A DNA stretch of 64,000 nt, taken from an uncultured virus (IMG/VR IMGVR_UViG_3300037153_000398). Lineage: Duplodnaviria; Heunggongvirae; Uroviricota; Caudoviricetes. The notes beneath the pieces were generated by a model. That model searched no databases. It was not told the origin of the DNA and worked only from the letters and a program-made list of their open reading frames with translations. Made by a program: the position numbers and the translations under genes. Of this stretch, positions 1-64,000 are shown piece by piece. The DNA lies in IMG/VR virus record IMGVR_UViG_3300037153_000398. The stretch is one strand, 5' to 3'. Numbering within the stretch: position 1 is the first letter of the stretch; each line of letters starts with the position of its first letter.

Positions 1-55
1 GCCGCCGCGCTCGATGCTTGGGGGGGTCCAAATTTTTGGAACCGCCCCCCCGGCC
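1..55 (-). other. probable cos (cohesive end) region / genome terminus
   Basis: Minus strand reads GGGGGGGCGGTTCCAAAAATTTGGACCCCCCCC...GCGCGGCGGC-end about 220 bp downstream of an HNH gene, the layout typical of HK97-like cos phages; the window begins exactly here. Confidence 0.5.
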
Positions 56-273
56 CTTCCTTCGGCGTAAGAGCCTGCGAAGCGCAACGCGATCATTGGG
101 ACCAAAAGGCTACGTCTCCCCCTGGTCCGCACGGTCCGCGCACCGCTGCGGTCGCTCCCGTTCAACAGGCTAAGGATCGTGGATTGCCTTGGCGCTACAG
201 GATCGCGCGCGCTGATACTTCGTGCATCACGATCACGGCGGCTGATGTGGCCAGTGCAAGCCGAGCGCGTGTG

Positions 274-654
274 CTATCGCGCGTCGTCGCTCTTGGCATG
301 ATCGACAGTCGCGCAGTTGTCGCCATGCTCTGCGCCATAGGCCGGGTGACGTTGGTCCACCGGCAGTCCGTCCGCGCCGATCATCGGATCGTAACCGCGC
401 AGCTCCACCGTCCTTTTGAGGCTGTTGTGGCAGGTGGCGCATAGGGATTGCAGCTTGCCAAGACGAAACGAATTCCAGTCGCCGTGATGCGGCTCGACAT
501 GGTCGGCGACGGTGGCTGGCGTGACCTTGCCGCGCTTGCGGCACTCGCGACACAGCGGCTCATGTAGGAGCTGCAAGTCGCGGCGGCGCTTCCACACCGC
601 GAGGCCGTACCACTTGCGCCATTCGTCGGAAGGCGGGCGACCGGAAACTGGCAT
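274..654 (-). CDS. HNH endonuclease, terminase/cos-associated (HK97 gp74-like)
   Basis: PLCRECRK...ATVADHVEPHHGD...LQSLCATCHN motif; C-terminal GADGLPVD. Confidence 0.9.
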   Translation of the reverse strand: MPVSGRPPSDEWRKWYGLAVWKRRRDLQLLHEPLCRECRKRGKVTPATVADHVEPHHGDWNSFRLGKLQSLCATCHNSLKRTVELRGYDPMIGADGLPVDQRHPAYGAEHGDNCATVDHAKSDDAR

Positions 655-657
655 GTT

Positions 658-818
658 GCCAAACCTGCCGCAGCTCCGGTCGCCCTGTATTTTCCTAGCT
701 GTCCGATGCCGGGGACGCAGCGTGGCGGATCAGCAGGAAAACGCGCGCTGCCGTTGGCGAGACTCGATTTTTTCGAGCATCGCGGGAGCAAACACTTGAA
801 TTGTCTGGCAGGTTTGGC
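658..818 (-). ncRNA. structured leader RNA between NusG-like gene and late genes (candidate)
   Basis: 12-bp perfect IR GCCAAACCTGCC (658-669)/GGCAGGTTTGGC (807-818) enclosing stems 690-705/726-741 and 763-767/773-777. Confidence 0.45.
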
Positions 819-825
819 GTCGGCG

Positions 826-1356
826 CTAATAGCGCAGTTGATCGGCGTGTGCAAGAGCGAGTGGCGCAACGCGGTCGCCTTCCTCAAGCTCGACGCGCGA
901 GCGGCGGCCCAGGAAGTCGAGCAAAACCATCTGCCGTTCGTGGGCATTCATGCCTTCGTAGATCGCCGGCAGGCCGCGAAACGTGCCGGTCAGGATTTTG
1001 ACCGGCGCGCCGATGTCAGGCGCTTTGCCGGTGGGCGGCGGCGGCTTCGGCAACTTCATGATGCCGGTGCGGGCCATTGCGGCGGTCATCTTGTCGATTT
1101 CGTCGTCGGGCATGACGGCCGGCCGTTCGCCGGTCAGCAGCACGCGCAGCACGCCAACGGTCCATTTCACCGAGTACCATTCGTCTTCGAGGCAGGTGAA
1201 CAGGTAGCCGGGAAAGACGGCACCGATCTTCGGCTTGCCCTTGACGCGGAAGCGCGCTCGCGGAACCAGCGTCTTGTAGCCGATCCGCTTTTCGATGCGC
1301 TCGGCGACGGCGCTTTCGTGGGTGGCGACGCATTGCACGACAGCCCAAAAACTCAT
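826..1356 (-). CDS. NusG/RfaH-family transcription antitermination factor (NGN + KOW)
   Basis: N-terminal WAVV...FPGYLF...GVLRVL NGN motif and GAPVKILTGTFRG KOW motif. Confidence 0.9.
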   Translation of the reverse strand: MSFWAVVQCVATHESAVAERIEKRIGYKTLVPRARFRVKGKPKIGAVFPGYLFTCLEDEWYSVKWTVGVLRVLLTGERPAVMPDDEIDKMTAAMARTGIMKLPKPPPPTGKAPDIGAPVKILTGTFRGLPAIYEGMNAHERQMVLLDFLGRRSRVELEEGDRVAPLALAHADQLRY

Positions 1357-1370
1357 AGTCCCTTCGTCTC

Positions 1371-1617
1371 GCCGTATCAGCGCATCCTCTTTCTAGAAAG
1401 AGAGTCGATCCGATACGACCCTAACCCCACCACTCCCAAGGGTCTGTGGTTAGGGGCGCGTATCAACTCTTTTCTAGAGGCCGCGATACGGACATTTGCG
1501 TTTGTTTTCCATCGGTTACGACTGAATTTCAGATCCAGCGATCTATTGCGTATCAGAGGCCGCCGATACAGGGTGTCTGGAACTCAGAATTTCCGTTTTT
1601 TGGCTCTCTGCCGTATC
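1371..1617. repeat. iteron-like array, probable replication origin
   Basis: Alternating CGTATC/GATAC(G) at 1373, 1412, 1459, 1485, 1549, 1565, 1612; palindrome CTCTTTCTAGAAAGAG 1387-1402; relatively AT-rich; directly downstream of the primase-helicase. Confidence 0.55.
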
Positions 1618-1648
1618 GGCGCATTTTCGGATTCGGCGCTCGTTGATT

Positions 1649-3685
1649 TCACAGCATTTTTTCTTGGACGGGCTCGGGCGGTTCGTCGCGATATTTGCGG
1701 TCGAGCTGCGCCGCCTGTTCCTTGCCTTTGTCGGTCAACGTCCACTTGTCGCGATCCTTGTGGATGAGCTTCGGGCTCGCGCGCGATAGCCGGTCGATGG
1801 CGCGCTGTACGCGGGCCTTGAGCACTTCGCCGGCTCCATTGGTCCAGCCGAGCGAGCGGCCGATGTCGGCCATCGATTGATCCGTGCCGAAGAGCAAACG
1901 CAAGAGCACGCGGTTTTCGTCGTCGGTGTGCCGCTCGTTCTGGCGCTTGTCCTCGGCGTCGGTGACGACGACGGCGCGCACGGTCGGGATGATGCGGCCC
2001 TTGGTGTCGACCAGATGCGGCGTCAGCACGGTTTCGAGCTTGAACGTCATTTGCTCGAAGCCGGGTCCGCGCATCTTGGTGTAGTGCAGGTCGATCATTT
2101 CGTCGCGCTTCCAGGCCGTCAGGTTGCCGTCGACTTCAGCGAGGAACGCGCCACCACCGCGCGGCAAGAGCTGGCCGGGCTCTTGGGCGTGCTTGATCGG
2201 ATGGCAGAGAACGAGCACGCACGGATTGCCGGGCAGCTCGGTCAGCTTGCGCAGCACGCGGGCGTGGTTGCCCATCGCGGTATTCGATTGCTCATCGTCG
2301 CCGAGAAAGTACGCGGCCGATGTGTCGACCACGACGAAGTCGACGCCGCCAAGCTCGAATACGGCGCTGCGGATTTCGTCGAGCCGGCCGGCGATGTCGA
2401 TGCGCCCGCGAATCCAGTAGAGCTGATCACGACGCGGATCATCTTGGCGGAAGCTCGCCGCGCCGTGGCAGCGCATACAGATGTCGATGGGATTTTCGCC
2501 GACCAGATACAGGACGCGGCCTTTCTCGACCTTGTGCTTGCCGAACATGGCGTTGCGATCCGGCGACGCGATCAGCTCGGCGAGCACGAGCGCGATGGCG
2601 CTCTTGGCGTGGCCGGTCGCTCCCGTGAGCGCGTAGATGTAGCCGCGCTGCAGGATGCCTTCGACCAGATAGTCGAGCGCGTGAAACGTGTCGAGAAATT
2701 CGGCGTGCGCCATGACGCCAAGGCCGCTGCGGCGCGCGCTTGCCGGCGTCCACTCGGGCAGCCGCGCGACGATGTCGTTCAACGCCTCGATGGTGCCGCC
2801 AGCGTCGATCCAGTCGGTGATGTCGCCCTTGTCGGGGCAATCGGACCAGACTTTTTTCAGGTCGAGCACGCGCACCGATGTCGCGACCGGCGCAAGGTGC
2901 TCGGCGACTTCCTGCGCGTGGTCCCATCCGGCATAACGCGGCCGGCCATCCGGGTGATACAGCAGCTCGCCGGTTCGTTTGTTCTTGGTCTGCGGATCGT
3001 TGTCGGCAATGATGACGACGTGCGCGTCGGTGAAAAAACCGTCGATGCTGCAGTTGGCCCACTTGCCGGCTCCGCGCGGATTGCAGGTCGACGGCGCGCC
3101 GAACCTGTTAACGATGTTGTCAACGTCCTTTTCGCCTTCGACGATGTAGACGATGCGGCCTTGCGCCACGGCCTCGATCAGCTCGGGCAGGCGATACGGC
3201 ACCATGCGCACGCCTTCGAGGCTCCAAATCCAGTCGCCCTTGCCGTCCGGCCGGCGCTGCCGAAAATCCTTCGGTTCGTGGCGCGTGACCTGAAATAAAA
3301 GCGCGCCGCCTTCGTCGACGTAGTTGTAGGTCTTGATGATGGTGCCGAGCTGCGCCGTCCGATGCGCGCCGGCCGCGCCGTTGCCGCCGCTGCGCGCACG
3401 GCTCAAAAGCCGCGTGCCGGTCAGCCGCTCGACCGCTTCGCCGAAGTCGACGCCATCGAACCATTCCACAAGCCCAATGACATCGCCGGCAACGCTGTCC
3501 GGCTTGCAGCCCCGGCAATTCCAGATGTTCTCTTTGACATTGATGGAAAAGCGGTCGTCACCGCCGCACTTCGGACACGGCCCGATGCGCTCTTGGCCGG
3601 ATCGGCGCAGCTTGACGCCGCGCCGGTCCAAGACGCCTTCGATGGGCACACTTCGGGCCTGCGTGATCAGGTCGTCGTTGTCCAT
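1649..3685 (-). CDS. primase-helicase (Zn finger + Toprim + RepA-like AAA_25 helicase)
   Basis: CPKCGG...WNCRGC zinc finger, VEGEKD and IADND Toprim motifs, GATGHAKS Walker A, VVVDT Walker B, LCHPIK, RGGGAF. Confidence 0.9.
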   Translation of the reverse strand: MDNDDLITQARSVPIEGVLDRRGVKLRRSGQERIGPCPKCGGDDRFSINVKENIWNCRGCKPDSVAGDVIGLVEWFDGVDFGEAVERLTGTRLLSRARSGGNGAAGAHRTAQLGTIIKTYNYVDEGGALLFQVTRHEPKDFRQRRPDGKGDWIWSLEGVRMVPYRLPELIEAVAQGRIVYIVEGEKDVDNIVNRFGAPSTCNPRGAGKWANCSIDGFFTDAHVVIIADNDPQTKNKRTGELLYHPDGRPRYAGWDHAQEVAEHLAPVATSVRVLDLKKVWSDCPDKGDITDWIDAGGTIEALNDIVARLPEWTPASARRSGLGVMAHAEFLDTFHALDYLVEGILQRGYIYALTGATGHAKSAIALVLAELIASPDRNAMFGKHKVEKGRVLYLVGENPIDICMRCHGAASFRQDDPRRDQLYWIRGRIDIAGRLDEIRSAVFELGGVDFVVVDTSAAYFLGDDEQSNTAMGNHARVLRKLTELPGNPCVLVLCHPIKHAQEPGQLLPRGGGAFLAEVDGNLTAWKRDEMIDLHYTKMRGPGFEQMTFKLETVLTPHLVDTKGRIIPTVRAVVVTDAEDKRQNERHTDDENRVLLRLLFGTDQSMADIGRSLGWTNGAGEVLKARVQRAIDRLSRASPKLIHKDRDKWTLTDKGKEQAAQLDRKYRDEPPEPVQEKML

Positions 3686-3702
3686 TGCGCGATAAGCTCA
3701 AG

Positions 3703-3951
3703 CTACTCTCGTTCGTGGCCGCCTTGGCCTTGGCTCGCTTTCCAGGCGAGAAAGGCGCGGTATTGGTCGCCGATGGCGTGGGTCCAGAACACGCGCGCCG
3801 CGTCATCGGGGTTGTAGTCCGGCCCAAAGCTGACTTCGCCGTCTTTCAGGTCGATGTGGACCAAGAGCTTGCCGCCGCGACCGTAAATGGCGAGCGCGTT
3901 GGTTTCGCTTTCATTGATCGCGAAAGTGTTTGCGCCGGTCGTGTCGCTCAT
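3703..3951 (-). CDS. hypothetical protein
   Basis: GAGG RBS, codon bias, position in operon. Confidence 0.65.
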   Translation of the reverse strand: MSDTTGANTFAINESETNALAIYGRGGKLLVHIDLKDGEVSFGPDYNPDDAARVFWTHAIGDQYRAFLAWKASQGQGGHERE

Positions 3952-3971
3952 GTTGTTTGTTTCCTCGCGCC

Positions 3972-4172
3972 TTAGAGAAAAACGCCATCTTCGAGCTGCG
4001 CGACGATGCGCTCGACTTCGTCGATCTTGCCTTCATCGATCAATTGCCGCGCGCTACGGCCGCCGAGCAGCGGTTGCGGGGCAACGAGCCACATGTCGAC
4101 GATAAACGGGTCGTAGAAGACGCGCAGCCGCTCGCGCAGCTCATGTTCTCGGATCGCTGTCTTGTCGCTCAT
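3972..4172 (-). CDS. orphan Xre/MbcA/ParS antitoxin C-terminal domain (DUF2384-like)
   Basis: MSDK...WLVAPQPLLGGRSARQLIDEGKIDEVERIVAQLEDGVFL matches the W-L-x-x-P-x-x-x-L-G-G-x-x-P/A...G-x-F pattern; ATGA-coupled to upstream gene. Confidence 0.75.
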   Translation of the reverse strand: MSDKTAIREHELRERLRVFYDPFIVDMWLVAPQPLLGGRSARQLIDEGKIDEVERIVAQLEDGVFL

Positions 4173-4438
4173 GGCCGCACTCTCGTTCTTCGGTTGGACT
4201 CGGCGTTCTGCAGCGCGCCGAGGCCCTTTTGCGTGAGCACCTGCACGCAAACGCGCTCGATGCAGCCGGTCGTTTCCGGCCCATCGCCGAAGTAGCGGCC
4301 AGTGCAGAGCTGGCGCAGGATGCGCGAGCTGATCGCCATGTTGCGCTTGCCGCGAAGCACGTTGCCGTTGCGCCGGTAGATGCACACGACATCGCCAGCG
4401 GCGACCGCCTTGAGCGCCCGCAATTCGGCCGGCGTCAT
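4169..4438 (-). CDS. hypothetical protein (winged-helix-like)
   Basis: ATGA overlaps at both ends; LTQKGLGAL wing-like motif. Confidence 0.6.
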   Translation of the reverse strand: MTPAELRALKAVAAGDVVCIYRRNGNVLRGKRNMAISSRILRQLCTGRYFGDGPETTGCIERVCVQVLTQKGLGALQNAESNRRTRVRP

Positions 4439-4662
4439 TGCAGCTTCCCGCTATCGTCGAGCACGGCTTCGATCAGCCCGTCGTGCAGGATGGTGCGCAG
4501 AAGCCGCGCCGCGAGCTGGTTCGCCGTCGTCTTGCGCCGCAGCGCCGCGCCCTTGAGCTTGGCCAGCTCGGCTTCGCCAAGCCGCGCCCGGATGCACGGA
4601 TCGCGAAACCGCTGCGGGCGCACATTGGCGTCGGGGATTTTTGTCTCGGTCATTGCTGTCAT
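4435..4662 (-). CDS. small ribbon-helix-helix-like protein
   Basis: RLGEAELAKLKGAALRR...LAARLLRTILHDGLIEAVLDD; resembles 19447-19689. Confidence 0.55.
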   Translation of the reverse strand: MTAMTETKIPDANVRPQRFRDPCIRARLGEAELAKLKGAALRRKTTANQLAARLLRTILHDGLIEAVLDDSGKLQ

Positions 4663-4691
4663 CGTTTTTCTTCGTCCCTTGTTGAAACCTT

Positions 4692-5054
4692 TCAGCGCCG
4701 GCTGATGCAGGTCATGCGTCCGCAGTGCTCGCATTTGGTCCGCGTCCGCTCGCGCAGCCGCTTCATCTCTTCGTGGTATCGATTGGCGGCTTCGTGATAG
4801 CGCCGGTCTTCGGTGGCGAGCCGGCACAGCACCCACATCGGATTGAGCTTTGCACCGCAGTCGCCGCATTCGACTTCGGCCAAGCCTTCGTCGACGATGT
4901 ACTGCGCGAAGAGATGCTGACAGACGCCGGGCTTCGGCACTTCCCACGGCCGAACGAGCGTCCGCTCGGGCACCGGACTTTTGAATCGCACCGGCAGCTT
5001 GGCGACGTTGTCGCCGCCCTTGTCATCGCCCGGCGTGGTCGACCGATCATCCAT
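4692..5054 (-). CDS. phage Zn-finger hypothetical protein
   Basis: CQH, CGDCG, CEHCG motifs. Confidence 0.7.
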   Translation of the reverse strand: MDDRSTTPGDDKGGDNVAKLPVRFKSPVPERTLVRPWEVPKPGVCQHLFAQYIVDEGLAEVECGDCGAKLNPMWVLCRLATEDRRYHEAANRYHEEMKRLRERTRTKCEHCGRMTCISRR

Positions 5055-5316
5055 TGACGGCGCGCCTCCGGATGTAATCGAGGATGTCGTCGAGCTGCGC
5101 GCGCGTGAGCGGCTGCACGCGCACGTCTTCGGCCCGCACGATCTTCAGCTCGGTCGCGATGCACTGGATGCACACGCGCTCGATGTTCGGGCCGCTCGGC
5201 GAAGACTGCGCGACCCAAATGCCCTTGCCGCACCACGCGCAATCCATGACGGCGGATTGCACGGGCGGGCAACCGTCCATGTCAGCAACGCGCCAGCAGA
5301 CAAGCGTGTCGGTCAT
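5047..5316 (-). CDS. Zn-ribbon hypothetical protein
   Basis: CAWCG and CIQC; coupled start. Confidence 0.6.
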   Translation of the reverse strand: MTDTLVCWRVADMDGCPPVQSAVMDCAWCGKGIWVAQSSPSGPNIERVCIQCIATELKIVRAEDVRVQPLTRAQLDDILDYIRRRAVNG

Positions 5317-5561
5317 GCGGGCCTCCGCATCGCGGCCATCAGCTCGGGCGACGGCTCGCGCGTGCCGTAATCGGTTTCCGCCCACCAACGCTGGCGCAGC
5401 TCAAGCGGCAGCGCGAACCATTGCGCGCGCGCAAAGCGCGACGGCGGCTGCGCTGGCGCTGTCTCGGGCGGCCGAACGAGCGCGCCGGCCATCGCGCGGA
5501 TCGCGCCATAGCTGGCGCGGATGATCGTCTCGCGGGTCGGCGCGCGGCTCTTCGTCGTCAT
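5313..5561 (-). CDS. hypothetical protein
   Basis: Coupled overlaps with neighbours. Confidence 0.6.
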   Translation of the reverse strand: MTTKSRAPTRETIIRASYGAIRAMAGALVRPPETAPAQPPSRFARAQWFALPLELRQRWWAETDYGTREPSPELMAAMRRPA

Positions 5562-5878
5562 GGCGTCGGCTTCTCCGTCAGCTTGTCGGCGACCGCGCCC
5601 GCAATGGTCGACGGTTCGCCATTGCCCTCGCGCGTGATGGCGTCGCGGATCGTCTCGATGGTGCAGCCGTGCTGCAAAGCGAGCGACATCAGGATCGCGG
5701 TGTCACGCGCCAGCGCGTCTTGCGCGCTGCCGATCTTGTTCGTCGAGATGAACAGCTCGCCGAGCCGGCCATCCGGATAGCGGCCGACCGTGATGTGATA
5801 CGCGCCGGCCGCGCCGCCGAAGCGCAGCTTGAACGTCTCGCCGAAGCGCCGGGCCGGCAGCGGTTCGCGCGCGCTCAT
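5558..5878 (-). CDS. stand-alone TSCPD domain (class II RNR NrdJ C-terminal-like)
   Basis: REPLPARR...YHITVGRYPDGRLGELFI...KIGS...AILMSLALQHG. Confidence 0.75.
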   Translation of the reverse strand: MSAREPLPARRFGETFKLRFGGAAGAYHITVGRYPDGRLGELFISTNKIGSAQDALARDTAILMSLALQHGCTIETIRDAITREGNGEPSTIAGAVADKLTEKPTP

Positions 5879-6096
5879 GGTGCGTGCTCCCGCTCGCAAA
5901 CTTTGATGCCGGATGGCCCGGCGTCGATCAGCACGCCGGGAAATTCGCCGGCCAGGTGGTCGACCAGGCCCTCTTGATCCGGCTTTTGATCATCCGGCGT
6001 CTCGATCACGACGCTCTCGCCGTGGTCGAGCGCGACGCGGACAACGGCCGTCAGCAGCAGCAGCCCCTTCTTGCCGGGGTAGTACACGATCCTCAT
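5875..6096 (-). CDS. hypothetical protein
   Basis: ATG coupled to upstream stop. Confidence 0.5.
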   Translation of the reverse strand: MRIVYYPGKKGLLLLTAVVRVALDHGESVVIETPDDQKPDQEGLVDHLAGEFPGVLIDAGPSGIKVCEREHAP

Positions 6097-6323
6097 GTGA
6101 TCCCCGCTGCGCGCTCGATGGCTTGCCGCTTGATGCGTCGCCACAGCCGGGCGGCACGCTCGCCGCCGACGCGATAGCGCCGCCAGCGCCGCGCGGCGCG
6201 GCCGTAGACGCGGCGGTATCTGTGATCGATCAGCGGCCAGTGCTTGCCGCAAATCCACTCGACGAATTCGGTGCGGCCGGTGGTGCGCCGGCAGAACGGG
6301 ATGCAGCATGGCAGGCGGCTCAT
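6093..6323 (-). CDS. hypothetical protein (CC..C...C..HW)
   Basis: CCIPFCRRT...WICGKHW phage motif. Confidence 0.65.
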   Translation of the reverse strand: MSRLPCCIPFCRRTTGRTEFVEWICGKHWPLIDHRYRRVYGRAARRWRRYRVGGERAARLWRRIKRQAIERAAGIT

Positions 6324-6516
6324 GATCGTGATTATCTTTCGTCCGAAAGTGCCGGCCCGGCAGCAGAGTCAAAACCGGGCCGGCTCGATTGAGGGGTATC
6401 GTTTCCGTCAAGTACGACCGCGCGGGTTTGGGGGTTGGCGCGGCCGGGAGTGTGCTTGCCTTTCAAGGACAAAAACGCCCGCCTGGAATCCGCTGGCAGG
6501 CAACGCGGTAGAACCG

Positions 6517-6783
6517 TCAATGCACTTCGTTGCCGGCGAAGACCTTGTCGCACTCGCGGTCGAGCGCATCGCATTGCACGCGGCCAAGCGTGAGCTGCGC
6601 GAACGGCGTGTTGTCTTCGTAGAACAGCACGACATGAGCGTGGCTGCGGTCATCGCAGCGCATGATCTTGAAGTGGTGCGCGGTCGGCAGGCTGGTCACG
6701 TCCAATTCGCTGACGTGCGGCACGTCGGCCAAGTGCAGCCGGTGAACGTTGTCGCCGTTGTCGTTATCGTGCTGTCGGCTCAT
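6517..6783 (-). CDS. hypothetical protein
   Basis: GAGG RBS, overlaps RuvC-like gene end. Confidence 0.55.
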   Translation of the reverse strand: MSRQHDNDNGDNVHRLHLADVPHVSELDVTSLPTAHHFKIMRCDDRSHAHVVLFYEDNTPFAQLTLGRVQCDALDRECDKVFAGNEVH

Positions 6784-7399
6784 TGAAGTTTCCTCTGATC
6801 AGTTTTTGGTTGAACAGCGGCGAGAGCTGCAGGCCCCACTGCGGATCGATTTCGGCGACCGCAAACGACCACAGCGCCAGCGCGTCGGCGGCGTTGTTGT
6901 CGTTGTTGGTGCTCGCCATCCAGCCGAGCTGCCGGCAGCGCGATACGACATGCGCCTTGGCGTCGTCGCGCTTGAGATTGCTGTAGCCGATGAAGTGATT
7001 GCGCACCTGCCCGACGCCGGCTTCGCGGATGTCGTAAACGCCGCGCAGGTGCGAAACCGCGCGCACGACGCCGTGCAGGCCGGCGAGCCGGTCGCGGGTG
7101 TCGCGGCTCGTGTAGCCGAGCTTGGCTTGCGGCGAGAGCATCGACTCGATGATCACGATTTCCGGGCGCGGCTGCGCCTCAAGCTCTTGCGCCGCCCAAG
7201 TGAGGCAATGGCCGAAGATCGCGTTGTCGCTCGCATCCTTCCTTCCGAACCGCACCGATCCGGACGCCGGCACGTCGCCGAGCCGGCCGCGCGCCCATCC
7301 GCAATTGGTCGCAAGATCGACCGCGAAAATGAGCGGACGCCGCGCCGTCTGTATCTCGCGCATCCGGCCGGCAATGTCGTCGGCGCTGGCGTCAGTCAT
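6764..7399 (-). CDS. RuvC-like Holliday junction resolvase
   Basis: IFAVDLATNCGWA, VIIES, K...DNNAADALAL acidic motifs. Confidence 0.8.
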   Translation of the reverse strand: MTDASADDIAGRMREIQTARRPLIFAVDLATNCGWARGRLGDVPASGSVRFGRKDASDNAIFGHCLTWAAQELEAQPRPEIVIIESMLSPQAKLGYTSRDTRDRLAGLHGVVRAVSHLRGVYDIREAGVGQVRNHFIGYSNLKRDDAKAHVVSRCRQLGWMASTNNDNNAADALALWSFAVAEIDPQWGLQLSPLFNQKLIRGNFNEPTAR

Positions 7400-7895
7400 C
7401 GTCGTGCCAATCAGGAATGCCCCCGTTCTCTTCCAAGTGCCGCACGGCGTCGCGCCACACCCAATCGGGATTGTCTTTCAGAAGCGGGCCGACGTAGCCG
7501 AACGCGCGATCAAAGCGCGCCAAGCCCGTGTTGGCTCTTTCAAGGTTTGCCACCTTGCGCTGGCGCGCGAGCATTGCGTGCCGATAATCAAGATCGCCGA
7601 GCGTCCGGTTGTAGGTCTGTTGACCGCGCCCGAACGTGATCTGAAAGTCCAAGTCGCGAAAGAAGTCGAGCTGTTCATGGACACTGACCAGCTCTTCGAA
7701 ACGATTGCCGACCATCGTGCCGATGCCGAACAGTTTCAGCTCACGAATGAAACTCGGGTCCAGCAACACTTCGATGTCGTCGAGGACCGCATTGTTGATC
7801 GCATCGCTGCCTCTCAGGTTTTTGACGTGATAAGCCTTGTTGGCAGAGCGGTCGATTTGACTCTTCAGGATATGAAGCGGGTTACGCGCACTCAT
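7392..7895 (-). CDS. hypothetical protein
   Basis: AAGGAG RBS, overlap with next gene. Confidence 0.65.
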   Translation of the reverse strand: MSARNPLHILKSQIDRSANKAYHVKNLRGSDAINNAVLDDIEVLLDPSFIRELKLFGIGTMVGNRFEELVSVHEQLDFFRDLDFQITFGRGQQTYNRTLGDLDYRHAMLARQRKVANLERANTGLARFDRAFGYVGPLLKDNPDWVWRDAVRHLEENGGIPDWHDDD

Positions 7896-7902
7896 GACAA
7901 AG

Positions 7903-8730
7903 CTACTCCTTCACAAGCGCACGCAGCCACGCATGGGCAATGCGTGCGTGCGCCATCAATTCTCCCGTGGTTTCGTCCAGCGTCCGATGGGTCGCGTCGG
8001 CGACGATTTGCTCATGCTGCAGCACTTGTTCGGCGCTGATGGTCAAAGCGGCAGCGAGGTCGCGCAAGGCATTCTCGATGCGGGATGCCTTCAGCCCGAA
8101 TTCATCCTGCCGTACCGGCGCGCCCTTGTTGCGCTTGTCGCGCTCTTCTTCGAGCGCCTTGATCTTGCGTTGCAATGGTGCGAGCGCATCGTCGATGGCG
8201 GCCTGCAATGCTTCCGGCGATAGCTGGTCGCCAAGATCAGCACGCAGCTTGGCGACTTCGCCTTCGTATCGCTGTTGCGCCGCCGTCAGCCTCTTCTCGT
8301 ACTTGTCGCCTTCGTCCTTGCGCGCTTCGGCGATCATGTCCTTGACCTGCTCGACTGTCAGCTTCTCGCCGTTCGCGGCGCGGTCTACTGCGGCGTCGAC
8401 GACTTCGCCGGGCGTTGACGGCGCGGCGAGCAAATAAAGGGCGCTGACAGGCACGTCCAAATCGGCAAAGTTTGCCGATTTCAGCGACAGCTCGTGCGCC
8501 TGCATGAAGTTTCGCGCCGCGCGCTCGCTCCATCCGAATTCGCGTTCAAGCCACGGCAGCCAGCCGCCGTGGCCGACGATATTTTTGCATTCGGTTAAAC
8601 GGCCGCCGATTTCGATGATGTCGCGCACGACGCGCTTGCCGAGCGCACGGATGACGGCGACGTGTTCGGCGAGCGCGATGTCGGCGTGCCGCGTCAGGTC
8701 TTCGGGCACAAGCACGCGCATTTCGTTCAT
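7903..8730 (-). CDS. DUF3102-domain protein with coiled coil
   Basis: IIEIGGRLTECK...HGGWLPWLEREFGWSERAARNFM...SALYLLAAPSTP. Confidence 0.8.
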   Translation of the reverse strand: MNEMRVLVPEDLTRHADIALAEHVAVIRALGKRVVRDIIEIGGRLTECKNIVGHGGWLPWLEREFGWSERAARNFMQAHELSLKSANFADLDVPVSALYLLAAPSTPGEVVDAAVDRAANGEKLTVEQVKDMIAEARKDEGDKYEKRLTAAQQRYEGEVAKLRADLGDQLSPEALQAAIDDALAPLQRKIKALEEERDKRNKGAPVRQDEFGLKASRIENALRDLAAALTISAEQVLQHEQIVADATHRTLDETTGELMAHARIAHAWLRALVKE

Positions 8731-9047
8731 GCTTTCCTCACGCGGATTTTGACGACACGGTACGGCGCGAGCTTGTCGCCGAGCCTCACGCGCACGTCGG
8801 TCGAAGCGAGCCGGTCGTTCATGTGCCAGATGTTCGCCTTCACGCAGTTTCGCGCGTCGGCCTCTGACCGGCCGGGATAGAAAACCGACATCAGCACTTC
8901 GCTGGTCACGCCGCGCGCGCCGCTGTGCTCGATCATGTCGAACATGTTGGCGAGATAGGGCGGGAAGCGAACGCCGTGGCGAATGAGCATCCGTTGGCCG
9001 CAGCACGGGCAGAAGCCGACCTTGTTGCGCGCGGCCAAGGTGCTCAC
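8727..9047 (-). CDS. winged-helix DNA-binding protein (OmpR-type effector-like) with N-terminal CPCCG
   Basis: GVTSEVLMSVFY...NCVKANIWHMNDRL. Confidence 0.65.
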   Translation of the reverse strand: MSTLAARNKVGFCPCCGQRMLIRHGVRFPPYLANMFDMIEHSGARGVTSEVLMSVFYPGRSEADARNCVKANIWHMNDRLASTDVRVRLGDKLAPYRVVKIRVRKA

Positions 9048-9061
9048 GACTCGGATTCCCT

Positions 9062-9451
9062 TTAGCCGTGCTGATCGCCCGCGAGCCCGCCGAGCGTTTC
9101 GTCACCTTGCTTGGCGCGGTCGAGCGCGGCTTGGCCGAGCGGCGTGTCGCCGAATTCGCCGAGCGCGGTCAGCATCAGCTCGTAGGCGGAAGCGTCGTCG
9201 GCTTCGAGGTCGGCGATGCGGCGCTCTTGCTTGCGTTCGTCGCGGTGCTTCGCCAGCACTTCGCGGAACGCCACCATGTTGATGCCGGCCTCTTTCGCGG
9301 TGGCGAGAATTTCCTTGATCTTGGCGCGCGGCCCCTTGCACCGCTGCATGTACTCGCCCTTCATCGACTGCAGCTCATCGTCGACATCGGCGATCTGGTC
9401 GAGGTAGCCGTTCAACTTGTCGGCGTCGTAGCCGTTGGTCTGCTTTGGCAT
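9062..9451 (-). CDS. GapR-like (DUF2312-related) nucleoid protein
   Basis: DKLNGYLDQIADVDDE...IKEILATAKEAGINMVAFREVL...YELMLTALG. Confidence 0.65.
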   Translation of the reverse strand: MPKQTNGYDADKLNGYLDQIADVDDELQSMKGEYMQRCKGPRAKIKEILATAKEAGINMVAFREVLAKHRDERKQERRIADLEADDASAYELMLTALGEFGDTPLGQAALDRAKQGDETLGGLAGDQHG

Positions 9452-9843
9452 GGTTGCGCGCTGTCCCTTGGTGGATGGCGCGCAGCGCCGGAAACGCCGA
9501 GCGCCGATTGAATTTTGCGGAGACGCGAAGTAAGCGCGCGTGATCGCGTTTCGTCAAATTGCCGAGCAAACAAGCCGACGCGCACAGGCAGATTTTTTCA
9601 TGTCGATGATTTTGCGGCAGAATTTTTTCAAATCGTATCGGGGGCTGATACGATTTCACGACTTCGCCACGATCCGCGTTTGCAAATTTAATTTTCGGCG
9701 AGATAGTACGCTGACAGAAGTTGGAGCGTCGTGGAGCAAATAAACCGCAATGCGACGATCCTGGGACACAAAGAGCGTGCGTGGGACAACTTGATACAGC
9801 CTGACACAGTCTGACACGCTCTGACAGCCGATTGGTAAGCGTG
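9452..9843. promoter_or_regulatory. divergent early control region without repressor gene
   Basis: AT-rich; IR AAATCGTATC-N7-GATACGATTT 9630-9656; 10-bp-phased (C/T)TGA(C/T)A repeats at 9791, 9801, 9811, 9821; repeated ATTTTGCGG and CAG(A)ATTTTTTCA. Confidence 0.65.
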
Positions 9844-10794
9844 ATGGTCGAGCGCGTGTTGCTCGACGATGATCGCGAGGCGTGGCTCGCGACTCGTCGC
9901 CGCTTCATCAACTCATCGGAGATGGCCACCGTCTGCGGCGAGGCCGGCTACGGCTCGCTCGCCGAGCTGTTCGCCGAGAAGAAGGGCCTGCGCGCGCCGA
10001 AGATCGACTCCGGTGTGCTGCGCCGTGGTCGGTGGGGCGAGAGCGCGGTGTTTCAAGCGCTCGCCGACACCTATCCCGAATGGAAGGTGCAGCGCGCCCG
10101 CATCCAATTCATCGATCATGAGCGCCGCATTGCCGCGACACCGGACGGCTTCGCCAGCGCGCCCGGCCGCCACGGCTTCGGCGTCGTCGAGGCCAAGGTG
10201 GTCGCCCGCGCAATCTTTCGCGCCAAGTGGCTCGACGATCCTGACGGCCCGCTCGACGGGCCGGCCACCGTGCCGACCAACTTCCGCATTCAGACGCTCA
10301 CGACGCGGATGCTCGCCGCCGAACAATGCCCGTGGGCCTGCGTCGCGGTGCTGATCAATTCCGAGTACGACTGGACGTTTCGTTTGTTTGATGTCGAGCC
10401 CGATCCGGTGCTCGAAGACCGCATGGTGTTCTGCGCCGATGCGTTCCTGAAAAACTATCTCGATCCGAACATCATGCCGCCGTTCGATCCTCAGAGAGAC
10501 GAAGAGCTGGTCAAGCACCTGTATCCGAAAGACGACGGCACCGAGATTGACCTGACAACCGACAACCGCGTGCTCGCGGCGGTCGAGGAATTCACCGAGA
10601 CAGGCGCGGCGGTCAATCGCCTGAAGGATCGCCACACCGAACTGAAAGTCGAGCTGACGGCGAAGCTCGGCGAACACACCTATGGCCGGCTGGCCGATGG
10701 CCGGCGTCTGTCTTGGAAGCAACAGCATCGCAAGGCGCACACGGTCGAAGCCGCCGACTTCCGCGTGCTGCGCATCTTGAAGTCGAGCGAGTGA
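9844..10794 (+). CDS. YqaJ-like / lambda-exonuclease-family recombination nuclease
   Basis: WLATRRRFINSSE, RRGRWGE, ATPDG, VEAK, Q motifs. Confidence 0.9.
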   Translation: MVERVLLDDDREAWLATRRRFINSSEMATVCGEAGYGSLAELFAEKKGLRAPKIDSGVLRRGRWGESAVFQALADTYPEWKVQRARIQFIDHERRIAATPDGFASAPGRHGFGVVEAKVVARAIFRAKWLDDPDGPLDGPATVPTNFRIQTLTTRMLAAEQCPWACVAVLINSEYDWTFRLFDVEPDPVLEDRMVFCADAFLKNYLDPNIMPPFDPQRDEELVKHLYPKDDGTEIDLTTDNRVLAAVEEFTETGAAVNRLKDRHTELKVELTAKLGEHTYGRLADGRRLSWKQQHRKAHTVEAADFRVLRILKSSE

Positions 10795-10799
10795 GGGCG

Positions 10800-11345
10800 A
10801 TGGAGATGGTCGAGATGATCGCCTTCGCCAACGAGCGCGTCGCCGCAGGTCGGTGGGTCACGGGCGGGCTCGCCGTGATCCAAATAAAGCGCGCCTTCGA
10901 CAAGATCGAACCGCGCGAGCGGCCGGCCGACGAGAAGACGTGGCGCGCGTTCGCCGACAAGCATCTCGCCTTCGGCTTCGCCGGGGCCGATGAGCTGATG
11001 ACGCGCTTCGATCCGTCCTACAAGGCCGGCACGCTGCGCTGCATCCGCTGCGGGGCGGCGGCCAAGGCCGGATGCGATTGCGGCGCGCGGTGCGTGCCGG
11101 TCGAGCCGTCCGAATGGGACGCGCCAGAGCCGGCCGCACCCACGGCCGAACAGACCGCGCCGACCGCCCTGGAACGGGCCACGGCCGCCGTCGCGGCCCA
11201 TCCGGAAATGAGCGACCGCGCAATCGCCAAGCTGACCGGCATCAGCCGCGAAACGGTGCGCCGCGCCCGCGCGGCGGCGGGTGACACATCGGGTGACACA
11301 TCGCCTGCCGATGAATCTGCGTCGGCCGAAAAGGCAACGCCATGA
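10800..11345 (+). CDS. hypothetical protein with Cys cluster and C-terminal HTH
   Basis: CIRCG..CDCG; HPEMSDRAIAKLTGISRETVRRAR. Confidence 0.7.
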   Translation: MEMVEMIAFANERVAAGRWVTGGLAVIQIKRAFDKIEPRERPADEKTWRAFADKHLAFGFAGADELMTRFDPSYKAGTLRCIRCGAAAKAGCDCGARCVPVEPSEWDAPEPAAPTAEQTAPTALERATAAVAAHPEMSDRAIAKLTGISRETVRRARAAAGDTSGDTSPADESASAEKATP

Positions 11346-11524
11346 GTGACTTAGCCGAACGCTGCCGGGAGCTGGCCGATTACGCCGTGCAGGACCGGCC
11401 GCGCCTTCGGGGCCGGGCCGGCGAGCTGGCGCGGAACATCGAGGACACCGTCGAGACGTGGCTGGCGGCGACGACCGACGCCATCCGCTCGGGCGGAACA
11501 ACCGCAACGGAGAAGAGCGAATGA
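11342..11524 (+). CDS. hypothetical protein
   Basis: ATGA coupling at both ends. Confidence 0.55.
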   Translation: MSDLAERCRELADYAVQDRPRLRGRAGELARNIEDTVETWLAATTDAIRSGGTTATEKSE

Positions 11525-12606
11525 GCGACGTTTCAGGCGACCACGACCGCGACATGGGCGACTTCGCCAACTCGGGCGCGCAACCGATGCAGCCGTCCCG
11601 GCCACCGCAGGGTCACGCCCTGGTCCGGCCGACGACCGGCGTCGCCGAGCGGATCATCGGCGCGCAGCACGTCGCGGTCACTCGCGACGAAGACAAGATA
11701 TTCACGAAGTTGGCCATCGTGGCGGCGCGCGCCGGCACCGATTGGTTTTACAGATACCCCGTTCGCAACAACCGCGAGAATCGCACCGACTGGATTGAAG
11801 GCCCGTCGATCAAGCTCGCCAACGACATCGCGCGCATCTTCGGCAACTGCGCCGTCGAAGTGCGCGAGTTGGATGTCGGCGATGCGTGGGTTTTCTATTC
11901 GCGCTTCACCGACATCGAAACCGGCTTCTCGATGGAGCGTGCCTACCGGCAGCGCAAGTCGCAAACGTCGATCAAGACGAAAGACTACGACCGGCAGCAG
12001 GACATCGCCTATCAGATCGGTCAGTCGAAGGCGATTCGCAACGTCGTCGTCAATTCGCTGCAAATCTATTCCGACTTCGCCTTCGAAGAGGCGCGCAATT
12101 CGCTGGTCGACAAGATCGGCAAGGACATCGGCGCGTGGCGCGCGCGCACTGTCGAGGGCTTGCTAAAGATGCCGGTTGAGCTGGCGCGCGCCGAGCGCAT
12201 CGTCGGCCGGCCGTCGAAGGATTGGCTCGCCACCGACATCGCGCAGATCATCGCGGTGATGAAGGCCGTTCACGACGGCATGGCCACCGTCGACGAAAGT
12301 TTTCCCGCCATCGAGCAACAAAAACCGGCAACAGCCGATGCCGGTGCTGCGCATGGCGGCAGCGGCGACGACGGCGGGCGGGCACAGGCCGGCACCGCTG
12401 CCGGGACCGCGTCGGCAGCGTCAGCCGAGCCCACCGCTGCCGACACCATCGAAGCCGCCTACGCGCGCGGCCAGCAAGCCAAGCAAGCCGGCCACTCGCC
12501 GAAGGCTGTGCCGGGCGCGTACCGCGATGTCACGCGGCTCGCGCTCGCGTGGCGCGCCGGCCATGACGGCTCGCCGATGCCGTCGTTCACCGGAGAACAG
12601 AAATGA
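11521..12606 (+). CDS. putative single-strand annealing protein (partner of YqaJ) with Rmf-like C-terminal motif
   Basis: IEGPSIKLANDIARIFGN...SKAIRNVV phage recombination family; position after exonuclease. Confidence 0.6.
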   Translation: MSDVSGDHDRDMGDFANSGAQPMQPSRPPQGHALVRPTTGVAERIIGAQHVAVTRDEDKIFTKLAIVAARAGTDWFYRYPVRNNRENRTDWIEGPSIKLANDIARIFGNCAVEVRELDVGDAWVFYSRFTDIETGFSMERAYRQRKSQTSIKTKDYDRQQDIAYQIGQSKAIRNVVVNSLQIYSDFAFEEARNSLVDKIGKDIGAWRARTVEGLLKMPVELARAERIVGRPSKDWLATDIAQIIAVMKAVHDGMATVDESFPAIEQQKPATADAGAAHGGSGDDGGRAQAGTAAGTASAASAEPTAADTIEAAYARGQQAKQAGHSPKAVPGAYRDVTRLALAWRAGHDGSPMPSFTGEQK

Positions 12607-13655
12607 CGGCGGTTGCGGCGGCGTCGAACGTCATCCCCATCGGCGACAACCGGCTCGAATACCTGAAGGGCCAGATTGTCGCCGGGCGCGAGCGTACCAT
12701 CGCGGGCGGCAGGGAATTCGTCGAAGGCACCCTGCAGATGGCCGAAGCGTTGCGCGAGGCCCGCGAAAAGTTCGACGCGGACGCCGACTTCGGCAAGTGG
12801 CTCGCGGACAACGGGCTCGATTTGCCGAAGGACGACCGCGCCGCGCTCATTGGCATGGCCGGCGACATCGCGCTGGCGCGCACCATCCTGACGGAGTCGA
12901 CCAGCCGATCCTGCCGGCTGATTTGGAGCAAGGAGCGGGACAGGTTTCGCAGCGTTGCGAAACCGCGCCAGCGCGCCGCCGATGTCGCGAAGCGCGACCG
13001 CGTCGTCGCCGAGCTGGAACGCGACCCCAAGCGAAGCAACCGCGCCGTCGCCGAAGCCGCCAAGTGCCACCACAAGTTTGTTGGAAGGGTACGCAAGCAG
13101 ATGCACGGCCAAACGAAAACCACGCCGCCACCCCGCGCTAGCAATCGCGTTGTCGGCAAAGGCTCGATTTCCGCCCTGATCCGCAAAGGCATTGCGCTGG
13201 ACGCCAACAACAACAGCAACGATGTCGCGAAGACGCTCGGCATCGGCGTGTTGTCGTATCGGCAGCTTCGCGACATCGTACTGCTTTCCGACCGCGACGA
13301 CTTGAGCCCCGACGACGCCGCAACGGTGCGCGAGGCTTTGCGCGAAGTGGAAGAGACGCGGCGGCCGGCCAAGGTGTATCAGCGCATCAAGCCGATAGTC
13401 GAGCGCGTGTGGAAACCGGGCTCGACACGCGCGCCGCCCCTGCGCAAAGCCACGCTGAAGCGGCGCGCTGACATCTTCGTCAACGCCATCGAATTCATCC
13501 ACGGCGCATGTGAGCGCGGCCCCGAGATTGAGATACCGCAGCATCTCGACGCGGCGCAGATCGCGCAGTCGTTGGAGCTGGTGAACCACGCCCATGCGGC
13601 GCTCCGTCAGCTCGCCAAACGCATCAAGAGGGAGAGCAAGGAGAGACGGTCATGA
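12603..13655 (+). CDS. DNA-binding protein (DUF3102-like N-terminus + HTH)
   Basis: DADFGKWLADNGL...DRAALI; PKRSNRAVAEAAKCHHKFVGRVR. Confidence 0.6.
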   Translation: MTAVAAASNVIPIGDNRLEYLKGQIVAGRERTIAGGREFVEGTLQMAEALREAREKFDADADFGKWLADNGLDLPKDDRAALIGMAGDIALARTILTESTSRSCRLIWSKERDRFRSVAKPRQRAADVAKRDRVVAELERDPKRSNRAVAEAAKCHHKFVGRVRKQMHGQTKTTPPPRASNRVVGKGSISALIRKGIALDANNNSNDVAKTLGIGVLSYRQLRDIVLLSDRDDLSPDDAATVREALREVEETRRPAKVYQRIKPIVERVWKPGSTRAPPLRKATLKRRADIFVNAIEFIHGACERGPEIEIPQHLDAAQIAQSLELVNHAHAALRQLAKRIKRESKERRS

Positions 13656-14458
13656 GTCACGGCCCGCTAGATCAATCGCGCTTCAAGCTGCAGTGGATTC
13701 AGGTCGACAAACTTCGCGTCGTCTGGCCCGACGCGCAGCGACCCTTCAAGGATTGGTGGGCGAAGGAGATAGCCGAAAACTTCGACCCCGATCAGTTCAC
13801 GCCGGTTCGCGTCATGCTGCCGAACGGCCACGGCATTTATCACATTTGCGACGGCCAGCATGAAGTCCGCGCCGCCGCGATGGCGTTGGGCCTCGATCAG
13901 CAAGTGCCCTGCATCGTTGCGCAGGAAAGCGACCCGGTAAAAGCCGCCGCGTTGTTCGACAACATCAACTCCAATCGGCAGCGCGTGAGCAACATCGAGG
14001 CTTTCAAGGTGCGCGTGACCCGGCGCAATCAGACCGAAGTCGCCATTGATCGGATCGTCCGACATTGCGGCTTCCACGTCGACGCCTCGAAGGCGGCCAA
14101 CGCCATCAGCGCCGTCAGCGCCCTCAATGTCGTGTACACGCAATACGGCGCGAAGGTGCTCGACCAGACGCTTACCGTCATTCGTGTCATCTGGCCCGAC
14201 GACACCACCGCCACCACCGGCAACATCTTGCGCGGCATCGGAATGCTTCTGGTCGAGCACGCCCATGCCGACATTGCGCGGCTTCAGAGCTGCATGACGG
14301 GCGTCTCGACGGCGACGCTCGTGCGCGAAGCCAAGACCGAGCGCGAGATGCAACATGTGAGCGTAGCCGCCGCTATCGGGCACATCATCGTGAGCCGTTA
14401 CAACAAAGGGCTGAAGCCGAACCAACAGCTCAAGCGCAAGGGCAAAGGCTCGAAATGA
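13652..14458 (+). CDS. ParB-like N-terminal domain protein (DUF6551-like)
   Basis: AQRPF...IAENFDPDQFTP...YHICDGQH...AAALFDNIN. Confidence 0.7.
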   Translation: MSHGPLDQSRFKLQWIQVDKLRVVWPDAQRPFKDWWAKEIAENFDPDQFTPVRVMLPNGHGIYHICDGQHEVRAAAMALGLDQQVPCIVAQESDPVKAAALFDNINSNRQRVSNIEAFKVRVTRRNQTEVAIDRIVRHCGFHVDASKAANAISAVSALNVVYTQYGAKVLDQTLTVIRVIWPDDTTATTGNILRGIGMLLVEHAHADIARLQSCMTGVSTATLVREAKTEREMQHVSVAAAIGHIIVSRYNKGLKPNQQLKRKGKGSK

Positions 14459-15105
14459 CGAAGAGCCGCGAAGCGCGCTTTATCGGCAGCGGCAATGCGT
14501 GGGTCGCGGAAGGCCGCTATCGCGGATGGAAGGCGACGTGTTGCGGATGCGGCGCGAGCAAGATCGTCACGTCGCACAGCGACCGCCCGCTGCCGCCGAG
14601 CATCATCGTCAAAAGATTCACGACGGCCGGATGGTACATCGGCAGGCGCGCCCAAGACGACATGTGCGGCGACTGCCGCCGCAAGCCGAAGCAACGGGCC
14701 AACGGCAAGCCGGCAAGCATGACAGCGGCCGAAGTCTTCGCGCAGATACCGTTGACGCCACGGCCGGGTCAAATGCCGCCCGAGTTTTTCGCGGTCTTCA
14801 GGTTGATGATCGACGCCCTGGACGCCGCAGACCGTGCGTTGCGTCGCAACGATCAGAAAGAAGCTATCGATGCGCTGCGCGCGATCTACAGCATCATCGG
14901 GCACGTCGCGCCACGGCCGAACAGCGAACCGAACGCAACGGCGACTTCCGAGTTGCCGATCACTACGGCGCAAAAGAAAAGCGCCGAGCCCGCGACCGCC
15001 GACGCCGAGACAGCCGACGACGATTACGACGGCGACTACGACAAATGGCTCGCCCGGCAGCACGAACAACAGCAGAAGGAAAAACAACCATGCACACCGA
15101 GTTGA
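14455..15105 (+). CDS. Zn-finger hypothetical protein
   Basis: CCGCG...GWYIG...CGDC. Confidence 0.65.
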   Translation: MTKSREARFIGSGNAWVAEGRYRGWKATCCGCGASKIVTSHSDRPLPPSIIVKRFTTAGWYIGRRAQDDMCGDCRRKPKQRANGKPASMTAAEVFAQIPLTPRPGQMPPEFFAVFRLMIDALDAADRALRRNDQKEAIDALRAIYSIIGHVAPRPNSEPNATATSELPITTAQKKSAEPATADAETADDDYDGDYDKWLARQHEQQQKEKQPCTPS

Positions 15106-15677
15106 TCAAGATTCCGCGCGACGAAGCCGCCGTGCTCGCGCGCAAGTATCAGGCGCACCGCGCCTACAGCGAGCCGATTGATTGGGAGATTCAGCGCGCC
15201 TACACGTTGCTCGCGTCCGGCAAGGTCATCATCCGGGCGCTCGAAAGCATCAAGCAAGCTGGCCTCGACAGTGAGCACCTTCCGAAGCTGGCGCTGATGC
15301 CGGCGACGGCGAAGACCTGCCATCTGCGCCGGCTGCGCGGCGGATCGATGGTGATGTCGCCGCGCCCCGACTTCCACTATGCGCGCAAGCATCAGCTCCG
15401 CTTCGGCGACGACACCTTCACCTTCCCGGCCGAGAGCTTCCCGACGAATTCGTGGGGGCGTACCGATCACGAAGCGCAGGTGCCGATCATCCCTGTGCAT
15501 CTGCGCCCGCGTCGCGGCCTCGAAAACTATCACGTCCTTTGGGAAGCCGAGTGGCATCCGGTGCCGCCGCGCGACCCGTATTTGCTGCGGCGGATCGGCA
15601 AGGCCGACCTGTGGGTTGTCGTCGCCCATTGGGACTTGACCGAAGTCGAGCGCGCCGCGCTTTCGACGCGCGTCTGA
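15090..15677 (+). CDS. conserved phage hypothetical protein
   Basis: AGGA RBS; YHVLWEAEW...DPYLLRRIG..LWVVVAHWDLTEVE. Confidence 0.75.
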   Translation: MHTELIKIPRDEAAVLARKYQAHRAYSEPIDWEIQRAYTLLASGKVIIRALESIKQAGLDSEHLPKLALMPATAKTCHLRRLRGGSMVMSPRPDFHYARKHQLRFGDDTFTFPAESFPTNSWGRTDHEAQVPIIPVHLRPRRGLENYHVLWEAEWHPVPPRDPYLLRRIGKADLWVVVAHWDLTEVERAALSTRV

Positions 15678-15700
15678 TCAAACAAACAGGGAGTGCGCCG

Positions 15701-15985
15701 ATGTCGTCGGACAGGCTTGCCGCGCTGATGCGTCGACCGCTCGAAGAGCGGCAGCGCGAATGCGAAGAGAAGATGCGCGCCGCGATGGATGAGCCAACCT
15801 ACAACAAGCTGGTCAGCGGCGTGAAGTGGGACCGCCTGAAATGGTCGCTGATGCCAGCAATTCTCGGTCGCGATCTTTTTGAGCTGTTCTGGTCGGTCTA
15901 CCGCGACACCGTCGAGGCCGAAGCGGAAAAGGCGCTCGCCGAATACGAGCGGATCAAGGCATCGCCGCGCGGCATGTTTGACTGA
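15701..15985 (+). CDS. hypothetical protein
   Basis: GGGAG RBS. Confidence 0.65.
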   Translation: MSSDRLAALMRRPLEERQRECEEKMRAAMDEPTYNKLVSGVKWDRLKWSLMPAILGRDLFELFWSVYRDTVEAEAEKALAEYERIKASPRGMFD

Positions 15986-15998
15986 TGGAGCTGCACCG

Positions 15999-16220
15999 AT
16001 GGGCGACCGCTGGATTGTCTCGGGTTACGCCTTTTTTGAGCACACGTCGCCGTCGAAGGCGATGAGCGAGGCGCAACGGCTCGCGGCGAAGGAAGGCAAG
16101 CCGTTCCGCGTCTACCGCGTGCGCGAGTCGATGACGGTGCCGGAAGGCGTCGGCGCTGGCCGCAAGAGCAAGCTCAAGGTCGCGCTGGCCGACCAAAGCA
16201 AGAGCGAGAGCAATGCCTGA
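15999..16220 (+). CDS. hypothetical protein
   Basis: GGAG RBS; FEHTSPSKAMSEAQRLA motif. Confidence 0.65.
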   Translation: MGDRWIVSGYAFFEHTSPSKAMSEAQRLAAKEGKPFRVYRVRESMTVPEGVGAGRKSKLKVALADQSKSESNA

Positions 16221-16797
16221 CGAAGCACCGCCGCGCCCGTTGTCGCGCCAGGAAACGCACGATCTTTCGATGATCATTAAGGATCGCGCGAAGGTCTTGA
16301 AGTCGCACGCCGCGCACCGGGCAGCGGAGTGCCAAGCCGATTTCGAGCGGAAGTTGGCGACGATCTACAAGTTCGATGATGACGCCGTTTGGCAGGAGGC
16401 CGCCGAGCACGCCGCCAAGGTGGTCGCGGAGTCGCAAGCCAAGATCGAACAACGATGCAATCAGCTCGGCATTCCGTCGCGGTTCGCGCCGCGCCTGGAA
16501 TTGTCGTGGCAAGGTCGCGGTGAAAACGCGCTGGCCTATCGCCGTGCCGAATTGACTCGCGTCGCCAAGGCGACCATCGCGGCCATGCAGCGGCGCGCCG
16601 AGACGCAGATTGAGCGGCAGAGTCTCGACCTGCGCACGCAAGTCGTCGGCATGGGCGTGCTCTCGCCGCAGGCCAAGCTGTTTCTGGAAAGCCTCGCCAG
16701 CATCGACGAAGCGATGGCCGAGCTGCGCTTCGAGGATGTCGAGCGCCGGCTTGAGGAAGAGAAACCGGCGCGCCGCCTGGGCGGCTACGGGCCATAG
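16213..16797 (+). CDS. conserved coiled-coil phage protein
   Basis: Helical; WQGRGENA motif. Confidence 0.7.
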   Translation: MPDEAPPRPLSRQETHDLSMIIKDRAKVLKSHAAHRAAECQADFERKLATIYKFDDDAVWQEAAEHAAKVVAESQAKIEQRCNQLGIPSRFAPRLELSWQGRGENALAYRRAELTRVAKATIAAMQRRAETQIERQSLDLRTQVVGMGVLSPQAKLFLESLASIDEAMAELRFEDVERRLEEEKPARRLGGYGP

Positions 16798-16809
16798 CGA
16801 GACGCCAAG

Positions 16810-17271
16810 ATGGACATTATCGGGAAACTCTTGCGCGACGCGCGGATCGACAAAGCCTTCCGGCTCGGCATCGCGATGGCGACCGGCCGGTCGCTCAAGA
16901 GCGTCGCGCTGACCGATGCACCGCTGAAAGGCCCCGCCATGAAGGTCTACTCCGGACGCCGCGACAAGGGCGGCGTGCCCATCGTGCGCGTCATGAAAGA
17001 CGGCGACGCCCACGCGCTGCGCCAGCGCCACGACATCGTGCAGCACGCGGTCGGATTCGATTGGGGCACGCTCGGCGAGGCGTCGGCGCAATTGTCGCTG
17101 GCGATCTTGGCCGACGCGCTCGGCGACGACCGCAAGGCCCTGCAGCTCTATTGGGGCTTCAACTGGAACGTCGTGGCGAAGCTCAAACCCAACGAGCCGT
17201 GGCGGCTGACCGAAACCGAAGTCAGACGCGCGGTGACGGACATCCTCAGTAATTCGTGGCCACACCCATGA
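16810..17271 (+). CDS. DUF6166-like protein
   Basis: HAVGFDWGTLGEASAQLSLAILADALGDD. Confidence 0.7.
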   Translation: MDIIGKLLRDARIDKAFRLGIAMATGRSLKSVALTDAPLKGPAMKVYSGRRDKGGVPIVRVMKDGDAHALRQRHDIVQHAVGFDWGTLGEASAQLSLAILADALGDDRKALQLYWGFNWNVVAKLKPNEPWRLTETEVRRAVTDILSNSWPHP

Positions 17272-17507
17272 ACGACCAAAAACTTGAACGCAAGGCGTAC
17301 AGCGTCCTCGAATTCTGTGACGCCTACCGCGTCAGCCGAAGCGAGCTTTACCGGATGTGGGATCGCGGCGAAGGCCCGAAGCGCAAACGGTTCGGCCGCA
17401 AAAAGTACATCATCCTGATCGCCGACGCCGAAGCCTGGGCCAAGAGCGAACAGGCGAAGAAAAAGCAGTCGAAGGACGACGGCGAAGAGTGCGGTGCGAC
17501 GACATGA
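17268..17507 (+). CDS. AlpA/excisionase-type HTH protein
   Basis: AYSVLEFCDAYRVSRSELYRMWDRGEGPK...AEAW. Confidence 0.8.
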   Translation: MNDQKLERKAYSVLEFCDAYRVSRSELYRMWDRGEGPKRKRFGRKKYIILIADAEAWAKSEQAKKKQSKDDGEECGATT

Positions 17508-17626
17508 AGACGCTGCTCTGCATCCTGTTGCATCGCCGCTCGTATTTCGAGATTGCCACGAAGGTCTGTGGCAAGTGGCATCGGCGAGGCTGGTGCGACA
17601 TCTGCCACCGGGAATGGGCGCGCTGA
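17504..17626 (+). CDS. small Cys/His-rich protein
   Basis: ATGA and TGATG coupling. Confidence 0.5.
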   Translation: MKTLLCILLHRRSYFEIATKVCGKWHRRGWCDICHREWAR

Positions 17627-17898
17627 TGGATCGCACCGTCTGGAAAGCCACGCTGCAGATGCGCGAGATACAGCAGATCGCCGTGCCGGCCGGCGCGCAT
17701 TTGCTCTGCGCGCGCGAGCAAGGCAACGACATCTGCGTCTGGTTTTTGTGCGATCCGGCCGCGCCTCACGAGTCACGAACCATCGCCATCGTCGGCACCG
17801 GATATTCCGCGCCATCTGAAAACGAAGCGCGCTACCTGGGCACCGCATCGTTCCGCGACGGCCAATTCATGTTTCACGTCTTCGAACGGCAGCAATGA
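17626..17898 (+). CDS. conserved small phage protein (DUF7352-like)
   Basis: VPAGAHLL...IAIVGTG...YLGT...FHVFE. Confidence 0.75.
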   Translation: MDRTVWKATLQMREIQQIAVPAGAHLLCAREQGNDICVWFLCDPAAPHESRTIAIVGTGYSAPSENEARYLGTASFRDGQFMFHVFERQQ

Positions 17899-18212
17899 GC
17901 ATCGACGTTGATCCGTCAGAGTTCGTCGAGTGGATGGCGCGCGGCAGCGTCGACAAGCGCGGCGTCGGCTTCGTCATCTGCGGAGACGTGTATCTTGCCG
18001 CTCGGATTCTCGACAAAGGCGTGCTCATGTTTGTGCTTCGTGGCGACGACGCATGGCTCGACGCTCTTGCCGTTGCTGCCGGCGATGCCTTTCAGGTGGC
18101 GCGTCCTCCTACGGCCGAGAGCATGGCGTCAACGATGCTGCAATGGTGGCCGGACGATCCGAGCGTACAGCGAACCGCGTTGTTGATCGCGCGGCATGGA
18201 AAGGGAAGCTGA
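17895..18212 (+). CDS. hypothetical protein
   Basis: Coupled. Confidence 0.6.
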   Translation: MSIDVDPSEFVEWMARGSVDKRGVGFVICGDVYLAARILDKGVLMFVLRGDDAWLDALAVAAGDAFQVARPPTAESMASTMLQWWPDDPSVQRTALLIARHGKGS

Positions 18213-18472
18213 TGAGTGTTCTGTACCTGCACGTCAAATACGAAGACTACAAAGCGGTCGAAGATCAGATGCGCGCGTTCGCCGAGACGACGCACAAGAC
18301 GACGGGCGGCTTTTATCACAAGGCCATCCGGCTGGCGATCACCGACGACTTGGTGCTGGAAATTCACGGCCCGCTGGTCGGCGGCGAGGGGCATCAGACG
18401 ACGACGCGCAAGCGCAGACGGCGCACGGCCAGCAAGCGGCGAAAGCAAAAGCATGGGCCTGTGCATCGATGA
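18212..18472 (+). CDS. hypothetical protein with basic tail
   Basis: TGATG coupling. Confidence 0.6.
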   Translation: MSVLYLHVKYEDYKAVEDQMRAFAETTHKTTGGFYHKAIRLAITDDLVLEIHGPLVGGEGHQTTTRKRRRRTASKRRKQKHGPVHR

Positions 18473-18674
18473 GCGCGGCTTGACGCTCACATGCGACGGC
18501 CAGCACGGCGACGACGTACCGCCGTCCGCAACGTTCAAGCATCCTGACGGCTACATCGGCGAATATCGAGAAGCGATGGCGGCCGGCTGGAAAGACACGT
18601 TCACGCCGTCACCGGGCAGCCGGCGCGTGTTCTTCGGACCCTGCTGCTCGGGCAAACGCGGAGTAACGACATGA
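18453..18674 (+). CDS. small Zn-binding hypothetical protein
   Basis: LTCDG...AAGW...GPCC. Confidence 0.55.
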   Translation: MGLCIDERGLTLTCDGQHGDDVPPSATFKHPDGYIGEYREAMAAGWKDTFTPSPGSRRVFFGPCCSGKRGVTT

Positions 18675-19192
18675 AGGCAGCTCTTGCATTGATTGCACTG
18701 CTGGCACTGGCGTCGCCGGCCACGGCGCGCGTCCATCATGGGGGCGGATTGGAGACGGTGCGCACAGCGGCCGGGCCGATCACGGTCGCGGCCGACGCCG
18801 CACCCCGGTTCGTGTCGCTAATCGGCGATCTTGTCCGGCACGGTTATCGCGGATGGGTGCATTGCTTCGATGCGCACGGCCACATGCCGCACTCGCTGCA
18901 CCATAGCGGCCGGGCGTGCGACTTCGCGCAGCGCGGTCGCAATCGCACGACGCGGATCATGTACCACGCGCACGCGATCATCGCCGCGCACGGCCTGCGC
19001 GACGGCTGCTCGTTCCGCGATTGCGGCCATGTCGATACAGGGCAGCCCACCGGCCGTAGGGCGCTCGCCTATGCGCGCCACCGGCACCGCAACCGATACG
19101 CCGGCTATCTCGACGGCGGCTACGGCTACGAGCCGCAGTGGCGCTACGCGGCAGCGCAGCCCGCGTGGTGGGACTCGCGTCGGGCCTATTGA
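18671..19192 (+). CDS. signal-peptide-bearing peptidase M15-like (LAS) cell-wall hydrolase
   Basis: MKAALALIALLALASPATA signal; SLHHSGRACDF (H-x6-D) and DCGHVD. Confidence 0.7.
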   Translation: MKAALALIALLALASPATARVHHGGGLETVRTAAGPITVAADAAPRFVSLIGDLVRHGYRGWVHCFDAHGHMPHSLHHSGRACDFAQRGRNRTTRIMYHAHAIIAAHGLRDGCSFRDCGHVDTGQPTGRRALAYARHRHRNRYAGYLDGGYGYEPQWRYAAAQPAWWDSRRAY

Positions 19193-19194
19193 GC

Positions 19195-19238
19195 CTTTCC
19201 GTCTCCCCACTAATCGCCGGATTACTTGGCAGGCGGAT
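19195..19238 (+). repeat. direct repeat copy 1 (CTTTCCGTC...GGATTACTTGGCAGGCGGAT)
   Basis: 19/20 identity with 21787-21806; both copies are preceded by CTTTCCGTC and fold into a similar hairpin. Confidence 0.7.
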
Positions 19239-19246
19239 TTTGGCCG

Positions 19247-19450
19247 ATGGGCTACACTGTCCGGCCCTTGCGCGACGCGCTTGAGCGTCCACCGCCGCCC
19301 GGCTCGCAACGGCCGGGCGCGCGGCCATCGCCGCCGCCCTTCCGCTCGATGGTCCCGCCGCCGCCCTGGATCATGCGCGGCGACAACGCGCTTCTCTCGC
19401 TCGGCGCGATCCTGCTGACCGGACTCTTCCTGCTATGGCTCGCCGCGTGA
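19247..19450 (+). CDS. Pro-rich protein with C-terminal transmembrane helix
   Basis: ALLSLGAILLTGLFLLWLAA. Confidence 0.55.
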   Translation: MGYTVRPLRDALERPPPPGSQRPGARPSPPPFRSMVPPPPWIMRGDNALLSLGAILLTGLFLLWLAA

Positions 19451-19689
19451 AGCGCCGATCCGGCCCGATCCGATACGCCCGCGCCGAATCGTTGAGCGCG
19501 CTGGTCGACCGCGAGACGGCGGAAGTCTTTCGCGTCGAAGCCGAAGCGCGCGGCATCCGGACGTGCGTGCTCATGCGGCATCTCGCCGTCGCCATCGCGC
19601 AGGGCGACTTGTTCGATCAGATACTCGGTGTCGCCAAGGCTTCGGCTGCAGACGCGATGGCGTTGCCGGGGATGTCACCGAAAAAATAA
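19447..19689 (+). CDS. small RHH-like protein
   Basis: GTGA coupling; similar to 4435-4662. Confidence 0.5.
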   Translation: MKRRSGPIRYARAESLSALVDRETAEVFRVEAEARGIRTCVLMRHLAVAIAQGDLFDQILGVAKASAADAMALPGMSPKK

Positions 19690-19814
19690 GCGTGCTGCAC
19701 CGTGCGGCGCAGGTCGGCCGCGTCGGCGTGCTCGCTCGGCTCGTAGAGATGGCGCGCACACAGCTCGCGCAACGCCGCTTCCGGCAATGTGTCGATGATA
19801 CGCTCGATACTCAT
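19617..19814 (-). CDS. hypothetical protein
   Basis: Follows integrase operon. Confidence 0.45.
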   Translation of the reverse strand: MSIERIIDTLPEAALRELCARHLYEPSEHADAADLRRTVQHAYFFGDIPGNAIASAAEALATPSI

Positions 19815-19823
19815 TTGCTTGCT

Positions 19824-20039
19824 TCACCAAATCCGTTTGATGTCGGTCCTAAACGGCGTGCCGTCCGGCTGGCAGTAATCGAGCCAGCCGAACATCTTGA
19901 CCCGCTCTTCGTCGTCGAAGCCGAGCGCGTCGCACGCCCGCTTGATGCGCCCGGCTTCCGGATTGCTCGTGCGGTCGGATCGCGCCGCCTGCATGAGCGT
20001 CATGACGGCTTCGATCCGTGTCATTGCTGTTCGTGCCAT
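19824..20039 (-). CDS. hypothetical protein
   Basis: GGGGA RBS after integrase stop. Confidence 0.6.
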   Translation of the reverse strand: MARTAMTRIEAVMTLMQAARSDRTSNPEAGRIKRACDALGFDDEERVKMFGWLDYCQPDGTPFRTDIKRIW

Positions 20040-20050
20040 GTTGTCCCCGT

Positions 20051-21367
20051 TTATTTTGCTAGCTGCACCACTTTGCCGGCCGACAGATCGATCAGCGTCC
20101 GGCGCAGCAAGCCATCGCTCGGTCGATTGATGTAGGCCGCATAATGGTTTTCGATCATCTTCGTCGACGTGTCGTGCGCCTTGGCGACGATGGTCGCGTC
20201 GACGTTGTCCATCAATTGCCGGGCGATATGAGTGTGGCGCAGTGCGTACAGCGTCACCGGCAGGCCATCATCGCGGGGCTTCAGATTGGATGCGCAGCGC
20301 GCCAGCGTGCGCTCGAAGGCGTCGCCATAGTATTTATTCCAGCCACCGGACCCGCCTTTGACGCACCACGGATTGCCGCTCGGCTGTGCCACCAACAAAT
20401 CGGTGGCGCGCTTGCCCTTGGCGTGTTGCTGCAGCCGCAGCGCCAAATCGAGCGGAATCGGCACCCACGCCGACTTGACGGCTTTCTCGCCGCGCCCGCC
20501 TTTATCCGACACCGGCATCATCACGCCGCAACTGGCCGCGACCTTCAGGTGACGCTTCTGTAACCGGCCGCCAATCTGACTCGGTCGCGCGCCGGTCTGC
20601 CCGCACAGCTCGACAAACAAACCAAATTCGTTGCTGTCCGCATAGGCGGCTCGCATGATCGCCGCCACGTCCCCTTCATCGAGGATGACGTTCATCGGCT
20701 CGGACCCGGTCGGCGGCAACTTCTGCAGAGCGACGCGCCACGGCGTTTCCTTGATGCGCTTGTCGCGCGTCTTGGCGAGATTGAGTGCCGCCTTGAAAGC
20801 GAAGTTGATGCGGTTGCGCGTGGCCGGCATGATGCCCGCGTCGGTGAGCGCCTTGTTCCATTCGTCGAAGGCGGTGGCATCGAGACGCGACACCTGCAGC
20901 GTCAACAAGACCATTTCGTCAAGCTGGCCATTTTTATCACGGTGGCCCTTTCTCAGATAGCGAGACACGCGCGTCACGTTGCGCATGTCGCCGCCGCGCG
21001 CTTTCAGGTCGTTCTCATAGTGCGTGAGCGCGTCGGCGACCGTGATATGAGCGGAGCGGATCGTCAGGTCATCGCTTGCGGCAATCTCATGCGCGCGGGC
21101 AAGCGCCTGCCCATAGCTCAAGACGGTCAGCTCGTTGGCTTCGGCAAAGTCATCGGCGACGACGACGCGGCCGTCGGGGCCGCGCAACACTCGCACATCG
21201 GCGTGCTTGTCGCCGTGCCAGCGGCGCACGACCCAAGTACCGGCCGCGTCCAGGCGTCGGCGATAGCCGAGCTGCATCTTCGGCGCGATGGTCCTGTAGT
21301 ACGGTTCCTTCCGGCACTCGAAGCCGATTCGCTTCTTCAGGTGGATGTCAGCGTCTTTCGCTCGCAT
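20051..21367 (-). CDS. int: tyrosine integrase with N-terminal arm-binding domain
   Basis: LGYRRR..AGTWVVR arm domain; TGARPSQ (R), DKG (K), YALRHT, HDTS..MIENHY catalytic boxes. Confidence 0.92.
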   Translation of the reverse strand: MRAKDADIHLKKRIGFECRKEPYYRTIAPKMQLGYRRRLDAAGTWVVRRWHGDKHADVRVLRGPDGRVVVADDFAEANELTVLSYGQALARAHEIAASDDLTIRSAHITVADALTHYENDLKARGGDMRNVTRVSRYLRKGHRDKNGQLDEMVLLTLQVSRLDATAFDEWNKALTDAGIMPATRNRINFAFKAALNLAKTRDKRIKETPWRVALQKLPPTGSEPMNVILDEGDVAAIMRAAYADSNEFGLFVELCGQTGARPSQIGGRLQKRHLKVAASCGVMMPVSDKGGRGEKAVKSAWVPIPLDLALRLQQHAKGKRATDLLVAQPSGNPWCVKGGSGGWNKYYGDAFERTLARCASNLKPRDDGLPVTLYALRHTHIARQLMDNVDATIVAKAHDTSTKMIENHYAAYINRPSDGLLRRTLIDLSAGKVVQLAK

Positions 21368-21409
21368 AGAATTTTCTTTCCCTTTGCCGGTTTCCGATTG
21401 TGCGCCGTC

Positions 21410-21676
21410 GCGGATGGAGTCGCGATGGAGTCGGATCAACAAAAGGAAGGCTGGCACAGAAATATATAAGGATGCAAAAGCCTGGGACAATAAATTAACA
21501 AAACCACTGCGGCATCTGCACTTCTAATACATACGCCGGGGATATGTGATAGTGCCAGCCTACACGCTCAAAACGCCGGACGTGCCGCGATACGGCACGT
21601 TATACGTGGCTAGGCTGACGCGACATCGTTTGCGCATCAATGACTTAGCTCCGGTCAGGTCGAGGCGGATGGAGTC
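21410..21676. promoter_or_regulatory. attP-like region (arm-type repeats + IHF-like site)
   Basis: GATGGAGTC at 21413, 21424, 21668; CATCAATGACTTA 21635-21647 near IHF consensus WATCAANNNNTTR; AT-rich centre. Confidence 0.55.
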
Positions 21677-21687
21677 AATAATGTAAT

Positions 21688-21730
21688 GCCGGGGCGATTC
21701 GGCCCGAAAAGGGGCCGAAGTCGCCACGGC
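21688..21730 (-). terminator. long hairpin, probable terminator of leftward LuxR operon
   Basis: GCCGGGGCGATTCGGCCC-GAAAA-GGGGCCGAAGTCGCCACGGC followed on minus strand by an AT-rich tract. Confidence 0.45.
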
Positions 21731-21759
21731 CGCCCACGCTGGTTTTGGAAGATTATTCT

Positions 21760-21806
21760 CTTTCCGTCGCCTGCGCACAATCCACTGGATTACTTGGCAG
21801 ACGGAT
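21760..21806 (+). repeat. direct repeat copy 2
   Basis: CTTTCCGTC...GGATTACTTGGCAGACGGAT; overlaps the stop of 21790-22428. Confidence 0.7.
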
Positions 21807-22428
21807 CGCCGAAGCGGTCGCGCAGCGCCGCGACGACAGCGCGCCGCCGCCGCTTGAGACAATCGGGGCCGCGCAGCCATGTCGTATTGTCCGGATCGTC
21901 GAGCCAAAAAATGCCGAGCTGAAAGTCGTCGCCATCTTCGAAGCCGGCCATCGCGAACGCGCGCTTGCCGAACGGCTCGATGCCGTCGACCGGCCGCAGC
22001 TCTGCCGCCATCATGCCGGTGATCATCGGCCAGTGCGGACGCCGCGCCTGATAAAGCGTCGTATCGAGTAACAGCCGTTCGCTCGGTACGGTCACGACAA
22101 GATGGCCGTTCCAGCGATCCGCAGGCGGCGGCTTCTGGCCCGGCAGGTCGCCGATGCCGAGCGAGTAGTCTTTGCCGGCGCGCTTGGCTCGCATGACGAC
22201 GGCACACGGCCGCACCTTGGCGTCGCGGAAGCCGATGTCGACAAGGAAGTCGCGGCAGGCGAGCGAGGCGAGCACGCAGGATTGTTTCGACCAGCCGGGC
22301 TCGCGCATCCACGGCTCGCGGTCGAACGCCGGATGCAGCAAGTCGGCCACGACGTTGAGCGCCTTGACCACATTGGGCGGGAATTCGCCGGCCGTGGTGA
22401 TGTCGCCTATCTGTCCCGCTAACAGCAT
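21790..22428 (-). CDS. transglutaminase/papain-like fold protein (putative Cys-His-Asp triad)
   Basis: QSCVLAS ... NGHLVV ... LLDTTLYQ. Confidence 0.55.
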   Translation of the reverse strand: MLLAGQIGDITTAGEFPPNVVKALNVVADLLHPAFDREPWMREPGWSKQSCVLASLACRDFLVDIGFRDAKVRPCAVVMRAKRAGKDYSLGIGDLPGQKPPPADRWNGHLVVTVPSERLLLDTTLYQARRPHWPMITGMMAAELRPVDGIEPFGKRAFAMAGFEDGDDFQLGIFWLDDPDNTTWLRGPDCLKRRRRAVVAALRDRFGDPSAK

Positions 22429-22608
22429 CTACCGCTTGCCAAGGCTGGCCACGCATTCGCGGTGGCACTTCTCACGGCCGCCCGTCTTCTCGGGATACAG
22501 GCCCGCGCGGATCAGCAGCGTCTTGAAGCCATAGGTGTCGGTCTGGCCGCTCGGCGAGCGCGTCTTGCCGCACAGCGCGCACACGCGGCCGGTGTCCAAG
22601 CGGCGCAC
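22429..22608 (-). CDS. small Zn-finger protein (start uncertain)
   Basis: CALCG...CHREC; fills the gap between XRE and the downstream gene. Confidence 0.45.
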   Translation of the reverse strand: MRRLDTGRVCALCGKTRSPSGQTDTYGFKTLLIRAGLYPEKTGGREKCHRECVASLGKR

Positions 22609-22615
22609 GGCTGCG

Positions 22616-22999
22616 TTACGCGGCAAGCTCTTCGACCAGCCTGACGACTTTGCGCCGCACATCTGCATCCCCGATCTTGGCGAACGCCGTGCAGAGCGCG
22701 ATGCCGTCGTTGGTGGTCAGCACGCCGAGAAAGGCAGACTCCGGTGGGCGACGTTTGCCGGTCGCGCCCGGCGCGCCCTCGAAGAACCATGCGACCGGCA
22801 CTTCGAGGGTATTCGACATCTGCTGCAGCCGGCTCGCGCCAACGCGATTGGTGCCCTTCTCGTATTTTTGCACCTGCTGGAACGTGAGCCCGAGCGCGTT
22901 GCCAAGAGCCTCTTGGCTCATGCCCTGCTCCATCCGCCGCATCCTGATCCGCTTGCCGACGTACACGTCGGTTTCGGTCGGCACTTTGGTCTTTGGCAT
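22616..22999 (-). CDS. XRE-family HTH regulator (Hyphomicrobiales type)
   Basis: DVYVGKRIRMRR...SQEALG..LGLTFQQVQKYEKGTNRVGASRL. Confidence 0.93.
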   Translation of the reverse strand: MPKTKVPTETDVYVGKRIRMRRMEQGMSQEALGNALGLTFQQVQKYEKGTNRVGASRLQQMSNTLEVPVAWFFEGAPGATGKRRPPESAFLGVLTTNDGIALCTAFAKIGDADVRRKVVRLVEELAA

Positions 23000-23018
23000 C
23001 TGTTTGTTTCCTTCTCAT

Positions 23019-23774
23019 TCAAAAGTAGATGCTGCTTTGTTGATAGGCCGCGAGTGCGGCCTGCATCGTCGACTTCACCTTGAATTTCCTCCGGATGTGG
23101 CGAAGGTGAAACGCGATAGTATCAACGCTGATGTTAAGCGTCTTGGCGGCGGTGGCATTGTCGCCTTCGTTGACAAGATGCTGCAGCACTTCCGTTTCGC
23201 GCGCTGTCAGGAGAACGACGGGGACTCCTTTGAGCACCCGCCGCGTCGCGGCTTTTGCCACCTGCTCGACCCGACCTATCGCGACCGTCGAAGCCGCCGC
23301 GAGCCACGCGCGCTCGCTCGGCGACAACGCCAATAGCTTCGACGAATACATGACCGACAACCACCTGCGCGACGTGAAGTAGATGCCATCGGCCCACTTG
23401 TAGTGATCGAGCAAGCCGAAGACCCAATTATGATGCTGGTCCAGCCGGCGCGCTTCGTCCCGAGCTTCGGCGAACGTGAACGGCACCGATGCGTTGCGCG
23501 CCTTCATCGTTAGGTAGCTGTGACCGTGCTCGCGAAAGCCCTGCTGATAGCGCGACCAGAAATCGTGCGGCATGGAGGGATGCAGGAACACATTGGTATT
23601 GGGGTGCCACGTTTTCTCCTGTGTCCTGAAAACACGCGGCAACACCCAAACGCCCACGACCGACAAGTCGAATTGCTGCGCGAGCTTGTGATAGTCGTCG
23701 ACGACGGCTGCCGGCGTATGCATTCGCGTGGCGCGCTCCGCGAAATTGGTCACGGCCATGGAAAGTTGCGACAT
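23019..23774 (-). CDS. LuxR-family regulator with divergent autoinducer-binding domain (LuxR solo)
   Basis: C-terminal LTARETEVLQHL..G....AAKTLNISVDTIAFHLRHIRRKF; N-terminal PHDFWSRY...PFTF...DGI ligand-domain pattern. Confidence 0.85.
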   Translation of the reverse strand: MSQLSMAVTNFAERATRMHTPAAVVDDYHKLAQQFDLSVVGVWVLPRVFRTQEKTWHPNTNVFLHPSMPHDFWSRYQQGFREHGHSYLTMKARNASVPFTFAEARDEARRLDQHHNWVFGLLDHYKWADGIYFTSRRWLSVMYSSKLLALSPSERAWLAAASTVAIGRVEQVAKAATRRVLKGVPVVLLTARETEVLQHLVNEGDNATAAKTLNISVDTIAFHLRHIRRKFKVKSTMQAALAAYQQSSIYF

Positions 23775-24103
23775 AGGACACCCCTGTCCCTTGGGGGCCA
23801 ATTTGGCATGTAGCATCACGACAACAACAAGGCAGAGTTGCCCGGCCGATGTGCGGTCTCGCGCAAAACGCGCAAGGCTACATAAAAAGGGAGTACCGGA
23901 TTAGGCGAAAGAAAGGACAACCCGCAATTTGCCTTGACCCGCTCGTAGTACATCCCCGACTCGTGTTGCCCCTATACTTAGCGTCGAGGGCCAAAATGGC
24001 CTTATTGCGGCACGCGGTTTTCTTCTCCTTTATACCTTCGGATATGCGGTGTTATTTTGGCAACACAACGCAGGAGGGCGACGTTGTAAGGGGACGGAGC
24101 GTC

Positions 24104-24592
24104 ATGTCAGTATCCAGCGTTGGCGCGCGAAGAATCGCACAGAGAGTCCGTGAAGGTCTTCGCCGCTATGGCTTCTCGTTCGCGACGCTCGCCGAGCGCA
24201 TCGGCGTCAGCAAGGGTAAAATCCAGCATTGGCTCGACAGCGACCAGCCGACGCCTATGCACGCCGCAGACCTGAAGGCGATAGCTGCGGCCTATGGAAT
24301 CGCTGTGCAGCGCCTATACGATCCACCCGGCGCGCCGTGGCCGACGCCGAAGCGCAATCCGGTAGCTCCTAAGCTGAAACCCCGACTGCCGCGCATCGAG
24401 CCGCATGAGCCGGGCGTTCGATTGTTTCAGAAGTGTGCGCCGTGCGAGCCGTGCGCCGCCCAAGTATTGCCAAGGGTCGTTGCGAAGACCGGGCCGCTCT
24501 ATAGTCGACTCGACGCACTGCACACCGAAGCGCAATTGACCCGTAGCTTGATCGCCGACATGTCGGCACTGTTGAAGAAAGCCGGATTTTGA
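24104..24592 (+). CDS. XRE-family HTH regulator, divergent from LuxR
   Basis: GFSFATLAERIGVSKGKIQHWL...LKAIAAAYGI; GGAG RBS. Confidence 0.75.
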   Translation: MSVSSVGARRIAQRVREGLRRYGFSFATLAERIGVSKGKIQHWLDSDQPTPMHAADLKAIAAAYGIAVQRLYDPPGAPWPTPKRNPVAPKLKPRLPRIEPHEPGVRLFQKCAPCEPCAAQVLPRVVAKTGPLYSRLDALHTEAQLTRSLIADMSALLKKAGF

Positions 24593-25071
24593 GAGACGCC
24601 GAAAAGCTTATCCAGCTCGCGTCCAATGTCGCCGGGCCGATGTTCCGGCAGCAACGCCGGCTGCTGCCGATGTACCACGCGCTCGGCGCGAACGGGCAAC
24701 ACGCCATCATCCCGCTGCCGCCTGACGAAAAGGATGCGTGGCCGGTGATCGCCAAGGCGGCGTTCAAGGAGATTGATGCCGTCGCCTTCGTCTTCATCAG
24801 CGAAGCCTGGATTCGGGAGATGACGCCGGCCACGCGGGACGAAGCCATGCGGCTGCGCGACGAATGGCTGCAGCGCGGCATCGCCAACGATCCGCTGCGC
24901 AAGGAAGTCGTGGTCTTCAACGCCGAAGACGATCAGGGCGGCTTGTGCGGCCATCGGCCGATCATCCGCCACAAGGGCCGACCGCATCTCGGCGAGCTGG
25001 AAGTCGAGACGTTCACGGAATCGGAAGGCCGCATGGTCGGCTTGCTGCCGGTGCGAGGAACGGTGCAATGA
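24589..25071 (+). CDS. hypothetical protein
   Basis: FISEAW...PLRKEVVVF family-like motif; TTGA coupling. Confidence 0.7.
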   Translation: MRDAEKLIQLASNVAGPMFRQQRRLLPMYHALGANGQHAIIPLPPDEKDAWPVIAKAAFKEIDAVAFVFISEAWIREMTPATRDEAMRLRDEWLQRGIANDPLRKEVVVFNAEDDQGGLCGHRPIIRHKGRPHLGELEVETFTESEGRMVGLLPVRGTVQ

Positions 25072-25538
25072 GCAACGTCATCGTCATCGGCGACGCCGAA
25101 AAAGCCGCCCTGCGCGACGCCTACGAGTGGGCCAAGGCGCATCCGTTGACGTTGCAGCAGGTGATGGCGATGGCGACGCCGCATCAGGAAACCGACACCG
25201 TGACGCTCGCCGAGCGCGACGCGGTCGAGGCGCGGCATCCGCAGGCGAGCGATTATCAGCGCATGGTCGAGCTGCCGCCCGGCTACCGCGTCAACATCAG
25301 TTGCGAAGAACAGCCGGCCGGCATGTGCCTGCATCTGTCCATATCGACGCCGACGCCGGATCGCTCGGTGCCCGATCCGGCCAAGGTCGCGTTCGTGCTC
25401 GACGCGCTTGGCCTTTCGGCTGCGGAGCCAAGCCCGATGCGACAATGGGTCGAGGACTTTTTGATCGACGGCAAGCGAGCCGGCCGCGCCGTCAACGTCG
25501 TGTTGGTGCTCGCGCCGGCACAAGGCGGTCGCGCATGA
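25068..25538 (+). CDS. hypothetical protein
   Basis: EEQPAGMCLHLSIS motif; coupled. Confidence 0.7.
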   Translation: MSNVIVIGDAEKAALRDAYEWAKAHPLTLQQVMAMATPHQETDTVTLAERDAVEARHPQASDYQRMVELPPGYRVNISCEEQPAGMCLHLSISTPTPDRSVPDPAKVAFVLDALGLSAAEPSPMRQWVEDFLIDGKRAGRAVNVVLVLAPAQGGRA

Positions 25539-25777
25539 ACGACGATTATCTGATCTGGTCGATTGAGCATGACGGATGGTGGGGTCCGGGCGAGAGCGGC
25601 TACGTCAAGCGCGTCTCGGAAGCCGGCCGCTACAGCCGCGACCGCGCGCTGGCCATCTGCGCGAACGCCTGGGGCACCGCCGCGCACATCGGCACGCTCG
25701 CCGAGCTGCCGGTACGGCTCGATGACGTGGCGGCCTTCCTCGCCCGCAACGACCTTTGGCCGGCGAACGTCTTATGA
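25535..25777 (+). CDS. small phage protein
   Basis: YLIWSIEHDGWW.P...GY.....AGRY. Confidence 0.75.
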   Translation: MNDDYLIWSIEHDGWWGPGESGYVKRVSEAGRYSRDRALAICANAWGTAAHIGTLAELPVRLDDVAAFLARNDLWPANVL

Positions 25778-26068
25778 GCGAAGCAAAAAACAAATCGATG
25801 CTGTGCGTCGGCGGCCCGCACGCCGGGCGACGCTACGACGCCAAGCCCGGCACCGGCTTCGTCGTGCCGGTCCTCAAAGAGAGCGCGGCGCTCTATCCGA
25901 TGCGCTTGGATGAGACGACGGTCGAGCACGTCGAGTACCGCTCCGAAATTTTCCGCACCAACGACGGCGACGTGTCGTTTTGGGTGCCGGCCGGTCAGAC
26001 GCCCGCTGCAGACGATCACGATGCTTCTGGAAACCTATGAGCAGACGATGCGGAGCATCAACCGATGA
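25774..26068 (+). pseudogene. hypothetical protein with apparent +1 frameshift near 26002
   Basis: Removing one C at 26002-26004 gives ...QTPLQTITMLLETYEQTMRSINR* whose stop forms the ATGA overlap with 26065. Confidence 0.5.
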
Positions 26069-26439
26069 ACTATACGCCGCACGCCGAAGATTCGAGCCTT
26101 GTCGTCGGCGACAACGGCCACGTCTACGCAGCGACGCGGCTGCCGGAAAGCGGCTGGCAATTCCGCGAAGCCTGGGAAATTCTCGACGTGGCCGAGCCCG
26201 GCGTGATCCCGGTTGCCGTGCGGCTGTTCATGGCCGGGCTCATTGCCGGCGCGCTCGACCGCGCGGTCGCCGACGCCAAGGAAGCGTTTACGTTGCTCGA
26301 CCTGATCAACGCCGAATTCCAGAGCGATCCGACCAGCGTACAGTGTTTCGACCTGCGCATCGTCGAGCGCGTCAACCGCTGCGTCATTGCCCACAAGCCG
26401 TGGGCCGCGCCGCCGTTCGCCGACAAGGGGAAGTCATGA
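26065..26439 (+). CDS. hypothetical protein
   Basis: GGAG RBS; IRAEF-like DPTSVQCFDLRIV motif. Confidence 0.65.
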   Translation: MNYTPHAEDSSLVVGDNGHVYAATRLPESGWQFREAWEILDVAEPGVIPVAVRLFMAGLIAGALDRAVADAKEAFTLLDLINAEFQSDPTSVQCFDLRIVERVNRCVIAHKPWAAPPFADKGKS

Positions 26440-27101
26440 CCCGTCAGTGCGGCGACTGCCAGCTCTGTTGCAAGCTCTTGCCGATGGCGAGCGCGAGCGA
26501 CACCAAAAAGAACCGCTCGCGGCCGGTGATCGAAGAGCTGATCAAGCGCGGCCTGATGTCGAAGTTCGAAGCGCGCAGCATGATGGAAGACTTCTTCAAG
26601 GAAGCCGGTGCGCGCTGCCCGTTCCAGCGCCATCATAAGGGCTGTTCGCAATATGCGCGGCGGCCGTTCGGTTGCCGGCAATGGTCATGCCGGTGGCTGA
26701 TCGGCGACGACACCGCCGAGCTGCACCGGCCGGATCGGTCGCACTACGTCATCGATCCGATTCCCGACTTCGTGCGCGGCAAGCCGCACGACGGCGGCGA
26801 CGTGCAGACCATCCCCGTCGTCCAAGTCTGGCTCGATCCTGATTATCCTGACGCCCACCGCGATCCGGCCTTGCGCGACTATCTCATGCGCCGCGCCAGC
26901 GAGGGCTATGCGGCGCTGATCCGTCTGAGCGCGCGCGACGCCTTCGTGCTGGCCGCGCCGCCGCTGACCGGACGCGATTGGGAAGAGTATCGCGGCAATA
27001 CCGGCACCGAAGTCGAGCCGCAGCATTCGGCCCTCGAAACGATGGCGGCGATCAGCAGCAAGCTCGGCGGCTACACGATCAAACTGGCAGCGGACAAATG
27101 A
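26436..27101 (+). CDS. YkgJ-like Cys-cluster (Zn/Fe-S) protein
   Basis: CGDCQLCCK...CPF...GCSQYARRPFGCRQWSCRWL. Confidence 0.75.
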   Translation: MTRQCGDCQLCCKLLPMASASDTKKNRSRPVIEELIKRGLMSKFEARSMMEDFFKEAGARCPFQRHHKGCSQYARRPFGCRQWSCRWLIGDDTAELHRPDRSHYVIDPIPDFVRGKPHDGGDVQTIPVVQVWLDPDYPDAHRDPALRDYLMRRASEGYAALIRLSARDAFVLAAPPLTGRDWEEYRGNTGTEVEPQHSALETMAAISSKLGGYTIKLAADK

Positions 27102-27463
27102 GCGACGACAAGACCTATCGCGACTGCATGGCCGAAATTGTCGGCGTCCTGAAAAAGTACGACATGGCCGGCGCGCTGACCGTGGTATCGAAAGAGCGCG
27201 CCATGTTCAAGTATCACTTCCCGACGTGGTCGTGCATCGTGCTCGGTGACGACTCGCTGCGCTTTCGCTCGAAGCGCGCGGACTATCCGAGCGCCGAAGC
27301 GCAGCGCGTCGCGACCGAGCTGTCAGCTCATATCATCATGCAGATGCGCGACATCGCGGCGCAGACGTTGGCAATGATGACTCAGATTGCCGGTGCGCTG
27401 GAAGAAAAGCTCGGCGTCGAGCACGAGCCCTACAAGGACTTCGACCCGGAAAGGGAGCATTGA
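27098..27463 (+). CDS. hypothetical protein
   Basis: Coupled. Confidence 0.7.
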   Translation: MSDDKTYRDCMAEIVGVLKKYDMAGALTVVSKERAMFKYHFPTWSCIVLGDDSLRFRSKRADYPSAEAQRVATELSAHIIMQMRDIAAQTLAMMTQIAGALEEKLGVEHEPYKDFDPEREH

Positions 27464-27735
27464 TGGACGCACTCGACCGCTTCGACATCGAATGGTTCGA
27501 CAGCAAGCGCGAGCCGCATGAGCCGCCCGATCCGCGCTATCCGAAGGGCATCGACCTGAATTGCGCAGGATTCGCGGCGAAGACTTGCTGCGCCGGGCTG
27601 CCCTATCCGGCGAAGCGATGCGGCGTCTATTTGGTCAAGTGCCGGGTGTGCCAGACGACGGCAGTGGTGACGACGGCCGGCCGGCCGGACGATCCGCGCT
27701 CGGTGACTGTGGCGTGCAGGGCGAAGGGCCACTGA
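27463..27735 (+). CDS. Cys-rich small protein
   Basis: LPYPAKRCG...CRVC...TTAGRPDDPRS. Confidence 0.7.
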   Translation: MDALDRFDIEWFDSKREPHEPPDPRYPKGIDLNCAGFAAKTCCAGLPYPAKRCGVYLVKCRVCQTTAVVTTAGRPDDPRSVTVACRAKGH

Positions 27736-28091
27736 TGCGCGGCACGATGATCCTGATGCGACCCGAATTGCAGCCCGAGCTGCGCACCTTCGACCGCGCG
27801 CCGACGCTCGAAGAACTGCAGGCCGTCGTCGGTGGCGACGTGCAGGAAGTACCATCGTTTCGGACCATCGGCTTCGGCGACACAGTGATGGACTGCGTCG
27901 CGCTCTGCAACGAGCACGGCAAGGCCGATCATCTGCCGATCAATCGCAACGCGACAATCGCTTGGGCACGGGCGCTACGGCGCAGCGGAGAGGGAGAGCT
28001 GTACGACGACAAGAGCAACACGCCGAAGGATTGGCTGGTCGGCACCGTTGCGGTGCTATTCGGCGACCGCGAATTCATGGGAGAGCTGTAG
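27735..28091 (+). CDS. DUF3846-like protein
   Basis: LEELQAVVGGDVQEV...CNEHGK..LPINRNAT...DWLVG. Confidence 0.75.
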   Translation: MRGTMILMRPELQPELRTFDRAPTLEELQAVVGGDVQEVPSFRTIGFGDTVMDCVALCNEHGKADHLPINRNATIAWARALRRSGEGELYDDKSNTPKDWLVGTVAVLFGDREFMGEL

Positions 28092-28295
28092 ATGGGACAC
28101 TGGCCCTTCAAGACTCGCGTCGACTATCGCGCCCTCTTGGGCAAGTACATCAAGCACGTCGCCGATCAAGACGAAGGGAGCACCTTCCTTAGCGGCTCGA
28201 ATTGGACAACCGATCCGGCCAACGCCGACCATAGCTCCGTCAAATTCAGCGACGACGAATGGGGCGAGCTGAAGCGAATCGCGGGGGAGCCATGA
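28092..28295 (+). CDS. small phage protein
   Basis: DYRALLGKYIKHV..EG.TF...FSDDEW.EL. Confidence 0.7.
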   Translation: MGHWPFKTRVDYRALLGKYIKHVADQDEGSTFLSGSNWTTDPANADHSSVKFSDDEWGELKRIAGEP

Positions 28296-28828
28296 GATTT
28301 TGCGTGATCGATCCTGCGCGGAGAAATCAGACCGTCGTCAGCAAGACGGACCTGACGGCGGCGTTGCGCGCGGCCAAGCTGACGCAAGGGGCGGTCGATC
28401 ACGGCACCATCACGATGCCCGCGATCCGCAGCAGCGGCGGCACCGCCATTGCCGGCGTCGCCATCGTGGTGTCCGAGCTAGGCATGTTCACGCCACCGGA
28501 ATCGCAGAGCTACTTCGCCATCAACCGCAAGCTCTATGCCGGCAGCGCCGTGCTGTACGGCTTCGACGGCGACGGCAAGGCGGTCGACCTGCCGGGCGCA
28601 TTGCCGGGCGTGCATTGGTTTCGCGATCATCGCAGCGTCGAAACGTCGATTGGGGTCGGCATCGTCATCCGGCCGCGCATCGGTTATCCGGGCCATACGC
28701 TGTGGCAGTGGCCGGGGCCGCGCCCGAGCAAAGCCGAGCGCGAGGCGTTCATGGCCGAGCTGACGCGGCACGGCGGCAACATCGTATTCGACGGCGACAC
28801 CACCATCATCGTCGAGCCGAACAAATGA
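28292..28828 (+). CDS. hypothetical protein
   Basis: GGAG RBS, coupled. Confidence 0.65.
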   Translation: MRFCVIDPARRNQTVVSKTDLTAALRAAKLTQGAVDHGTITMPAIRSSGGTAIAGVAIVVSELGMFTPPESQSYFAINRKLYAGSAVLYGFDGDGKAVDLPGALPGVHWFRDHRSVETSIGVGIVIRPRIGYPGHTLWQWPGPRPSKAEREAFMAELTRHGGNIVFDGDTTIIVEPNK

Positions 28829-29277
28829 CTTTCAAAAAAGGCGATCTTGTTCTGATCGGTTGTGACGACCGCAGCGTCGAGGGCCACATCATTCTCGCAT
28901 CTGATAATCAGGAATCGCTGATGCTCGGCTTCGAGGCCATCTTGGACGGCCACGTCGGCATGATGCCGGTGTTGCTGCAGGACGGCGTCTACAGGTCCAT
29001 TGTCACCGGGCAGGCGGTCGCCGTGATGCCGCGCAAGAGCCGTGCTGCCACGCTCTACATGTGGACGGTCTACGACCATCCGGCCGACATGCCGAACGCC
29101 TACGTGGCGCGGCTGTGGAAGGCGACGGACACGGCAAGCGGCCAGCCCGAGCCCACCGACAAGATCATCGCGAACAAGTCGCTCGACATCGTGCGCGACC
29201 ATCTTCGCAAGTTCGGATTGACCTGCCTCGCGCGCTCGCCCGGCGACGATCCGAAGATCGTGGAGGTTTGGTTGTGA
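28825..29277 (+). CDS. two-domain hypothetical protein
   Basis: C-terminal WTVYDHPAD.P..YVAR...R.PGDDPKIVEVWL. Confidence 0.7.
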   Translation: MTFKKGDLVLIGCDDRSVEGHIILASDNQESLMLGFEAILDGHVGMMPVLLQDGVYRSIVTGQAVAVMPRKSRAATLYMWTVYDHPADMPNAYVARLWKATDTASGQPEPTDKIIANKSLDIVRDHLRKFGLTCLARSPGDDPKIVEVWL

Positions 29278-29651
29278 GAGGCTGCAAAGCCGCGCGCGGC
29301 TGGTTCGACCTGAAAAGGCCGTGCATCAACTGTCCGTTCCGCATCGGCCAAGGCGAACGTTATCAGCTCGCGCCGAAGACGCTGCGCGACATCCGCAACG
29401 GGCCGACGTTCCAGTGCCACAAGACGGTCGACTACGATCACTTCCGCGATCCGATAAAGCGCCAGGGTGACAACCCGCAAATGTGCGCCGGACTGATAGC
29501 CGTGCTGCACCGCGACGGCGACGACAACACCATCATGCAGATTGCGAGCCGGGTTTGGGGCGTCGACTTTTCCGGCTTCGATCCTGACAATGAGGCTTAT
29601 CCGACTTGGGCGGCCGTGGTCGAAGCGCACAGGGGCGACCGATGGCGATAG
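29274..29651 (+). CDS. Cys-motif protein (DUF6283-like)
   Basis: PCINCPFR...FQCHKT...CAG. Confidence 0.7.
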   Translation: MRGCKAARGWFDLKRPCINCPFRIGQGERYQLAPKTLRDIRNGPTFQCHKTVDYDHFRDPIKRQGDNPQMCAGLIAVLHRDGDDNTIMQIASRVWGVDFSGFDPDNEAYPTWAAVVEAHRGDRWR

Positions 29652-30172
29652 TCGTCTCCGACATCCCGACGCGGATGGCGCACCGTCCGCGCGATCAGCG
29701 CGGCTATCCGATTCCGTTCTCGCAATTCGTCGACGACGCCGGCACGCCCGACTTCCGCACGCTCGACGACGGCCGCACCATGCAATGCCTGCAGCGCCGG
29801 CTGTGTTCGCTTTGCGGCGAGCCGATGGGTCGGCATATCTTTTTCGTCGGCGGCCCGAAGTGCGTCGAGCACGGGCTTTTCTACGATCCGCCGATGCACC
29901 GCGACTGCGCGATCTTCGCCATCCAGACCTGCCCGCATCTGGCGCGCGCCAAGGGCCGCTACGCCGATCCTGCGCCGCGCATCTTCAAGCCCGGCTACAA
30001 GCACGTCGTCGGCGACATGGACACCGACAAGGCGGAATGGTTCGGGCTGATGCACGGCGAGCGGTTCACGTTCGGCCGGCAGCCCAACGGCATGATCACG
30101 ATACACGCCAAGCTGCCGTGGCTCGAAGTCGAGCGGTGGCGTGACGGCGCGCCGATGGAGTCGCAAGCATGA
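29642..30172 (+). CDS. Zn-binding hypothetical protein
   Basis: RGYPIP...PDFR...LCSLCG...PPMHRDCA...CPHL. Confidence 0.75.
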   Translation: MAIVVSDIPTRMAHRPRDQRGYPIPFSQFVDDAGTPDFRTLDDGRTMQCLQRRLCSLCGEPMGRHIFFVGGPKCVEHGLFYDPPMHRDCAIFAIQTCPHLARAKGRYADPAPRIFKPGYKHVVGDMDTDKAEWFGLMHGERFTFGRQPNGMITIHAKLPWLEVERWRDGAPMESQA

Positions 30173-30522
30173 AGCCCTATCCGTTGAAGACGCCGAAGCT
30201 CTTTGAACGGCTCTGGAACAGCGGCTACGCGGCGGCGGTCTATAACGTCGGTTGGTGCGGCGTTGCGACGGCGGCCGGCGTCATTCAGGCGCTCGCCGAC
30301 AAGCCGTGGTGGGCAGGCTTCAACTTCTTCTGCGCCGGCGTCGCGGGCGGCTGCACGCTGGCGATCTTGGCGGTGCCGATGCGTCGCCGCGACCTGACCG
30401 ACATCGAGCGCAGCAATCTTGAGCGACAGGCGCATGTGATCTTTCAGGACGTGCTCGAAGACTACAAGCGCCGGGGCGTATTGCCGCGCGATACCGACAT
30501 CGGCGATTTCAAAGTGCATTGA
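30169..30522 (+). CDS. membrane protein
   Basis: Two hydrophobic segments. Confidence 0.6.
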   Translation: MKPYPLKTPKLFERLWNSGYAAAVYNVGWCGVATAAGVIQALADKPWWAGFNFFCAGVAGGCTLAILAVPMRRRDLTDIERSNLERQAHVIFQDVLEDYKRRGVLPRDTDIGDFKVH

Positions 30523-30534
30523 ACGGGGGACGGA

Positions 30535-30774
30535 ATGACCGACACGCACACCGCAATGCTCGACGAGCAAATAACGCGCACCATCGATCAGGGCACCTGT
30601 CCCGACTGCGGCCATCGCGGCTTCATCTTAGGCCCGCGCGGCGGCAGCGCCGTCAACATCGAATGCGGCGGCTGCGGTGCCCGCTTCAACGTCACGCCGG
30701 GCATCACGTCGCATCATCTGGTCTTCGCCCATCGCATCCCGAGCAAGAGCGACGGCGGCGCGGACTGGTCATGA
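30535..30774 (+). CDS. Zn-ribbon protein
   Basis: CPDCG...GPRGG...CGGCG. Confidence 0.7.
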   Translation: MTDTHTAMLDEQITRTIDQGTCPDCGHRGFILGPRGGSAVNIECGGCGARFNVTPGITSHHLVFAHRIPSKSDGGADWS

Positions 30775-31163
30775 ACCTCACGCGGATCATTCGCATCAAA
30801 GAGAAGATCGCGGTCGGCGAGCCGCTGCAGCCCGATGAGCGCGACTTCGTGCTCGAATGTATCAACGAAGCCGTGCGGCCGGTCGAGCGGTCGATGACGG
30901 GCGCGGCCAAACACGAAGCGCCGAACTATCTTGGCCGCATCGAAGCGATCTACATGGCGCTGTCTCTCGACGAAGGCGGCGAAGGCGTCTGCGCCGCGCC
31001 GCTCGGCGACAGTGGTATCACGGCGGCGCTGGTCGCTGCCGACAAGCGGCGCTTCGACAGCTACATGCTGCCGATGGCACGGCATGTCGCCAAGATGTTC
31101 GGCAAGCCGGTGCGGATCGCCAAGTTCACCAAACGAGAAGACATTGACATTCTGCAACCATGA
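30771..31163 (+). CDS. hypothetical protein
   Basis: DEGGEGVCA...KFTKRED. Confidence 0.65.
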   Translation: MNLTRIIRIKEKIAVGEPLQPDERDFVLECINEAVRPVERSMTGAAKHEAPNYLGRIEAIYMALSLDEGGEGVCAAPLGDSGITAALVAADKRRFDSYMLPMARHVAKMFGKPVRIAKFTKREDIDILQP

Positions 31164-31318
31164 CCAAACACGACTTGTTCCTCATGTTGCTGCTGACGGC
31201 GGTGTTTCTGATCACCGCCATTAAAGCCGCGCGGCGCGACGCGAACTATTATTTGGCCGCCATGCTCGCCGCCATCCCGGCGACCGCATGGGCGGCGTTT
31301 TTCCTTGGCAGGCCATGA
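31160..31318 (+). CDS. small two-TM membrane protein (not in ORF track)
   Basis: MTKHDLFLMLLLTAVFLITAIKAARRDANYYLAAMLAAIPATAWAAFFLGRP; ATGA overlaps at both ends. Confidence 0.55.
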   Translation: MTKHDLFLMLLLTAVFLITAIKAARRDANYYLAAMLAAIPATAWAAFFLGRP

Positions 31319-31731
31319 CCCGCGACGAATTCATCAGCGCCTACATGGCGGGCTCGCCGATGTGCCGCGACGCGGATCGGACGGCGCAGGGCTTCGAAGT
31401 GAAGGGAATGACTTCGGGGGGCCGATGGCTCGCGCTGCCGTGCGAGTGCGACTACGACGAATGCCACGGGTGGGCGATGATGCCGGCCGAGCTGACGGCC
31501 GTGCTCTTGCATTGCGATGGCCACTTGCCAGACGGCTTAGGCCCGCTGGTCTTCAACGCGCGCTGCGCTGGCTGCGGCGCGACGTGGGCGATGACGTACA
31601 ACCGCGATCTTATCGGCAAGCTCATACACCGCGCGCCGCCGTGTCGCTGCCCGGATTGCGATACCGCCGACATCTTCGCCCTGATCGTCGATAGCTACGA
31701 ACAAGCCGCGCGAAAAGACGCGGCTTCATAA
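31315..31731 (+). CDS. Cys-rich hypothetical protein
   Basis: ALPCECDYDECHGWAM; CAGC; CPDC. Confidence 0.65.
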   Translation: MTRDEFISAYMAGSPMCRDADRTAQGFEVKGMTSGGRWLALPCECDYDECHGWAMMPAELTAVLLHCDGHLPDGLGPLVFNARCAGCGATWAMTYNRDLIGKLIHRAPPCRCPDCDTADIFALIVDSYEQAARKDAAS

Positions 31732-31763
31732 AAAAGAGGTCAACTGAAAAAAGGAGCATCAAC

Positions 31764-32402
31764 ATGACTGAGCGGCAACATATAGGCGTGTCAGTATACG
31801 AGGCAGGTGGTTACATGTTCCTGCGCTTCCTGCTGCGCCCCGAACATGTCGACCGGCTGCACAAGGCCAAGCGACTCGCGGTGCGCGGCCAGCCGGGCAA
31901 CGGCTTCATCATCGCGCCCGACACCAAGGGCAACAAGCTGGCCACTGCCGGGAGCAGCTTTTATCTGCAGTACGCCTTGAGCGGCTTCGACATCTCGCAA
32001 CGGCCGCGCAAGCGGATCGACGTGCAGCCGGAATACGAGAACGGCCACATCCGCATCCCGCCGCTGCCGGCCGCGTGGGTCAACGCCGATCCTGAATTCG
32101 TCAACGAGGGCACCTATACCGAAACGGATCGCCACATGAAGCTGCCGAAGAACGGCCGCGACGACGCCGTGCGCGTCGACAGCAAGGCGGCCGTGATCCC
32201 GCAAGGTGCCACGTCGCCCGTGCCGAAGGCGACGCCGCCGTCCTACGTCGTGCCCAACGACGCATCGATGTCGGCGATACAGACCGAGCTGGCGACCAAG
32301 CTCGGCGAGTGCCGCGCGCTCATTCGCGCGATGGAAGACCGCACCAAGCTGAAGCTCATGCTCGACCGCAATCTGCGCGTGGTGGTCGCGCTGCCATCGT
32401 AG
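31764..32402 (+). CDS. hypothetical protein
   Basis: Strong AAGGAG RBS. Confidence 0.7.
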   Translation: MTERQHIGVSVYEAGGYMFLRFLLRPEHVDRLHKAKRLAVRGQPGNGFIIAPDTKGNKLATAGSSFYLQYALSGFDISQRPRKRIDVQPEYENGHIRIPPLPAAWVNADPEFVNEGTYTETDRHMKLPKNGRDDAVRVDSKAAVIPQGATSPVPKATPPSYVVPNDASMSAIQTELATKLGECRALIRAMEDRTKLKLMLDRNLRVVVALPS

Positions 32403-32421
32403 GCCCAAGGGAGTCAGGATC

Positions 32422-32721
32422 GTGAAAATCTTCACCCTCGCCGACGTGCCAGACGAGCTGGCGCAAGCGTGGCTGCAGCATTTGCGCGACTTCGACACTG
32501 CGCACGACGGTTGCCACTTCAAGGTGGTCAATCAGCCGACGCGCGACATGTCGCTTGGCGAGATGATCCGCGCCATCGAAGTCGATCCGAGCCTTGAGCT
32601 GCGCTACGCCGGGCCGCGCGATGGAGTCGACGACGCGCTCGACGCCATCGCCGACACCGCCGCCGACGCTCTGCGCGCCGGTTGCAAAACGTCGAGCACA
32701 ACCCGGTCACGAAAAGTTTAA
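32422..32721 (+). CDS. hypothetical protein
   Basis: WLQHLRDFD..H.GCHF motif. Confidence 0.6.
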   Translation: MKIFTLADVPDELAQAWLQHLRDFDTAHDGCHFKVVNQPTRDMSLGEMIRAIEVDPSLELRYAGPRDGVDDALDAIADTAADALRAGCKTSSTTRSRKV

Positions 32722-32916
32722 GTCAATGGGTTAGCGGCAATTCAGCTCCGCACCGATTGGAGAATTTCGGTTCCGTTTGTTGTTTGCTCGCGCGCGGTCG
32801 TCAATGACTTAGCGCCGATCCGCGACCGGATTGATTGACGAATTTCGTTTGATTGCTCGCGCGAGCAAACAAACAAAAAGCGGTTGGTGGGCCGCATCAT
32901 CGTTATTTGCTATACT
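32722..32916 (+). promoter_or_regulatory. degenerate ~78-bp tandem duplication with IHF-like sites, palindrome and extended -10
   Basis: GTCAATGGGTTAGC 32722 / GTCAATGACTTAGC 32800; palindrome TTGCTCGCGCGAGCAA 32853-32868; TGCTATACT 32908-32916. Confidence 0.55.
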
Positions 32917-33026
32917 GATGGCACGCGATGGGAATGAGCCCGCCGCGCGCGACGCCGCCAAATGGCGTCGGGTTGTTTGACACCGTCAGCAACGGAGTCA
33001 CCCGCGATGCGCAAGCATCCGGAAAC

Positions 33027-33054
33027 AAAAAGGGCCGCCCAACGCGGGCGGCCC
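33027..33054 (-). terminator. intrinsic terminator (minus strand)
   Basis: GGGCCGCCC-N5-GGGCGGCCC followed by TTTTT on minus strand. Confidence 0.55.
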
Positions 33055-33079
33055 AGGTCTTTCGAAGGAAGCATCGAAC

Positions 33080-33550
33080 ATGAAAGCCAAGACTAGCACT
33101 GACATCGACAACGTCAACGCATCGATCAGGCGATGGCAGACGCGGCTCACGCGAGCCGTCAACACCATCAACCGGCTCACCGCCAAGCGCACGCGCCTTG
33201 AGCGCAAGCGCAACGCGCTGCCGGTCGGCGAAGTGGTCGCCACCGTCACGGTGCCCGCCGCGTCGCCGGCTGCGGTCGCGGTCGCCAAGTCCGTCGTGGC
33301 GGAAGCCGCGCCCGGCAAGGCGGTCACGCCCGCACCGAAGGACGACGGGGACATCCCCGCTTTCCTTCGGCGGCAGAAGTTGCCAGCGGACGAAGCTGCC
33401 GCCGCGCAAATCAGAGCGGAGCAAGCCGAGCTGAAAAAGCGCAAGACGGCGGGACGCAAGGCGAAGAAAGATGCCGCCAAGCGCGGCGAGCTGCGCCGGA
33501 TGCCGCTCGAAGGCCGCGCCGCTCTTGCGGCGATCCGTGGCGAAGCGTAA
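33080..33550 (+). CDS. basic coiled-coil protein with FtsZ C-terminal-peptide-like motif DIPAFLRRQ
   Basis: AAGGAA RBS; own promoter and terminator; Ala/Pro linker then DDGDIPAFLRRQ. Confidence 0.75.
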   Translation: MKAKTSTDIDNVNASIRRWQTRLTRAVNTINRLTAKRTRLERKRNALPVGEVVATVTVPAASPAAVAVAKSVVAEAAPGKAVTPAPKDDGDIPAFLRRQKLPADEAAAAQIRAEQAELKKRKTAGRKAKKDAAKRGELRRMPLEGRAALAAIRGEA

Positions 33551-33582
33551 CCTACTCGCCGTTCCCCTCTGGACAAGCATAA

Positions 33583-33614
33583 GCCGCCGCCCGTGCCTTG
33601 GGCGGCGGTTTTTT
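33583..33614 (+). terminator. intrinsic terminator
   Basis: GCCGCCGCCC-N7-GGGCGGCGGT TTTTT. Confidence 0.8.
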
Positions 33615-33846
33615 ATGCGCCGGCCTCGATGGCCACGACGCACCGCTGCAGCGCCGCCAGCCCTTCGGCCGGCGTGTAGAAGCCGAGCGGATCGCCGTCA
33701 GGCCCGAACCAGAATTCGCGGCCGGTGATCGCGGCATCGCCGACGAAGCTATCGAGGCCGGCGCGGCGCAAGCCGTCGTTGGTGATCGCGACGCGGCGGA
33801 TGCCGAGCAACCGGCAGGCGTCGTCGACTCGGGCGCGCGCCGTCAT
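33613..33846 (-). CDS. hypothetical protein
   Basis: ATGA coupled. Confidence 0.5.
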   Translation of the reverse strand: MTARARVDDACRLLGIRRVAITNDGLRRAGLDSFVGDAAITGREFWFGPDGDPLGFYTPAEGLAALQRCVVAIEAGA

Positions 33847-34172
33847 GCGCCGCCCTGCGGCTCGATGCGTTGCATGATTTCCTTTTCGCTCTCGGGAACG
33901 AGCTTGCGCACGATGGCGATGAAGTTGGTCAGCAGCTCTTCGCGCGTCTGATCGGTGACGGGGCGCTCGTTGTCGGGCTTGCCGATTTCCTCGACGCAAA
34001 TGTGCCCGGCAATCCAGAGCGAGAGCATGTCGGCGAGCACCGCGCTTTGCGTCGCTTGGCCTTGACCCTGCAGGATCGCCTGACAGCGCCGCGACAGCTC
34101 TTCGGCGCGTTCGGTCATGGCGTCAGTGATCGCGCGGTCGACCATGCGGTCGTCATCGTCGGTATCGGGCAT
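33843..34172 (-). CDS. hypothetical protein
   Basis: GGGAG RBS; QSAVLADMLSLWIAGH motif. Confidence 0.65.
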   Translation of the reverse strand: MPDTDDDDRMVDRAITDAMTERAEELSRRCQAILQGQGQATQSAVLADMLSLWIAGHICVEEIGKPDNERPVTDQTREELLTNFIAIVRKLVPESEKEIMQRIEPQGGA

Positions 34173-34491
34173 GGCGGCTCCCTTGGCTGCCGCCAAGCGT
34201 AGCACGATCAGGGCGGCTTGCGCGCAGTGCCTCTTGGACCTGCGCCACCGATGCGTTGCCGGGAATGAGCGGCGATTGCAGCTCCGCGCCGTCGCCAGCG
34301 AAGCGATGGACGCGCAGCGCATCGGGCATCCCGTTCGGATAGTAATTCTCGATGGCGACGTTGCCGAGTGCGCGCTTGAGCGCGCGCAGCGTCGGTGCCG
34401 TCGTGTCGATGCCGGCCGGCTTCTCGACATACCAGACACCGTCTTGCGGATCGAAGGCCGGCACGATCTTGCGCGTATGTCGTCGCGTCAT
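34153..34491 (-). CDS. hypothetical protein
   Basis: GGAG RBS; FDPQDGVWYV. Confidence 0.55.
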   Translation of the reverse strand: MTRRHTRKIVPAFDPQDGVWYVEKPAGIDTTAPTLRALKRALGNVAIENYYPNGMPDALRVHRFAGDGAELQSPLIPGNASVAQVQEALRASRPDRATLGGSQGSRHARYRR

Positions 34492-34520
34492 TGGCTCTGC
34501 TCCCGCGTTGTCTGGTCCAA

Positions 34521-34554
34521 ACAAACAAAAAGCCCCGGCGTTGCTGCCGGGGCT
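34521..34554 (-). terminator. intrinsic terminator after tail-fibre genes
   Basis: AGCCCCGGC-N6-GCCGGGGCT followed by TTTTTGTTTGTTT on minus strand. Confidence 0.75.
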
Positions 34555-34605
34555 CAAAAAGCCGACCAAGGTCGAGACTAGCTTGCGGAAATGTCACACC
34601 GAGAC

Positions 34606-36036
34606 TCAAAGCTCCGCGCTCGCAAACCAATGAAAGAGCGGAAAAGCGTTGTTGGTTTGGTAAAACAACCACCCGCAAGTGCTCATGCTCAACGTCGTCC
34701 AACCGCTTGTCGAGATGTTGTCGGTCCATGCGCCGTTGGCGTACTCCGAAGACGCACTGAGCGTCCCCTGCCGGTCGTAAGTAAAGATATTGGACGGCGG
34801 CGCGCGGAACGGTGTCTTGAAGGCGACGCGGCCGGGAAAACTGAAGTCGCTCGCTCCGACGTGCCCGGCCAGGATCGCGTTAACGAGGCCGGCAGTGGTC
34901 GCCGTCCCGACACCGACGCCGTTATCGTAGCTGGATTGAAAGTACCGCTGGCAAAACAACAACTCGGTCTGAACGTCGCGAAACTCCGGGTCCGGTGGAT
35001 TGCTGTTCAATCCCGTGGCAATGCCCTTCGTCACCCTAAAATCGACGCAGCTTATTTCCACATATCCGCTGCTCGCGTTCATGCCGGGGATGTTCAAAGT
35101 GAGCCCGTAGCCGCTCAAACAATTATTGTGGATCGGCCAAGAGAACGCGACCGTGGCCGCCTGTCCCGCGCCGACAGTTTGCAAATTTGAAAGGCCAAGG
35201 TCGGTCGTGACCGACGAAAAAACATCGGTCGTGTTGCAGTAGTATGCGGCGAGCGCAGGCGTAATAGGGGCGCTCGTGTTGTTGTAAAATCTCGCCTGAA
35301 AAGTCACGGTGAAGCCGCCAGTGCCGAGTCGAAGCTGGCCGGCGATGAGGCTTTCAATCCGGTGGATCAAGTTAAGGCTTGTCAGGCCGGTGGCGCAGTA
35401 GAGCCGAAGCGCGTTGTTCGCGACCGCACTGTTTTGCGTTTGCTGCCACGGGCAAGCCGCGCCGCCCGGCGACAAGACCCATCCGTCCAATGTGTAGAAC
35501 GCATTCCCGGCCGCGACGCTGCCGCTCAGGCCGCGCTGCGCAATGTCCATGTGCGGGTTGCGAATCTTATTCGCAAAGCCGCCCGGACCCGGAACGCCCT
35601 GCAGACCTTGCGCGCCGGTCGCGCCGGTCGGGCCAGTAGCCCCCGTCGCGCCGGCAGGTCCGGTCGCGCCGGCAGGTCCGGTCGGCCCCGGCACACCTTG
35701 CACGCCCTGTGGGCCTTGCGGCCCCGTCGCTCCGGTAGCGCCGGTCGGTCCCGTTGGGCCGGGCACACCCTGATCGCCTTGCGGACCTTGCGGCCCCACC
35801 GGGCCTTGGATGCCTTGCGGTCCAATCGGCCCGGCCGGCCCAGGCTCGCCCTGCGGGCCGACGCCGCCCGGCCCCTGCGGCCCCGGTGGCCCTTGGATGC
35901 CTTGCGGTCCTTCCGGCCCGACAGGCCCAGGTGGCCCGACCGGCGCGACGGTCAAGTCTTGCTCTTGCTGCGCCTGTCCGGGCGACAGCGCGATGCGCGG
36001 CGGGCCGCTCTGCAGTCCGTCGAAGCGGTCGGTCAT
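34606..36036 (-). CDS. collagen-repeat tail fibre / receptor-binding protein
   Basis: About 40 Gly-X-Y triplets, then [14 protein letters not shown] and [10 protein letters not shown] motifs typical of phage fibres; lower GC in C-terminal part. Confidence 0.8.
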
Positions 36037-36356
36037 CGCGGGACCAAATACTTGACGATGCTTTTCAGGATCGCGCGCGGGTCGCTCTTAGCGATCCAGG
36101 CGTCGATTTCGGCCGGCGACGCCGAGAGCTTTTTCCGCAGCTCCTTCAGGTCACGGTCGGCCGCGAGCGCCGCGCTGCGCTTATCCCATGCGTCGGGATC
36201 GTGAGCGTCGATGACGCTATCGAGCGTCTTTTGTTGCTTCGCGGTCAGCGCGTCGCGGCCGTCGAGGGTGCCGTCCGGTCGCCAGACAAGCGGCGTGCCG
36301 CCGAGCCCGGCCGCGACGAGTTCTTCGCCGAAGGATCGTCCGAGTTTTTTGCTCAT
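36033..36356 (-). CDS. fibre-associated hypothetical protein
   Basis: [12 protein letters not shown]...VIDAHDP; coupled. Confidence 0.65.
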
Positions 36357-37741
36357 GCCATTATCTCTACGATTTCGGCGTAGCCCTGCTGATTGTTGCC
36401 GGCCCCGACCGCGTGGCCCAACGCGCTCTTTATCTGAAGGCTGTAATACTGATCGACGCCCTCGACGTTCGGCTTGTCGTAGCCGACCAGCGATGCGTAG
36501 GCGGCTACCGAGCTTCCGCCGTTGCTCACTTCGGCGGCTGCGGAAACCTGACCGGAATTGTTGGTGGTGCCCCGGAATATCGCGGCATAGCAACCGTCGC
36601 TGGACGTGTTCGCATAAAAAATTTCCTCCCAATGGACGCGCACAAGGTTGACGGCATTGTGCGGCGTGATCGCGCCCGAGGCGATGGCGACATAGGTGGT
36701 CGATGACGTGCTTGGATTGCCGGCCGCATAGACCGACGAAAAGCGTTGGATGATGTCGCCGGGTCGCCGGACGCCCGGCCCCATCGTGACCACGCGGCGC
36801 GGCGCGACGTTGTAGGTGCCCGGCGTCGGCACGTCGCCCGGACCAAATTCGACATAGCCGAGCAAACGAATCTGTGCGCCGCCTACGGCGGTGGTGCCGT
36901 AAATGATGCCGGCCCCGTTCGATGCGCTGCCGATCCCGGCGACGTTGGCCAGCTCGTCGAAGCGATCCGGGTAAAGGTAGACCTGATAACTGCCCACATC
37001 CGGGCCGCCGCTGAACGCGCTCGATTGCCACAAGCCGAGTGCGACGCCAGTGCCGAGATTGATCGCCACGACCCAAAGCCGGAACGCGACGTTGGCGGCC
37101 GAGCCGAACGATGCGCCGATGGCCGTCGAGATAGAGAATGGCGAGATGATCGTGTACGTCGTCGGTAAACCAGAATCGCATCTAACAAACGTGATGCGTG
37201 GCGACGATGTCGCGCTCGGATCATTGCCGGCCGCATCCTTGACGCGCACCGTGAGGATGCCGCTGGCGACGCTCGCCTCAAGCGACAGGTTCTCGAAGTG
37301 CAGCGGCGGGTCGCGCGACAGCGTGATGGTCGAGCCGGCCGCCGCAACGCCGATGCCGCCGCGCGTGCCGGCCGTCGTGTTCGACGCGGCCACGTTGACC
37401 GCGCCGGCAAAGCCGTTGAGCGTCGTGACGCCGCCCGGCGTCCCGGCTGGCCCCTGCGGTCCCGTTGGCCCGGCAGGCCCGAGCGGTCCCGGTGGCCCGG
37501 CAGGCCCGGTCGCGCCTGTTGCGCCCGGCACGCCTTGAGGCCCTTGCGGACCCTGCGGGCCGGCAGGCCCGGTGCCGCCCGGTCCCTGCGGTCCCTGCGG
37601 CCCAGGTGGCCCAGGTGGCCCGACGCCACCGGGGCCTTGCGGCCCAGGCGGCCCCGGCAAACCTTGCGGACCCGGTGGTCCTTGCGGCCCCGGCGAGCCG
37701 CCCGGCCCGACCGTCAAAAGGACTTCCTCGCCATCGCTCAT
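36353..37741 (-). CDS. collagen-repeat tail fibre protein
   Basis: GPQGPPG repeats; [13 protein letters not shown]-terminal beta domain ending EIMA. Confidence 0.8.
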
Positions 37742-38112
37742 CGCGTCACGCCTTCAACGACGGTGACGGCGCAATCCAGAATGCGCTCGACGTAGCCGTT
37801 GGTCATCAGCCGCACGAGGTCGGCGACGTAGCTGCCCTCTTCGAGCTGAGAGAGCATGTCGCGCGTGATGCGGATGCTGAATTGTCCGGCCGTTGCGTTG
37901 TCGAGCGTGATGCCATTGGTCGGCGACGACAGCGACAAGACGACTTCGTGATCCGTTTCCTGATGACGCATCTCCATCATCAAGGTGCTGCCGGTCAGGT
38001 CGATAGGCGCAGTCGTGCCGTCGCCGGCCTGCGTCTGATAGACGAAGGGCACGATCCAATCTTCATTGCACGCAATGTTCATGGTGCCGGTGTAGTACGC
38101 GGGGCCGGGCAT
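37738..38112 (-). CDS. BppU-like baseplate/fibre adaptor
   Basis: [14 protein letters not shown]...GSYVADL...VVEGVTR. Confidence 0.7.
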
Positions 38113-38130
38113 TGTTTGTTTGCTCCGCTC

Positions 38131-39468
38131 TTAGCCGTACTGGCCGCCCGTTTCCAACAAGCCGGCGACGGTGCCCGGATAGTAGGTCAGCGGATTATTG
38201 GCGACGCCGACGATGCCATTGAGCATGGCGTGGAATCGCCTGCCGGTGACATTGCCGCCCCCGGTCATCGCCGAATAGAGCACGAAGGTATTTGCTCCGC
38301 TTTCCGCGTTGATGAATGCGTCGGCGAACGTGACCGCGCCGAGCACGTTCCAAGCCGGATAGCCGGCCGGGCCGGGCGGGTTCGGCACCCAAATCGGCGA
38401 GTCGGCCGAACAGATAATGTGATTGCCTGCGTTGGCCCCGGCCTCGATGTTGATGATAAGGCCCGCGTTGAGCAGGATCGCAGCACCGAACGACGCGGCG
38501 ATGTGAGAATTGACGGCAGGACCAAATTGCATCTTGCCATAGAGTTGCAGGTCGGTGCCCGAGTTGCCGGCCCCGACGCAATAGGTCGCTGGACCGAAAC
38601 AGGCCAAGCGAAAGCCGCCAATCGCATAGTTGCCGCCGACCACTGAAATACAATTGCCAGCCGATGCCTCGCTGACCGTGACGTTGGTCGGCGTGCTCAA
38701 ATCCCCTTCGATATAAACGGTGCCGACGCCATTGGTCGGCCCGCAAGAGAACGGCGGATAATCGCCGCCAGCGACGTGAACCTTTTGGCTGTAGCCGTTC
38801 ATATTGTATTTGGCCGTTTCGTTGACGCCACGCTGCGGCGTCGCGAACGGCCCGACCGTGGGGCTCAAGACGGTGGCCGAAGTGCCGTCGTAGTTCGTAT
38901 CGTTGCCGGTCGCGGCGTTGACGTACCAATCGGCGTTATGCTGCAGGATCGGGATTTGGCCGGTGCGCTGCGTGCCGCCAGCGATGAGCTGCCACTCGAC
39001 GCCGTCATCAAACAACAAAAGCCAAGCGGTCGCCGAAACGTCGCCAAGGTCGATGGGCGACAGGTCGGTGTGCGTCACCGGCCTGAAAGCGCCGCCGTTG
39101 AGCGAAAAGACCGTGCCGCCCTTCATCGAGGCGAAGCCCGGCTTGAACCAGACCACCGTGCCATACGGCGGCAATGTCCCGCCCGGCAGCGTCGGGATTT
39201 GCGCGCTCCACTGATTCGCCGTGCCGTAGTTGGTCGACTTGTTCAAGGCATTCTCGGTGTGGACTGCCTTGAAGACCTGCAGTAATTGCGTCAGGTCGCC
39301 GTTGCTCGGCACCAAGCCGGCCGCGATGATGCAGTTGACGATTTCACGTTGCGGATACTCGACCGCTTCGGCCGGGACGATAGAGCCCTGGATGCCGGCA
39401 GCCGGGTTGCCATTGATGTATCCAGCGTTCGGATTCGACGGCTGATCGAACGGCTGATTGTATTTCAT
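38131..39468 (-). CDS. tail fibre protein (baseplate-anchoring N-terminus, beta-helix C-terminus)
   Basis: YINGNPAAGIQGSIVPAEAVEYPQREIVNCI..AGL.PS..DLTQL; WYVNAATGND..DG....PFAT. Confidence 0.8.
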   Translation of the reverse strand: MKYNQPFDQPSNPNAGYINGNPAAGIQGSIVPAEAVEYPQREIVNCIIAAGLVPSNGDLTQLLQVFKAVHTENALNKSTNYGTANQWSAQIPTLPGGTLPPYGTVVWFKPGFASMKGGTVFSLNGGAFRPVTHTDLSPIDLGDVSATAWLLLFDDGVEWQLIAGGTQRTGQIPILQHNADWYVNAATGNDTNYDGTSATVLSPTVGPFATPQRGVNETAKYNMNGYSQKVHVAGGDYPPFSCGPTNGVGTVYIEGDLSTPTNVTVSEASAGNCISVVGGNYAIGGFRLACFGPATYCVGAGNSGTDLQLYGKMQFGPAVNSHIAASFGAAILLNAGLIINIEAGANAGNHIICSADSPIWVPNPPGPAGYPAWNVLGAVTFADAFINAESGANTFVLYSAMTGGGNVTGRRFHAMLNGIVGVANNPLTYYPGTVAGLLETGGQYG

Positions 39469-39484
39469 GTGACTGACTCTCTTT

Positions 39485-40165
39485 TCAGAACAGGACGACT
39501 TCGTCCCACTCGGTCGTCACCTTGAATTGCCAAGTGCCGGTCCCCGGCACGCTGGCGCGGATGACGAAGCCTTCATCGGGCGCAAGGAACAGCGGGTGCT
39601 CGCCCTGCAGCTTCTCGAAGAGCGTGACCGCGCTTGGAAAGAGCGGCGTATTCCCCGTCGTCGGTGCCGCCGCGACGCGGGTGTCGACCGCGTCCGGATC
39701 GAGCGTGCGCGTGCCGGGCGTCAGCGCCGCCGTCGTGGCGCACATGATGATAGCTTGCGAGTTGGCCATCGACGTGCGCAGCCGGCCGCCGCCGCCCACG
39801 AGATTGGCTTCGTTGCCGCCGCCGTCTGCCACGGTGAAACCGCGCGCGATGAACATGTCGAACGTCGCGACGCCGGCCGCGAAGCCGACGTTGGTCCAGG
39901 CGTTGATGCGCACGCGATTGATCAGCGCCAGCAGCGTTGCGGGCCACTGGAATGAATAGATCGGCGCATTGGCGGCGAGCCCTGCGGCGATGACGCCGCT
40001 CTTGGCGCAGTGCTGATAGATGCCGCCCGTGCCGTAGTCGAGCGGATACGGCGTCGCGAAGAGCATCGACCGCTGTATCGAGCCGTCGCCGCCAGCCGAG
40101 ATGTCGCGCATCCGCAGCGTGAAGGTGTCGCCGATGCCGTCCTTGATGAGTTTGTTGTCTGCCAT
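39485..40165 (-). CDS. hypothetical virion protein
   Basis: Within baseplate block; beta-rich, ends EWDE. Confidence 0.6.
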   Translation of the reverse strand: MADNKLIKDGIGDTFTLRMRDISAGGDGSIQRSMLFATPYPLDYGTGGIYQHCAKSGVIAAGLAANAPIYSFQWPATLLALINRVRINAWTNVGFAAGVATFDMFIARGFTVADGGGNEANLVGGGGRLRTSMANSQAIIMCATTAALTPGTRTLDPDAVDTRVAAAPTTGNTPLFPSAVTLFEKLQGEHPLFLAPDEGFVIRASVPGTGTWQFKVTTEWDEVVLF

Positions 40166-40166
40166 G

Positions 40167-40889
40167 TCACGGTATCCCGAGCGCGAGGTAGCCGCTGTTG
40201 AAGGTCTGGCTGAAGTCGAGGCTCACCACCGACGAATAATCGTAGACAATGACGGTGTGCGCCGGCTTGTACCGATCAAACAAACATTCGAGGTCTTGCG
40301 CGTGACCGATGCTCAAGAGGCGGTCGACGCCGCACTCGCCGATGCCGGTGTGGAAGTATGAGAGCGCGAGCGCGTTGACGTGAACGGTCCAGTAATAGCG
40401 AAGCTCGGGCGGCCCGAGCTGCCACATGAAGCGCGTCGGGTCTTCGGGGTTGTCGAGTTCGCTGCGCGTGTCGCCGACGCGCGAGATGCCGCACTGATAC
40501 GGCAGATATTCTGTAATCGTGATTGTGTAGCCGAGCGCCGCCGCGACATCGATGAAAAATTGCCGCGACTGGCCGCCGAGCATGGTCATCTTCAGGACCA
40601 GCGCGGTGCGCCGCGCCTCTGCGGTCTGCGGAACGGTGACGCACGGATCGGGCAGGCCCCAAGCGCGCTCCCAATCCGACAGCAGCTCGACCGTCGCGCG
40701 CGGGTCCGACTCGCGTTCTAAAAGATCGGCGGCGCGGCTATCGACGAAGCCGAAGGTGTCGGCGAGCCCAAAGCACGACAGGACAAGCGCGCTCTCCGGA
40801 TGCCGGGGCCACGCTTGCCCGTGCGGTAGCAGCCGAAGCAATTGATGTGCGTAGTCATTGCCGGTGCGTCTGACGTGGCGGTCAGCCAT
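40167..40889 (-). CDS. baseplate wedge protein, Mu gp48/YmfQ (DUF2313)
   Basis: LLPHGQAWP...ELLSDWERAWGLPD...GGQSRQFFI...KPAHT. Confidence 0.88.
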   Translation of the reverse strand: MADRHVRRTGNDYAHQLLRLLPHGQAWPRHPESALVLSCFGLADTFGFVDSRAADLLERESDPRATVELLSDWERAWGLPDPCVTVPQTAEARRTALVLKMTMLGGQSRQFFIDVAAALGYTITITEYLPYQCGISRVGDTRSELDNPEDPTRFMWQLGPPELRYYWTVHVNALALSYFHTGIGECGVDRLLSIGHAQDLECLFDRYKPAHTVIVYDYSSVVSLDFSQTFNSGYLALGIP

Positions 40890-42042
40890 GCTGATGCGTG
40901 ATCAGTTTTTGTTGCTGTTCGATTTGCGCGACGGTCGGCGTCGGCGCGGTGCTGTAATAGATGTCGCCGAGCACGGCCATGTAGCCGGGGGCCGGCATGA
41001 CATCGTCCTCTTGCGTGGTCATGTCGAACGAGATGACGCCGGGCGCGGCCATGACCGCCGCGTATTTCCAGGCCGCGTAAATCGTCTGGCCCGGCGCGGC
41101 GTAGAAATAGAGCATTTGTTGAATCGACGCCTCGATGGCCCCGCGAATGGCCGGCGTGTCCGGATTGAGACTGACCAGCGCGAAATCGATGGGCTGTTTG
41201 AGCGGCGCGAGCACGTAGCATTCCTTGACCGTGACCGGCCGCTTCGAATTCACGTAGGCCGCGACGGTGTCGACATCGTCTGGCAGCGGGAAGCCGTCAT
41301 TGTCGGCGCGCAGGTCGTCCATCATGAAGCGCACGGTCGCGGTGCCGATGCCTTGCTGATTGCCCACGGCCCAGGCCCGCGTGACGCCGGGCACGGCGAG
41401 CGCCCATGCTTCGTAATCGTAGGCCGCGCCGCCCATCGGCGGCTGACGGATGCGGCGCAGCACGCGGGCGCGCAGCTCATCGTCGGTTTCAGTATCGGTG
41501 CCGTTGATCAGCTCGACGACGGTCGCTTCGGCGTCGACGTTCGGCGGCCCGTTGATCAGCGCCAGCGAAGAGCCGGCGAGCTGATTGCCGATGGTGCCCG
41601 GATCGAGCGCGCGGATCGTGACCGGCGTCGGCGTGTCGGCGTCGATGGTGATTTCTTCCGTCGTCTCGTAGGTGACGCCGGTCATGCCGACGCTGCCGGC
41701 AATCAACTGCTGCCCTTCCGGCACCACGGCACCGCCGACGCCGGTCATCGTCGCCGAGCCGTCCGCGAGCGTGGCTGTCTTGCGCCCGGTCGAGCCGTCC
41801 GCGTTCACGAGCCAGATGTTCGCGTGGCGGTCGAGCCATTCCTGTTCGGCGGTGTCGGGGAGAAGCTGCAGCGCCAGCCAATCGATGTACTGCAGCGTCA
41901 GATGACAGATCGCGCCCATCGCGTCCGACATGACGCGCAAGACGCTGTTCGCAATCGCGGCGTCAGCGCCCGGCAGATAGGCGCGAACGGAGTCGCGCAC
42001 CATCGACCGCACTTGCTTCAGTGTCGGTGTCGACCACGGCAT
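40882..42042 (-). CDS. baseplate J-like protein (Mu gp47)
   Basis: QLLPDTAEQEWLDRHA; ETDDELRARVL...GGAAYDYEAWALAVPGVTRAW. Confidence 0.92.
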   Translation of the reverse strand: MPWSTPTLKQVRSMVRDSVRAYLPGADAAIANSVLRVMSDAMGAICHLTLQYIDWLALQLLPDTAEQEWLDRHANIWLVNADGSTGRKTATLADGSATMTGVGGAVVPEGQQLIAGSVGMTGVTYETTEEITIDADTPTPVTIRALDPGTIGNQLAGSSLALINGPPNVDAEATVVELINGTDTETDDELRARVLRRIRQPPMGGAAYDYEAWALAVPGVTRAWAVGNQQGIGTATVRFMMDDLRADNDGFPLPDDVDTVAAYVNSKRPVTVKECYVLAPLKQPIDFALVSLNPDTPAIRGAIEASIQQMLYFYAAPGQTIYAAWKYAAVMAAPGVISFDMTTQEDDVMPAPGYMAVLGDIYYSTAPTPTVAQIEQQQKLITHQHG

Positions 42043-42058
42043 GAGATGCTTTTGTTTG

Positions 42059-42607
42059 TTAGCGCGGCGGTCCCGCCGCAGGCGGATTGTAGGGGTTGTG
42101 CGGAATTTGCTCCGGTATCTCGTTCCAGAGCACTTGGAATTGCAGGTCGATTTCCAAGGCCGGCCCGCGATAGACGCGCACGACGGCGTCTATTTGCTCG
42201 ATGCCGACTCGCGATGCGTCGACGGTGAAGCGCGAGCCGATGCGCCGTTGGATGAACGGCTGAATCGCTTCGGTGATGTACGTCTCGACCCAGGCCACGG
42301 TCGAGCCCTGCGCCGCGCTCTGGTCGGTGATCTTCGAGCGTTTCAGCAACCAAAGCCGCGAGCCGATGGGCCAGCCGTCCCAAATCTCTTCGGCATCAAG
42401 ATCGCCCCACCATCCCATGCGGTCGGTCGAATTTGGATCGGGCAGGATGTCGGACGGATCGGCGAGCTTGTTGGTGCCGAGCGCGACGATGATGGCGGTC
42501 GCAAGCGCCTGCGTGTCGTCGAGCGTGCCGTTGGCCAAGAGATTCCAGTCGACCGTGACATCGTACTTCGGAAAAAACGTGTTCTGCACAAGCCGGATGT
42601 CAGGCAT
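42059..42607 (-). CDS. Mu gp46-like baseplate protein
   Basis: LATAIIVALGT...GWWGD...GSRLWLLKRSK. Confidence 0.9.
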   Translation of the reverse strand: MPDIRLVQNTFFPKYDVTVDWNLLANGTLDDTQALATAIIVALGTNKLADPSDILPDPNSTDRMGWWGDLDAEEIWDGWPIGSRLWLLKRSKITDQSAAQGSTVAWVETYITEAIQPFIQRRIGSRFTVDASRVGIEQIDAVVRVYRGPALEIDLQFQVLWNEIPEQIPHNPYNPPAAGPPR

Positions 42608-43493
42608 GGGATAGCGCCTGCTGCGCTTCGAGCTTTGCTTCGAGCGTCGCGACGCGCTCGGTCAAGTCGTTCACGATCTTGAACAGCTTGGCCACCGGGC
42701 TCTCGGGCAACGGCTCGCCGGCTTCGTCGACTTCGGCCAGTTCGCTGCCGCCGATCTTGGCCCACACGTTGACCGACGTGCCGGCGTCGGTTTCGACGCG
42801 GCCGAACGCGGCTTTGCCTTTCTCCGCGCCCAAATAAACATTGTTGTCGTCGGCGACGTGAACGTAGGTGTTTTTGTCTTTCAGCTTCAGATGAACGTTC
42901 GTGCCGGACGCCGTCGTCTTGTCCTTGGTCACGTCGACATACTGATAGCCGTTCTGGCCGTCCTTATAGACCGACTGCTGGCCGCGCTGCTGCTGGCCCC
43001 CTTGCTGACCGCCTTGCGCGCCCTGCTGCTGGCCTTGGCCCTGCTGCTGTTGCTGCTGCGCCGGCACGAGCTGCATCCGCACCGTCTTGCTATCGGGCGC
43101 GGACCAGAAGCCGCCGTCTTGTGTCAGATGAAACTGCTGCTGATCGTTGCGCTGCCGGAACATCGCGACATCGCCCTTTTGCAGCTTATAGAGCCGATGC
43201 CTGCGATCATCGATCACGGCCGCGACCGGGAAGCTCCGGTTGCCGCCCATGAAGCTGATGAACGTCTCTGCCGATCCGGTGATCTTGCCCGTGCCATCCT
43301 TGTCGGCGTCGGCGGTGACGCTGGTAAAGCCGTAATTCTGCGGAGCCTCGACGGCCTGCCGCTGCTCGCCGGCCATGAAGTGCCCGGCCATCTCTTGCAT
43401 GAATTTGGCGTCGTCGACTTCGGTGACGACGGAACGCGCGCCGCCGCCCGTGTAGGCGCGGTACGCGGCGGCTGCTGGCGTGGCACGGTGCAT
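42600..43493 (-). CDS. baseplate spike/assembly protein (Mu gp45-like)
   Basis: PQNYGFTS...GGNRS...DDRRHR..LQKGDVA; poly-Q insert. Confidence 0.85.
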   Translation of the reverse strand: MHRATPAAAAYRAYTGGGARSVVTEVDDAKFMQEMAGHFMAGEQRQAVEAPQNYGFTSVTADADKDGTGKITGSAETFISFMGGNRSFPVAAVIDDRRHRLYKLQKGDVAMFRQRNDQQQFHLTQDGGFWSAPDSKTVRMQLVPAQQQQQQGQGQQQGAQGGQQGGQQQRGQQSVYKDGQNGYQYVDVTKDKTTASGTNVHLKLKDKNTYVHVADDNNVYLGAEKGKAAFGRVETDAGTSVNVWAKIGGSELAEVDEAGEPLPESPVAKLFKIVNDLTERVATLEAKLEAQQALSHA

Positions 43494-43497
43494 GTTC

Positions 43498-44760
43498 TCA
43501 GTCCGGAATTTGCGGCGGCGGCGGCGTTGGCGTCGGCGCAGGTGCAGGCGTCGGGCCGGCCGTGTTCGAATTCGCGTTCGGATCGTTGGTCGGTGGTTGT
43601 TGCTGTTGCGTCGAGCCGGGCGCGAGCTGGCCGAAGCTCGGGAAGCCGAGCCGCCACGGCAGGACCAGCTCAAGCGTCGTCAGGCTGCCGCTGGCGCTGT
43701 CTTGCGTGTAGGTGACGGCCTGGATGCCGAGCGTGTCGTTGAGCATCGCCATCGGCGAGCGAACGTACACGAGCTGATTTGGTCGCCAGAGCGTGCCGTC
43801 GCTGCGCTTCCATCCCTGCACGGTGACGTTGGCGATCAGAACGTCGGTGTTGACGAAGCGCGCTTCATTGCGCGCGCGATTGGCCAGCTCGGCGAGATTC
43901 CAGACGGGCTGTTCGGCAACCGTTATCCAGGGCGCGAACCGCTTGGCGCGACCGTTGACATCGAAGCGTTGCTCCGATGCTTCGGTGCCGTTCATGTTGT
44001 CGCTGCCGGCCGTCTGACCGAGCGCGGTGATCGGATTGTAGTCGGTGATGGTTCGCCAGATCGCCTGCATCCGCAGGATATTCACGCCCTCGATTAGCGA
44101 CTCGGTGTCGGTGCCGCCTTGCTCGCCGATGAAGGTCCAGGCCCCGTTCTCATCGCTGCCCATGACCACGCCGCGCGGGCGCGCGATCCGTTCCAGAAAG
44201 TTGTAGACCGTCTCGCCGGGCTCGGCCTGCAGCTTGACGAAGGGCGTCGCATCGATGCTGCCGATGAAGCGGTATGGCACGCCGTAGCGTGGCAACAGCG
44301 TCGCGACAACCGCCGTGAACGGCATGTTGTCGAAGTTGCCCATGTCGGTCCCGCCACCGCCCGACTTGTCGACCGACGACTTCGAGGCCCAATAGCAATG
44401 GCTGTGGCCCTGCAGCATGACGCCATGCGTGTTGGCGTCGTAGGCGGTCTGCCGCACATCGATGTTGCCGGCGATGGCGAGCTGGCCGCCGAGATAGATC
44501 GCAACTTCGTCGCCCGGCACGAATTGCAATCTGTTCCAGAGCGTCGGCATCGGATCGCGCTCGACCGCGAGGAAGCGAAAGATGCCGTATGCGTCGAACA
44601 GCCGAAGCTGTATCCAGACTTGCTCCCAATCGGTGAAGACGCCGCTCGGGCCGCTCGCCTGAAAATCCGTATCGCTGTCCAAAAGCTCGCGCGTGACGAT
44701 GGTGGCGACTTCGTCCGGATTTGGCGGCGGCATCGTCAGCGGATCGTAGGTAAAGCTCAT
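43498..44760 (-). CDS. baseplate hub protein (Mu P/gp44-like)
   Basis: PGETVYNFLERIARPRG...LIEGVNIL...VQGWKRSDGTLWRPN. Confidence 0.88.
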   Translation of the reverse strand: MSFTYDPLTMPPPNPDEVATIVTRELLDSDTDFQASGPSGVFTDWEQVWIQLRLFDAYGIFRFLAVERDPMPTLWNRLQFVPGDEVAIYLGGQLAIAGNIDVRQTAYDANTHGVMLQGHSHCYWASKSSVDKSGGGGTDMGNFDNMPFTAVVATLLPRYGVPYRFIGSIDATPFVKLQAEPGETVYNFLERIARPRGVVMGSDENGAWTFIGEQGGTDTESLIEGVNILRMQAIWRTITDYNPITALGQTAGSDNMNGTEASEQRFDVNGRAKRFAPWITVAEQPVWNLAELANRARNEARFVNTDVLIANVTVQGWKRSDGTLWRPNQLVYVRSPMAMLNDTLGIQAVTYTQDSASGSLTTLELVLPWRLGFPSFGQLAPGSTQQQQPPTNDPNANSNTAGPTPAPAPTPTPPPPQIPD

Positions 44761-45425
44761 GATGCGAGCGCCCGCCCGGCGAGCGGCGCGAAGGCCGGAT
44801 GCACGATCTTGTTTTCGGCGCGTACTTCGTCGGCGCGGCCGGCGTCCGAATAAAGTTTGTACGCGATCACGAGCGTCGGATAGTTGGCGAAAAACTCGTA
44901 GTCGACCATGCGCGGCAACGGTCGCGCGGTCGCGACCAGATGCGCCGTCATCGCCGAGTGCAAACCGATCAGCGCCAGATAGACCATCGAGTTGTTCTGG
45001 TCCGCGACCAACTCTTCGGCCGGTATGAAGGCTTCGTTCATGGCGTGCTGCGCGGCGTCGACATCGTCGCGGCTGACGAATGTCGTGGCGACGATGACGC
45101 TGACTTCCGATGCGAGCGAGAGCTGGATAAGCGTTTGTTGCACGAGCTGCGCGCCGAGCGTCAGCGGCGTCGCGACCGATACCTGCACCCGCACGCTTTC
45201 GAGCTGCCCCCATGTGATGCCGGCCGCTTCCGCTTTCTGGAAGATGTCGAGCAGCGGCGCGCCGTACTGATCGTTCTGCAACAGCGCGCGGGAGTTGGCT
45301 CGAAAATCGCCGACCGCCGTGCGCAGATCGGAGCCGCTGCGGCCCCGCGTGTTGGTCGAGCCGAGCAAAAGCGCCAGCGCATCATTGACAATCGGCTCGG
45401 CTTCGATGGCGTCGGGACGCTGCAT
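44757..45425 (-). CDS. Mu N/gp43 DNA-circularisation protein, C-terminal part
   Basis: PTLVIAYKLYSDAGRADEV...NKIVHPAF. Confidence 0.75.
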   Translation of the reverse strand: MQRPDAIEAEPIVNDALALLLGSTNTRGRSGSDLRTAVGDFRANSRALLQNDQYGAPLLDIFQKAEAAGITWGQLESVRVQVSVATPLTLGAQLVQQTLIQLSLASEVSVIVATTFVSRDDVDAAQHAMNEAFIPAEELVADQNNSMVYLALIGLHSAMTAHLVATARPLPRMVDYEFFANYPTLVIAYKLYSDAGRADEVRAENKIVHPAFAPLAGRALAS

Positions 45426-45430
45426 CGCTC

Positions 45431-46021
45431 TTAGTCCTGAATGACCGGGGCCGGCCCGAGCACCGTGCCGTCGACCGTCACGTTCTGAAGATTGGTGATC
45501 GCGTTGCGCGCGACGTTGCCGGTCGCCGGGATCGGCTGATTTGGCGGCGAGCCGAATTCGACGAAGTCGATGTCGAAGACGCAGTAGCCGCCGAACCGCT
45601 CTTCCTCTGTCATGCGGTAATGCTCGCACGAACAGACGATAGGCTTCGGCATGGTGCTGATGCCCCGGATGGTCGGATAAAACAGCAGCGGGCCGGGGAT
45701 ACCGTCGTCGAGTCGCGCCTGCAGGAAGTCGCGCGGGTCGCGATAGTCGAAGGTCTGCAGCTCGGCGGCGCTGCGCGCGGCTTCCTTTTGCGGATAGGTG
45801 ATGACGTAGGCGCGCACGGAAAACCGAAACGCGCGCCGGCCCATGTTCTCCGCGTAGGGCAGCGTCTTTTTTGGAAACTCGTGCAGCGCAATGCGCTGGC
45901 CGCCGAGCTTGGTGCCGCTCGCGACATAAAACTGTGCGTCGCGGAAAAACGCGGTCGTCCATTCGGCGCGGTAGGGCGTGACGACTGGCGGCCCTGCCGG
46001 TGCGGTCGGCTCGAAGCTCAT
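45431..46021 (-). CDS. DNA_circ_N domain protein (Mu N/gp43 N-terminal part)
   Basis: GGQRIALHEFPKK..PYAENMGR...FDIDFVE.G. Confidence 0.85.
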   Translation of the reverse strand: MSFEPTAPAGPPVVTPYRAEWTTAFFRDAQFYVASGTKLGGQRIALHEFPKKTLPYAENMGRRAFRFSVRAYVITYPQKEAARSAAELQTFDYRDPRDFLQARLDDGIPGPLLFYPTIRGISTMPKPIVCSCEHYRMTEEERFGGYCVFDIDFVEFGSPPNQPIPATGNVARNAITNLQNVTVDGTVLGPAPVIQD

Positions 46022-48729
46022 GGCGCTTCGCCTATCGTTTCAGGATGCGGCGCACGCGGGCCGCTGTTCGCGTACTGCATCTGCGTGCTGCGGTTCATCG
46101 TCACGTTCTTGAAGAGCGAGCCGGTCACGTCATGACTGACTCGCGTGCCCTGCGGCGCGTGAACGTTGACGGTGACATGGCCGTCCGCGCTGACGTGGTG
46201 CGCAGCGCCGCCGCCTTGAGCCGCCCCCGCATGGCTGCGGTCGAGCGCGCTGCGCGCTTCACGAATGCCGCCGTCCCTGCCGGTCGGCGACCATTCGAAA
46301 TGGCCCCAATCGAAGGACGCCAGATTTTTCATGTGATGGCGCGCCTGGATTTCAGCAAACTCTTTCGGATGCTCTTGCGCCCAATGGAATAGAGCCGGGC
46401 TGTTATCGAAGCCGTGACCGAAGCCCGTCTCAATATCGACGGCGTTGCCGAAGGCGTGTTGCGACCAGCCATGCCCGCCGCGTTTTTGTCTTGGGCTGAA
46501 GACGCCGGAAAAGTTTTTCAGCGGCGCGCCGGCCCCGTGCAGATCGTTGATAAAGCCGGCGATGTCGTCGGCCGCGTATTTGTTTGCTGTTATTTTGCCG
46601 GCTGCGGTGCTCCGCGTGACCATGTCCTGCATCGAGCCGGGATGCACGTCGAAGCCCATCGCTCGCGCACGCGCGCTGCCCATGAAATTGAAGCCGCCGA
46701 CGCCGCTGTATCCGGTGTCGTGGCCAGCGCCGCCGCCGCCGCCGAGCGCCGCCCCGATGTCCTGCGTCGTCCAGTGCTGCGGCACGCCGCCAGCGGCCGG
46801 GGCCGCGCCCGGATCGTGATACTGAGAAAGGAAGCGCCGGCCGGCCGCGACACGCGCACCGAAGGTGTTGGTCGCGTAACCCTCGAAGCGCCGGCCTTGC
46901 TGTTCAAGCGCGCCCATGTCGTGACTGGCGACGGCGTTGTGGCCGAAGCGACCACGGAATTCCTTGTCGAGATAGTCCATCTGCACTTCAGGATCGCGCC
47001 AATCCTTGCCTTGCGACTGCGCGAAGTGCTGCAGCGCGCGGGCACGCTCGTTGTGCCACTGCACCATGCCGATGGACGTGCCCCGGTCGCCGATAGTGCC
47101 GGGGTTGAAACCGCTTTCTTGATTGACGTTGCCGGCCATCATAGCGGCGGCTTCCTTCGACCAGCCGCGCCGCATCATCCCGGTCATGAAAGCGTTCGCG
47201 CCGCCGCCTGCGCCGCCACTGGCGCGCGCGCCGCTGCCGCCGCCACCGCCGAGCCCGCCGAGCCCGCCACCGGCATCGCCGCCGCGAGCCCCGCCGCCAA
47301 CACCGATGTTGCCGCCGCCGCTCGGCGTGCCGCCCAAGTGACTGACGCCCGATGGCGCGCCGTCGCCGCCGCCACCACCGCCAGCACCGCCGCCACCGGG
47401 AGCCCCGCCGCCAGCACCGCCGCCCGCGCCGTGACCGAAGCCGATCAAACCTTCGAGATTGTTGTTCAGCTCGCGCAATTGCTCGTTCAATTCGCGAAGC
47501 GAGTCTCGCGTCTGCTGCGCGGTGTAAGGATCGCTTGCGCCCTGCGCCGTCGCGGCCGGGACAACGGCTTCGCCGCGATGGAGCATCGCCAGCATGTCCT
47601 GCGGCACATACGTCGTGCCGTGCTGAAAGCCCGGTATGGGCGAGCCCATCTTGCCGAGCGCACGCGAGAGCCAGTCGCCGACTGTATGGCCGGGCTTCCA
47701 CCAAGACGGCGGGTTGTTTTCCTGAATCAGCTTCTCGCGCTGTGTCTCGAAGTCCGGCTTGCCGACGTGCTGCCAGAGGCCCTGTGTCCTTTCCAGATCG
47801 TCAGCGGTCGACTTGGCAAAGCCCGCGATACCCTGCATCGCTTTGTAGAGCGGCGAGTCCTCGCTGATCGCCGGGGATACCAGCGCGTCTCTGATGCGCT
47901 CCCAACTTGTTGCAATGTCGGTCGAGACGCCCCGAAACTTTTCGGCGGCGCGGATGCGCTCTTCCGCCCTCTGCTGTTCTTCGGCGGTCGCGTTCTTAAA
48001 CTGATAGTCGGTGCCGACCACGCGCATGATGTCCGGCACGCCCAACGCCTGCGCCGCCGAGCGCGCTTCAGCGATGCCGCGCAACGCATCGCCGCGCTTG
48101 CGCCAGCCCTCTTCGACGAATTCGAGTTGCTTTTTGATTTCGTTGAGATAGGCGGCGGTGTCGCCGCGCTTCTCCTGCAGCCGGTTGAGAAACTGCATCC
48201 AGGCCGGCGCGTCGGCACCCGTGCCCATCATGAACCGCTGGCGGATTTCGCTGAAGGATCGGCCCAGGTCGGCCATCGTCTTGCCGGCCTCAGAGGCAAT
48301 GTCGGTCACATCATTGAGCCCCAGGCCGTACTTCTGCAGCGCGTCGGCGTTGAGCTTTAGCGTCGCCGCATCCATCCCGGTGCCGCGCGCCGACGTTGCG
48401 AGCCTTTCCTGCCCCTTGGCGAAGTCGTCGAGCGCCTTCACTGCGCCGAACGTCGCAAGGCCGAAGCTGCCGACCGCGACTCCCATCGCGCCGAAGCCGC
48501 GCACCCATCCGAGCATCGCTTCCGGCCCCTTGGTGATGGAGCCGACCAGCTCGTTCATCTTTTTGGTCAGATCGGCGACGTTCTGACTCAGTTTTTCCGT
48601 GCCGCCGCCACCGCCGCTGCTGCTGCCAAGCTCTTTCAACGAGCCCTTCAGCTTGTCGATTTGGCCAGTGACTTGATCGATGCCATCGACCGAAACAACG
48701 AGCTTCAGTGATTCTGTTTCATCAGCCAT
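46018..48729 (-). CDS. tape measure protein with phage tail lysozyme and M15 peptidase domains
   Basis: Helical N-terminus; GWSKEAAAMMAGNVNQESGFNP...GMVQW; SQHAFGNAVDI...DWGHFE. Confidence 0.85.
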   Translation of the reverse strand: MADETESLKLVVSVDGIDQVTGQIDKLKGSLKELGSSSGGGGGTEKLSQNVADLTKKMNELVGSITKGPEAMLGWVRGFGAMGVAVGSFGLATFGAVKALDDFAKGQERLATSARGTGMDAATLKLNADALQKYGLGLNDVTDIASEAGKTMADLGRSFSEIRQRFMMGTGADAPAWMQFLNRLQEKRGDTAAYLNEIKKQLEFVEEGWRKRGDALRGIAEARSAAQALGVPDIMRVVGTDYQFKNATAEEQQRAEERIRAAEKFRGVSTDIATSWERIRDALVSPAISEDSPLYKAMQGIAGFAKSTADDLERTQGLWQHVGKPDFETQREKLIQENNPPSWWKPGHTVGDWLSRALGKMGSPIPGFQHGTTYVPQDMLAMLHRGEAVVPAATAQGASDPYTAQQTRDSLRELNEQLRELNNNLEGLIGFGHGAGGGAGGGAPGGGGAGGGGGGDGAPSGVSHLGGTPSGGGNIGVGGGARGGDAGGGLGGLGGGGGSGARASGGAGGGANAFMTGMMRRGWSKEAAAMMAGNVNQESGFNPGTIGDRGTSIGMVQWHNERARALQHFAQSQGKDWRDPEVQMDYLDKEFRGRFGHNAVASHDMGALEQQGRRFEGYATNTFGARVAAGRRFLSQYHDPGAAPAAGGVPQHWTTQDIGAALGGGGGAGHDTGYSGVGGFNFMGSARARAMGFDVHPGSMQDMVTRSTAAGKITANKYAADDIAGFINDLHGAGAPLKNFSGVFSPRQKRGGHGWSQHAFGNAVDIETGFGHGFDNSPALFHWAQEHPKEFAEIQARHHMKNLASFDWGHFEWSPTGRDGGIREARSALDRSHAGAAQGGGAAHHVSADGHVTVNVHAPQGTRVSHDVTGSLFKNVTMNRSTQMQYANSGPRAPHPETIGEAP

Positions 48730-48919
48730 CGGCAGCTTCCGCAGCTTGAAGACGACGGAGCTGCCCCGTGCGCAACAGGTGCCGCCTCACGTCGTCTATC
48801 GGCATGGCGAGAAAAACTTCGGGATTTTGGTGATACACTTCGGCGAGCCGGTAGCAGTCGAGAACGATGTTCTCTTCGTCGCCCGCTACCAAGCCAGCGC
48901 CGGCTCCGGAAGAAAAAAA
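48722..48919 (-). CDS. tail assembly chaperone extension produced by -1 frameshift
   Basis: Slippery T TTT TTT at 48919-48913; -1 frame reads ...VAGDEENIVLDCYRLAEVYHQNPEVFLAMP...ADG* ending at the TMP start. Confidence 0.8.
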   Translation of the reverse strand, partial: FFSSGAGAGLVAGDEENIVLDCYRLAEVYHQNPEVFLAMPIDDVRRHLLRTGQLRRLQAAEAADG

Positions 48920-49356
48920 GGGCGAAGCCGGTAGGCCGCCGAATTCCAGTCGCGCGTTTCAAGTGTCTCGATGACCGGCGAGAGCACGCCCGACAAGGCG
49001 GCCATCATCAAGGTCATCTTGTTTTCATCGATGATGGTGTCGCCGTCCTTGTTGATCCGCACCGGGTTGCCGTAGCGATTGATGTCGCCAGCAGTCGGCG
49101 CGCGGAAGGTCAGGGCTTCGACGTACTCGTTGCGGTGATTGCGGATCGGCTTTGAGTGAATGAGCTTCACCGTGAGCGGCCACACCACTTCGACGGGCTT
49201 GTCTTCCGGCTCCGGTGCGGCAAGCGGCTCCGCTTCGCCGGGCGGCGGCGACGGCGGCGGCTCGACCGCAGCCGGCCGACGCGCGACGGCGGGACCGGGC
49301 TGCTGATCGCGGTCGCGCGGTTCGACGAAGCCTTCGCGTTGGGCGGTTACTGCCAT
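48886..49356 (-). CDS. tail assembly chaperone (Mu gp41/P2 E-like)
   Basis: LTFRAPTAGD...ALSGV...DW...PFF. Confidence 0.85.
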   Translation of the reverse strand: MAVTAQREGFVEPRDRDQQPGPAVARRPAAVEPPPSPPPGEAEPLAAPEPEDKPVEVVWPLTVKLIHSKPIRNHRNEYVEALTFRAPTAGDINRYGNPVRINKDGDTIIDENKMTLMMAALSGVLSPVIETLETRDWNSAAYRLRPFFLPEPALAW

Positions 49357-49715
49357 GTGGTTTCCTCACAGGACAGCCCTTCCCAACGGACGCGGATTTG
49401 TCCGTCGCGGGCGTTCTCTTCGAGGTTTGCCTTGCATGTCGCGCCGACCAGCGAATACTGCCGGCCATTGGCGAGCTGCGCGATGACGTTGACATCGGTC
49501 TGCGCGACCAACGTGTCGACCGACACACCGGGCAGCGCCGAGATGTCGCCTTCGATGAACGGGACGCGCGGCAATTCCTGATAACCGTGAATGCCGTCTT
49601 GTCCCGCGATCATCGTGCGCTCCCACACGCTCGGTGAGACTGTGAAGTTGCCGCGCAAGGGAAGCTGCTGGCCGTCGACATAGACGTATGCCGTGCCAGC
49701 GAAACGCTGTGCCAT
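49347..49715 (-). CDS. tail tube protein (Mu M-like)
   Basis: AGTAYVYVDG...GQDGIHGYQELP...LANG...VRWEG. Confidence 0.9.
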   Translation of the reverse strand: MAQRFAGTAYVYVDGQQLPLRGNFTVSPSVWERTMIAGQDGIHGYQELPRVPFIEGDISALPGVSVDTLVAQTDVNVIAQLANGRQYSLVGATCKANLEENARDGQIRVRWEGLSCEETTWQ

Positions 49716-49795
49716 AGCGATCCTCCATTTTCAGAGAAGAGAGAGCGAAGCTGGTCCGGTTCGTGAGCGCCTTGGCCGGTCGGCGCGCGCGGGCG

Positions 49796-51358
49796 TCAGC
49801 CGGTCGGCAGCGTGCCCGTGAAGCCGACAGTCGGGCCGACGACGGCGGTGTCGAGGCCCAGGTCGTACTGCAGGCGGAATTGCGCGAGCACCGCGAAGAC
49901 GCGCAATTGATTGATCAGGTCGGGCGGGTAGAGCACGTTCAAGCGGTTCGGGTCGTTCGGGTCGCGCTCGACCAAAAGGTTCGCCTTGAACGCCTCGATA
50001 TTCTCGACCAAGCCGTTGAACATGTCGATGCGGTACTCGGCGATCAGCTCGGCCTTGACGACGCCGGGCGTGACGATGGCTTGCCCAGGTCCGAAGCGGG
50101 TGCCGTCGTCGGCGAGCTTGCAACGCGGGAATTTGGTGGTGATCGCGTTGCGCTGATTGCGGATCAGCCGCGCCAAGGTGGCCAAGGTCGTGACCAGCTC
50201 GTAGGCACTGTCAGGGAAGCCGTACAGGTCGAGCTGATAGGTGGTCGTCTCCCGGCTGATCATCGGCTGATTGTCAGCACCGGCCTTTTGCGTGGCGATG
50301 CCGTTCAACGCCAGCGAATTCATTTCGTCGACGTTGAAGCGATCCTGCAGCGGCGCGAGCTTGATTTGACCGAGCGACAAGGTCTGCAGCGGCCGGGCCG
50401 GATCGTTGGTCAGCGCGCGCTGCGCCATCGCCGTGTAGGCCGCGACCCACTCGTAGACCGGCGACGGACTTGTCACTTCGACGCCCATGATCGAAGTCAC
50501 GCCGTTGTTGCGCGTGTTGCCGAAGCTGATCAGGTTCGGATAGGTGTCGCGCTTGGCGCTGAAGAGATGACCGAAGAGCTGGCGTTTCCATCCCCACCGG
50601 CCCTGATCGGTGAAGCCGTATTCCAGCTCCCATTCCATCAGGCTCGTGGAGTCGCTGTACGGCAGCGCGACGTACTCGAAACTCTTCTCGCCGAGCGCCG
50701 AGATGCCGTCCGTGAAATTCGGCAGGCCCGCGCCGCCCGAGAGCGTTTGCGGCATGGTCAGGGTCAAGCCGAGCGGCATCACTTCGCCGCCGATGGAGCC
50801 GTAGTAATTCAGGTCCAGGCGGATGTCGTTGCCGCTGACGCCGCCCCACTTTGCCGTGACGGTGACGGTATCGGTCACGACCGTTGCTTCGACCGGCAGG
50901 TCGGGCTGCGAATTGATCGCGTCTTCGATGGCCATTGCGACATCGGCGACGGTGTCAGACGCCGCGATGGTGATGCCCTGCACCAACTCGCCGCCGATGT
51001 AGAGCGACACTGTGCCGGCTTCGGTCGGCGGCGTCGCCACCTGAATGTCAGCGGTCGCGGGCGTGCTGGCGGCCGGCTCGGGCACGCCGAGCCCCCACAC
51101 TTCGTTCGCGAAGTTGTTGTTGAAAAACGAACGGAACATTCGCGAAAGCTCGCTGCCCTGTCCGTAGGCTTTGTCGGCCTGCGCCTGTGTGCCGATGGCG
51201 ATGGGCACGTTCGGCACGGCGTCGCCGTCCGCGTTCATGACGCCGACCAGCAGCGACGGTTGAACGATCAGTGGCAGGCCGGCCATCGACGGGTCGACTT
51301 CGACCCAATAGAGCGGGATTTTCAGATTCGACGGGATGTTGCTGAACGAGATAGGCAT
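49796..51358 (-). CDS. contractile tail sheath protein (Mu L-like)
   Basis: ISFSNIPSNLKIPLYWVE...DPARPLQTL...KLADDGTRFGPGQAIVTP...PDLINQLRVFA. Confidence 0.95.
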   Translation of the reverse strand: MPISFSNIPSNLKIPLYWVEVDPSMAGLPLIVQPSLLVGVMNADGDAVPNVPIAIGTQAQADKAYGQGSELSRMFRSFFNNNFANEVWGLGVPEPAASTPATADIQVATPPTEAGTVSLYIGGELVQGITIAASDTVADVAMAIEDAINSQPDLPVEATVVTDTVTVTAKWGGVSGNDIRLDLNYYGSIGGEVMPLGLTLTMPQTLSGGAGLPNFTDGISALGEKSFEYVALPYSDSTSLMEWELEYGFTDQGRWGWKRQLFGHLFSAKRDTYPNLISFGNTRNNGVTSIMGVEVTSPSPVYEWVAAYTAMAQRALTNDPARPLQTLSLGQIKLAPLQDRFNVDEMNSLALNGIATQKAGADNQPMISRETTTYQLDLYGFPDSAYELVTTLATLARLIRNQRNAITTKFPRCKLADDGTRFGPGQAIVTPGVVKAELIAEYRIDMFNGLVENIEAFKANLLVERDPNDPNRLNVLYPPDLINQLRVFAVLAQFRLQYDLGLDTAVVGPTVGFTGTLPTG

Positions 51359-51405
51359 GGGATTGCTCCTTGATGTCGGGAGTGGCGGCCCGCGCGCTCG
51401 CGCGC

Positions 51406-51753
51406 TTACGGCTGATGCGCAGCCGGGGCGGCCGGATGCGGCTTGCCGCCGTGCGGCTTGTCGGCCGGCTTGTTGGCTTCGGCCTTGTCTTCGACCTTGA
51501 CCGAACCATCGGCGATGCGGCGCTGCGTGAATTTGTCCAGCGGCCATTCGACCGATCCGCTCGACCTGAAAGCCATGCCGTTCGGATGCTTGAGGACTCG
51601 CCGCAACTCATCGGTCGCCGGCACGACGCGCACGCGCGGGACTTCATTGCTCTTTCGGATGGCTTCGAGCCGCGCCTTGCGCGCCGCCTGTTGCCGAGTT
51701 TGCGGGCGCGCGCCTTGTGAACGCGGGGCCGCCTGCTGTCTGACTTCGACCAT
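51406..51753 (-). CDS. small tail protein upstream of sheath (DUF2635-like)
   Basis: LKHPNG...WPLDKFTQRRIADGSV; GGAGG RBS. Confidence 0.7.
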   Translation of the reverse strand: MVEVRQQAAPRSQGARPQTRQQAARKARLEAIRKSNEVPRVRVVPATDELRRVLKHPNGMAFRSSGSVEWPLDKFTQRRIADGSVKVEDKAEANKPADKPHGGKPHPAAPAAHQP

Positions 51754-52396
51754 GCTGGCCTCCCTTCTGTGCTGTCAGGTCGTAGACGACTTCCACTTGC
51801 TCTACGTCGGCGGGATCGCCGCTGTGATCGCTCGGGAAGTTGGTGGTGACGTTGATCGTGTTGAGGTCGTCGGTGACGGGGACGCCGTACTCGGCGCGAT
51901 AGGTGATCGTCGCTTCGTACTGCAGCTCGGCGGTGTCGGTTTCCTGATTTGAACCGGCAGAGCCCCACAGGTGCTTCCGCGAGCCGCGCGTCACACATTC
52001 GAAGCGCACGTTGTCGGGTGTGCCGGTCGGAACGTGATAGGTCGCGGTGGCGAGCCGATTGGTCACTGACTCGTTGCGCCACAGCCCGTTCATGATCGCC
52101 CAAAACGCGGCATCCAGCGTTTGCTCGGATACCGCGTCGTCGTTGTTGGCGATGATGACCGAGAAGCCGATGCGGCAATTGTGAACGAAGCGAATCTCGC
52201 CCGCGTTGGCGTCGCCGTCCGGCGTCATCGTCTCTTCGACGATGTAGACGCCGAGCAACGGCAGGTCTGGCGTCTGAATCGGCAGGCGGCGATTGCGCTT
52301 GATCGTGTAGCCGCCGAAGAACGGCAGCGCCGCGACCACTTCGAGGAACGCTTCGCGCAGCACCCACGAATAGCTTTGCGTGTCGGTTATCGCCAT
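51644..52396 (-). CDS. tail terminator / tail-completion-like protein
   Basis: Position; DLPLLGVYIVEE motif. Confidence 0.6.
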   Translation of the reverse strand: MAITDTQSYSWVLREAFLEVVAALPFFGGYTIKRNRRLPIQTPDLPLLGVYIVEETMTPDGDANAGEIRFVHNCRIGFSVIIANNDDAVSEQTLDAAFWAIMNGLWRNESVTNRLATATYHVPTGTPDNVRFECVTRGSRKHLWGSAGSNQETDTAELQYEATITYRAEYGVPVTDDLNTINVTTNFPSDHSGDPADVEQVEVVYDLTAQKGGQHGRSQTAGGPAFTRRAPANSATGGAQGAARSHPKEQ

Positions 52397-52773
52397 TGCA
52401 TCGCCTTATCGAGCAGCGCGTTCATGCGCTCGCACAGCTTGTCGAACAGCTCGGGGCGCAGGATTGGCCTGGTGCTCGGCACGCGCGGTAGGTGCGGCCG
52501 ATAAACCTTGGTGCCGCGTCGCGCGCGCATCTGACCGACGAGTCGCTGCAGCGGGCGCTTCCATTTGCTCGGCAGCCGCGAGCGCGGATAGATCATCGTG
52601 TACGCAGTCGAGTCGTCGGCGACTTCGGTGTCGGGGTACTTGCGGCCCATGTCCTCGACCTGCCAGTCGGCCAGCTCGGCAGGCATGGCTTGCTTCAGCG
52701 CCTCGACCTGTTGCTCGTAGGCGTCGAGCTTTTTGGTCAGCGATGACGTGTCAACGTCGAAGCGGAATTGCAC
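52387..52773 (-). CDS. neck / tail-completion protein
   Basis: Position; TRPILRP. Confidence 0.6.
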   Translation of the reverse strand: MQFRFDVDTSSLTKKLDAYEQQVEALKQAMPAELADWQVEDMGRKYPDTEVADDSTAYTMIYPRSRLPSKWKRPLQRLVGQMRARRGTKVYRPHLPRVPSTRPILRPELFDKLCERMNALLDKAMQWR

Positions 52774-53119
52774 CGACCAGCTTCCGGATTTGCAGCGTGA
52801 TTTCGCCGCCGCCGTTGTGCCAGACGTTGACGATTTCGAAGTCGCCGCGCGCGCGGACGTTGCCGTCCTTCGGAATGTTGACGAAGTCGCCCCGCACCGG
52901 GAGCACGTCGAATTCCTCTTCGCGGATGTCGAGCGTGGTCGTCTGGTCGGAAATGATGGTGTTGTTCTCGGCGAGATATTGCGTCGTATCCGAGTGGTAG
53001 ATGCCGCGATTGGTGTAGGCCGCCGCGCCCGGCTGCGACGCGGCCGGCGTGATCACGATGGGCCGCGCGAACATGTCGAAGTTCGGCAGATAGATCAGCG
53101 TCGAGTAATCGATGCCCAT
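52751..53119 (-). CDS. head-tail joining (head closure) protein
   Basis: Position; LDIR..EF...P.RGD. Confidence 0.65.
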   Translation of the reverse strand: MGIDYSTLIYLPNFDMFARPIVITPAASQPGAAAYTNRGIYHSDTTQYLAENNTIISDQTTTLDIREEEFDVLPVRGDFVNIPKDGNVRARGDFEIVNVWHNGGGEITLQIRKLVGAIPLRR

Positions 53120-53124
53120 TGCCG

Positions 53125-53751
53125 TCACACCTGAAAGCGGACGTAGTGCATGAGCAGCGCGTTCGCGGCCGTCGTCGCCCATCCGAAGCCCTCGCGCTTC
53201 GTCAAGAGCGTCAAGGGATCGAAGAACATCACGCGCGCTTCCTTGTGCATCAGCGAGCGGATGCCGCTCGTGAGCAGCCGCGCCGCCAAGGCTTGCGACT
53301 CGCGGATCATCAGCTCGGTGGCTTCCTTCAGCGCAGGCGGCGCGTCGTCGGGCAGGTTGAAGCCGCCCGTGTAGGTGACGACGATGGGCTCGCTCCGCGC
53401 CTGCAGCAGCTCGATCTTCGCCGACGCTTCCTCGATTTCGTATTGCGACGGGTCGAGGACATAGCCGCGCGGGCATTCGACCGACTCGACATCGGTTTCG
53501 GCGACGGGGAAGTGCCCGAGAAAAATGCGCTGGCAGCCAAGCTCGCGCCACGTCTCCATCATGCGCTCGCGCGCGAATACGCGATTGCAGGTCCGCGACA
53601 CGACATCGGAGAACCGCGTTATCTGCTGCGAAAGCTGCGCGTCTTGCGACGTGTCATCCGGGTCAATCTGCATCGCGACTTTCAGCTCTTCGAGCGAAAG
53701 CAGGTCGTAGGTCTTGGCCTTGGTCAGCACCTTCTCGATGATGTCGGCCAT
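53125..53751 (-). CDS. head-tail adaptor (gp6/phiE125 gp8-like)
   Basis: LLSLEELK...CNRVF...VVTYTGGF..P..LKEA. Confidence 0.8.
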   Translation of the reverse strand: MADIIEKVLTKAKTYDLLSLEELKVAMQIDPDDTSQDAQLSQQITRFSDVVSRTCNRVFARERMMETWRELGCQRIFLGHFPVAETDVESVECPRGYVLDPSQYEIEEASAKIELLQARSEPIVVTYTGGFNLPDDAPPALKEATELMIRESQALAARLLTSGIRSLMHKEARVMFFDPLTLLTKREGFGWATTAANALLMHYVRFQV

Positions 53752-53752
53752 G

Positions 53753-55186
53753 TCACCCGCGCTCGTTCTGGAATTGCTCGAACAGGCCGCGCAGCGACAG
53801 CGGCGGCCCTTCGCGGCCATCGGACAGGATCGGCGTCGCCGTATAGGCCGCGCGGTCGAGCTGCCAGTTGGTGATGCTCGGCGCTGGCGTGCCGGGCTCG
53901 CCGCGCTCGCCTTTCTCGCCGCGCTCGCCGGGCAGCCCGCGCTGACCGGGCAGGCCCTTGTCGCCGCGCACGCCATGCGCGGTTAGGAGCTGCCAGCCGT
54001 CGCCGGGACACGCACCCGGATCGTCGCGCCGGGCGATGAAGCTGCCCTTGTTGAAGGCGACGATGTCCAGCTCGCGGTAGCTCTGATCGGCGCTGAAGGT
54101 GCCGCGCACGCGCGGCGAGTTGCCGTTGCGGCCGGCGACCGCGAGGCAAAGCCAGTCAGGATGTGGAATGCCTTGGGCGGTGTCGCACCGCGCCTGGAAC
54201 GTCCCAAGCTCGCACGCGACGACTTCACCTTCGTAAAAGATATTCCCGTTCGTGAATGCCTTGACCGCTGGCAGCGCACCGGGCGCACCGCGCTCGCCGC
54301 GTTCGCCGCGCTCGCCGTCTTTGCCGTCGCGACCGTCCGCGCCAGATGTGCCTTGCTCGCCCCGCTCGCCGGCAGCTCCGCGCTCGCCAGCGCGGCCGGG
54401 AATTCCCTGCGGGCCGGCTGCACCGCGCTCACCGACAGCCCCAGGCTCGCCAGCAGGCCCTTGCTCGCCGCGCTCGCCGCGCTCGCCTTGAAGGCCACGC
54501 TCTCCATCGCGCCCGCGCTCGCCGTCGCGACCATCGCGGCCGGGCCGACCGATGCCGGCTTCGCCGCGCTCGCCGCGCTCGCCCTTGTCGCCGCGCTCGC
54601 CGGCCGCACCGGGAAGGCCGGGCTCGCCTTGCGCACCGGCTTCGCCTTGCAAGCCGCGCTCGCCCTGCGGACCTTGCTCGCCGCGCTCGCCCTGCGCACC
54701 GGCCTCGCCGCGCTCGCCGGCTTCACCGCGCTCGCCCGGATCGCCGGGCCGTCCCTCGATGCCGCGCACGCCAGCGGGGCCGGACTCGCCGCGCTCGCCG
54801 GCCGGGCCTTGCTCTCCGGGCTCGCCACGGTCGCCAGCCGGACCACGCTCGCCGGGCTCGCCGGGCTCACCATGGTCGCCACGTTCGCCGCGCTCGCCGC
54901 GCTCGCCGGCAGGCCCTTGCGGGCCGGTATCGCCGTTGCGCACCTGCGCCAGCCGGTCAAGCACGTCGCGCGATGTCGTGGCGCGCAGCTCGACGATGGT
55001 GGCGCGCAGCTCGGCGATGGCAGCGTGCGCCTGCGCTTCGATCAGCGCCCGCTCACGCGCCCACTGATCGCGCTCTTCGCGCAGCACGTCACCAAGCGCC
55101 TCGCGCCACGCCTCAAGCAATACGTCGGCGGCGGGACCGGGCGGCGGCTGCAATGACGTTTCGTGCTTCCCGTTGGATGTCGTCAC
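53753..55186 (-). CDS. collagen-repeat head-associated protein
   Basis: Long GER/GEP Gly-X-Y repeats; C-terminal YEGEVV..., RGTF...YRELDIV...GWQLL. Confidence 0.75.
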   Translation of the reverse strand: MTTSNGKHETSLQPPPGPAADVLLEAWREALGDVLREERDQWARERALIEAQAHAAIAELRATIVELRATTSRDVLDRLAQVRNGDTGPQGPAGERGERGERGDHGEPGEPGERGPAGDRGEPGEQGPAGERGESGPAGVRGIEGRPGDPGERGEAGERGEAGAQGERGEQGPQGERGLQGEAGAQGEPGLPGAAGERGDKGERGERGEAGIGRPGRDGRDGERGRDGERGLQGERGERGEQGPAGEPGAVGERGAAGPQGIPGRAGERGAAGERGEQGTSGADGRDGKDGERGERGERGAPGALPAVKAFTNGNIFYEGEVVACELGTFQARCDTAQGIPHPDWLCLAVAGRNGNSPRVRGTFSADQSYRELDIVAFNKGSFIARRDDPGACPGDGWQLLTAHGVRGDKGLPGQRGLPGERGEKGERGEPGTPAPSITNWQLDRAAYTATPILSDGREGPPLSLRGLFEQFQNERG

Positions 55187-56549
55187 GGCTTGGCCTGTTG
55201 TCGTTGCTGATCGGCTGACCGCCAGCGGGCGGCGGTGCCGCTGGCGCGTTCGGTCCCGGCGCGCTCGGGATCGCGGCGGCAGCGGACAAGGGCACGACTT
55301 GTTGCTGCACACGCGGCTCGCTGCCGTATGGAACGGCTTCAAGATTCTCTTGGGCACGCGCTTCGTTCGGCGCGTAGATGCCGCCCTGCACACCGCGCGC
55401 CAGCGACTCGATGCGATCCTTCAGCGACGAGCGCAGCAGCGCATCGGTCGAGAATTCGACGTACTCATCGGGCTGGCCGGCGTTGAGCCCGAACAACAAA
55501 CCGAAAGCTTCCTCGATGTGATTGAGCGCAAAGCCGAGCCCGGTGGCAATCCATGACTGCATCAGCACTTCGGTCGAGCTGTAGGCCGTCGTCCCGAGCC
55601 CAAGAATTTGCAGCGGCACGCGATAGGCCAGCGCGACGTGCTGATCAGACAGCTTCATCATCTCGGCAATCTCGGCATCCTTGCCCGAGACGCCCCACGG
55701 CTGCACCTTCAAGCCTGCGGTCAGGATCGGCGTGCCGCCCGCGTAGATCGCCCTTGATTGCTCGTTCCAACGGTCGCGCAACGCTTGAACCTGATCCTTG
55801 TCGAGCACGAGGTCGGTCGACAGCACCGCCGAGGGTCGGGCCTGATTGTTGTAGAAGCCGACCTGTTGCTTCAACATCGCTTCCATCGTCAGCACGTCGC
55901 CATACGCCGCCATCAGCGGCGTCTCGCCGACCAGCGGATACGGCCAGCGCGAGCGCGAGACGTGCAGACGGAAGTGCAGAACGTCGCGGGCGGGCACCAA
56001 CACCGGCTCATTGCCGATGCGGTAGTTGACGACGTGATTGCCGCCCATGCGGTAGAAGACATCGCCGGTCGTTGCGACCTGCGGCCACGACAGCATCGGA
56101 TTCATGATGTGCAGTTGGGCTATCTCGTAGCGCGCGTTGCGGATCGCCAGCGCGTAGCCGTTGCCCTGCAGATACATGCAGCGGACCATATTGAGCAAAA
56201 AGTCCGACGTGGTCTGATAATCGTTCGGCTGTTTGAGAATGCGCGACAGCGACGAAGTCGTGACGCGGTCGCGCCCGCCGTCGTCGCGCTTACGCCAATG
56301 ATCGCCGGGGCACATAGCGATGGTCTGCGCGTAAGCCGAGATGCACGCTTCGACGATGGCAGACTGCGCGGTTTGCGGAATCGGCAGGCCCCCGCACTGC
56401 CACCAATTCCACACGCTGCCGACTTCCTGCGGCAACCATCCGCCAGTTATCGGGAGCCACCACGGGCCGGGCGTGTAATCGCCATCCGCTCGCGTTCGCA
56501 AGCGGCCTAGCGCGCCAGCGGCCCGTGACAGCAATGCAGGCAGACGCAT
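55113..56549 (-). CDS. HK97-family portal protein
   Basis: VEACISAYAQTIA...ILKQPNDYQT...GNGYA...DVLHFR...PNEARA. Confidence 0.92.
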   Translation of the reverse strand: MRLPALLSRAAGALGRLRTRADGDYTPGPWWLPITGGWLPQEVGSVWNWWQCGGLPIPQTAQSAIVEACISAYAQTIAMCPGDHWRKRDDGGRDRVTTSSLSRILKQPNDYQTTSDFLLNMVRCMYLQGNGYALAIRNARYEIAQLHIMNPMLSWPQVATTGDVFYRMGGNHVVNYRIGNEPVLVPARDVLHFRLHVSRSRWPYPLVGETPLMAAYGDVLTMEAMLKQQVGFYNNQARPSAVLSTDLVLDKDQVQALRDRWNEQSRAIYAGGTPILTAGLKVQPWGVSGKDAEIAEMMKLSDQHVALAYRVPLQILGLGTTAYSSTEVLMQSWIATGLGFALNHIEEAFGLLFGLNAGQPDEYVEFSTDALLRSSLKDRIESLARGVQGGIYAPNEARAQENLEAVPYGSEPRVQQQVVPLSAAAAIPSAPGPNAPAAPPPAGGQPISNDNRPSRDDIQREARNVIAAAARSRRRRIA

Positions 56550-56878
56550 CAGCTCGACGCCCCGCCGTGATGTTGCGTCCCGCGCGACGGGCCTGGACCT
56601 GCGGTGCGGGTCTGGTAGCCGGCGTCCGGCTTGTTGCCGGCCGGCTCCAAGGCCCGCGCGTTGCGCAGGACGGCAGGGTCGGGACCGCTGCCGTCGTCTT
56701 CCTTGTGCGCCACGCTCGCACCACACGCCGCAAGATCGCACTCTTGCTGCGTCGGCGTCGGCTTGACGTTTTGCCGCTTCGTCACGGCCTCGACCGTCTT
56801 TTCCTTGTCGGCGGTCGACTTCGCGACTTGCTCCTTCGCGGCGGCGTCGTGCTTCTCCTGCACGTCTTTGTCAGCCAT
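56549..56878 (-). CDS. hypothetical protein
   Basis: AGGAAGG RBS; PTPTQQECDLAA...DGS.PD...YQTR. Confidence 0.7.
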   Translation of the reverse strand: MADKDVQEKHDAAAKEQVAKSTADKEKTVEAVTKRQNVKPTPTQQECDLAACGASVAHKEDDGSGPDPAVLRNARALEPAGNKPDAGYQTRTAGPGPSRGTQHHGGASS

Positions 56879-56957
56879 GAGTAACCTTCCTTTCTAGGCT
56901 GCAGCCTCTTTTAGAATGGTCGCGGGCTTGCGTTGTTTTTGTTGTTTGTTTGGTCGC

Positions 56958-59885
56958 TTAGGCCCACGTCACTCCGGACATCCACTGCACCATGCCGGGA
57001 CGGCGGTAGGCCCAGTTCATCGGTAGCAGCATTCGAACGCCAATCGTATCCGTCTGCCAGAGCGAACGAGTCGGAACGGCAGGGACAGGCGTGCCGGTGG
57101 TGCCGCCGATGATGGCGAGCGGAGCCGTATCTTCCATGTGAAGGACAGCCTGATCGCTCACGTCGAAGCGCGGAGCGGCTTCGGTGACGCTGGCGAAGTC
57201 AGCGCAGTCCAAGAGGATCATCGTGCCCGCCGGCACGCTTGCCGACTTCACGATGGGGAACGACATCAACGTGCCGCGCGCGATTTCCTCGCGGAACGGC
57301 AGGATGCCGACAGTGGTCGGAGTCAACGCCGCAGCCGCGACCAGGGACGGCGACATCAGCCACACCGGATCGCGCAGATTGCCCAACGTCGACACATTCA
57401 ACGCATCGATTAGCAACTTGATGTCGCCGATCAGCGCGTTGATGCCGCCGCCAGCGGTCGGCGTCAGCCCGGTGGTGCCGTTGAGCAGGCCGGGCGGCCG
57501 GACGGCGGTCGCCGCGTTCTGGTCGAGCAACACGCTATCGAGCGAGATGGCCGTGTCGTTGGTGATCGCTTCGCGGATCAGCCCTTCGATGGCCGGCGTC
57601 GAGTGTTCGGCCAGCTCGCGGGTGAAGGTCGAGATGACGGCCATCTTTTTGGGCGTCAACTGGACGGTCGCGAACGCGCCTTGACGCACCGGGATGGGCG
57701 CGCCTTCGCCGACGAACGAGCCGGCGATTTGCGGCGTCTGATTACGCATCGGCAGGTTGATCACGCCGTTGCGTCCGAAGGTGAAGCTCTGGCCGCGTCG
57801 CGCAATCTCGGGGAAGACCGAGAACGGCAACAGGGCTTCGATGAAGTCCGTCCACACCTGCGTCACGAGTTCGGCCGCCCATCCCGGCGCAACGATGGTC
57901 GCCGGCACGGAAGCGTTGCGCGTGACAAGGTTCATCACGGTGCGCGTCGCTTCGTCCTCGCCGTAGTGCTCTTTCAGGATTTCGAGGATCGGGCGCTTGT
58001 GCTGTTCGTGATGGTGGATGACCTGCAGAGTGAGCGCGCGCCACATGTAGTCTTGCGGCCGAACCTTCTTCGCAGGGATGGCGAACGGACGCGGGTGAGC
58101 GACCGCAAGGGTGCCTTCACCGCCACCACCGCCGCCGTTCTGATACAGCATGACGTTGCGGGCCTCGATGTGCTCGGGGCCGACACTCGCCACCGCAAGA
58201 CGCGCTTCGGCTTCCTGCAAGGTCGCCAGCGTCTTGTCTTCCTGTGCGATCCGCGCGTTCAGCTCTTGCGTGGTCGCCATATCGGCGTCGCTGACGTTTT
58301 CGTCATTGACGTTTTTCAGATGCTCCGTGAGTTGGTCCTGATAGCGCACCAATCGCTGTTGCGATGCCTGGATGCGCTGGCCCAACGGCGAATTGCCGTT
58401 CATGGCTCGTCTCTCAAAGCGAGAGGGGTCGTGGCGGGCTTGCCGGTGGTTTCGCCGACGACGCGCGCTATCGCCTTGTTTGCTGCCGGGCTTGGCAAAG
58501 ACGATGTCGAGCGTTGCGGACGAAATGTTGAGAGACTTCGCAACAGACAAAGCGTTCGGATTGGCCGGAACGCTGACCAGCGAAGTCTCGACTAGCTCTT
58601 GTTTCAGATACCGCTCGCCGCCGAAGGGGTTGCCCTTTTGCAGCGGCTCGGATTCGAGCGCGCGGAATCCGACCGACACCGCCTTGAGGATGCCGGCGTC
58701 GATCAGCTTGCGGATTTCATCGATGCGCGGCGACGTGCCGGCCGGCGCGAGCTGCAGATGGCCGCGCAGCGCGCCCTTGTCGACGCGCAGATTGGCCCAT
58801 TTGCCAATCGGAAAATCCGAGTGATGGTTGAACAGCGCGATGGGATTTTTCTTGAAGTTCTCCAAATCCCATCCGGTCGCCGAGATGATGTCGCCCAGGC
58901 GGTCGGGCGTTTCGTCGGACAGAATGAATTCCATCCCGTTGACGGTTTCGGCGTGCGTCTTGTGGCGCACGCGGTTGCCGGCGAACGTGTGCAGCCCGCC
59001 CGGCCGGCCGGGGATGCTGGCCTCTTCCCACATGATCGAGCAGCGGTCGGTCGCGGCGTCTTCGTCGATGTCGTCGTCTTGCTCCATCAAGGCGTTGACG
59101 CAGTCGTCCATCCAGTCGTCGTAATCGTCGACATCCGGATCGGGCGGCTCGACTTGTTTGAGATGCTTGCCGGTGGGATCGGACGTGTCCCACATCAGCC
59201 GGCAGTATTCGTTGGCCGCGTCCTGCGCCATGCCGCTGGTCATGCAATTGAGCACGCAGCGCGACATGAAGCCGGCTTGATCCTCGCCGTTGCTCGGCGC
59301 GTCCTGTTTGACCTTGGCGTTGAGCACGCCCTTTGGCTTCGGCTCGCCCTTTTCGTCGCGCCACATCGTCAGACACGCGGCGACGGCCTGATCCTGCGGG
59401 CGCTTCTGGCCACCGTCCTGCCCCATCATCTCGGGCACGCAGCGGCGCATCCAATCGTCTTGCTTTTCGTCTTTACCGGGCTTGATTGGCATGACGCTCT
59501 CCACAAGGTTGGCGTCGCCGGTCCCCTTCAGCGTCACAGTGTTTGTTTGGTCGCGCGGTTGGCTGCCGCGCAGCTTGAGCAAACGGGCGGCTTCGGCGCG
59601 GATCGCCGACCACGACTGCTGCACCGGGCCGCCGCTCGGGCCGCCGCTGCTGCCGCCGCCGTTGTCGCCGCCACCGCCGCCGCCCTTCGGCTTCGGCGCG
59701 ATCCGCGCGAGCTGCGCTGGCGTGATGCCAAGCCGCAGCGCGACGGCGTCGCTGGCGGCCTTGGCCGCCGCGTCATCGCCATCGTTCAAGATCGGGTTGT
59801 GCAGGTCCGCGTCGCGGCGCTGGTCGTTCTGTTCGTAGAAGAATTCTTGCGCCGGACTACTTTTTCGCTTTGCCGACGTAGGCAT
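56958..59885 (-). CDS. polyprotein ORF: N-terminal accessory peptide + Cys/Trp repeats + HK97 prohead protease + major capsid protein (in-frame starts at 59885, 59492, 58403)
   Basis: SDETPDRLGDII...NPIALFNHH..FPIG...AVSVGF...ETSLVSVPANPNAL protease; FVGEGAPIPV...LTPKKMAVI capsid. Confidence 0.92.
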   Translation of the reverse strand: MPTSAKRKSSPAQEFFYEQNDQRRDADLHNPILNDGDDAAAKAASDAVALRLGITPAQLARIAPKPKGGGGGGDNGGGSSGGPSGGPVQQSWSAIRAEAARLLKLRGSQPRDQTNTVTLKGTGDANLVESVMPIKPGKDEKQDDWMRRCVPEMMGQDGGQKRPQDQAVAACLTMWRDEKGEPKPKGVLNAKVKQDAPSNGEDQAGFMSRCVLNCMTSGMAQDAANEYCRLMWDTSDPTGKHLKQVEPPDPDVDDYDDWMDDCVNALMEQDDDIDEDAATDRCSIMWEEASIPGRPGGLHTFAGNRVRHKTHAETVNGMEFILSDETPDRLGDIISATGWDLENFKKNPIALFNHHSDFPIGKWANLRVDKGALRGHLQLAPAGTSPRIDEIRKLIDAGILKAVSVGFRALESEPLQKGNPFGGERYLKQELVETSLVSVPANPNALSVAKSLNISSATLDIVFAKPGSKQGDSARRRRNHRQARHDPSRFERRAMNGNSPLGQRIQASQQRLVRYQDQLTEHLKNVNDENVSDADMATTQELNARIAQEDKTLATLQEAEARLAVASVGPEHIEARNVMLYQNGGGGGGEGTLAVAHPRPFAIPAKKVRPQDYMWRALTLQVIHHHEQHKRPILEILKEHYGEDEATRTVMNLVTRNASVPATIVAPGWAAELVTQVWTDFIEALLPFSVFPEIARRGQSFTFGRNGVINLPMRNQTPQIAGSFVGEGAPIPVRQGAFATVQLTPKKMAVISTFTRELAEHSTPAIEGLIREAITNDTAISLDSVLLDQNAATAVRPPGLLNGTTGLTPTAGGGINALIGDIKLLIDALNVSTLGNLRDPVWLMSPSLVAAAALTPTTVGILPFREEIARGTLMSFPIVKSASVPAGTMILLDCADFASVTEAAPRFDVSDQAVLHMEDTAPLAIIGGTTGTPVPAVPTRSLWQTDTIGVRMLLPMNWAYRRPGMVQWMSGVTWA

Positions 59886-62241
59886 TAAAGCGGTCCATCG
59901 TCTCGCGGTCGTGAAGGTCTATGACGCCGTTCCAGTCGGTGCCGAGCAGCAGGTCTTTGCCGTGCGCGGAATCGGCAATCGACCAAATCGCTTTCGGGTC
60001 GCCGCTATCGGCAAGGTCGCGAAGCACGCTGGCTTCGTCTTCGTCGATGTCGCCCGAGTCAGTCTCGACGTTGGGCAGCTCGCCGTTGTTGGACGCCCAC
60101 CGAAACTTGTCGCGGTCGCTCATCGCATCCCACGACTCGTTCTGAAAATCATCGACGCTGTCGCTGAAGTCTGGCGGGTCGACATCGCTGCGGTCGCGCT
60201 CGGCCTGATCGTTGAAGGCGTCGACCAGCGCGCCCTCGATGTCGTGGCGCATGTCGTCGGTCAGCTTGTCGCGGTCGGCTTCGGGCAGCGCCGTTTCGTC
60301 AATGGTGATGTCCGGATCGGCGCGGCCGTCGTCGTAGCGGTCGCTGTAGTCGCCGACCGACAAGGCATCGTGAATTTGCTGATCGCTAAACGGGATGGCG
60401 TCGGCGCGGCCGGCGCGCAGCTTGTCGAGCGCGGCCGACATCCACTTCGGCGGCTCGTTGGCGTCGGCGAGCGCCTGCGTCAGATTTTCCTTGGCTTGGT
60501 GCAGGTCGCCGCCGTTGTCGCGCCAATTGTCCGCTTCGCTCTGTTCGAATTCGTCGCGCGTGTCGCGCTTCCAGGCGTCGCGAACATTGTCTTGCTGATC
60601 GCTTGTCAGCTCATCCCAACTCGACGGCTCGTAGCCGCCACCGCCGCCGATCTTGTCGCGGATGTCCGACGACAAGCTGGACCACGAATCGTCGGTCGGG
60701 ACGTAACCATACTTGGCCCAGGCATAGCCGCCGACATCGATGTCGGCATGGACTTCGACTTCGTCGAGCCCGAGTTTTTGGTACATGTCGACATTGGCCT
60801 TGAGCACCTGCTTTCCGATGTCGCCGCCCGTGTGGCCGTGATTGAGCGCGAAATAATCGCTCGATGCTTTGTTGTTAAGAAAATCGATGGTGCGCGTGTA
60901 GGTGCCGATGCTGTTGCCGTTCTCTTTGTCGAGAATCTTGCCGTTGATCGAAATGTTGTTCTCGTAAGGCTCGGCGTGCTCGGAGTCGTAATTAAAATTG
61001 ACCCGCATGGTGCAGGGCACGTTGCCCATGAAGTCTTTCTTGAATTGCTCGGGCGCTTCGGCGACGTGCGCATCCCACTCTTCGAGAAATTTTTTCGACT
61101 TCTCCGGATCGCTGGTCGTGTCGGAATCAACTTCGACCTTGCCCTTGCTGAAGTCGGCCATCTCGATAGGCGTCTTCACGGGCGGCAGCTCGGGGAAGAG
61201 CCCCGGAAACATCTCCATCTGCGTCATCGCCGTCGTCGGCGCGACGGGCTTGGGCTCGGCTGCTGCGGCGTGCGTGTCGTCGAGCGCCTTCAGGGCTGCG
61301 GTCTGCGCCGCGATGCCCTCTTCGTAGGTCGCGACCGGCTTGCCATCGCCGCGCTTGTATTCCTGCGCGTGCGCCGGGTCGTAGACCATGAAGACAACAT
61401 CGGGCTTGCCGTTGTTGAATTCCTTGAACGTCTCCGCATTCCAGCCGGCCGGCGCGAATTTCGGATTGAACGGCAACCGCGCGACGGCGCGGAATCCGGA
61501 TCGGCTGTAGAGCTTCGGCAGCACGGTATCGAAGGCGTCGAGCCTGCGCCCGCCGTTCTGCGTCGCCAGTGCCAGCGCCGACTGCGCAAAGCCGGTGAGC
61601 TGCGCGCCGGGATGCTTGAAGACCGACACGATGTTGTCGTCGGCGAGCGCGAAGCCGGCCTTGCCGTCCGACGTGAGGAACGGCCGCATGAAGGCGTATT
61701 CGGCACCGGAATGCGCTTCGACCGACGCGCCGTAGGGATTGGCCGCTTGCGCCGCCTTGATGGCGTCCTCGAAGCGACCCGCGCCTTGCGTCGGTTTTAG
61801 TTCGTGAAAAGTGACCGGCGTGCGCCCGGTCGCCTGCCAGTCCGCGCGCGCGGGACCATGCAGCGACCAGACGGTTTTTACATCCCCGCTGCCTTCAGCA
61901 TTTCCAGGGCCTTTTCCGCTGAAAGCCCCGGCGTATCCCGCATAACGGCCTCCACCAACTTCCGGTCGGCCGGATGCAGGTTCGCCAGCGGATGCGGCTC
62001 CGTCGTCGGCAGCAGCGGCTTCGCTTCCGCCGTCGCCGTCACTTCCGCCGCCGCCTCCCGTCCATTGGCCATGTTCGTCTCGCGGTTCGCCCGGATCAAA
62101 GCCGGCGCGCAGCTTGAGAAGCTGCGCAGACTCGGCGCGGATCGCCGCCCATTGGCGGGCGCGGTCATCGCCGTCTGTAATATGGGGCGACGCGCCGGGC
62201 AAGCCACGGGCGCGGCCCGGCTCGGGCAAGGCCGTTTGCAC
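59857..62241 (-). CDS. polyvalent head-region protein with two GNAT-like domains and acidic insert
   Basis: FDPGEPRDEHGQW motif; DGKAGFAL..DNIVSVF...GGRRLDAFDTVLPKLYSRSGF; HGHTGGDIGK...ADIDVGGYAWAKYGY; start codon uncertain. Confidence 0.7.
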   Translation of the reverse strand: MQTALPEPGRARGLPGASPHITDGDDRARQWAAIRAESAQLLKLRAGFDPGEPRDEHGQWTGGGGGSDGDGGSEAAAADDGAASAGEPASGRPEVGGGRYAGYAGAFSGKGPGNAEGSGDVKTVWSLHGPARADWQATGRTPVTFHELKPTQGAGRFEDAIKAAQAANPYGASVEAHSGAEYAFMRPFLTSDGKAGFALADDNIVSVFKHPGAQLTGFAQSALALATQNGGRRLDAFDTVLPKLYSRSGFRAVARLPFNPKFAPAGWNAETFKEFNNGKPDVVFMVYDPAHAQEYKRGDGKPVATYEEGIAAQTAALKALDDTHAAAAEPKPVAPTTAMTQMEMFPGLFPELPPVKTPIEMADFSKGKVEVDSDTTSDPEKSKKFLEEWDAHVAEAPEQFKKDFMGNVPCTMRVNFNYDSEHAEPYENNISINGKILDKENGNSIGTYTRTIDFLNNKASSDYFALNHGHTGGDIGKQVLKANVDMYQKLGLDEVEVHADIDVGGYAWAKYGYVPTDDSWSSLSSDIRDKIGGGGGYEPSSWDELTSDQQDNVRDAWKRDTRDEFEQSEADNWRDNGGDLHQAKENLTQALADANEPPKWMSAALDKLRAGRADAIPFSDQQIHDALSVGDYSDRYDDGRADPDITIDETALPEADRDKLTDDMRHDIEGALVDAFNDQAERDRSDVDPPDFSDSVDDFQNESWDAMSDRDKFRWASNNGELPNVETDSGDIDEDEASVLRDLADSGDPKAIWSIADSAHGKDLLLGTDWNGVIDLHDRETMDRFNAYVGKAKK
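61878..62072 (-). CDS. nested out-of-frame small ORF (64 aa)
   Basis: MANG...LHPADRKLVEAVMRDTPGLSAEKALEMLKAAGM amphipathic helical, overlapping a low-complexity linker of the host ORF. Confidence 0.35.
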   Translation of the reverse strand: MANGREAAAEVTATAEAKPLLPTTEPHPLANLHPADRKLVEAVMRDTPGLSAEKALEMLKAAGM

Positions 62242-62298
62242 GTCCGAATTCCCTTGTTTTTCAGCGGTTCCGCCAAGGCAATAAAGATCGTGGCCGCC

Positions 62299-62599
62299 TT
62301 GAAGGGGCCATTTTGGCCCCCCATATTATTCCTTGGAAGGGGCCATATAGGTCCCTGGTTCACCGCCGGACACGGCCCCTTCGCGGCCTTTGCAAGTCCG
62401 GTGCGCCTCTCCAAGCCGTCAGCCCGCCGAAGCCAGTAGGCCAAAGGAAGATCGGGAAACGCGCCGTGAGAAGCCCCGTCTAATACGAGGCGGACTCCAA
62501 CAAGACACCACTGACGGCGGCGCGCGGATCGCGCCGTCTCACAGTGTTGCACTTGCAATGCTCGCCGCGACACGCGGCGTTCTCAAACGGAGTCACACA
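62299..62599 (+). promoter_or_regulatory. promoter and structured leader of AAA operon
   Basis: TTGAAG-N17-CATATT; GAAGGGGCCAT twice; stems CCGGAC/GTCCGG and GCCGTCAG/CTGACGGC; hairpin cluster and AACGGAGTCACACA before ATG. Confidence 0.5.
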
Positions 62600-63625
62600 A
62601 TGGAAACCGCAAACATCCTCGAAAATCTTTTCGAGGTCAGCATGGACCGCGCTGCGATCCTGTTGCGGCACTACACCGACGCGGGCCAGCCGGTTTTTCT
62701 TTGGGGCAAGCCCGGCATCGGCAAGACCGACATCGCGCATCAGCTCGGCGCGGAGACGAAGCGCAAGGTCATCGAATTCCATGCCGCGCTACGCGAGCCG
62801 GTCGACGTGCGCGGCGTGCCGAGCGTGGTCAACGGCCTGACACGCTGGAACGTGCCCGACGAATTGCCGCGCGTCGAGCGCGACGGCGAAGAGGGCTATC
62901 TGTTCCTCGACGAATACAATCAAGCCTCGCTGCAGATGCAGTCGGTGCTTGGCGGGCTGGTCCTCTACGGCACGGTCGGCGACTACCGGCTGCCGAAAGG
63001 CTGGCGCATCATTGCGGCGGGCAATCGCGTCAGCGACCGCGCCGCTGCGCAACGGATGCCCTCGCACATCAAGGGCCGCTTCGTTCACATCGCGTGCGTC
63101 GCGAACGTCAAGGCGTGGGCCGATTGGGCGACCAAAAACGGCGTCGCCCCGGAAGTCGTCGCCTTCGTTCGCTTCCGGCCCGAGCTGCTGCACCGGATGC
63201 CGCGCGGCGACGAAGCGGCATATCCGTCGCCCCGCACTATCGTTCGCGCCGCCAAGCATGTGAATGCGCCGGCCGAGATTCGTCAGCAACTCTTCGCAGG
63301 CGCAATCGGCTGCGATGTCGCTGGCGAGCTGGAAGGCTACATTCGGCTTTATCGCTCCATCGGGACGCTCGAAGACATCGTCGCGCATCCTGACACGGCG
63401 ACCATCCCGACCGAGCCGTCCGAACGGTACGCGGTCTGCACCGGGCTCGCGCGTCTCGCGACGCGAAAGAACTTCAGCAACATCATCAAATACGCCGACC
63501 GCTTGGCCGGCGAGCCGAAGATGTTGCTCGTTCACGACGCCACCACGCGCGACCCGTCGCTGAAAGAGACGGCCCATTACTCGAAGTGGGCGGTCGAGAA
63601 CGGCGACATGATCCTGCAGTCGTGA
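62600..63625 (+). CDS. MoxR-like AAA+ ATPase (AAA_5)
   Basis: WGKPGIGKT, DVRGVP, LFLDEYNQA, AAGNR, PSPRT. Confidence 0.88.
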   Translation: METANILENLFEVSMDRAAILLRHYTDAGQPVFLWGKPGIGKTDIAHQLGAETKRKVIEFHAALREPVDVRGVPSVVNGLTRWNVPDELPRVERDGEEGYLFLDEYNQASLQMQSVLGGLVLYGTVGDYRLPKGWRIIAAGNRVSDRAAAQRMPSHIKGRFVHIACVANVKAWADWATKNGVAPEVVAFVRFRPELLHRMPRGDEAAYPSPRTIVRAAKHVNAPAEIRQQLFAGAIGCDVAGELEGYIRLYRSIGTLEDIVAHPDTATIPTEPSERYAVCTGLARLATRKNFSNIIKYADRLAGEPKMLLVHDATTRDPSLKETAHYSKWAVENGDMILQS

Positions 63626-63629
63626 TGAT

Positions 63630-63725
63630 CGCTACAGGCCGGCGCTTCGTTGCGCCGGCCGATAGTGTTCACCCGAACGCTGCCCGGCAAACGGGCCTTT
63701 CAACTTCCAACGGAGTCACACAACA
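63630..63725 (+). repeat. second copy of three-hairpin + AACGGAGTCACACA leader
   Basis: GGCCGGCGC/GCGCCGGCC, AGTGTTC/GAACGCT, GCCCG/CGGGC then AACGGAGTCACACAACAATG. Confidence 0.55.
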
Positions 63726-64000
63726 ATGCCGAAGAGAATCGCGTCACCGTTGTCGCGCAAGGCGACGCTGGTCGCTGTGGAAATTTCGCAGTGGACGGCG
63801 CGCAAGTACGACAAGCGCGTCACCGAAAAGGTCAACCGCGAGCACGGTGCGGCCGAAGACGCCGGGCGCTACAACAAGCTGCTCATTCAGGCGGATCGCC
63901 TGAAGCGCATCAACTGCCTCGTGTCGCAGGCCCGGACGCTGCACTACAAGTACACGAAACCGTGGGCCGACGAAGGCTTGCGCATCCTGCCGAACACTCT
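63726..64000 (+). CDS. DUF3150-like protein (partial, runs off window)
   Basis: MPKRIASPLSRKATLVAVEISQWTARKYDKRVT...AGRYNKLL...TKPWADEGLRILP; family usually found beside phage MoxR ATPases. Confidence 0.65.
   Translation, partial: MPKRIASPLSRKATLVAVEISQWTARKYDKRVTEKVNREHGAAEDAGRYNKLLIQADRLKRINCLVSQARTLHYKYTKPWADEGLRILPNT

Follow-up and report, generated by a model that had tools for sequence, protein, structure and literature searches.

A phage protein family carrying a peptide that resembles the host FtsZ tail, a putative docking tag that recurs on unrelated phage proteins

Eukaryotic viruses enter host hubs by copying short host docking peptides and carrying the copies on disordered regions. 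Such short-linear-motif mimicry is documented for eukaryotic viruses, whereas a bacterial case built on the tail of FtsZ was not found in the full-text literature. The conserved core of the FtsZ tail binds FtsA, ZipA and MinC and overlaps the recognition site of ClpXP, according to the excerpted text of PMC3983244. In Caulobacter, turnover of FtsZ by ClpXP and ClpAP depends on the C-terminus of the protein (PMC4285227, in the portions available), and the FtsZ CTC is needed for membrane-anchor binding (bioRxiv 10.1101/632075, also in excerpt).

Phages are known to interfere with this machinery through small early or accessory proteins that act on the Z-ring, for example lambda Kil, Qin DicB, T7 Gp0.4 and P1 Icd. 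As described in the available parts of the sources (PMC3961180, PMC11897509, PMC6832061, PMC13423816), these proteins target FtsZ itself or work by a ZipA/MinC route, and no copy of the FtsZ tail features in those parts. Copying the docking peptide of FtsZ would be a different route from these attacks by small proteins on FtsZ or its regulators. The family described here has no sequence relation to the four proteins (no significant PHROG or Pfam match). A reading of the DNA made from sequence alone had proposed a mechanism distinct from Kil and DicB, and this has held up insofar as the full-text literature, with subscription journals outside its scope, contained no published equivalent. The same literature yielded no FtsZ-tail motif on a protein other than FtsZ, of phage origin or not, an absence that, given that scope, is no proof; among the matches listed, papers containing 'IPAFLR' concern bacterial division proteins, as judged by title and abstract. 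Phage interference with the divisome is thus familiar; what is new is the apparent mimicry of a host FtsZ peptide, and the occurrence of the same peptide on phage proteins from at least 28 unrelated groups.

The gene in question lies in 64,000 nucleotides of phage DNA (hereafter 'the window'; G+C 64%). On the minus strand are an integrase gene (20051-21490), a repressor-like gene (22616-22999) and a myovirus-type late operon, which begins with tail fibres from 34606 and continues with baseplate, tape measure, sheath, portal and head genes to 62241. A plus-strand gene block ends at 32721 and minus-strand genes start at 33613, so that the plus-strand gene at 33080..33550 sits within the converging layout that the sequence-only reading had described. 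It is an open frame with an ATG start and coding-like codon-position G+C (GC3 0.82, GC2 0.54). Direct reading of the sequence places a Shine-Dalgarno-like AAGGAAG at 33065..33071 on the plus strand, 8 nt 5′ of the ATG. Downstream, a terminator had been claimed near 33583-33614, and an intrinsic-terminator-like element does occupy 33584..33614 of the plus strand: a hairpin at 33584-33608 with nine GC pairs and a loop of 7, followed by T6. The hairpin scan lists this hairpin on the minus strand only, and the plus-strand T6 comes from direct reading. The candidate promoter proposed at 32908-32916 fared less well, since a scan of 32400-34000 for sigma-70 consensus sites returned none.

The gene encodes a basic protein of 156 amino acids that belongs to an unnamed phage family. 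Its pI is 11.2 and its net charge +18, of which +10 falls in the first helix and +8 in the C-terminal part. AlphaFold2, supplied with a 150-sequence alignment, modelled the protein without a globular core (mean pLDDT 82.5, pTM 0.37). The model begins with a long N-terminal helix (aa 2-46; 33083..33217, plus strand; pLDDT ∼97), whose conserved core of I16, W19, L23, A26, I30, L33, R37 and L40 has the 3-4-3-4 spacing of an a/d heptad. We read this helix as a putative coiled coil, and its core, conserved across the 150-member alignment, is compatible with an oligomer. A disordered linker rich in Ala, Pro and Val follows (aa 47-87; 33218..33340, plus strand), with pLDDT of 53-65 over residues 47-90. 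The linker leads into the putative FtsZ-tail mimic, DDGDIPAFLRRQ (aa 88-99; 33341..33376, plus strand; family consensus DDLDIPxFLRR), in which DIPAFLRRQ is encoded at 33350-33376 and an acidic lead-in, DDG, extends the span upstream to 33341. After the low-confidence linker the motif is modelled as a short helical turn at residues 94-96. A conserved basic helix comes next (aa 102-135; 33383..33484, plus strand; I111, E114, K119, K122, R126, A132), and then a C-terminal box, G-[DE]-x-[KR]-[KR]-M-P-L-x-G-[KR]-A-A-L-x-x-I (aa 136-153; 33485..33538, plus strand), which is the most conserved stretch of the family and is modelled in part as a short helix at 146-152. The basic protein, the N-terminal coiled coil and the linker ahead of the motif had all been anticipated in the earlier reading and agree with these results. 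Both helices appear basic enough for nucleic-acid binding.

Database comparisons gave the protein no name. It has no significant match to a Pfam, PHROG or NCBIfam family, the best PHROG match having an E-value of 0.26. ATG16, the best Pfam match, was rejected as an identity (19.5 bits against a cut-off of 33.7), as were WWC1 and DarP, weak coiled-coil matches that also fall under their cut-offs. Among the 150 aligned members the commonest Pfam match is DarP, with three members and a best E-value of 3.9e-4. The window protein and the 150 aligned members showed neither GapR_DNA-bd (PF10073) nor any other DNA-binding domain. A Foldseek search of the model against the PDB returned no matches, and the ESM Atlas gave no usable match by features, all of its structure rows having TM below 0.5.

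The family is nonetheless sizeable in metagenomes. A library clustered at 50% identity contains 270 representatives at E ≤ 1e-3, of which 91 also pass E ≤ 1e-10, and a profile search of a 90% library gave 126 matches at E ≤ 1e-5, nearly all of them unnamed or 'hypothetical' metagenome proteins, with a few bearing evidently automatic names. IMG/VR contains 71 family loci. Two relatives come from named sources, Bradyrhizobium sp. SRL28 (P0184) and a Xanthobacteraceae metagenome-assembled genome (P0037), and these point to Bradyrhizobium or Xanthobacteraceae as candidate hosts. The family is rare in reference genomes: it occurred in one of 301 genomes sampled from the bacterial family, and the same genome was the only one among 401 from the order. 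A search of genomes seeded with P0184 likewise gave one locus, and no deposited phage or plasmid record matched the window protein by tblastn. Family members are strongly basic (median pI 10.4, net charge +15). By crude gene calls on 69 relatives' loci, the upstream neighbour is co-directional in 50, and upstream gaps have a median of 173 bp. In 41 of the 69 the gene downstream is oppositely oriented; it is commonly a small ORF, with endolysin and tail fibre genes beyond it.

Relatives share an order of four elements, all present in the window protein: an RWxxRLxRA...KL...RxRL helix, DDLDIPxFLRR, a basic helix and a KMPLxGKAAL box. The last three are kept as a unit while the N-terminus changes. 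For example, P0237, P0244, P0248 and P0249 combine the unit with other coiled coils, P0246 consists of the unit alone, and in P0245 the unit precedes a DUF3102 domain. Fusions of the C-terminal box into longer proteins were not seen at E ≤ 1e-3, which is weak evidence. After the motif there are 57 residues in the window protein and a median of 59 in the family.

Whether D/E-I-P-x-F-L-R is selectively conserved had been named as a check on the mimicry, and the alignment of 150 members, 33-62% identical to the window protein, answers in its favour. The central positions are held at I92 (134/150), P93 (147/149), F95 (131/149), L96 (140/149) and R98 (145/149), or 3.5-4.2 bits, against a variable linker in which most columns are under 1.2 bits and L40 and I92 stand 14 to 94 residues apart. 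Flanking positions are looser, with D89 in 103 of 144 members and Leu at position 90 in 85 of 142. Conservation of the C-terminal box tops that of the motif (M141 148/149, P142 149/149, A148 149/149). Within the window the motif is unique, occurring once in the six-frame translation. Judged from the alignment, strong selection acts on the peptide as a functional short linear motif.

What the motif resembles is the very end of host FtsZ. FtsZ of Bradyrhizobium sp. SRL28 ends in ...DDHLDIPAFLRRQAN, and the nine residues DIPAFLRRQ are identical in the window protein and Bradyrhizobium-type FtsZ. The 9.7-Mb SRL28 genome encodes an FtsZ of 611 amino acids ending in ...PQGDDHLDIPAFLRRQAN and a paralogue of 418 amino acids ending in ...LDIPVFLNRKAN. 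Searching the 301 genomes of the bacterial family with the family profile produced one true homologue and 56 weak matches (E 5e-5 to 1e-3), which fall at profile positions ∼50-116. Of the loci examined among these weak matches, 29 out of 29 encode L[DE]IPAFLRR, and in 28 of them 2-4 residues separate it from the end of the frame; the tubulin signature GGGTGTG is in the same frame in 25, the remaining four frames being cut or partial. The weak matches are thus FtsZ tails, so the linker and tail of FtsZ are the host sequence that most resembles the middle of the phage family. Profile comparisons run the same way at low significance: NCBIfam TIGR03483 (FtsZ_alphas_C) weakly aligns residues 63-99 of the window protein to its last 40 positions (E 0.031), and in a PDB profile search four of nine weak matches (E 0.14-0.39) were FtsZ tails aligned at the motif. 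Together with the preceding disordered linker, these tails bear out the earlier proposal of a host-type FtsZ C-terminal peptide copy.

FtsZ tails follow the consensus acidic-acidic-x-L-D-I-P-A-F-L-R-R, and the window peptide conforms to [DE]-[IL]-P-x-F-L-[RK]-[RK] with an acidic lead-in; as in FtsZ, it follows a variable disordered linker and takes a short helical turn in the model. In contrast, the motif is terminal in FtsZ and internal in the phage family, where the basic helix and MPLxGKAAL box come after it, and the Leu that precedes D-I-P in FtsZ and in the family consensus is a Gly in the window protein. The window protein lacks the tubulin-like GTPase domain of FtsZ (TIGR00065) and is not a member of FtsZ_alphas_C, at 14.9 bits against a cut-off of 62.95. 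At the DNA level, ftsZ and the window gene share 20 nt at 90% identity, in the motif-coding region only, and ftsZ and another carrier share at most 41 nt. Because these DNA matches (82-91% identical) end at the motif, a captured ftsZ 3′ fragment was rejected as the origin, and the resemblance is better described as mimicry at the peptide level than as a recently captured gene fragment.

Within the SRL28 genome the peptide is nearly private to FtsZ. The DNA pattern for I-P-x-F-L-R-R gave three matches against one for controls, and [DE]-I-P-x-F-L-[basic or polar] gave four against none; FtsZ and its paralogue are the only credible carriers. The remaining pattern matches were set aside, as they lie in a low-GC3 frame or lack an acidic lead-in or basic residues after F-L. 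The host genome encodes FtsA, MinC and ClpX as potential readers of the tail; ZipA and ZapD were not found in it.

These observations suggest how the protein may work. DDGDIPAFLRRQ would copy the host FtsZ C-terminal peptide and hold it, as FtsZ does, on a floppy linker. It is reasonably probable, in our judgement, that the window protein uses this peptide to dock on a reader of the FtsZ tail, with FtsA the first candidate and MinC and ClpX others that the host encodes. The phage protein would then probably plug into, or compete at, the docking site of FtsZ partners. Its N-terminal heptad helix probably forms an oligomer, and, since the protein is putatively oligomeric and its helices are basic, it may present several tail copies at once while perhaps bound to nucleic acid. 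Two outcomes can be envisaged. The protein may out-compete FtsZ filaments for their membrane anchor and so delay division, or it may tether itself and its cargo at the FtsA/divisome site. Reader binding, oligomerisation, nucleic-acid binding and any effect on division are predictions for the window protein. Co-folding of Bradyrhizobium FtsA (residues 1-405) with window residues 75-156 scored 0.00, in a run without controls that counts neither way.

The same peptide occurs on other phage proteins. DNA encoding exactly DIPAFLRRQ is found on six IMG/VR contigs, one of which carries a family member and five of which carry proteins unrelated to the family. Two of the five are homologous small coiled-coil proteins (loci L144 and L139); the L144 protein has 110 amino acids and ends in ...TDHLDIPAFLRRQSK, which can be compared with a host FtsZ (L109) ending in ...DDHLDIPAFLRRQSK. 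With two further small proteins, four of the five stop 2-3 residues after the motif, and the fifth is a 480-aa MT-A70 methylase. A broader IMG/VR scan, for D-I-P-x-F-L-R-R encoded with fixed CTN and CGN codons, gave at least 120 stretches, and the flanks of 80 loci yielded 79 frames; among the matches listed, 62 are ORFs of at least 100 aa and 14 are frames shorter than 60 aa that serve as an internal control. Likewise among the matches listed, an acidic residue stands at positions -2 to -4 in 48 of the 62 long ORFs against one of the 14 short controls, and Ala occupies position x in 31 of the 62.

Carriers of DIPxFLRR in ORFs of at least 60 aa form at least 28 sequence clusters. Among the matches listed, at most 14 residues separate the motif from the stop in 10 of 28 clusters, the motif is near the N-terminus in a few, and the residues that follow FLRR in the terminal carriers are diverse. 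Annotated carriers include an MT-A70 methylase cluster (at least 15 loci; all six scanned members match MT-A70, one with an additional ParB_N domain) and an HTH_23 protein family (at least 13 loci). Motif-bearing versions also exist of a replication initiator (at least three loci) and a GapR-like DNA binder (at least two), and the matches listed further include a DUF3102 protein, an ERF recombinase and a DNA helicase. No structural or lysis protein is among the confidently annotated carriers in the matches listed, the remaining clusters there being without confident functional annotation. These proteins share the peptide and its acidic lead-in with the window family and carry them on disordered ends. 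Most bear the tag right at the C- or N-terminus and are without the basic helix and MPLxGKAAL module, and they are unrelated to the window family in sequence. Within 8 kb of 72 family loci there was one other credible tagged ORF, in L046.

Because the same peptide sits on so many unrelated protein groups, it looks like a portable docking tag and not only like a decoy. From sequence comparison, the motif looks like a tag distributed over many unrelated DNA-acting phage proteins and not special to the gene at 33080-33550. This modifies the sequence-only reading, which had proposed an oligomeric decoy that titrates divisome anchors. The conserved copy of the FtsZ tail and the heptad core speak for such a protein; its dedication to that task is what the other carriers call into question. 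A dedicated decoy is no more likely than a tag that docks a probably nucleic-acid-bound protein on an FtsZ-tail reader, since the motif is found on many DNA-acting proteins and the family is strongly basic.

A pure division decoy does not predict the bias of the other carriers towards DNA transactions, and this makes a reader outside division conceivable. The same bias keeps two alternatives in view, both of which we consider unlikely. ClpX (or ClpA) might recognise the peptide as a handle for degradation or remodelling, which would keep early phage proteins short-lived or dismantle their DNA complexes, any effect on division being secondary. The ClpXP site near the C-terminus of E. coli FtsZ overlaps the FtsA/ZipA/MinC site (PMC3983244, in excerpt), changes at the C-terminus stabilise Caulobacter FtsZ, whose turnover needs the ClpX N-domain (PMC4285227, in excerpt), and ClpX is encoded by the host; the near-terminal position of the tag in 10 of the 28 clusters among the matches listed, on proteins that act on DNA, would also suit such a handle. 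However, by the excerpted text of PMC4285227, the changes that stabilise Caulobacter FtsZ affect its extreme end, as a tag at the terminus or an alteration of the final two residues. The window protein has no such end, and what follows FLRR in the terminal carriers is not uniform. Family members carry the motif internally, ahead of a conserved module of 59 residues, so that a free-end degron fits the family less well than it fits the terminal carriers.

Improbable to the same degree is a different hub, in which the peptide would dock phage DNA-transaction proteins on a non-division host protein of the replisome or nucleoid, and the FtsZ tail would either resemble that protein's ligand or share the hub. 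The annotated carriers, all DNA-transaction proteins and none structural or lytic among the matches listed, and the basic character of the family agree with this. We know of no such hub, and the host genome offered no credible motif carrier besides the two FtsZ paralogues. The likeness to FtsZ also extends to positions left free by the search pattern, namely the upstream acidic residues and Leu and the Ala at x in half of the long ORFs among the matches listed. The least likely explanation, in our view, is that the early operon simply encodes a small DNA-binding protein, a regulator such as a late-gene activator or a nucleoid-associated protein, whose FtsZ-like stretch would be structural or contact DNA without any mimicry. 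The protein is basic and helical, its gene is the last of a co-directional early operon in most relatives, and the upstream repeats could serve as operator sites. Against this, no helix-turn-helix or other DNA-binding family matches it, the motif follows a variable disordered linker outside any fold, unrelated proteins bear the same peptide at their ends, and the central part of the profile finds FtsZ tails in host genomes.

Docking on an FtsZ-tail reader, which we prefer to these alternatives, could be part of a wider scheme. As a tentative and still doubtful extension, the FtsZ-tail peptide may be a general address label that phages and other alphaproteobacterial mobile elements put on replication initiators, helicases, recombinases, methylases, ParB-like and nucleoid proteins. 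Its reader, FtsA at the membrane or divisome, or else ClpX, would then also be an organising hub for DNA transactions, and the window family a multivalent adaptor that couples nucleic acid to the hub and also delays division. The broader question raised is how readers of the FtsZ tail are linked to the replication, recombination and methylation of mobile elements. The family, with its 270 representatives, and the tag offer mutational handles in the form of five conserved residues. On the horizon is a further use, as natural high-avidity competitors of the FtsZ-FtsA interaction would be useful probes of divisome assembly in alphaproteobacteria.

The 358-bp intergenic region upstream of the gene (32722..33079, no strand assigned) contains candidate regulator sites. 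These comprise two 51-nt direct repeats that are 71% alike (32722-32772 and 32800-32850), two copies of TTG(T/A)TTGCTCGCGCG (32780-32794 and 32849-32863) and a palindrome with 18-nt arms (32843-32878). A GC-rich hairpin of 10 pairs with a T-run on the minus strand (33032..33054) lies 26 nt 5′ of the start codon and is a candidate terminator-like site for antisense transcription or a candidate 5′ leader structure. Rfam searches of 32600-33700 gave sub-threshold sRNA-like matches on the terminator hairpins, the best at 24.7 bits against a gathering score of 41. No RNA run was listed for the stretch, which is contained in just five soil-metagenome DNA runs.

The exact FtsZ tail also ends several small phage proteins that are unrelated to the family of the 33080-33550 protein. 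These comprise a 110-aa protein (locus L144, 2204-2536, + strand), a protein seen at loci L139/L154, a 76-aa protein (L143, 2492-2722, - strand) and a frame of ∼70 aa (L142). In each, only two to three residues separate the motif from the protein end. The L144 and L139 proteins are coiled-coil homologues of one another, and the L144 protein and one host FtsZ (L109) have the same final 13 residues. The host-type genome, Bradyrhizobium sp. SRL28 (G001), encodes a second, shorter FtsZ paralogue of 418 aa (L074:1471-2727, + strand) with a variant tail that ends in ...LDIPVFLNRKAN.

Among the IMG/VR matches listed, many DNA-acting phage proteins carry DIPxFLRR with an acidic lead-in at their termini. 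The carriers include MT-A70 proteins (L146, L156, L164, L209, L213 and L221), a replication initiator (L159), a helicase (L191), an ERF protein (L181), a GapR-like protein (L155), an HTH_23 protein (L172) and a DUF3102 protein (L145); no structural or lysis protein appeared among the confidently annotated tagged clusters in these matches. DUF3102 is also joined to the family module itself: in P0245, a 169-aa metagenome protein, the tail motif, basic helix and MPLxGKAAL box are N-terminal in a DUF3102 protein. The window phage has its own DUF3102 protein, encoded by a separate gene and without the tail motif.

The intergenic DNA upstream of the 33080-33550 gene (32722-32883) holds two direct repeats of 51 nt, 71% alike and 78 bp apart, each followed by TTG(T/A)TTGCTCGCGCG, and a palindrome with 18-nt arms (32843-32878). 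Together, these elements look like candidate paired operator or iteron-like sites. Just upstream of the gene start, a strong GC-rich hairpin has its T-run on the - strand (33032-33054), and a bidirectional hairpin lies at 33584-33608. The two bracket the gene as putative terminators that would be oriented against antisense transcripts arriving from the late operon.

The window's left third (826-19192) is likewise phage-like in gene content, encoding a NusG-like protein (826-1356), a primase-helicase (1649-3685), a 400-aa DUF3102 protein (7903-9105), a YqaJ exonuclease (9832-10794) and DUF6551 and DUF6166 proteins. Because the integrase also sits mid-window, the stretch may represent either a single phage genome in permuted form or two elements lying side by side.

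Two consecutive tail-fibre genes (34606-36036 and 36353-37741, both - strand; PHROG 5073 and 6320 for the pair) contain long collagen-like G-x-y repeat regions and are followed by a tail-fibre assembly-like gene (37738-38112). Further along, a 975-aa protein (56958-59885, - strand) matches both head-maturation protease and major head protein (PHROG 80 and 617); this combination in one protein marks the gene as a protease-capsid fusion, and locus L060 carries the same fusion.
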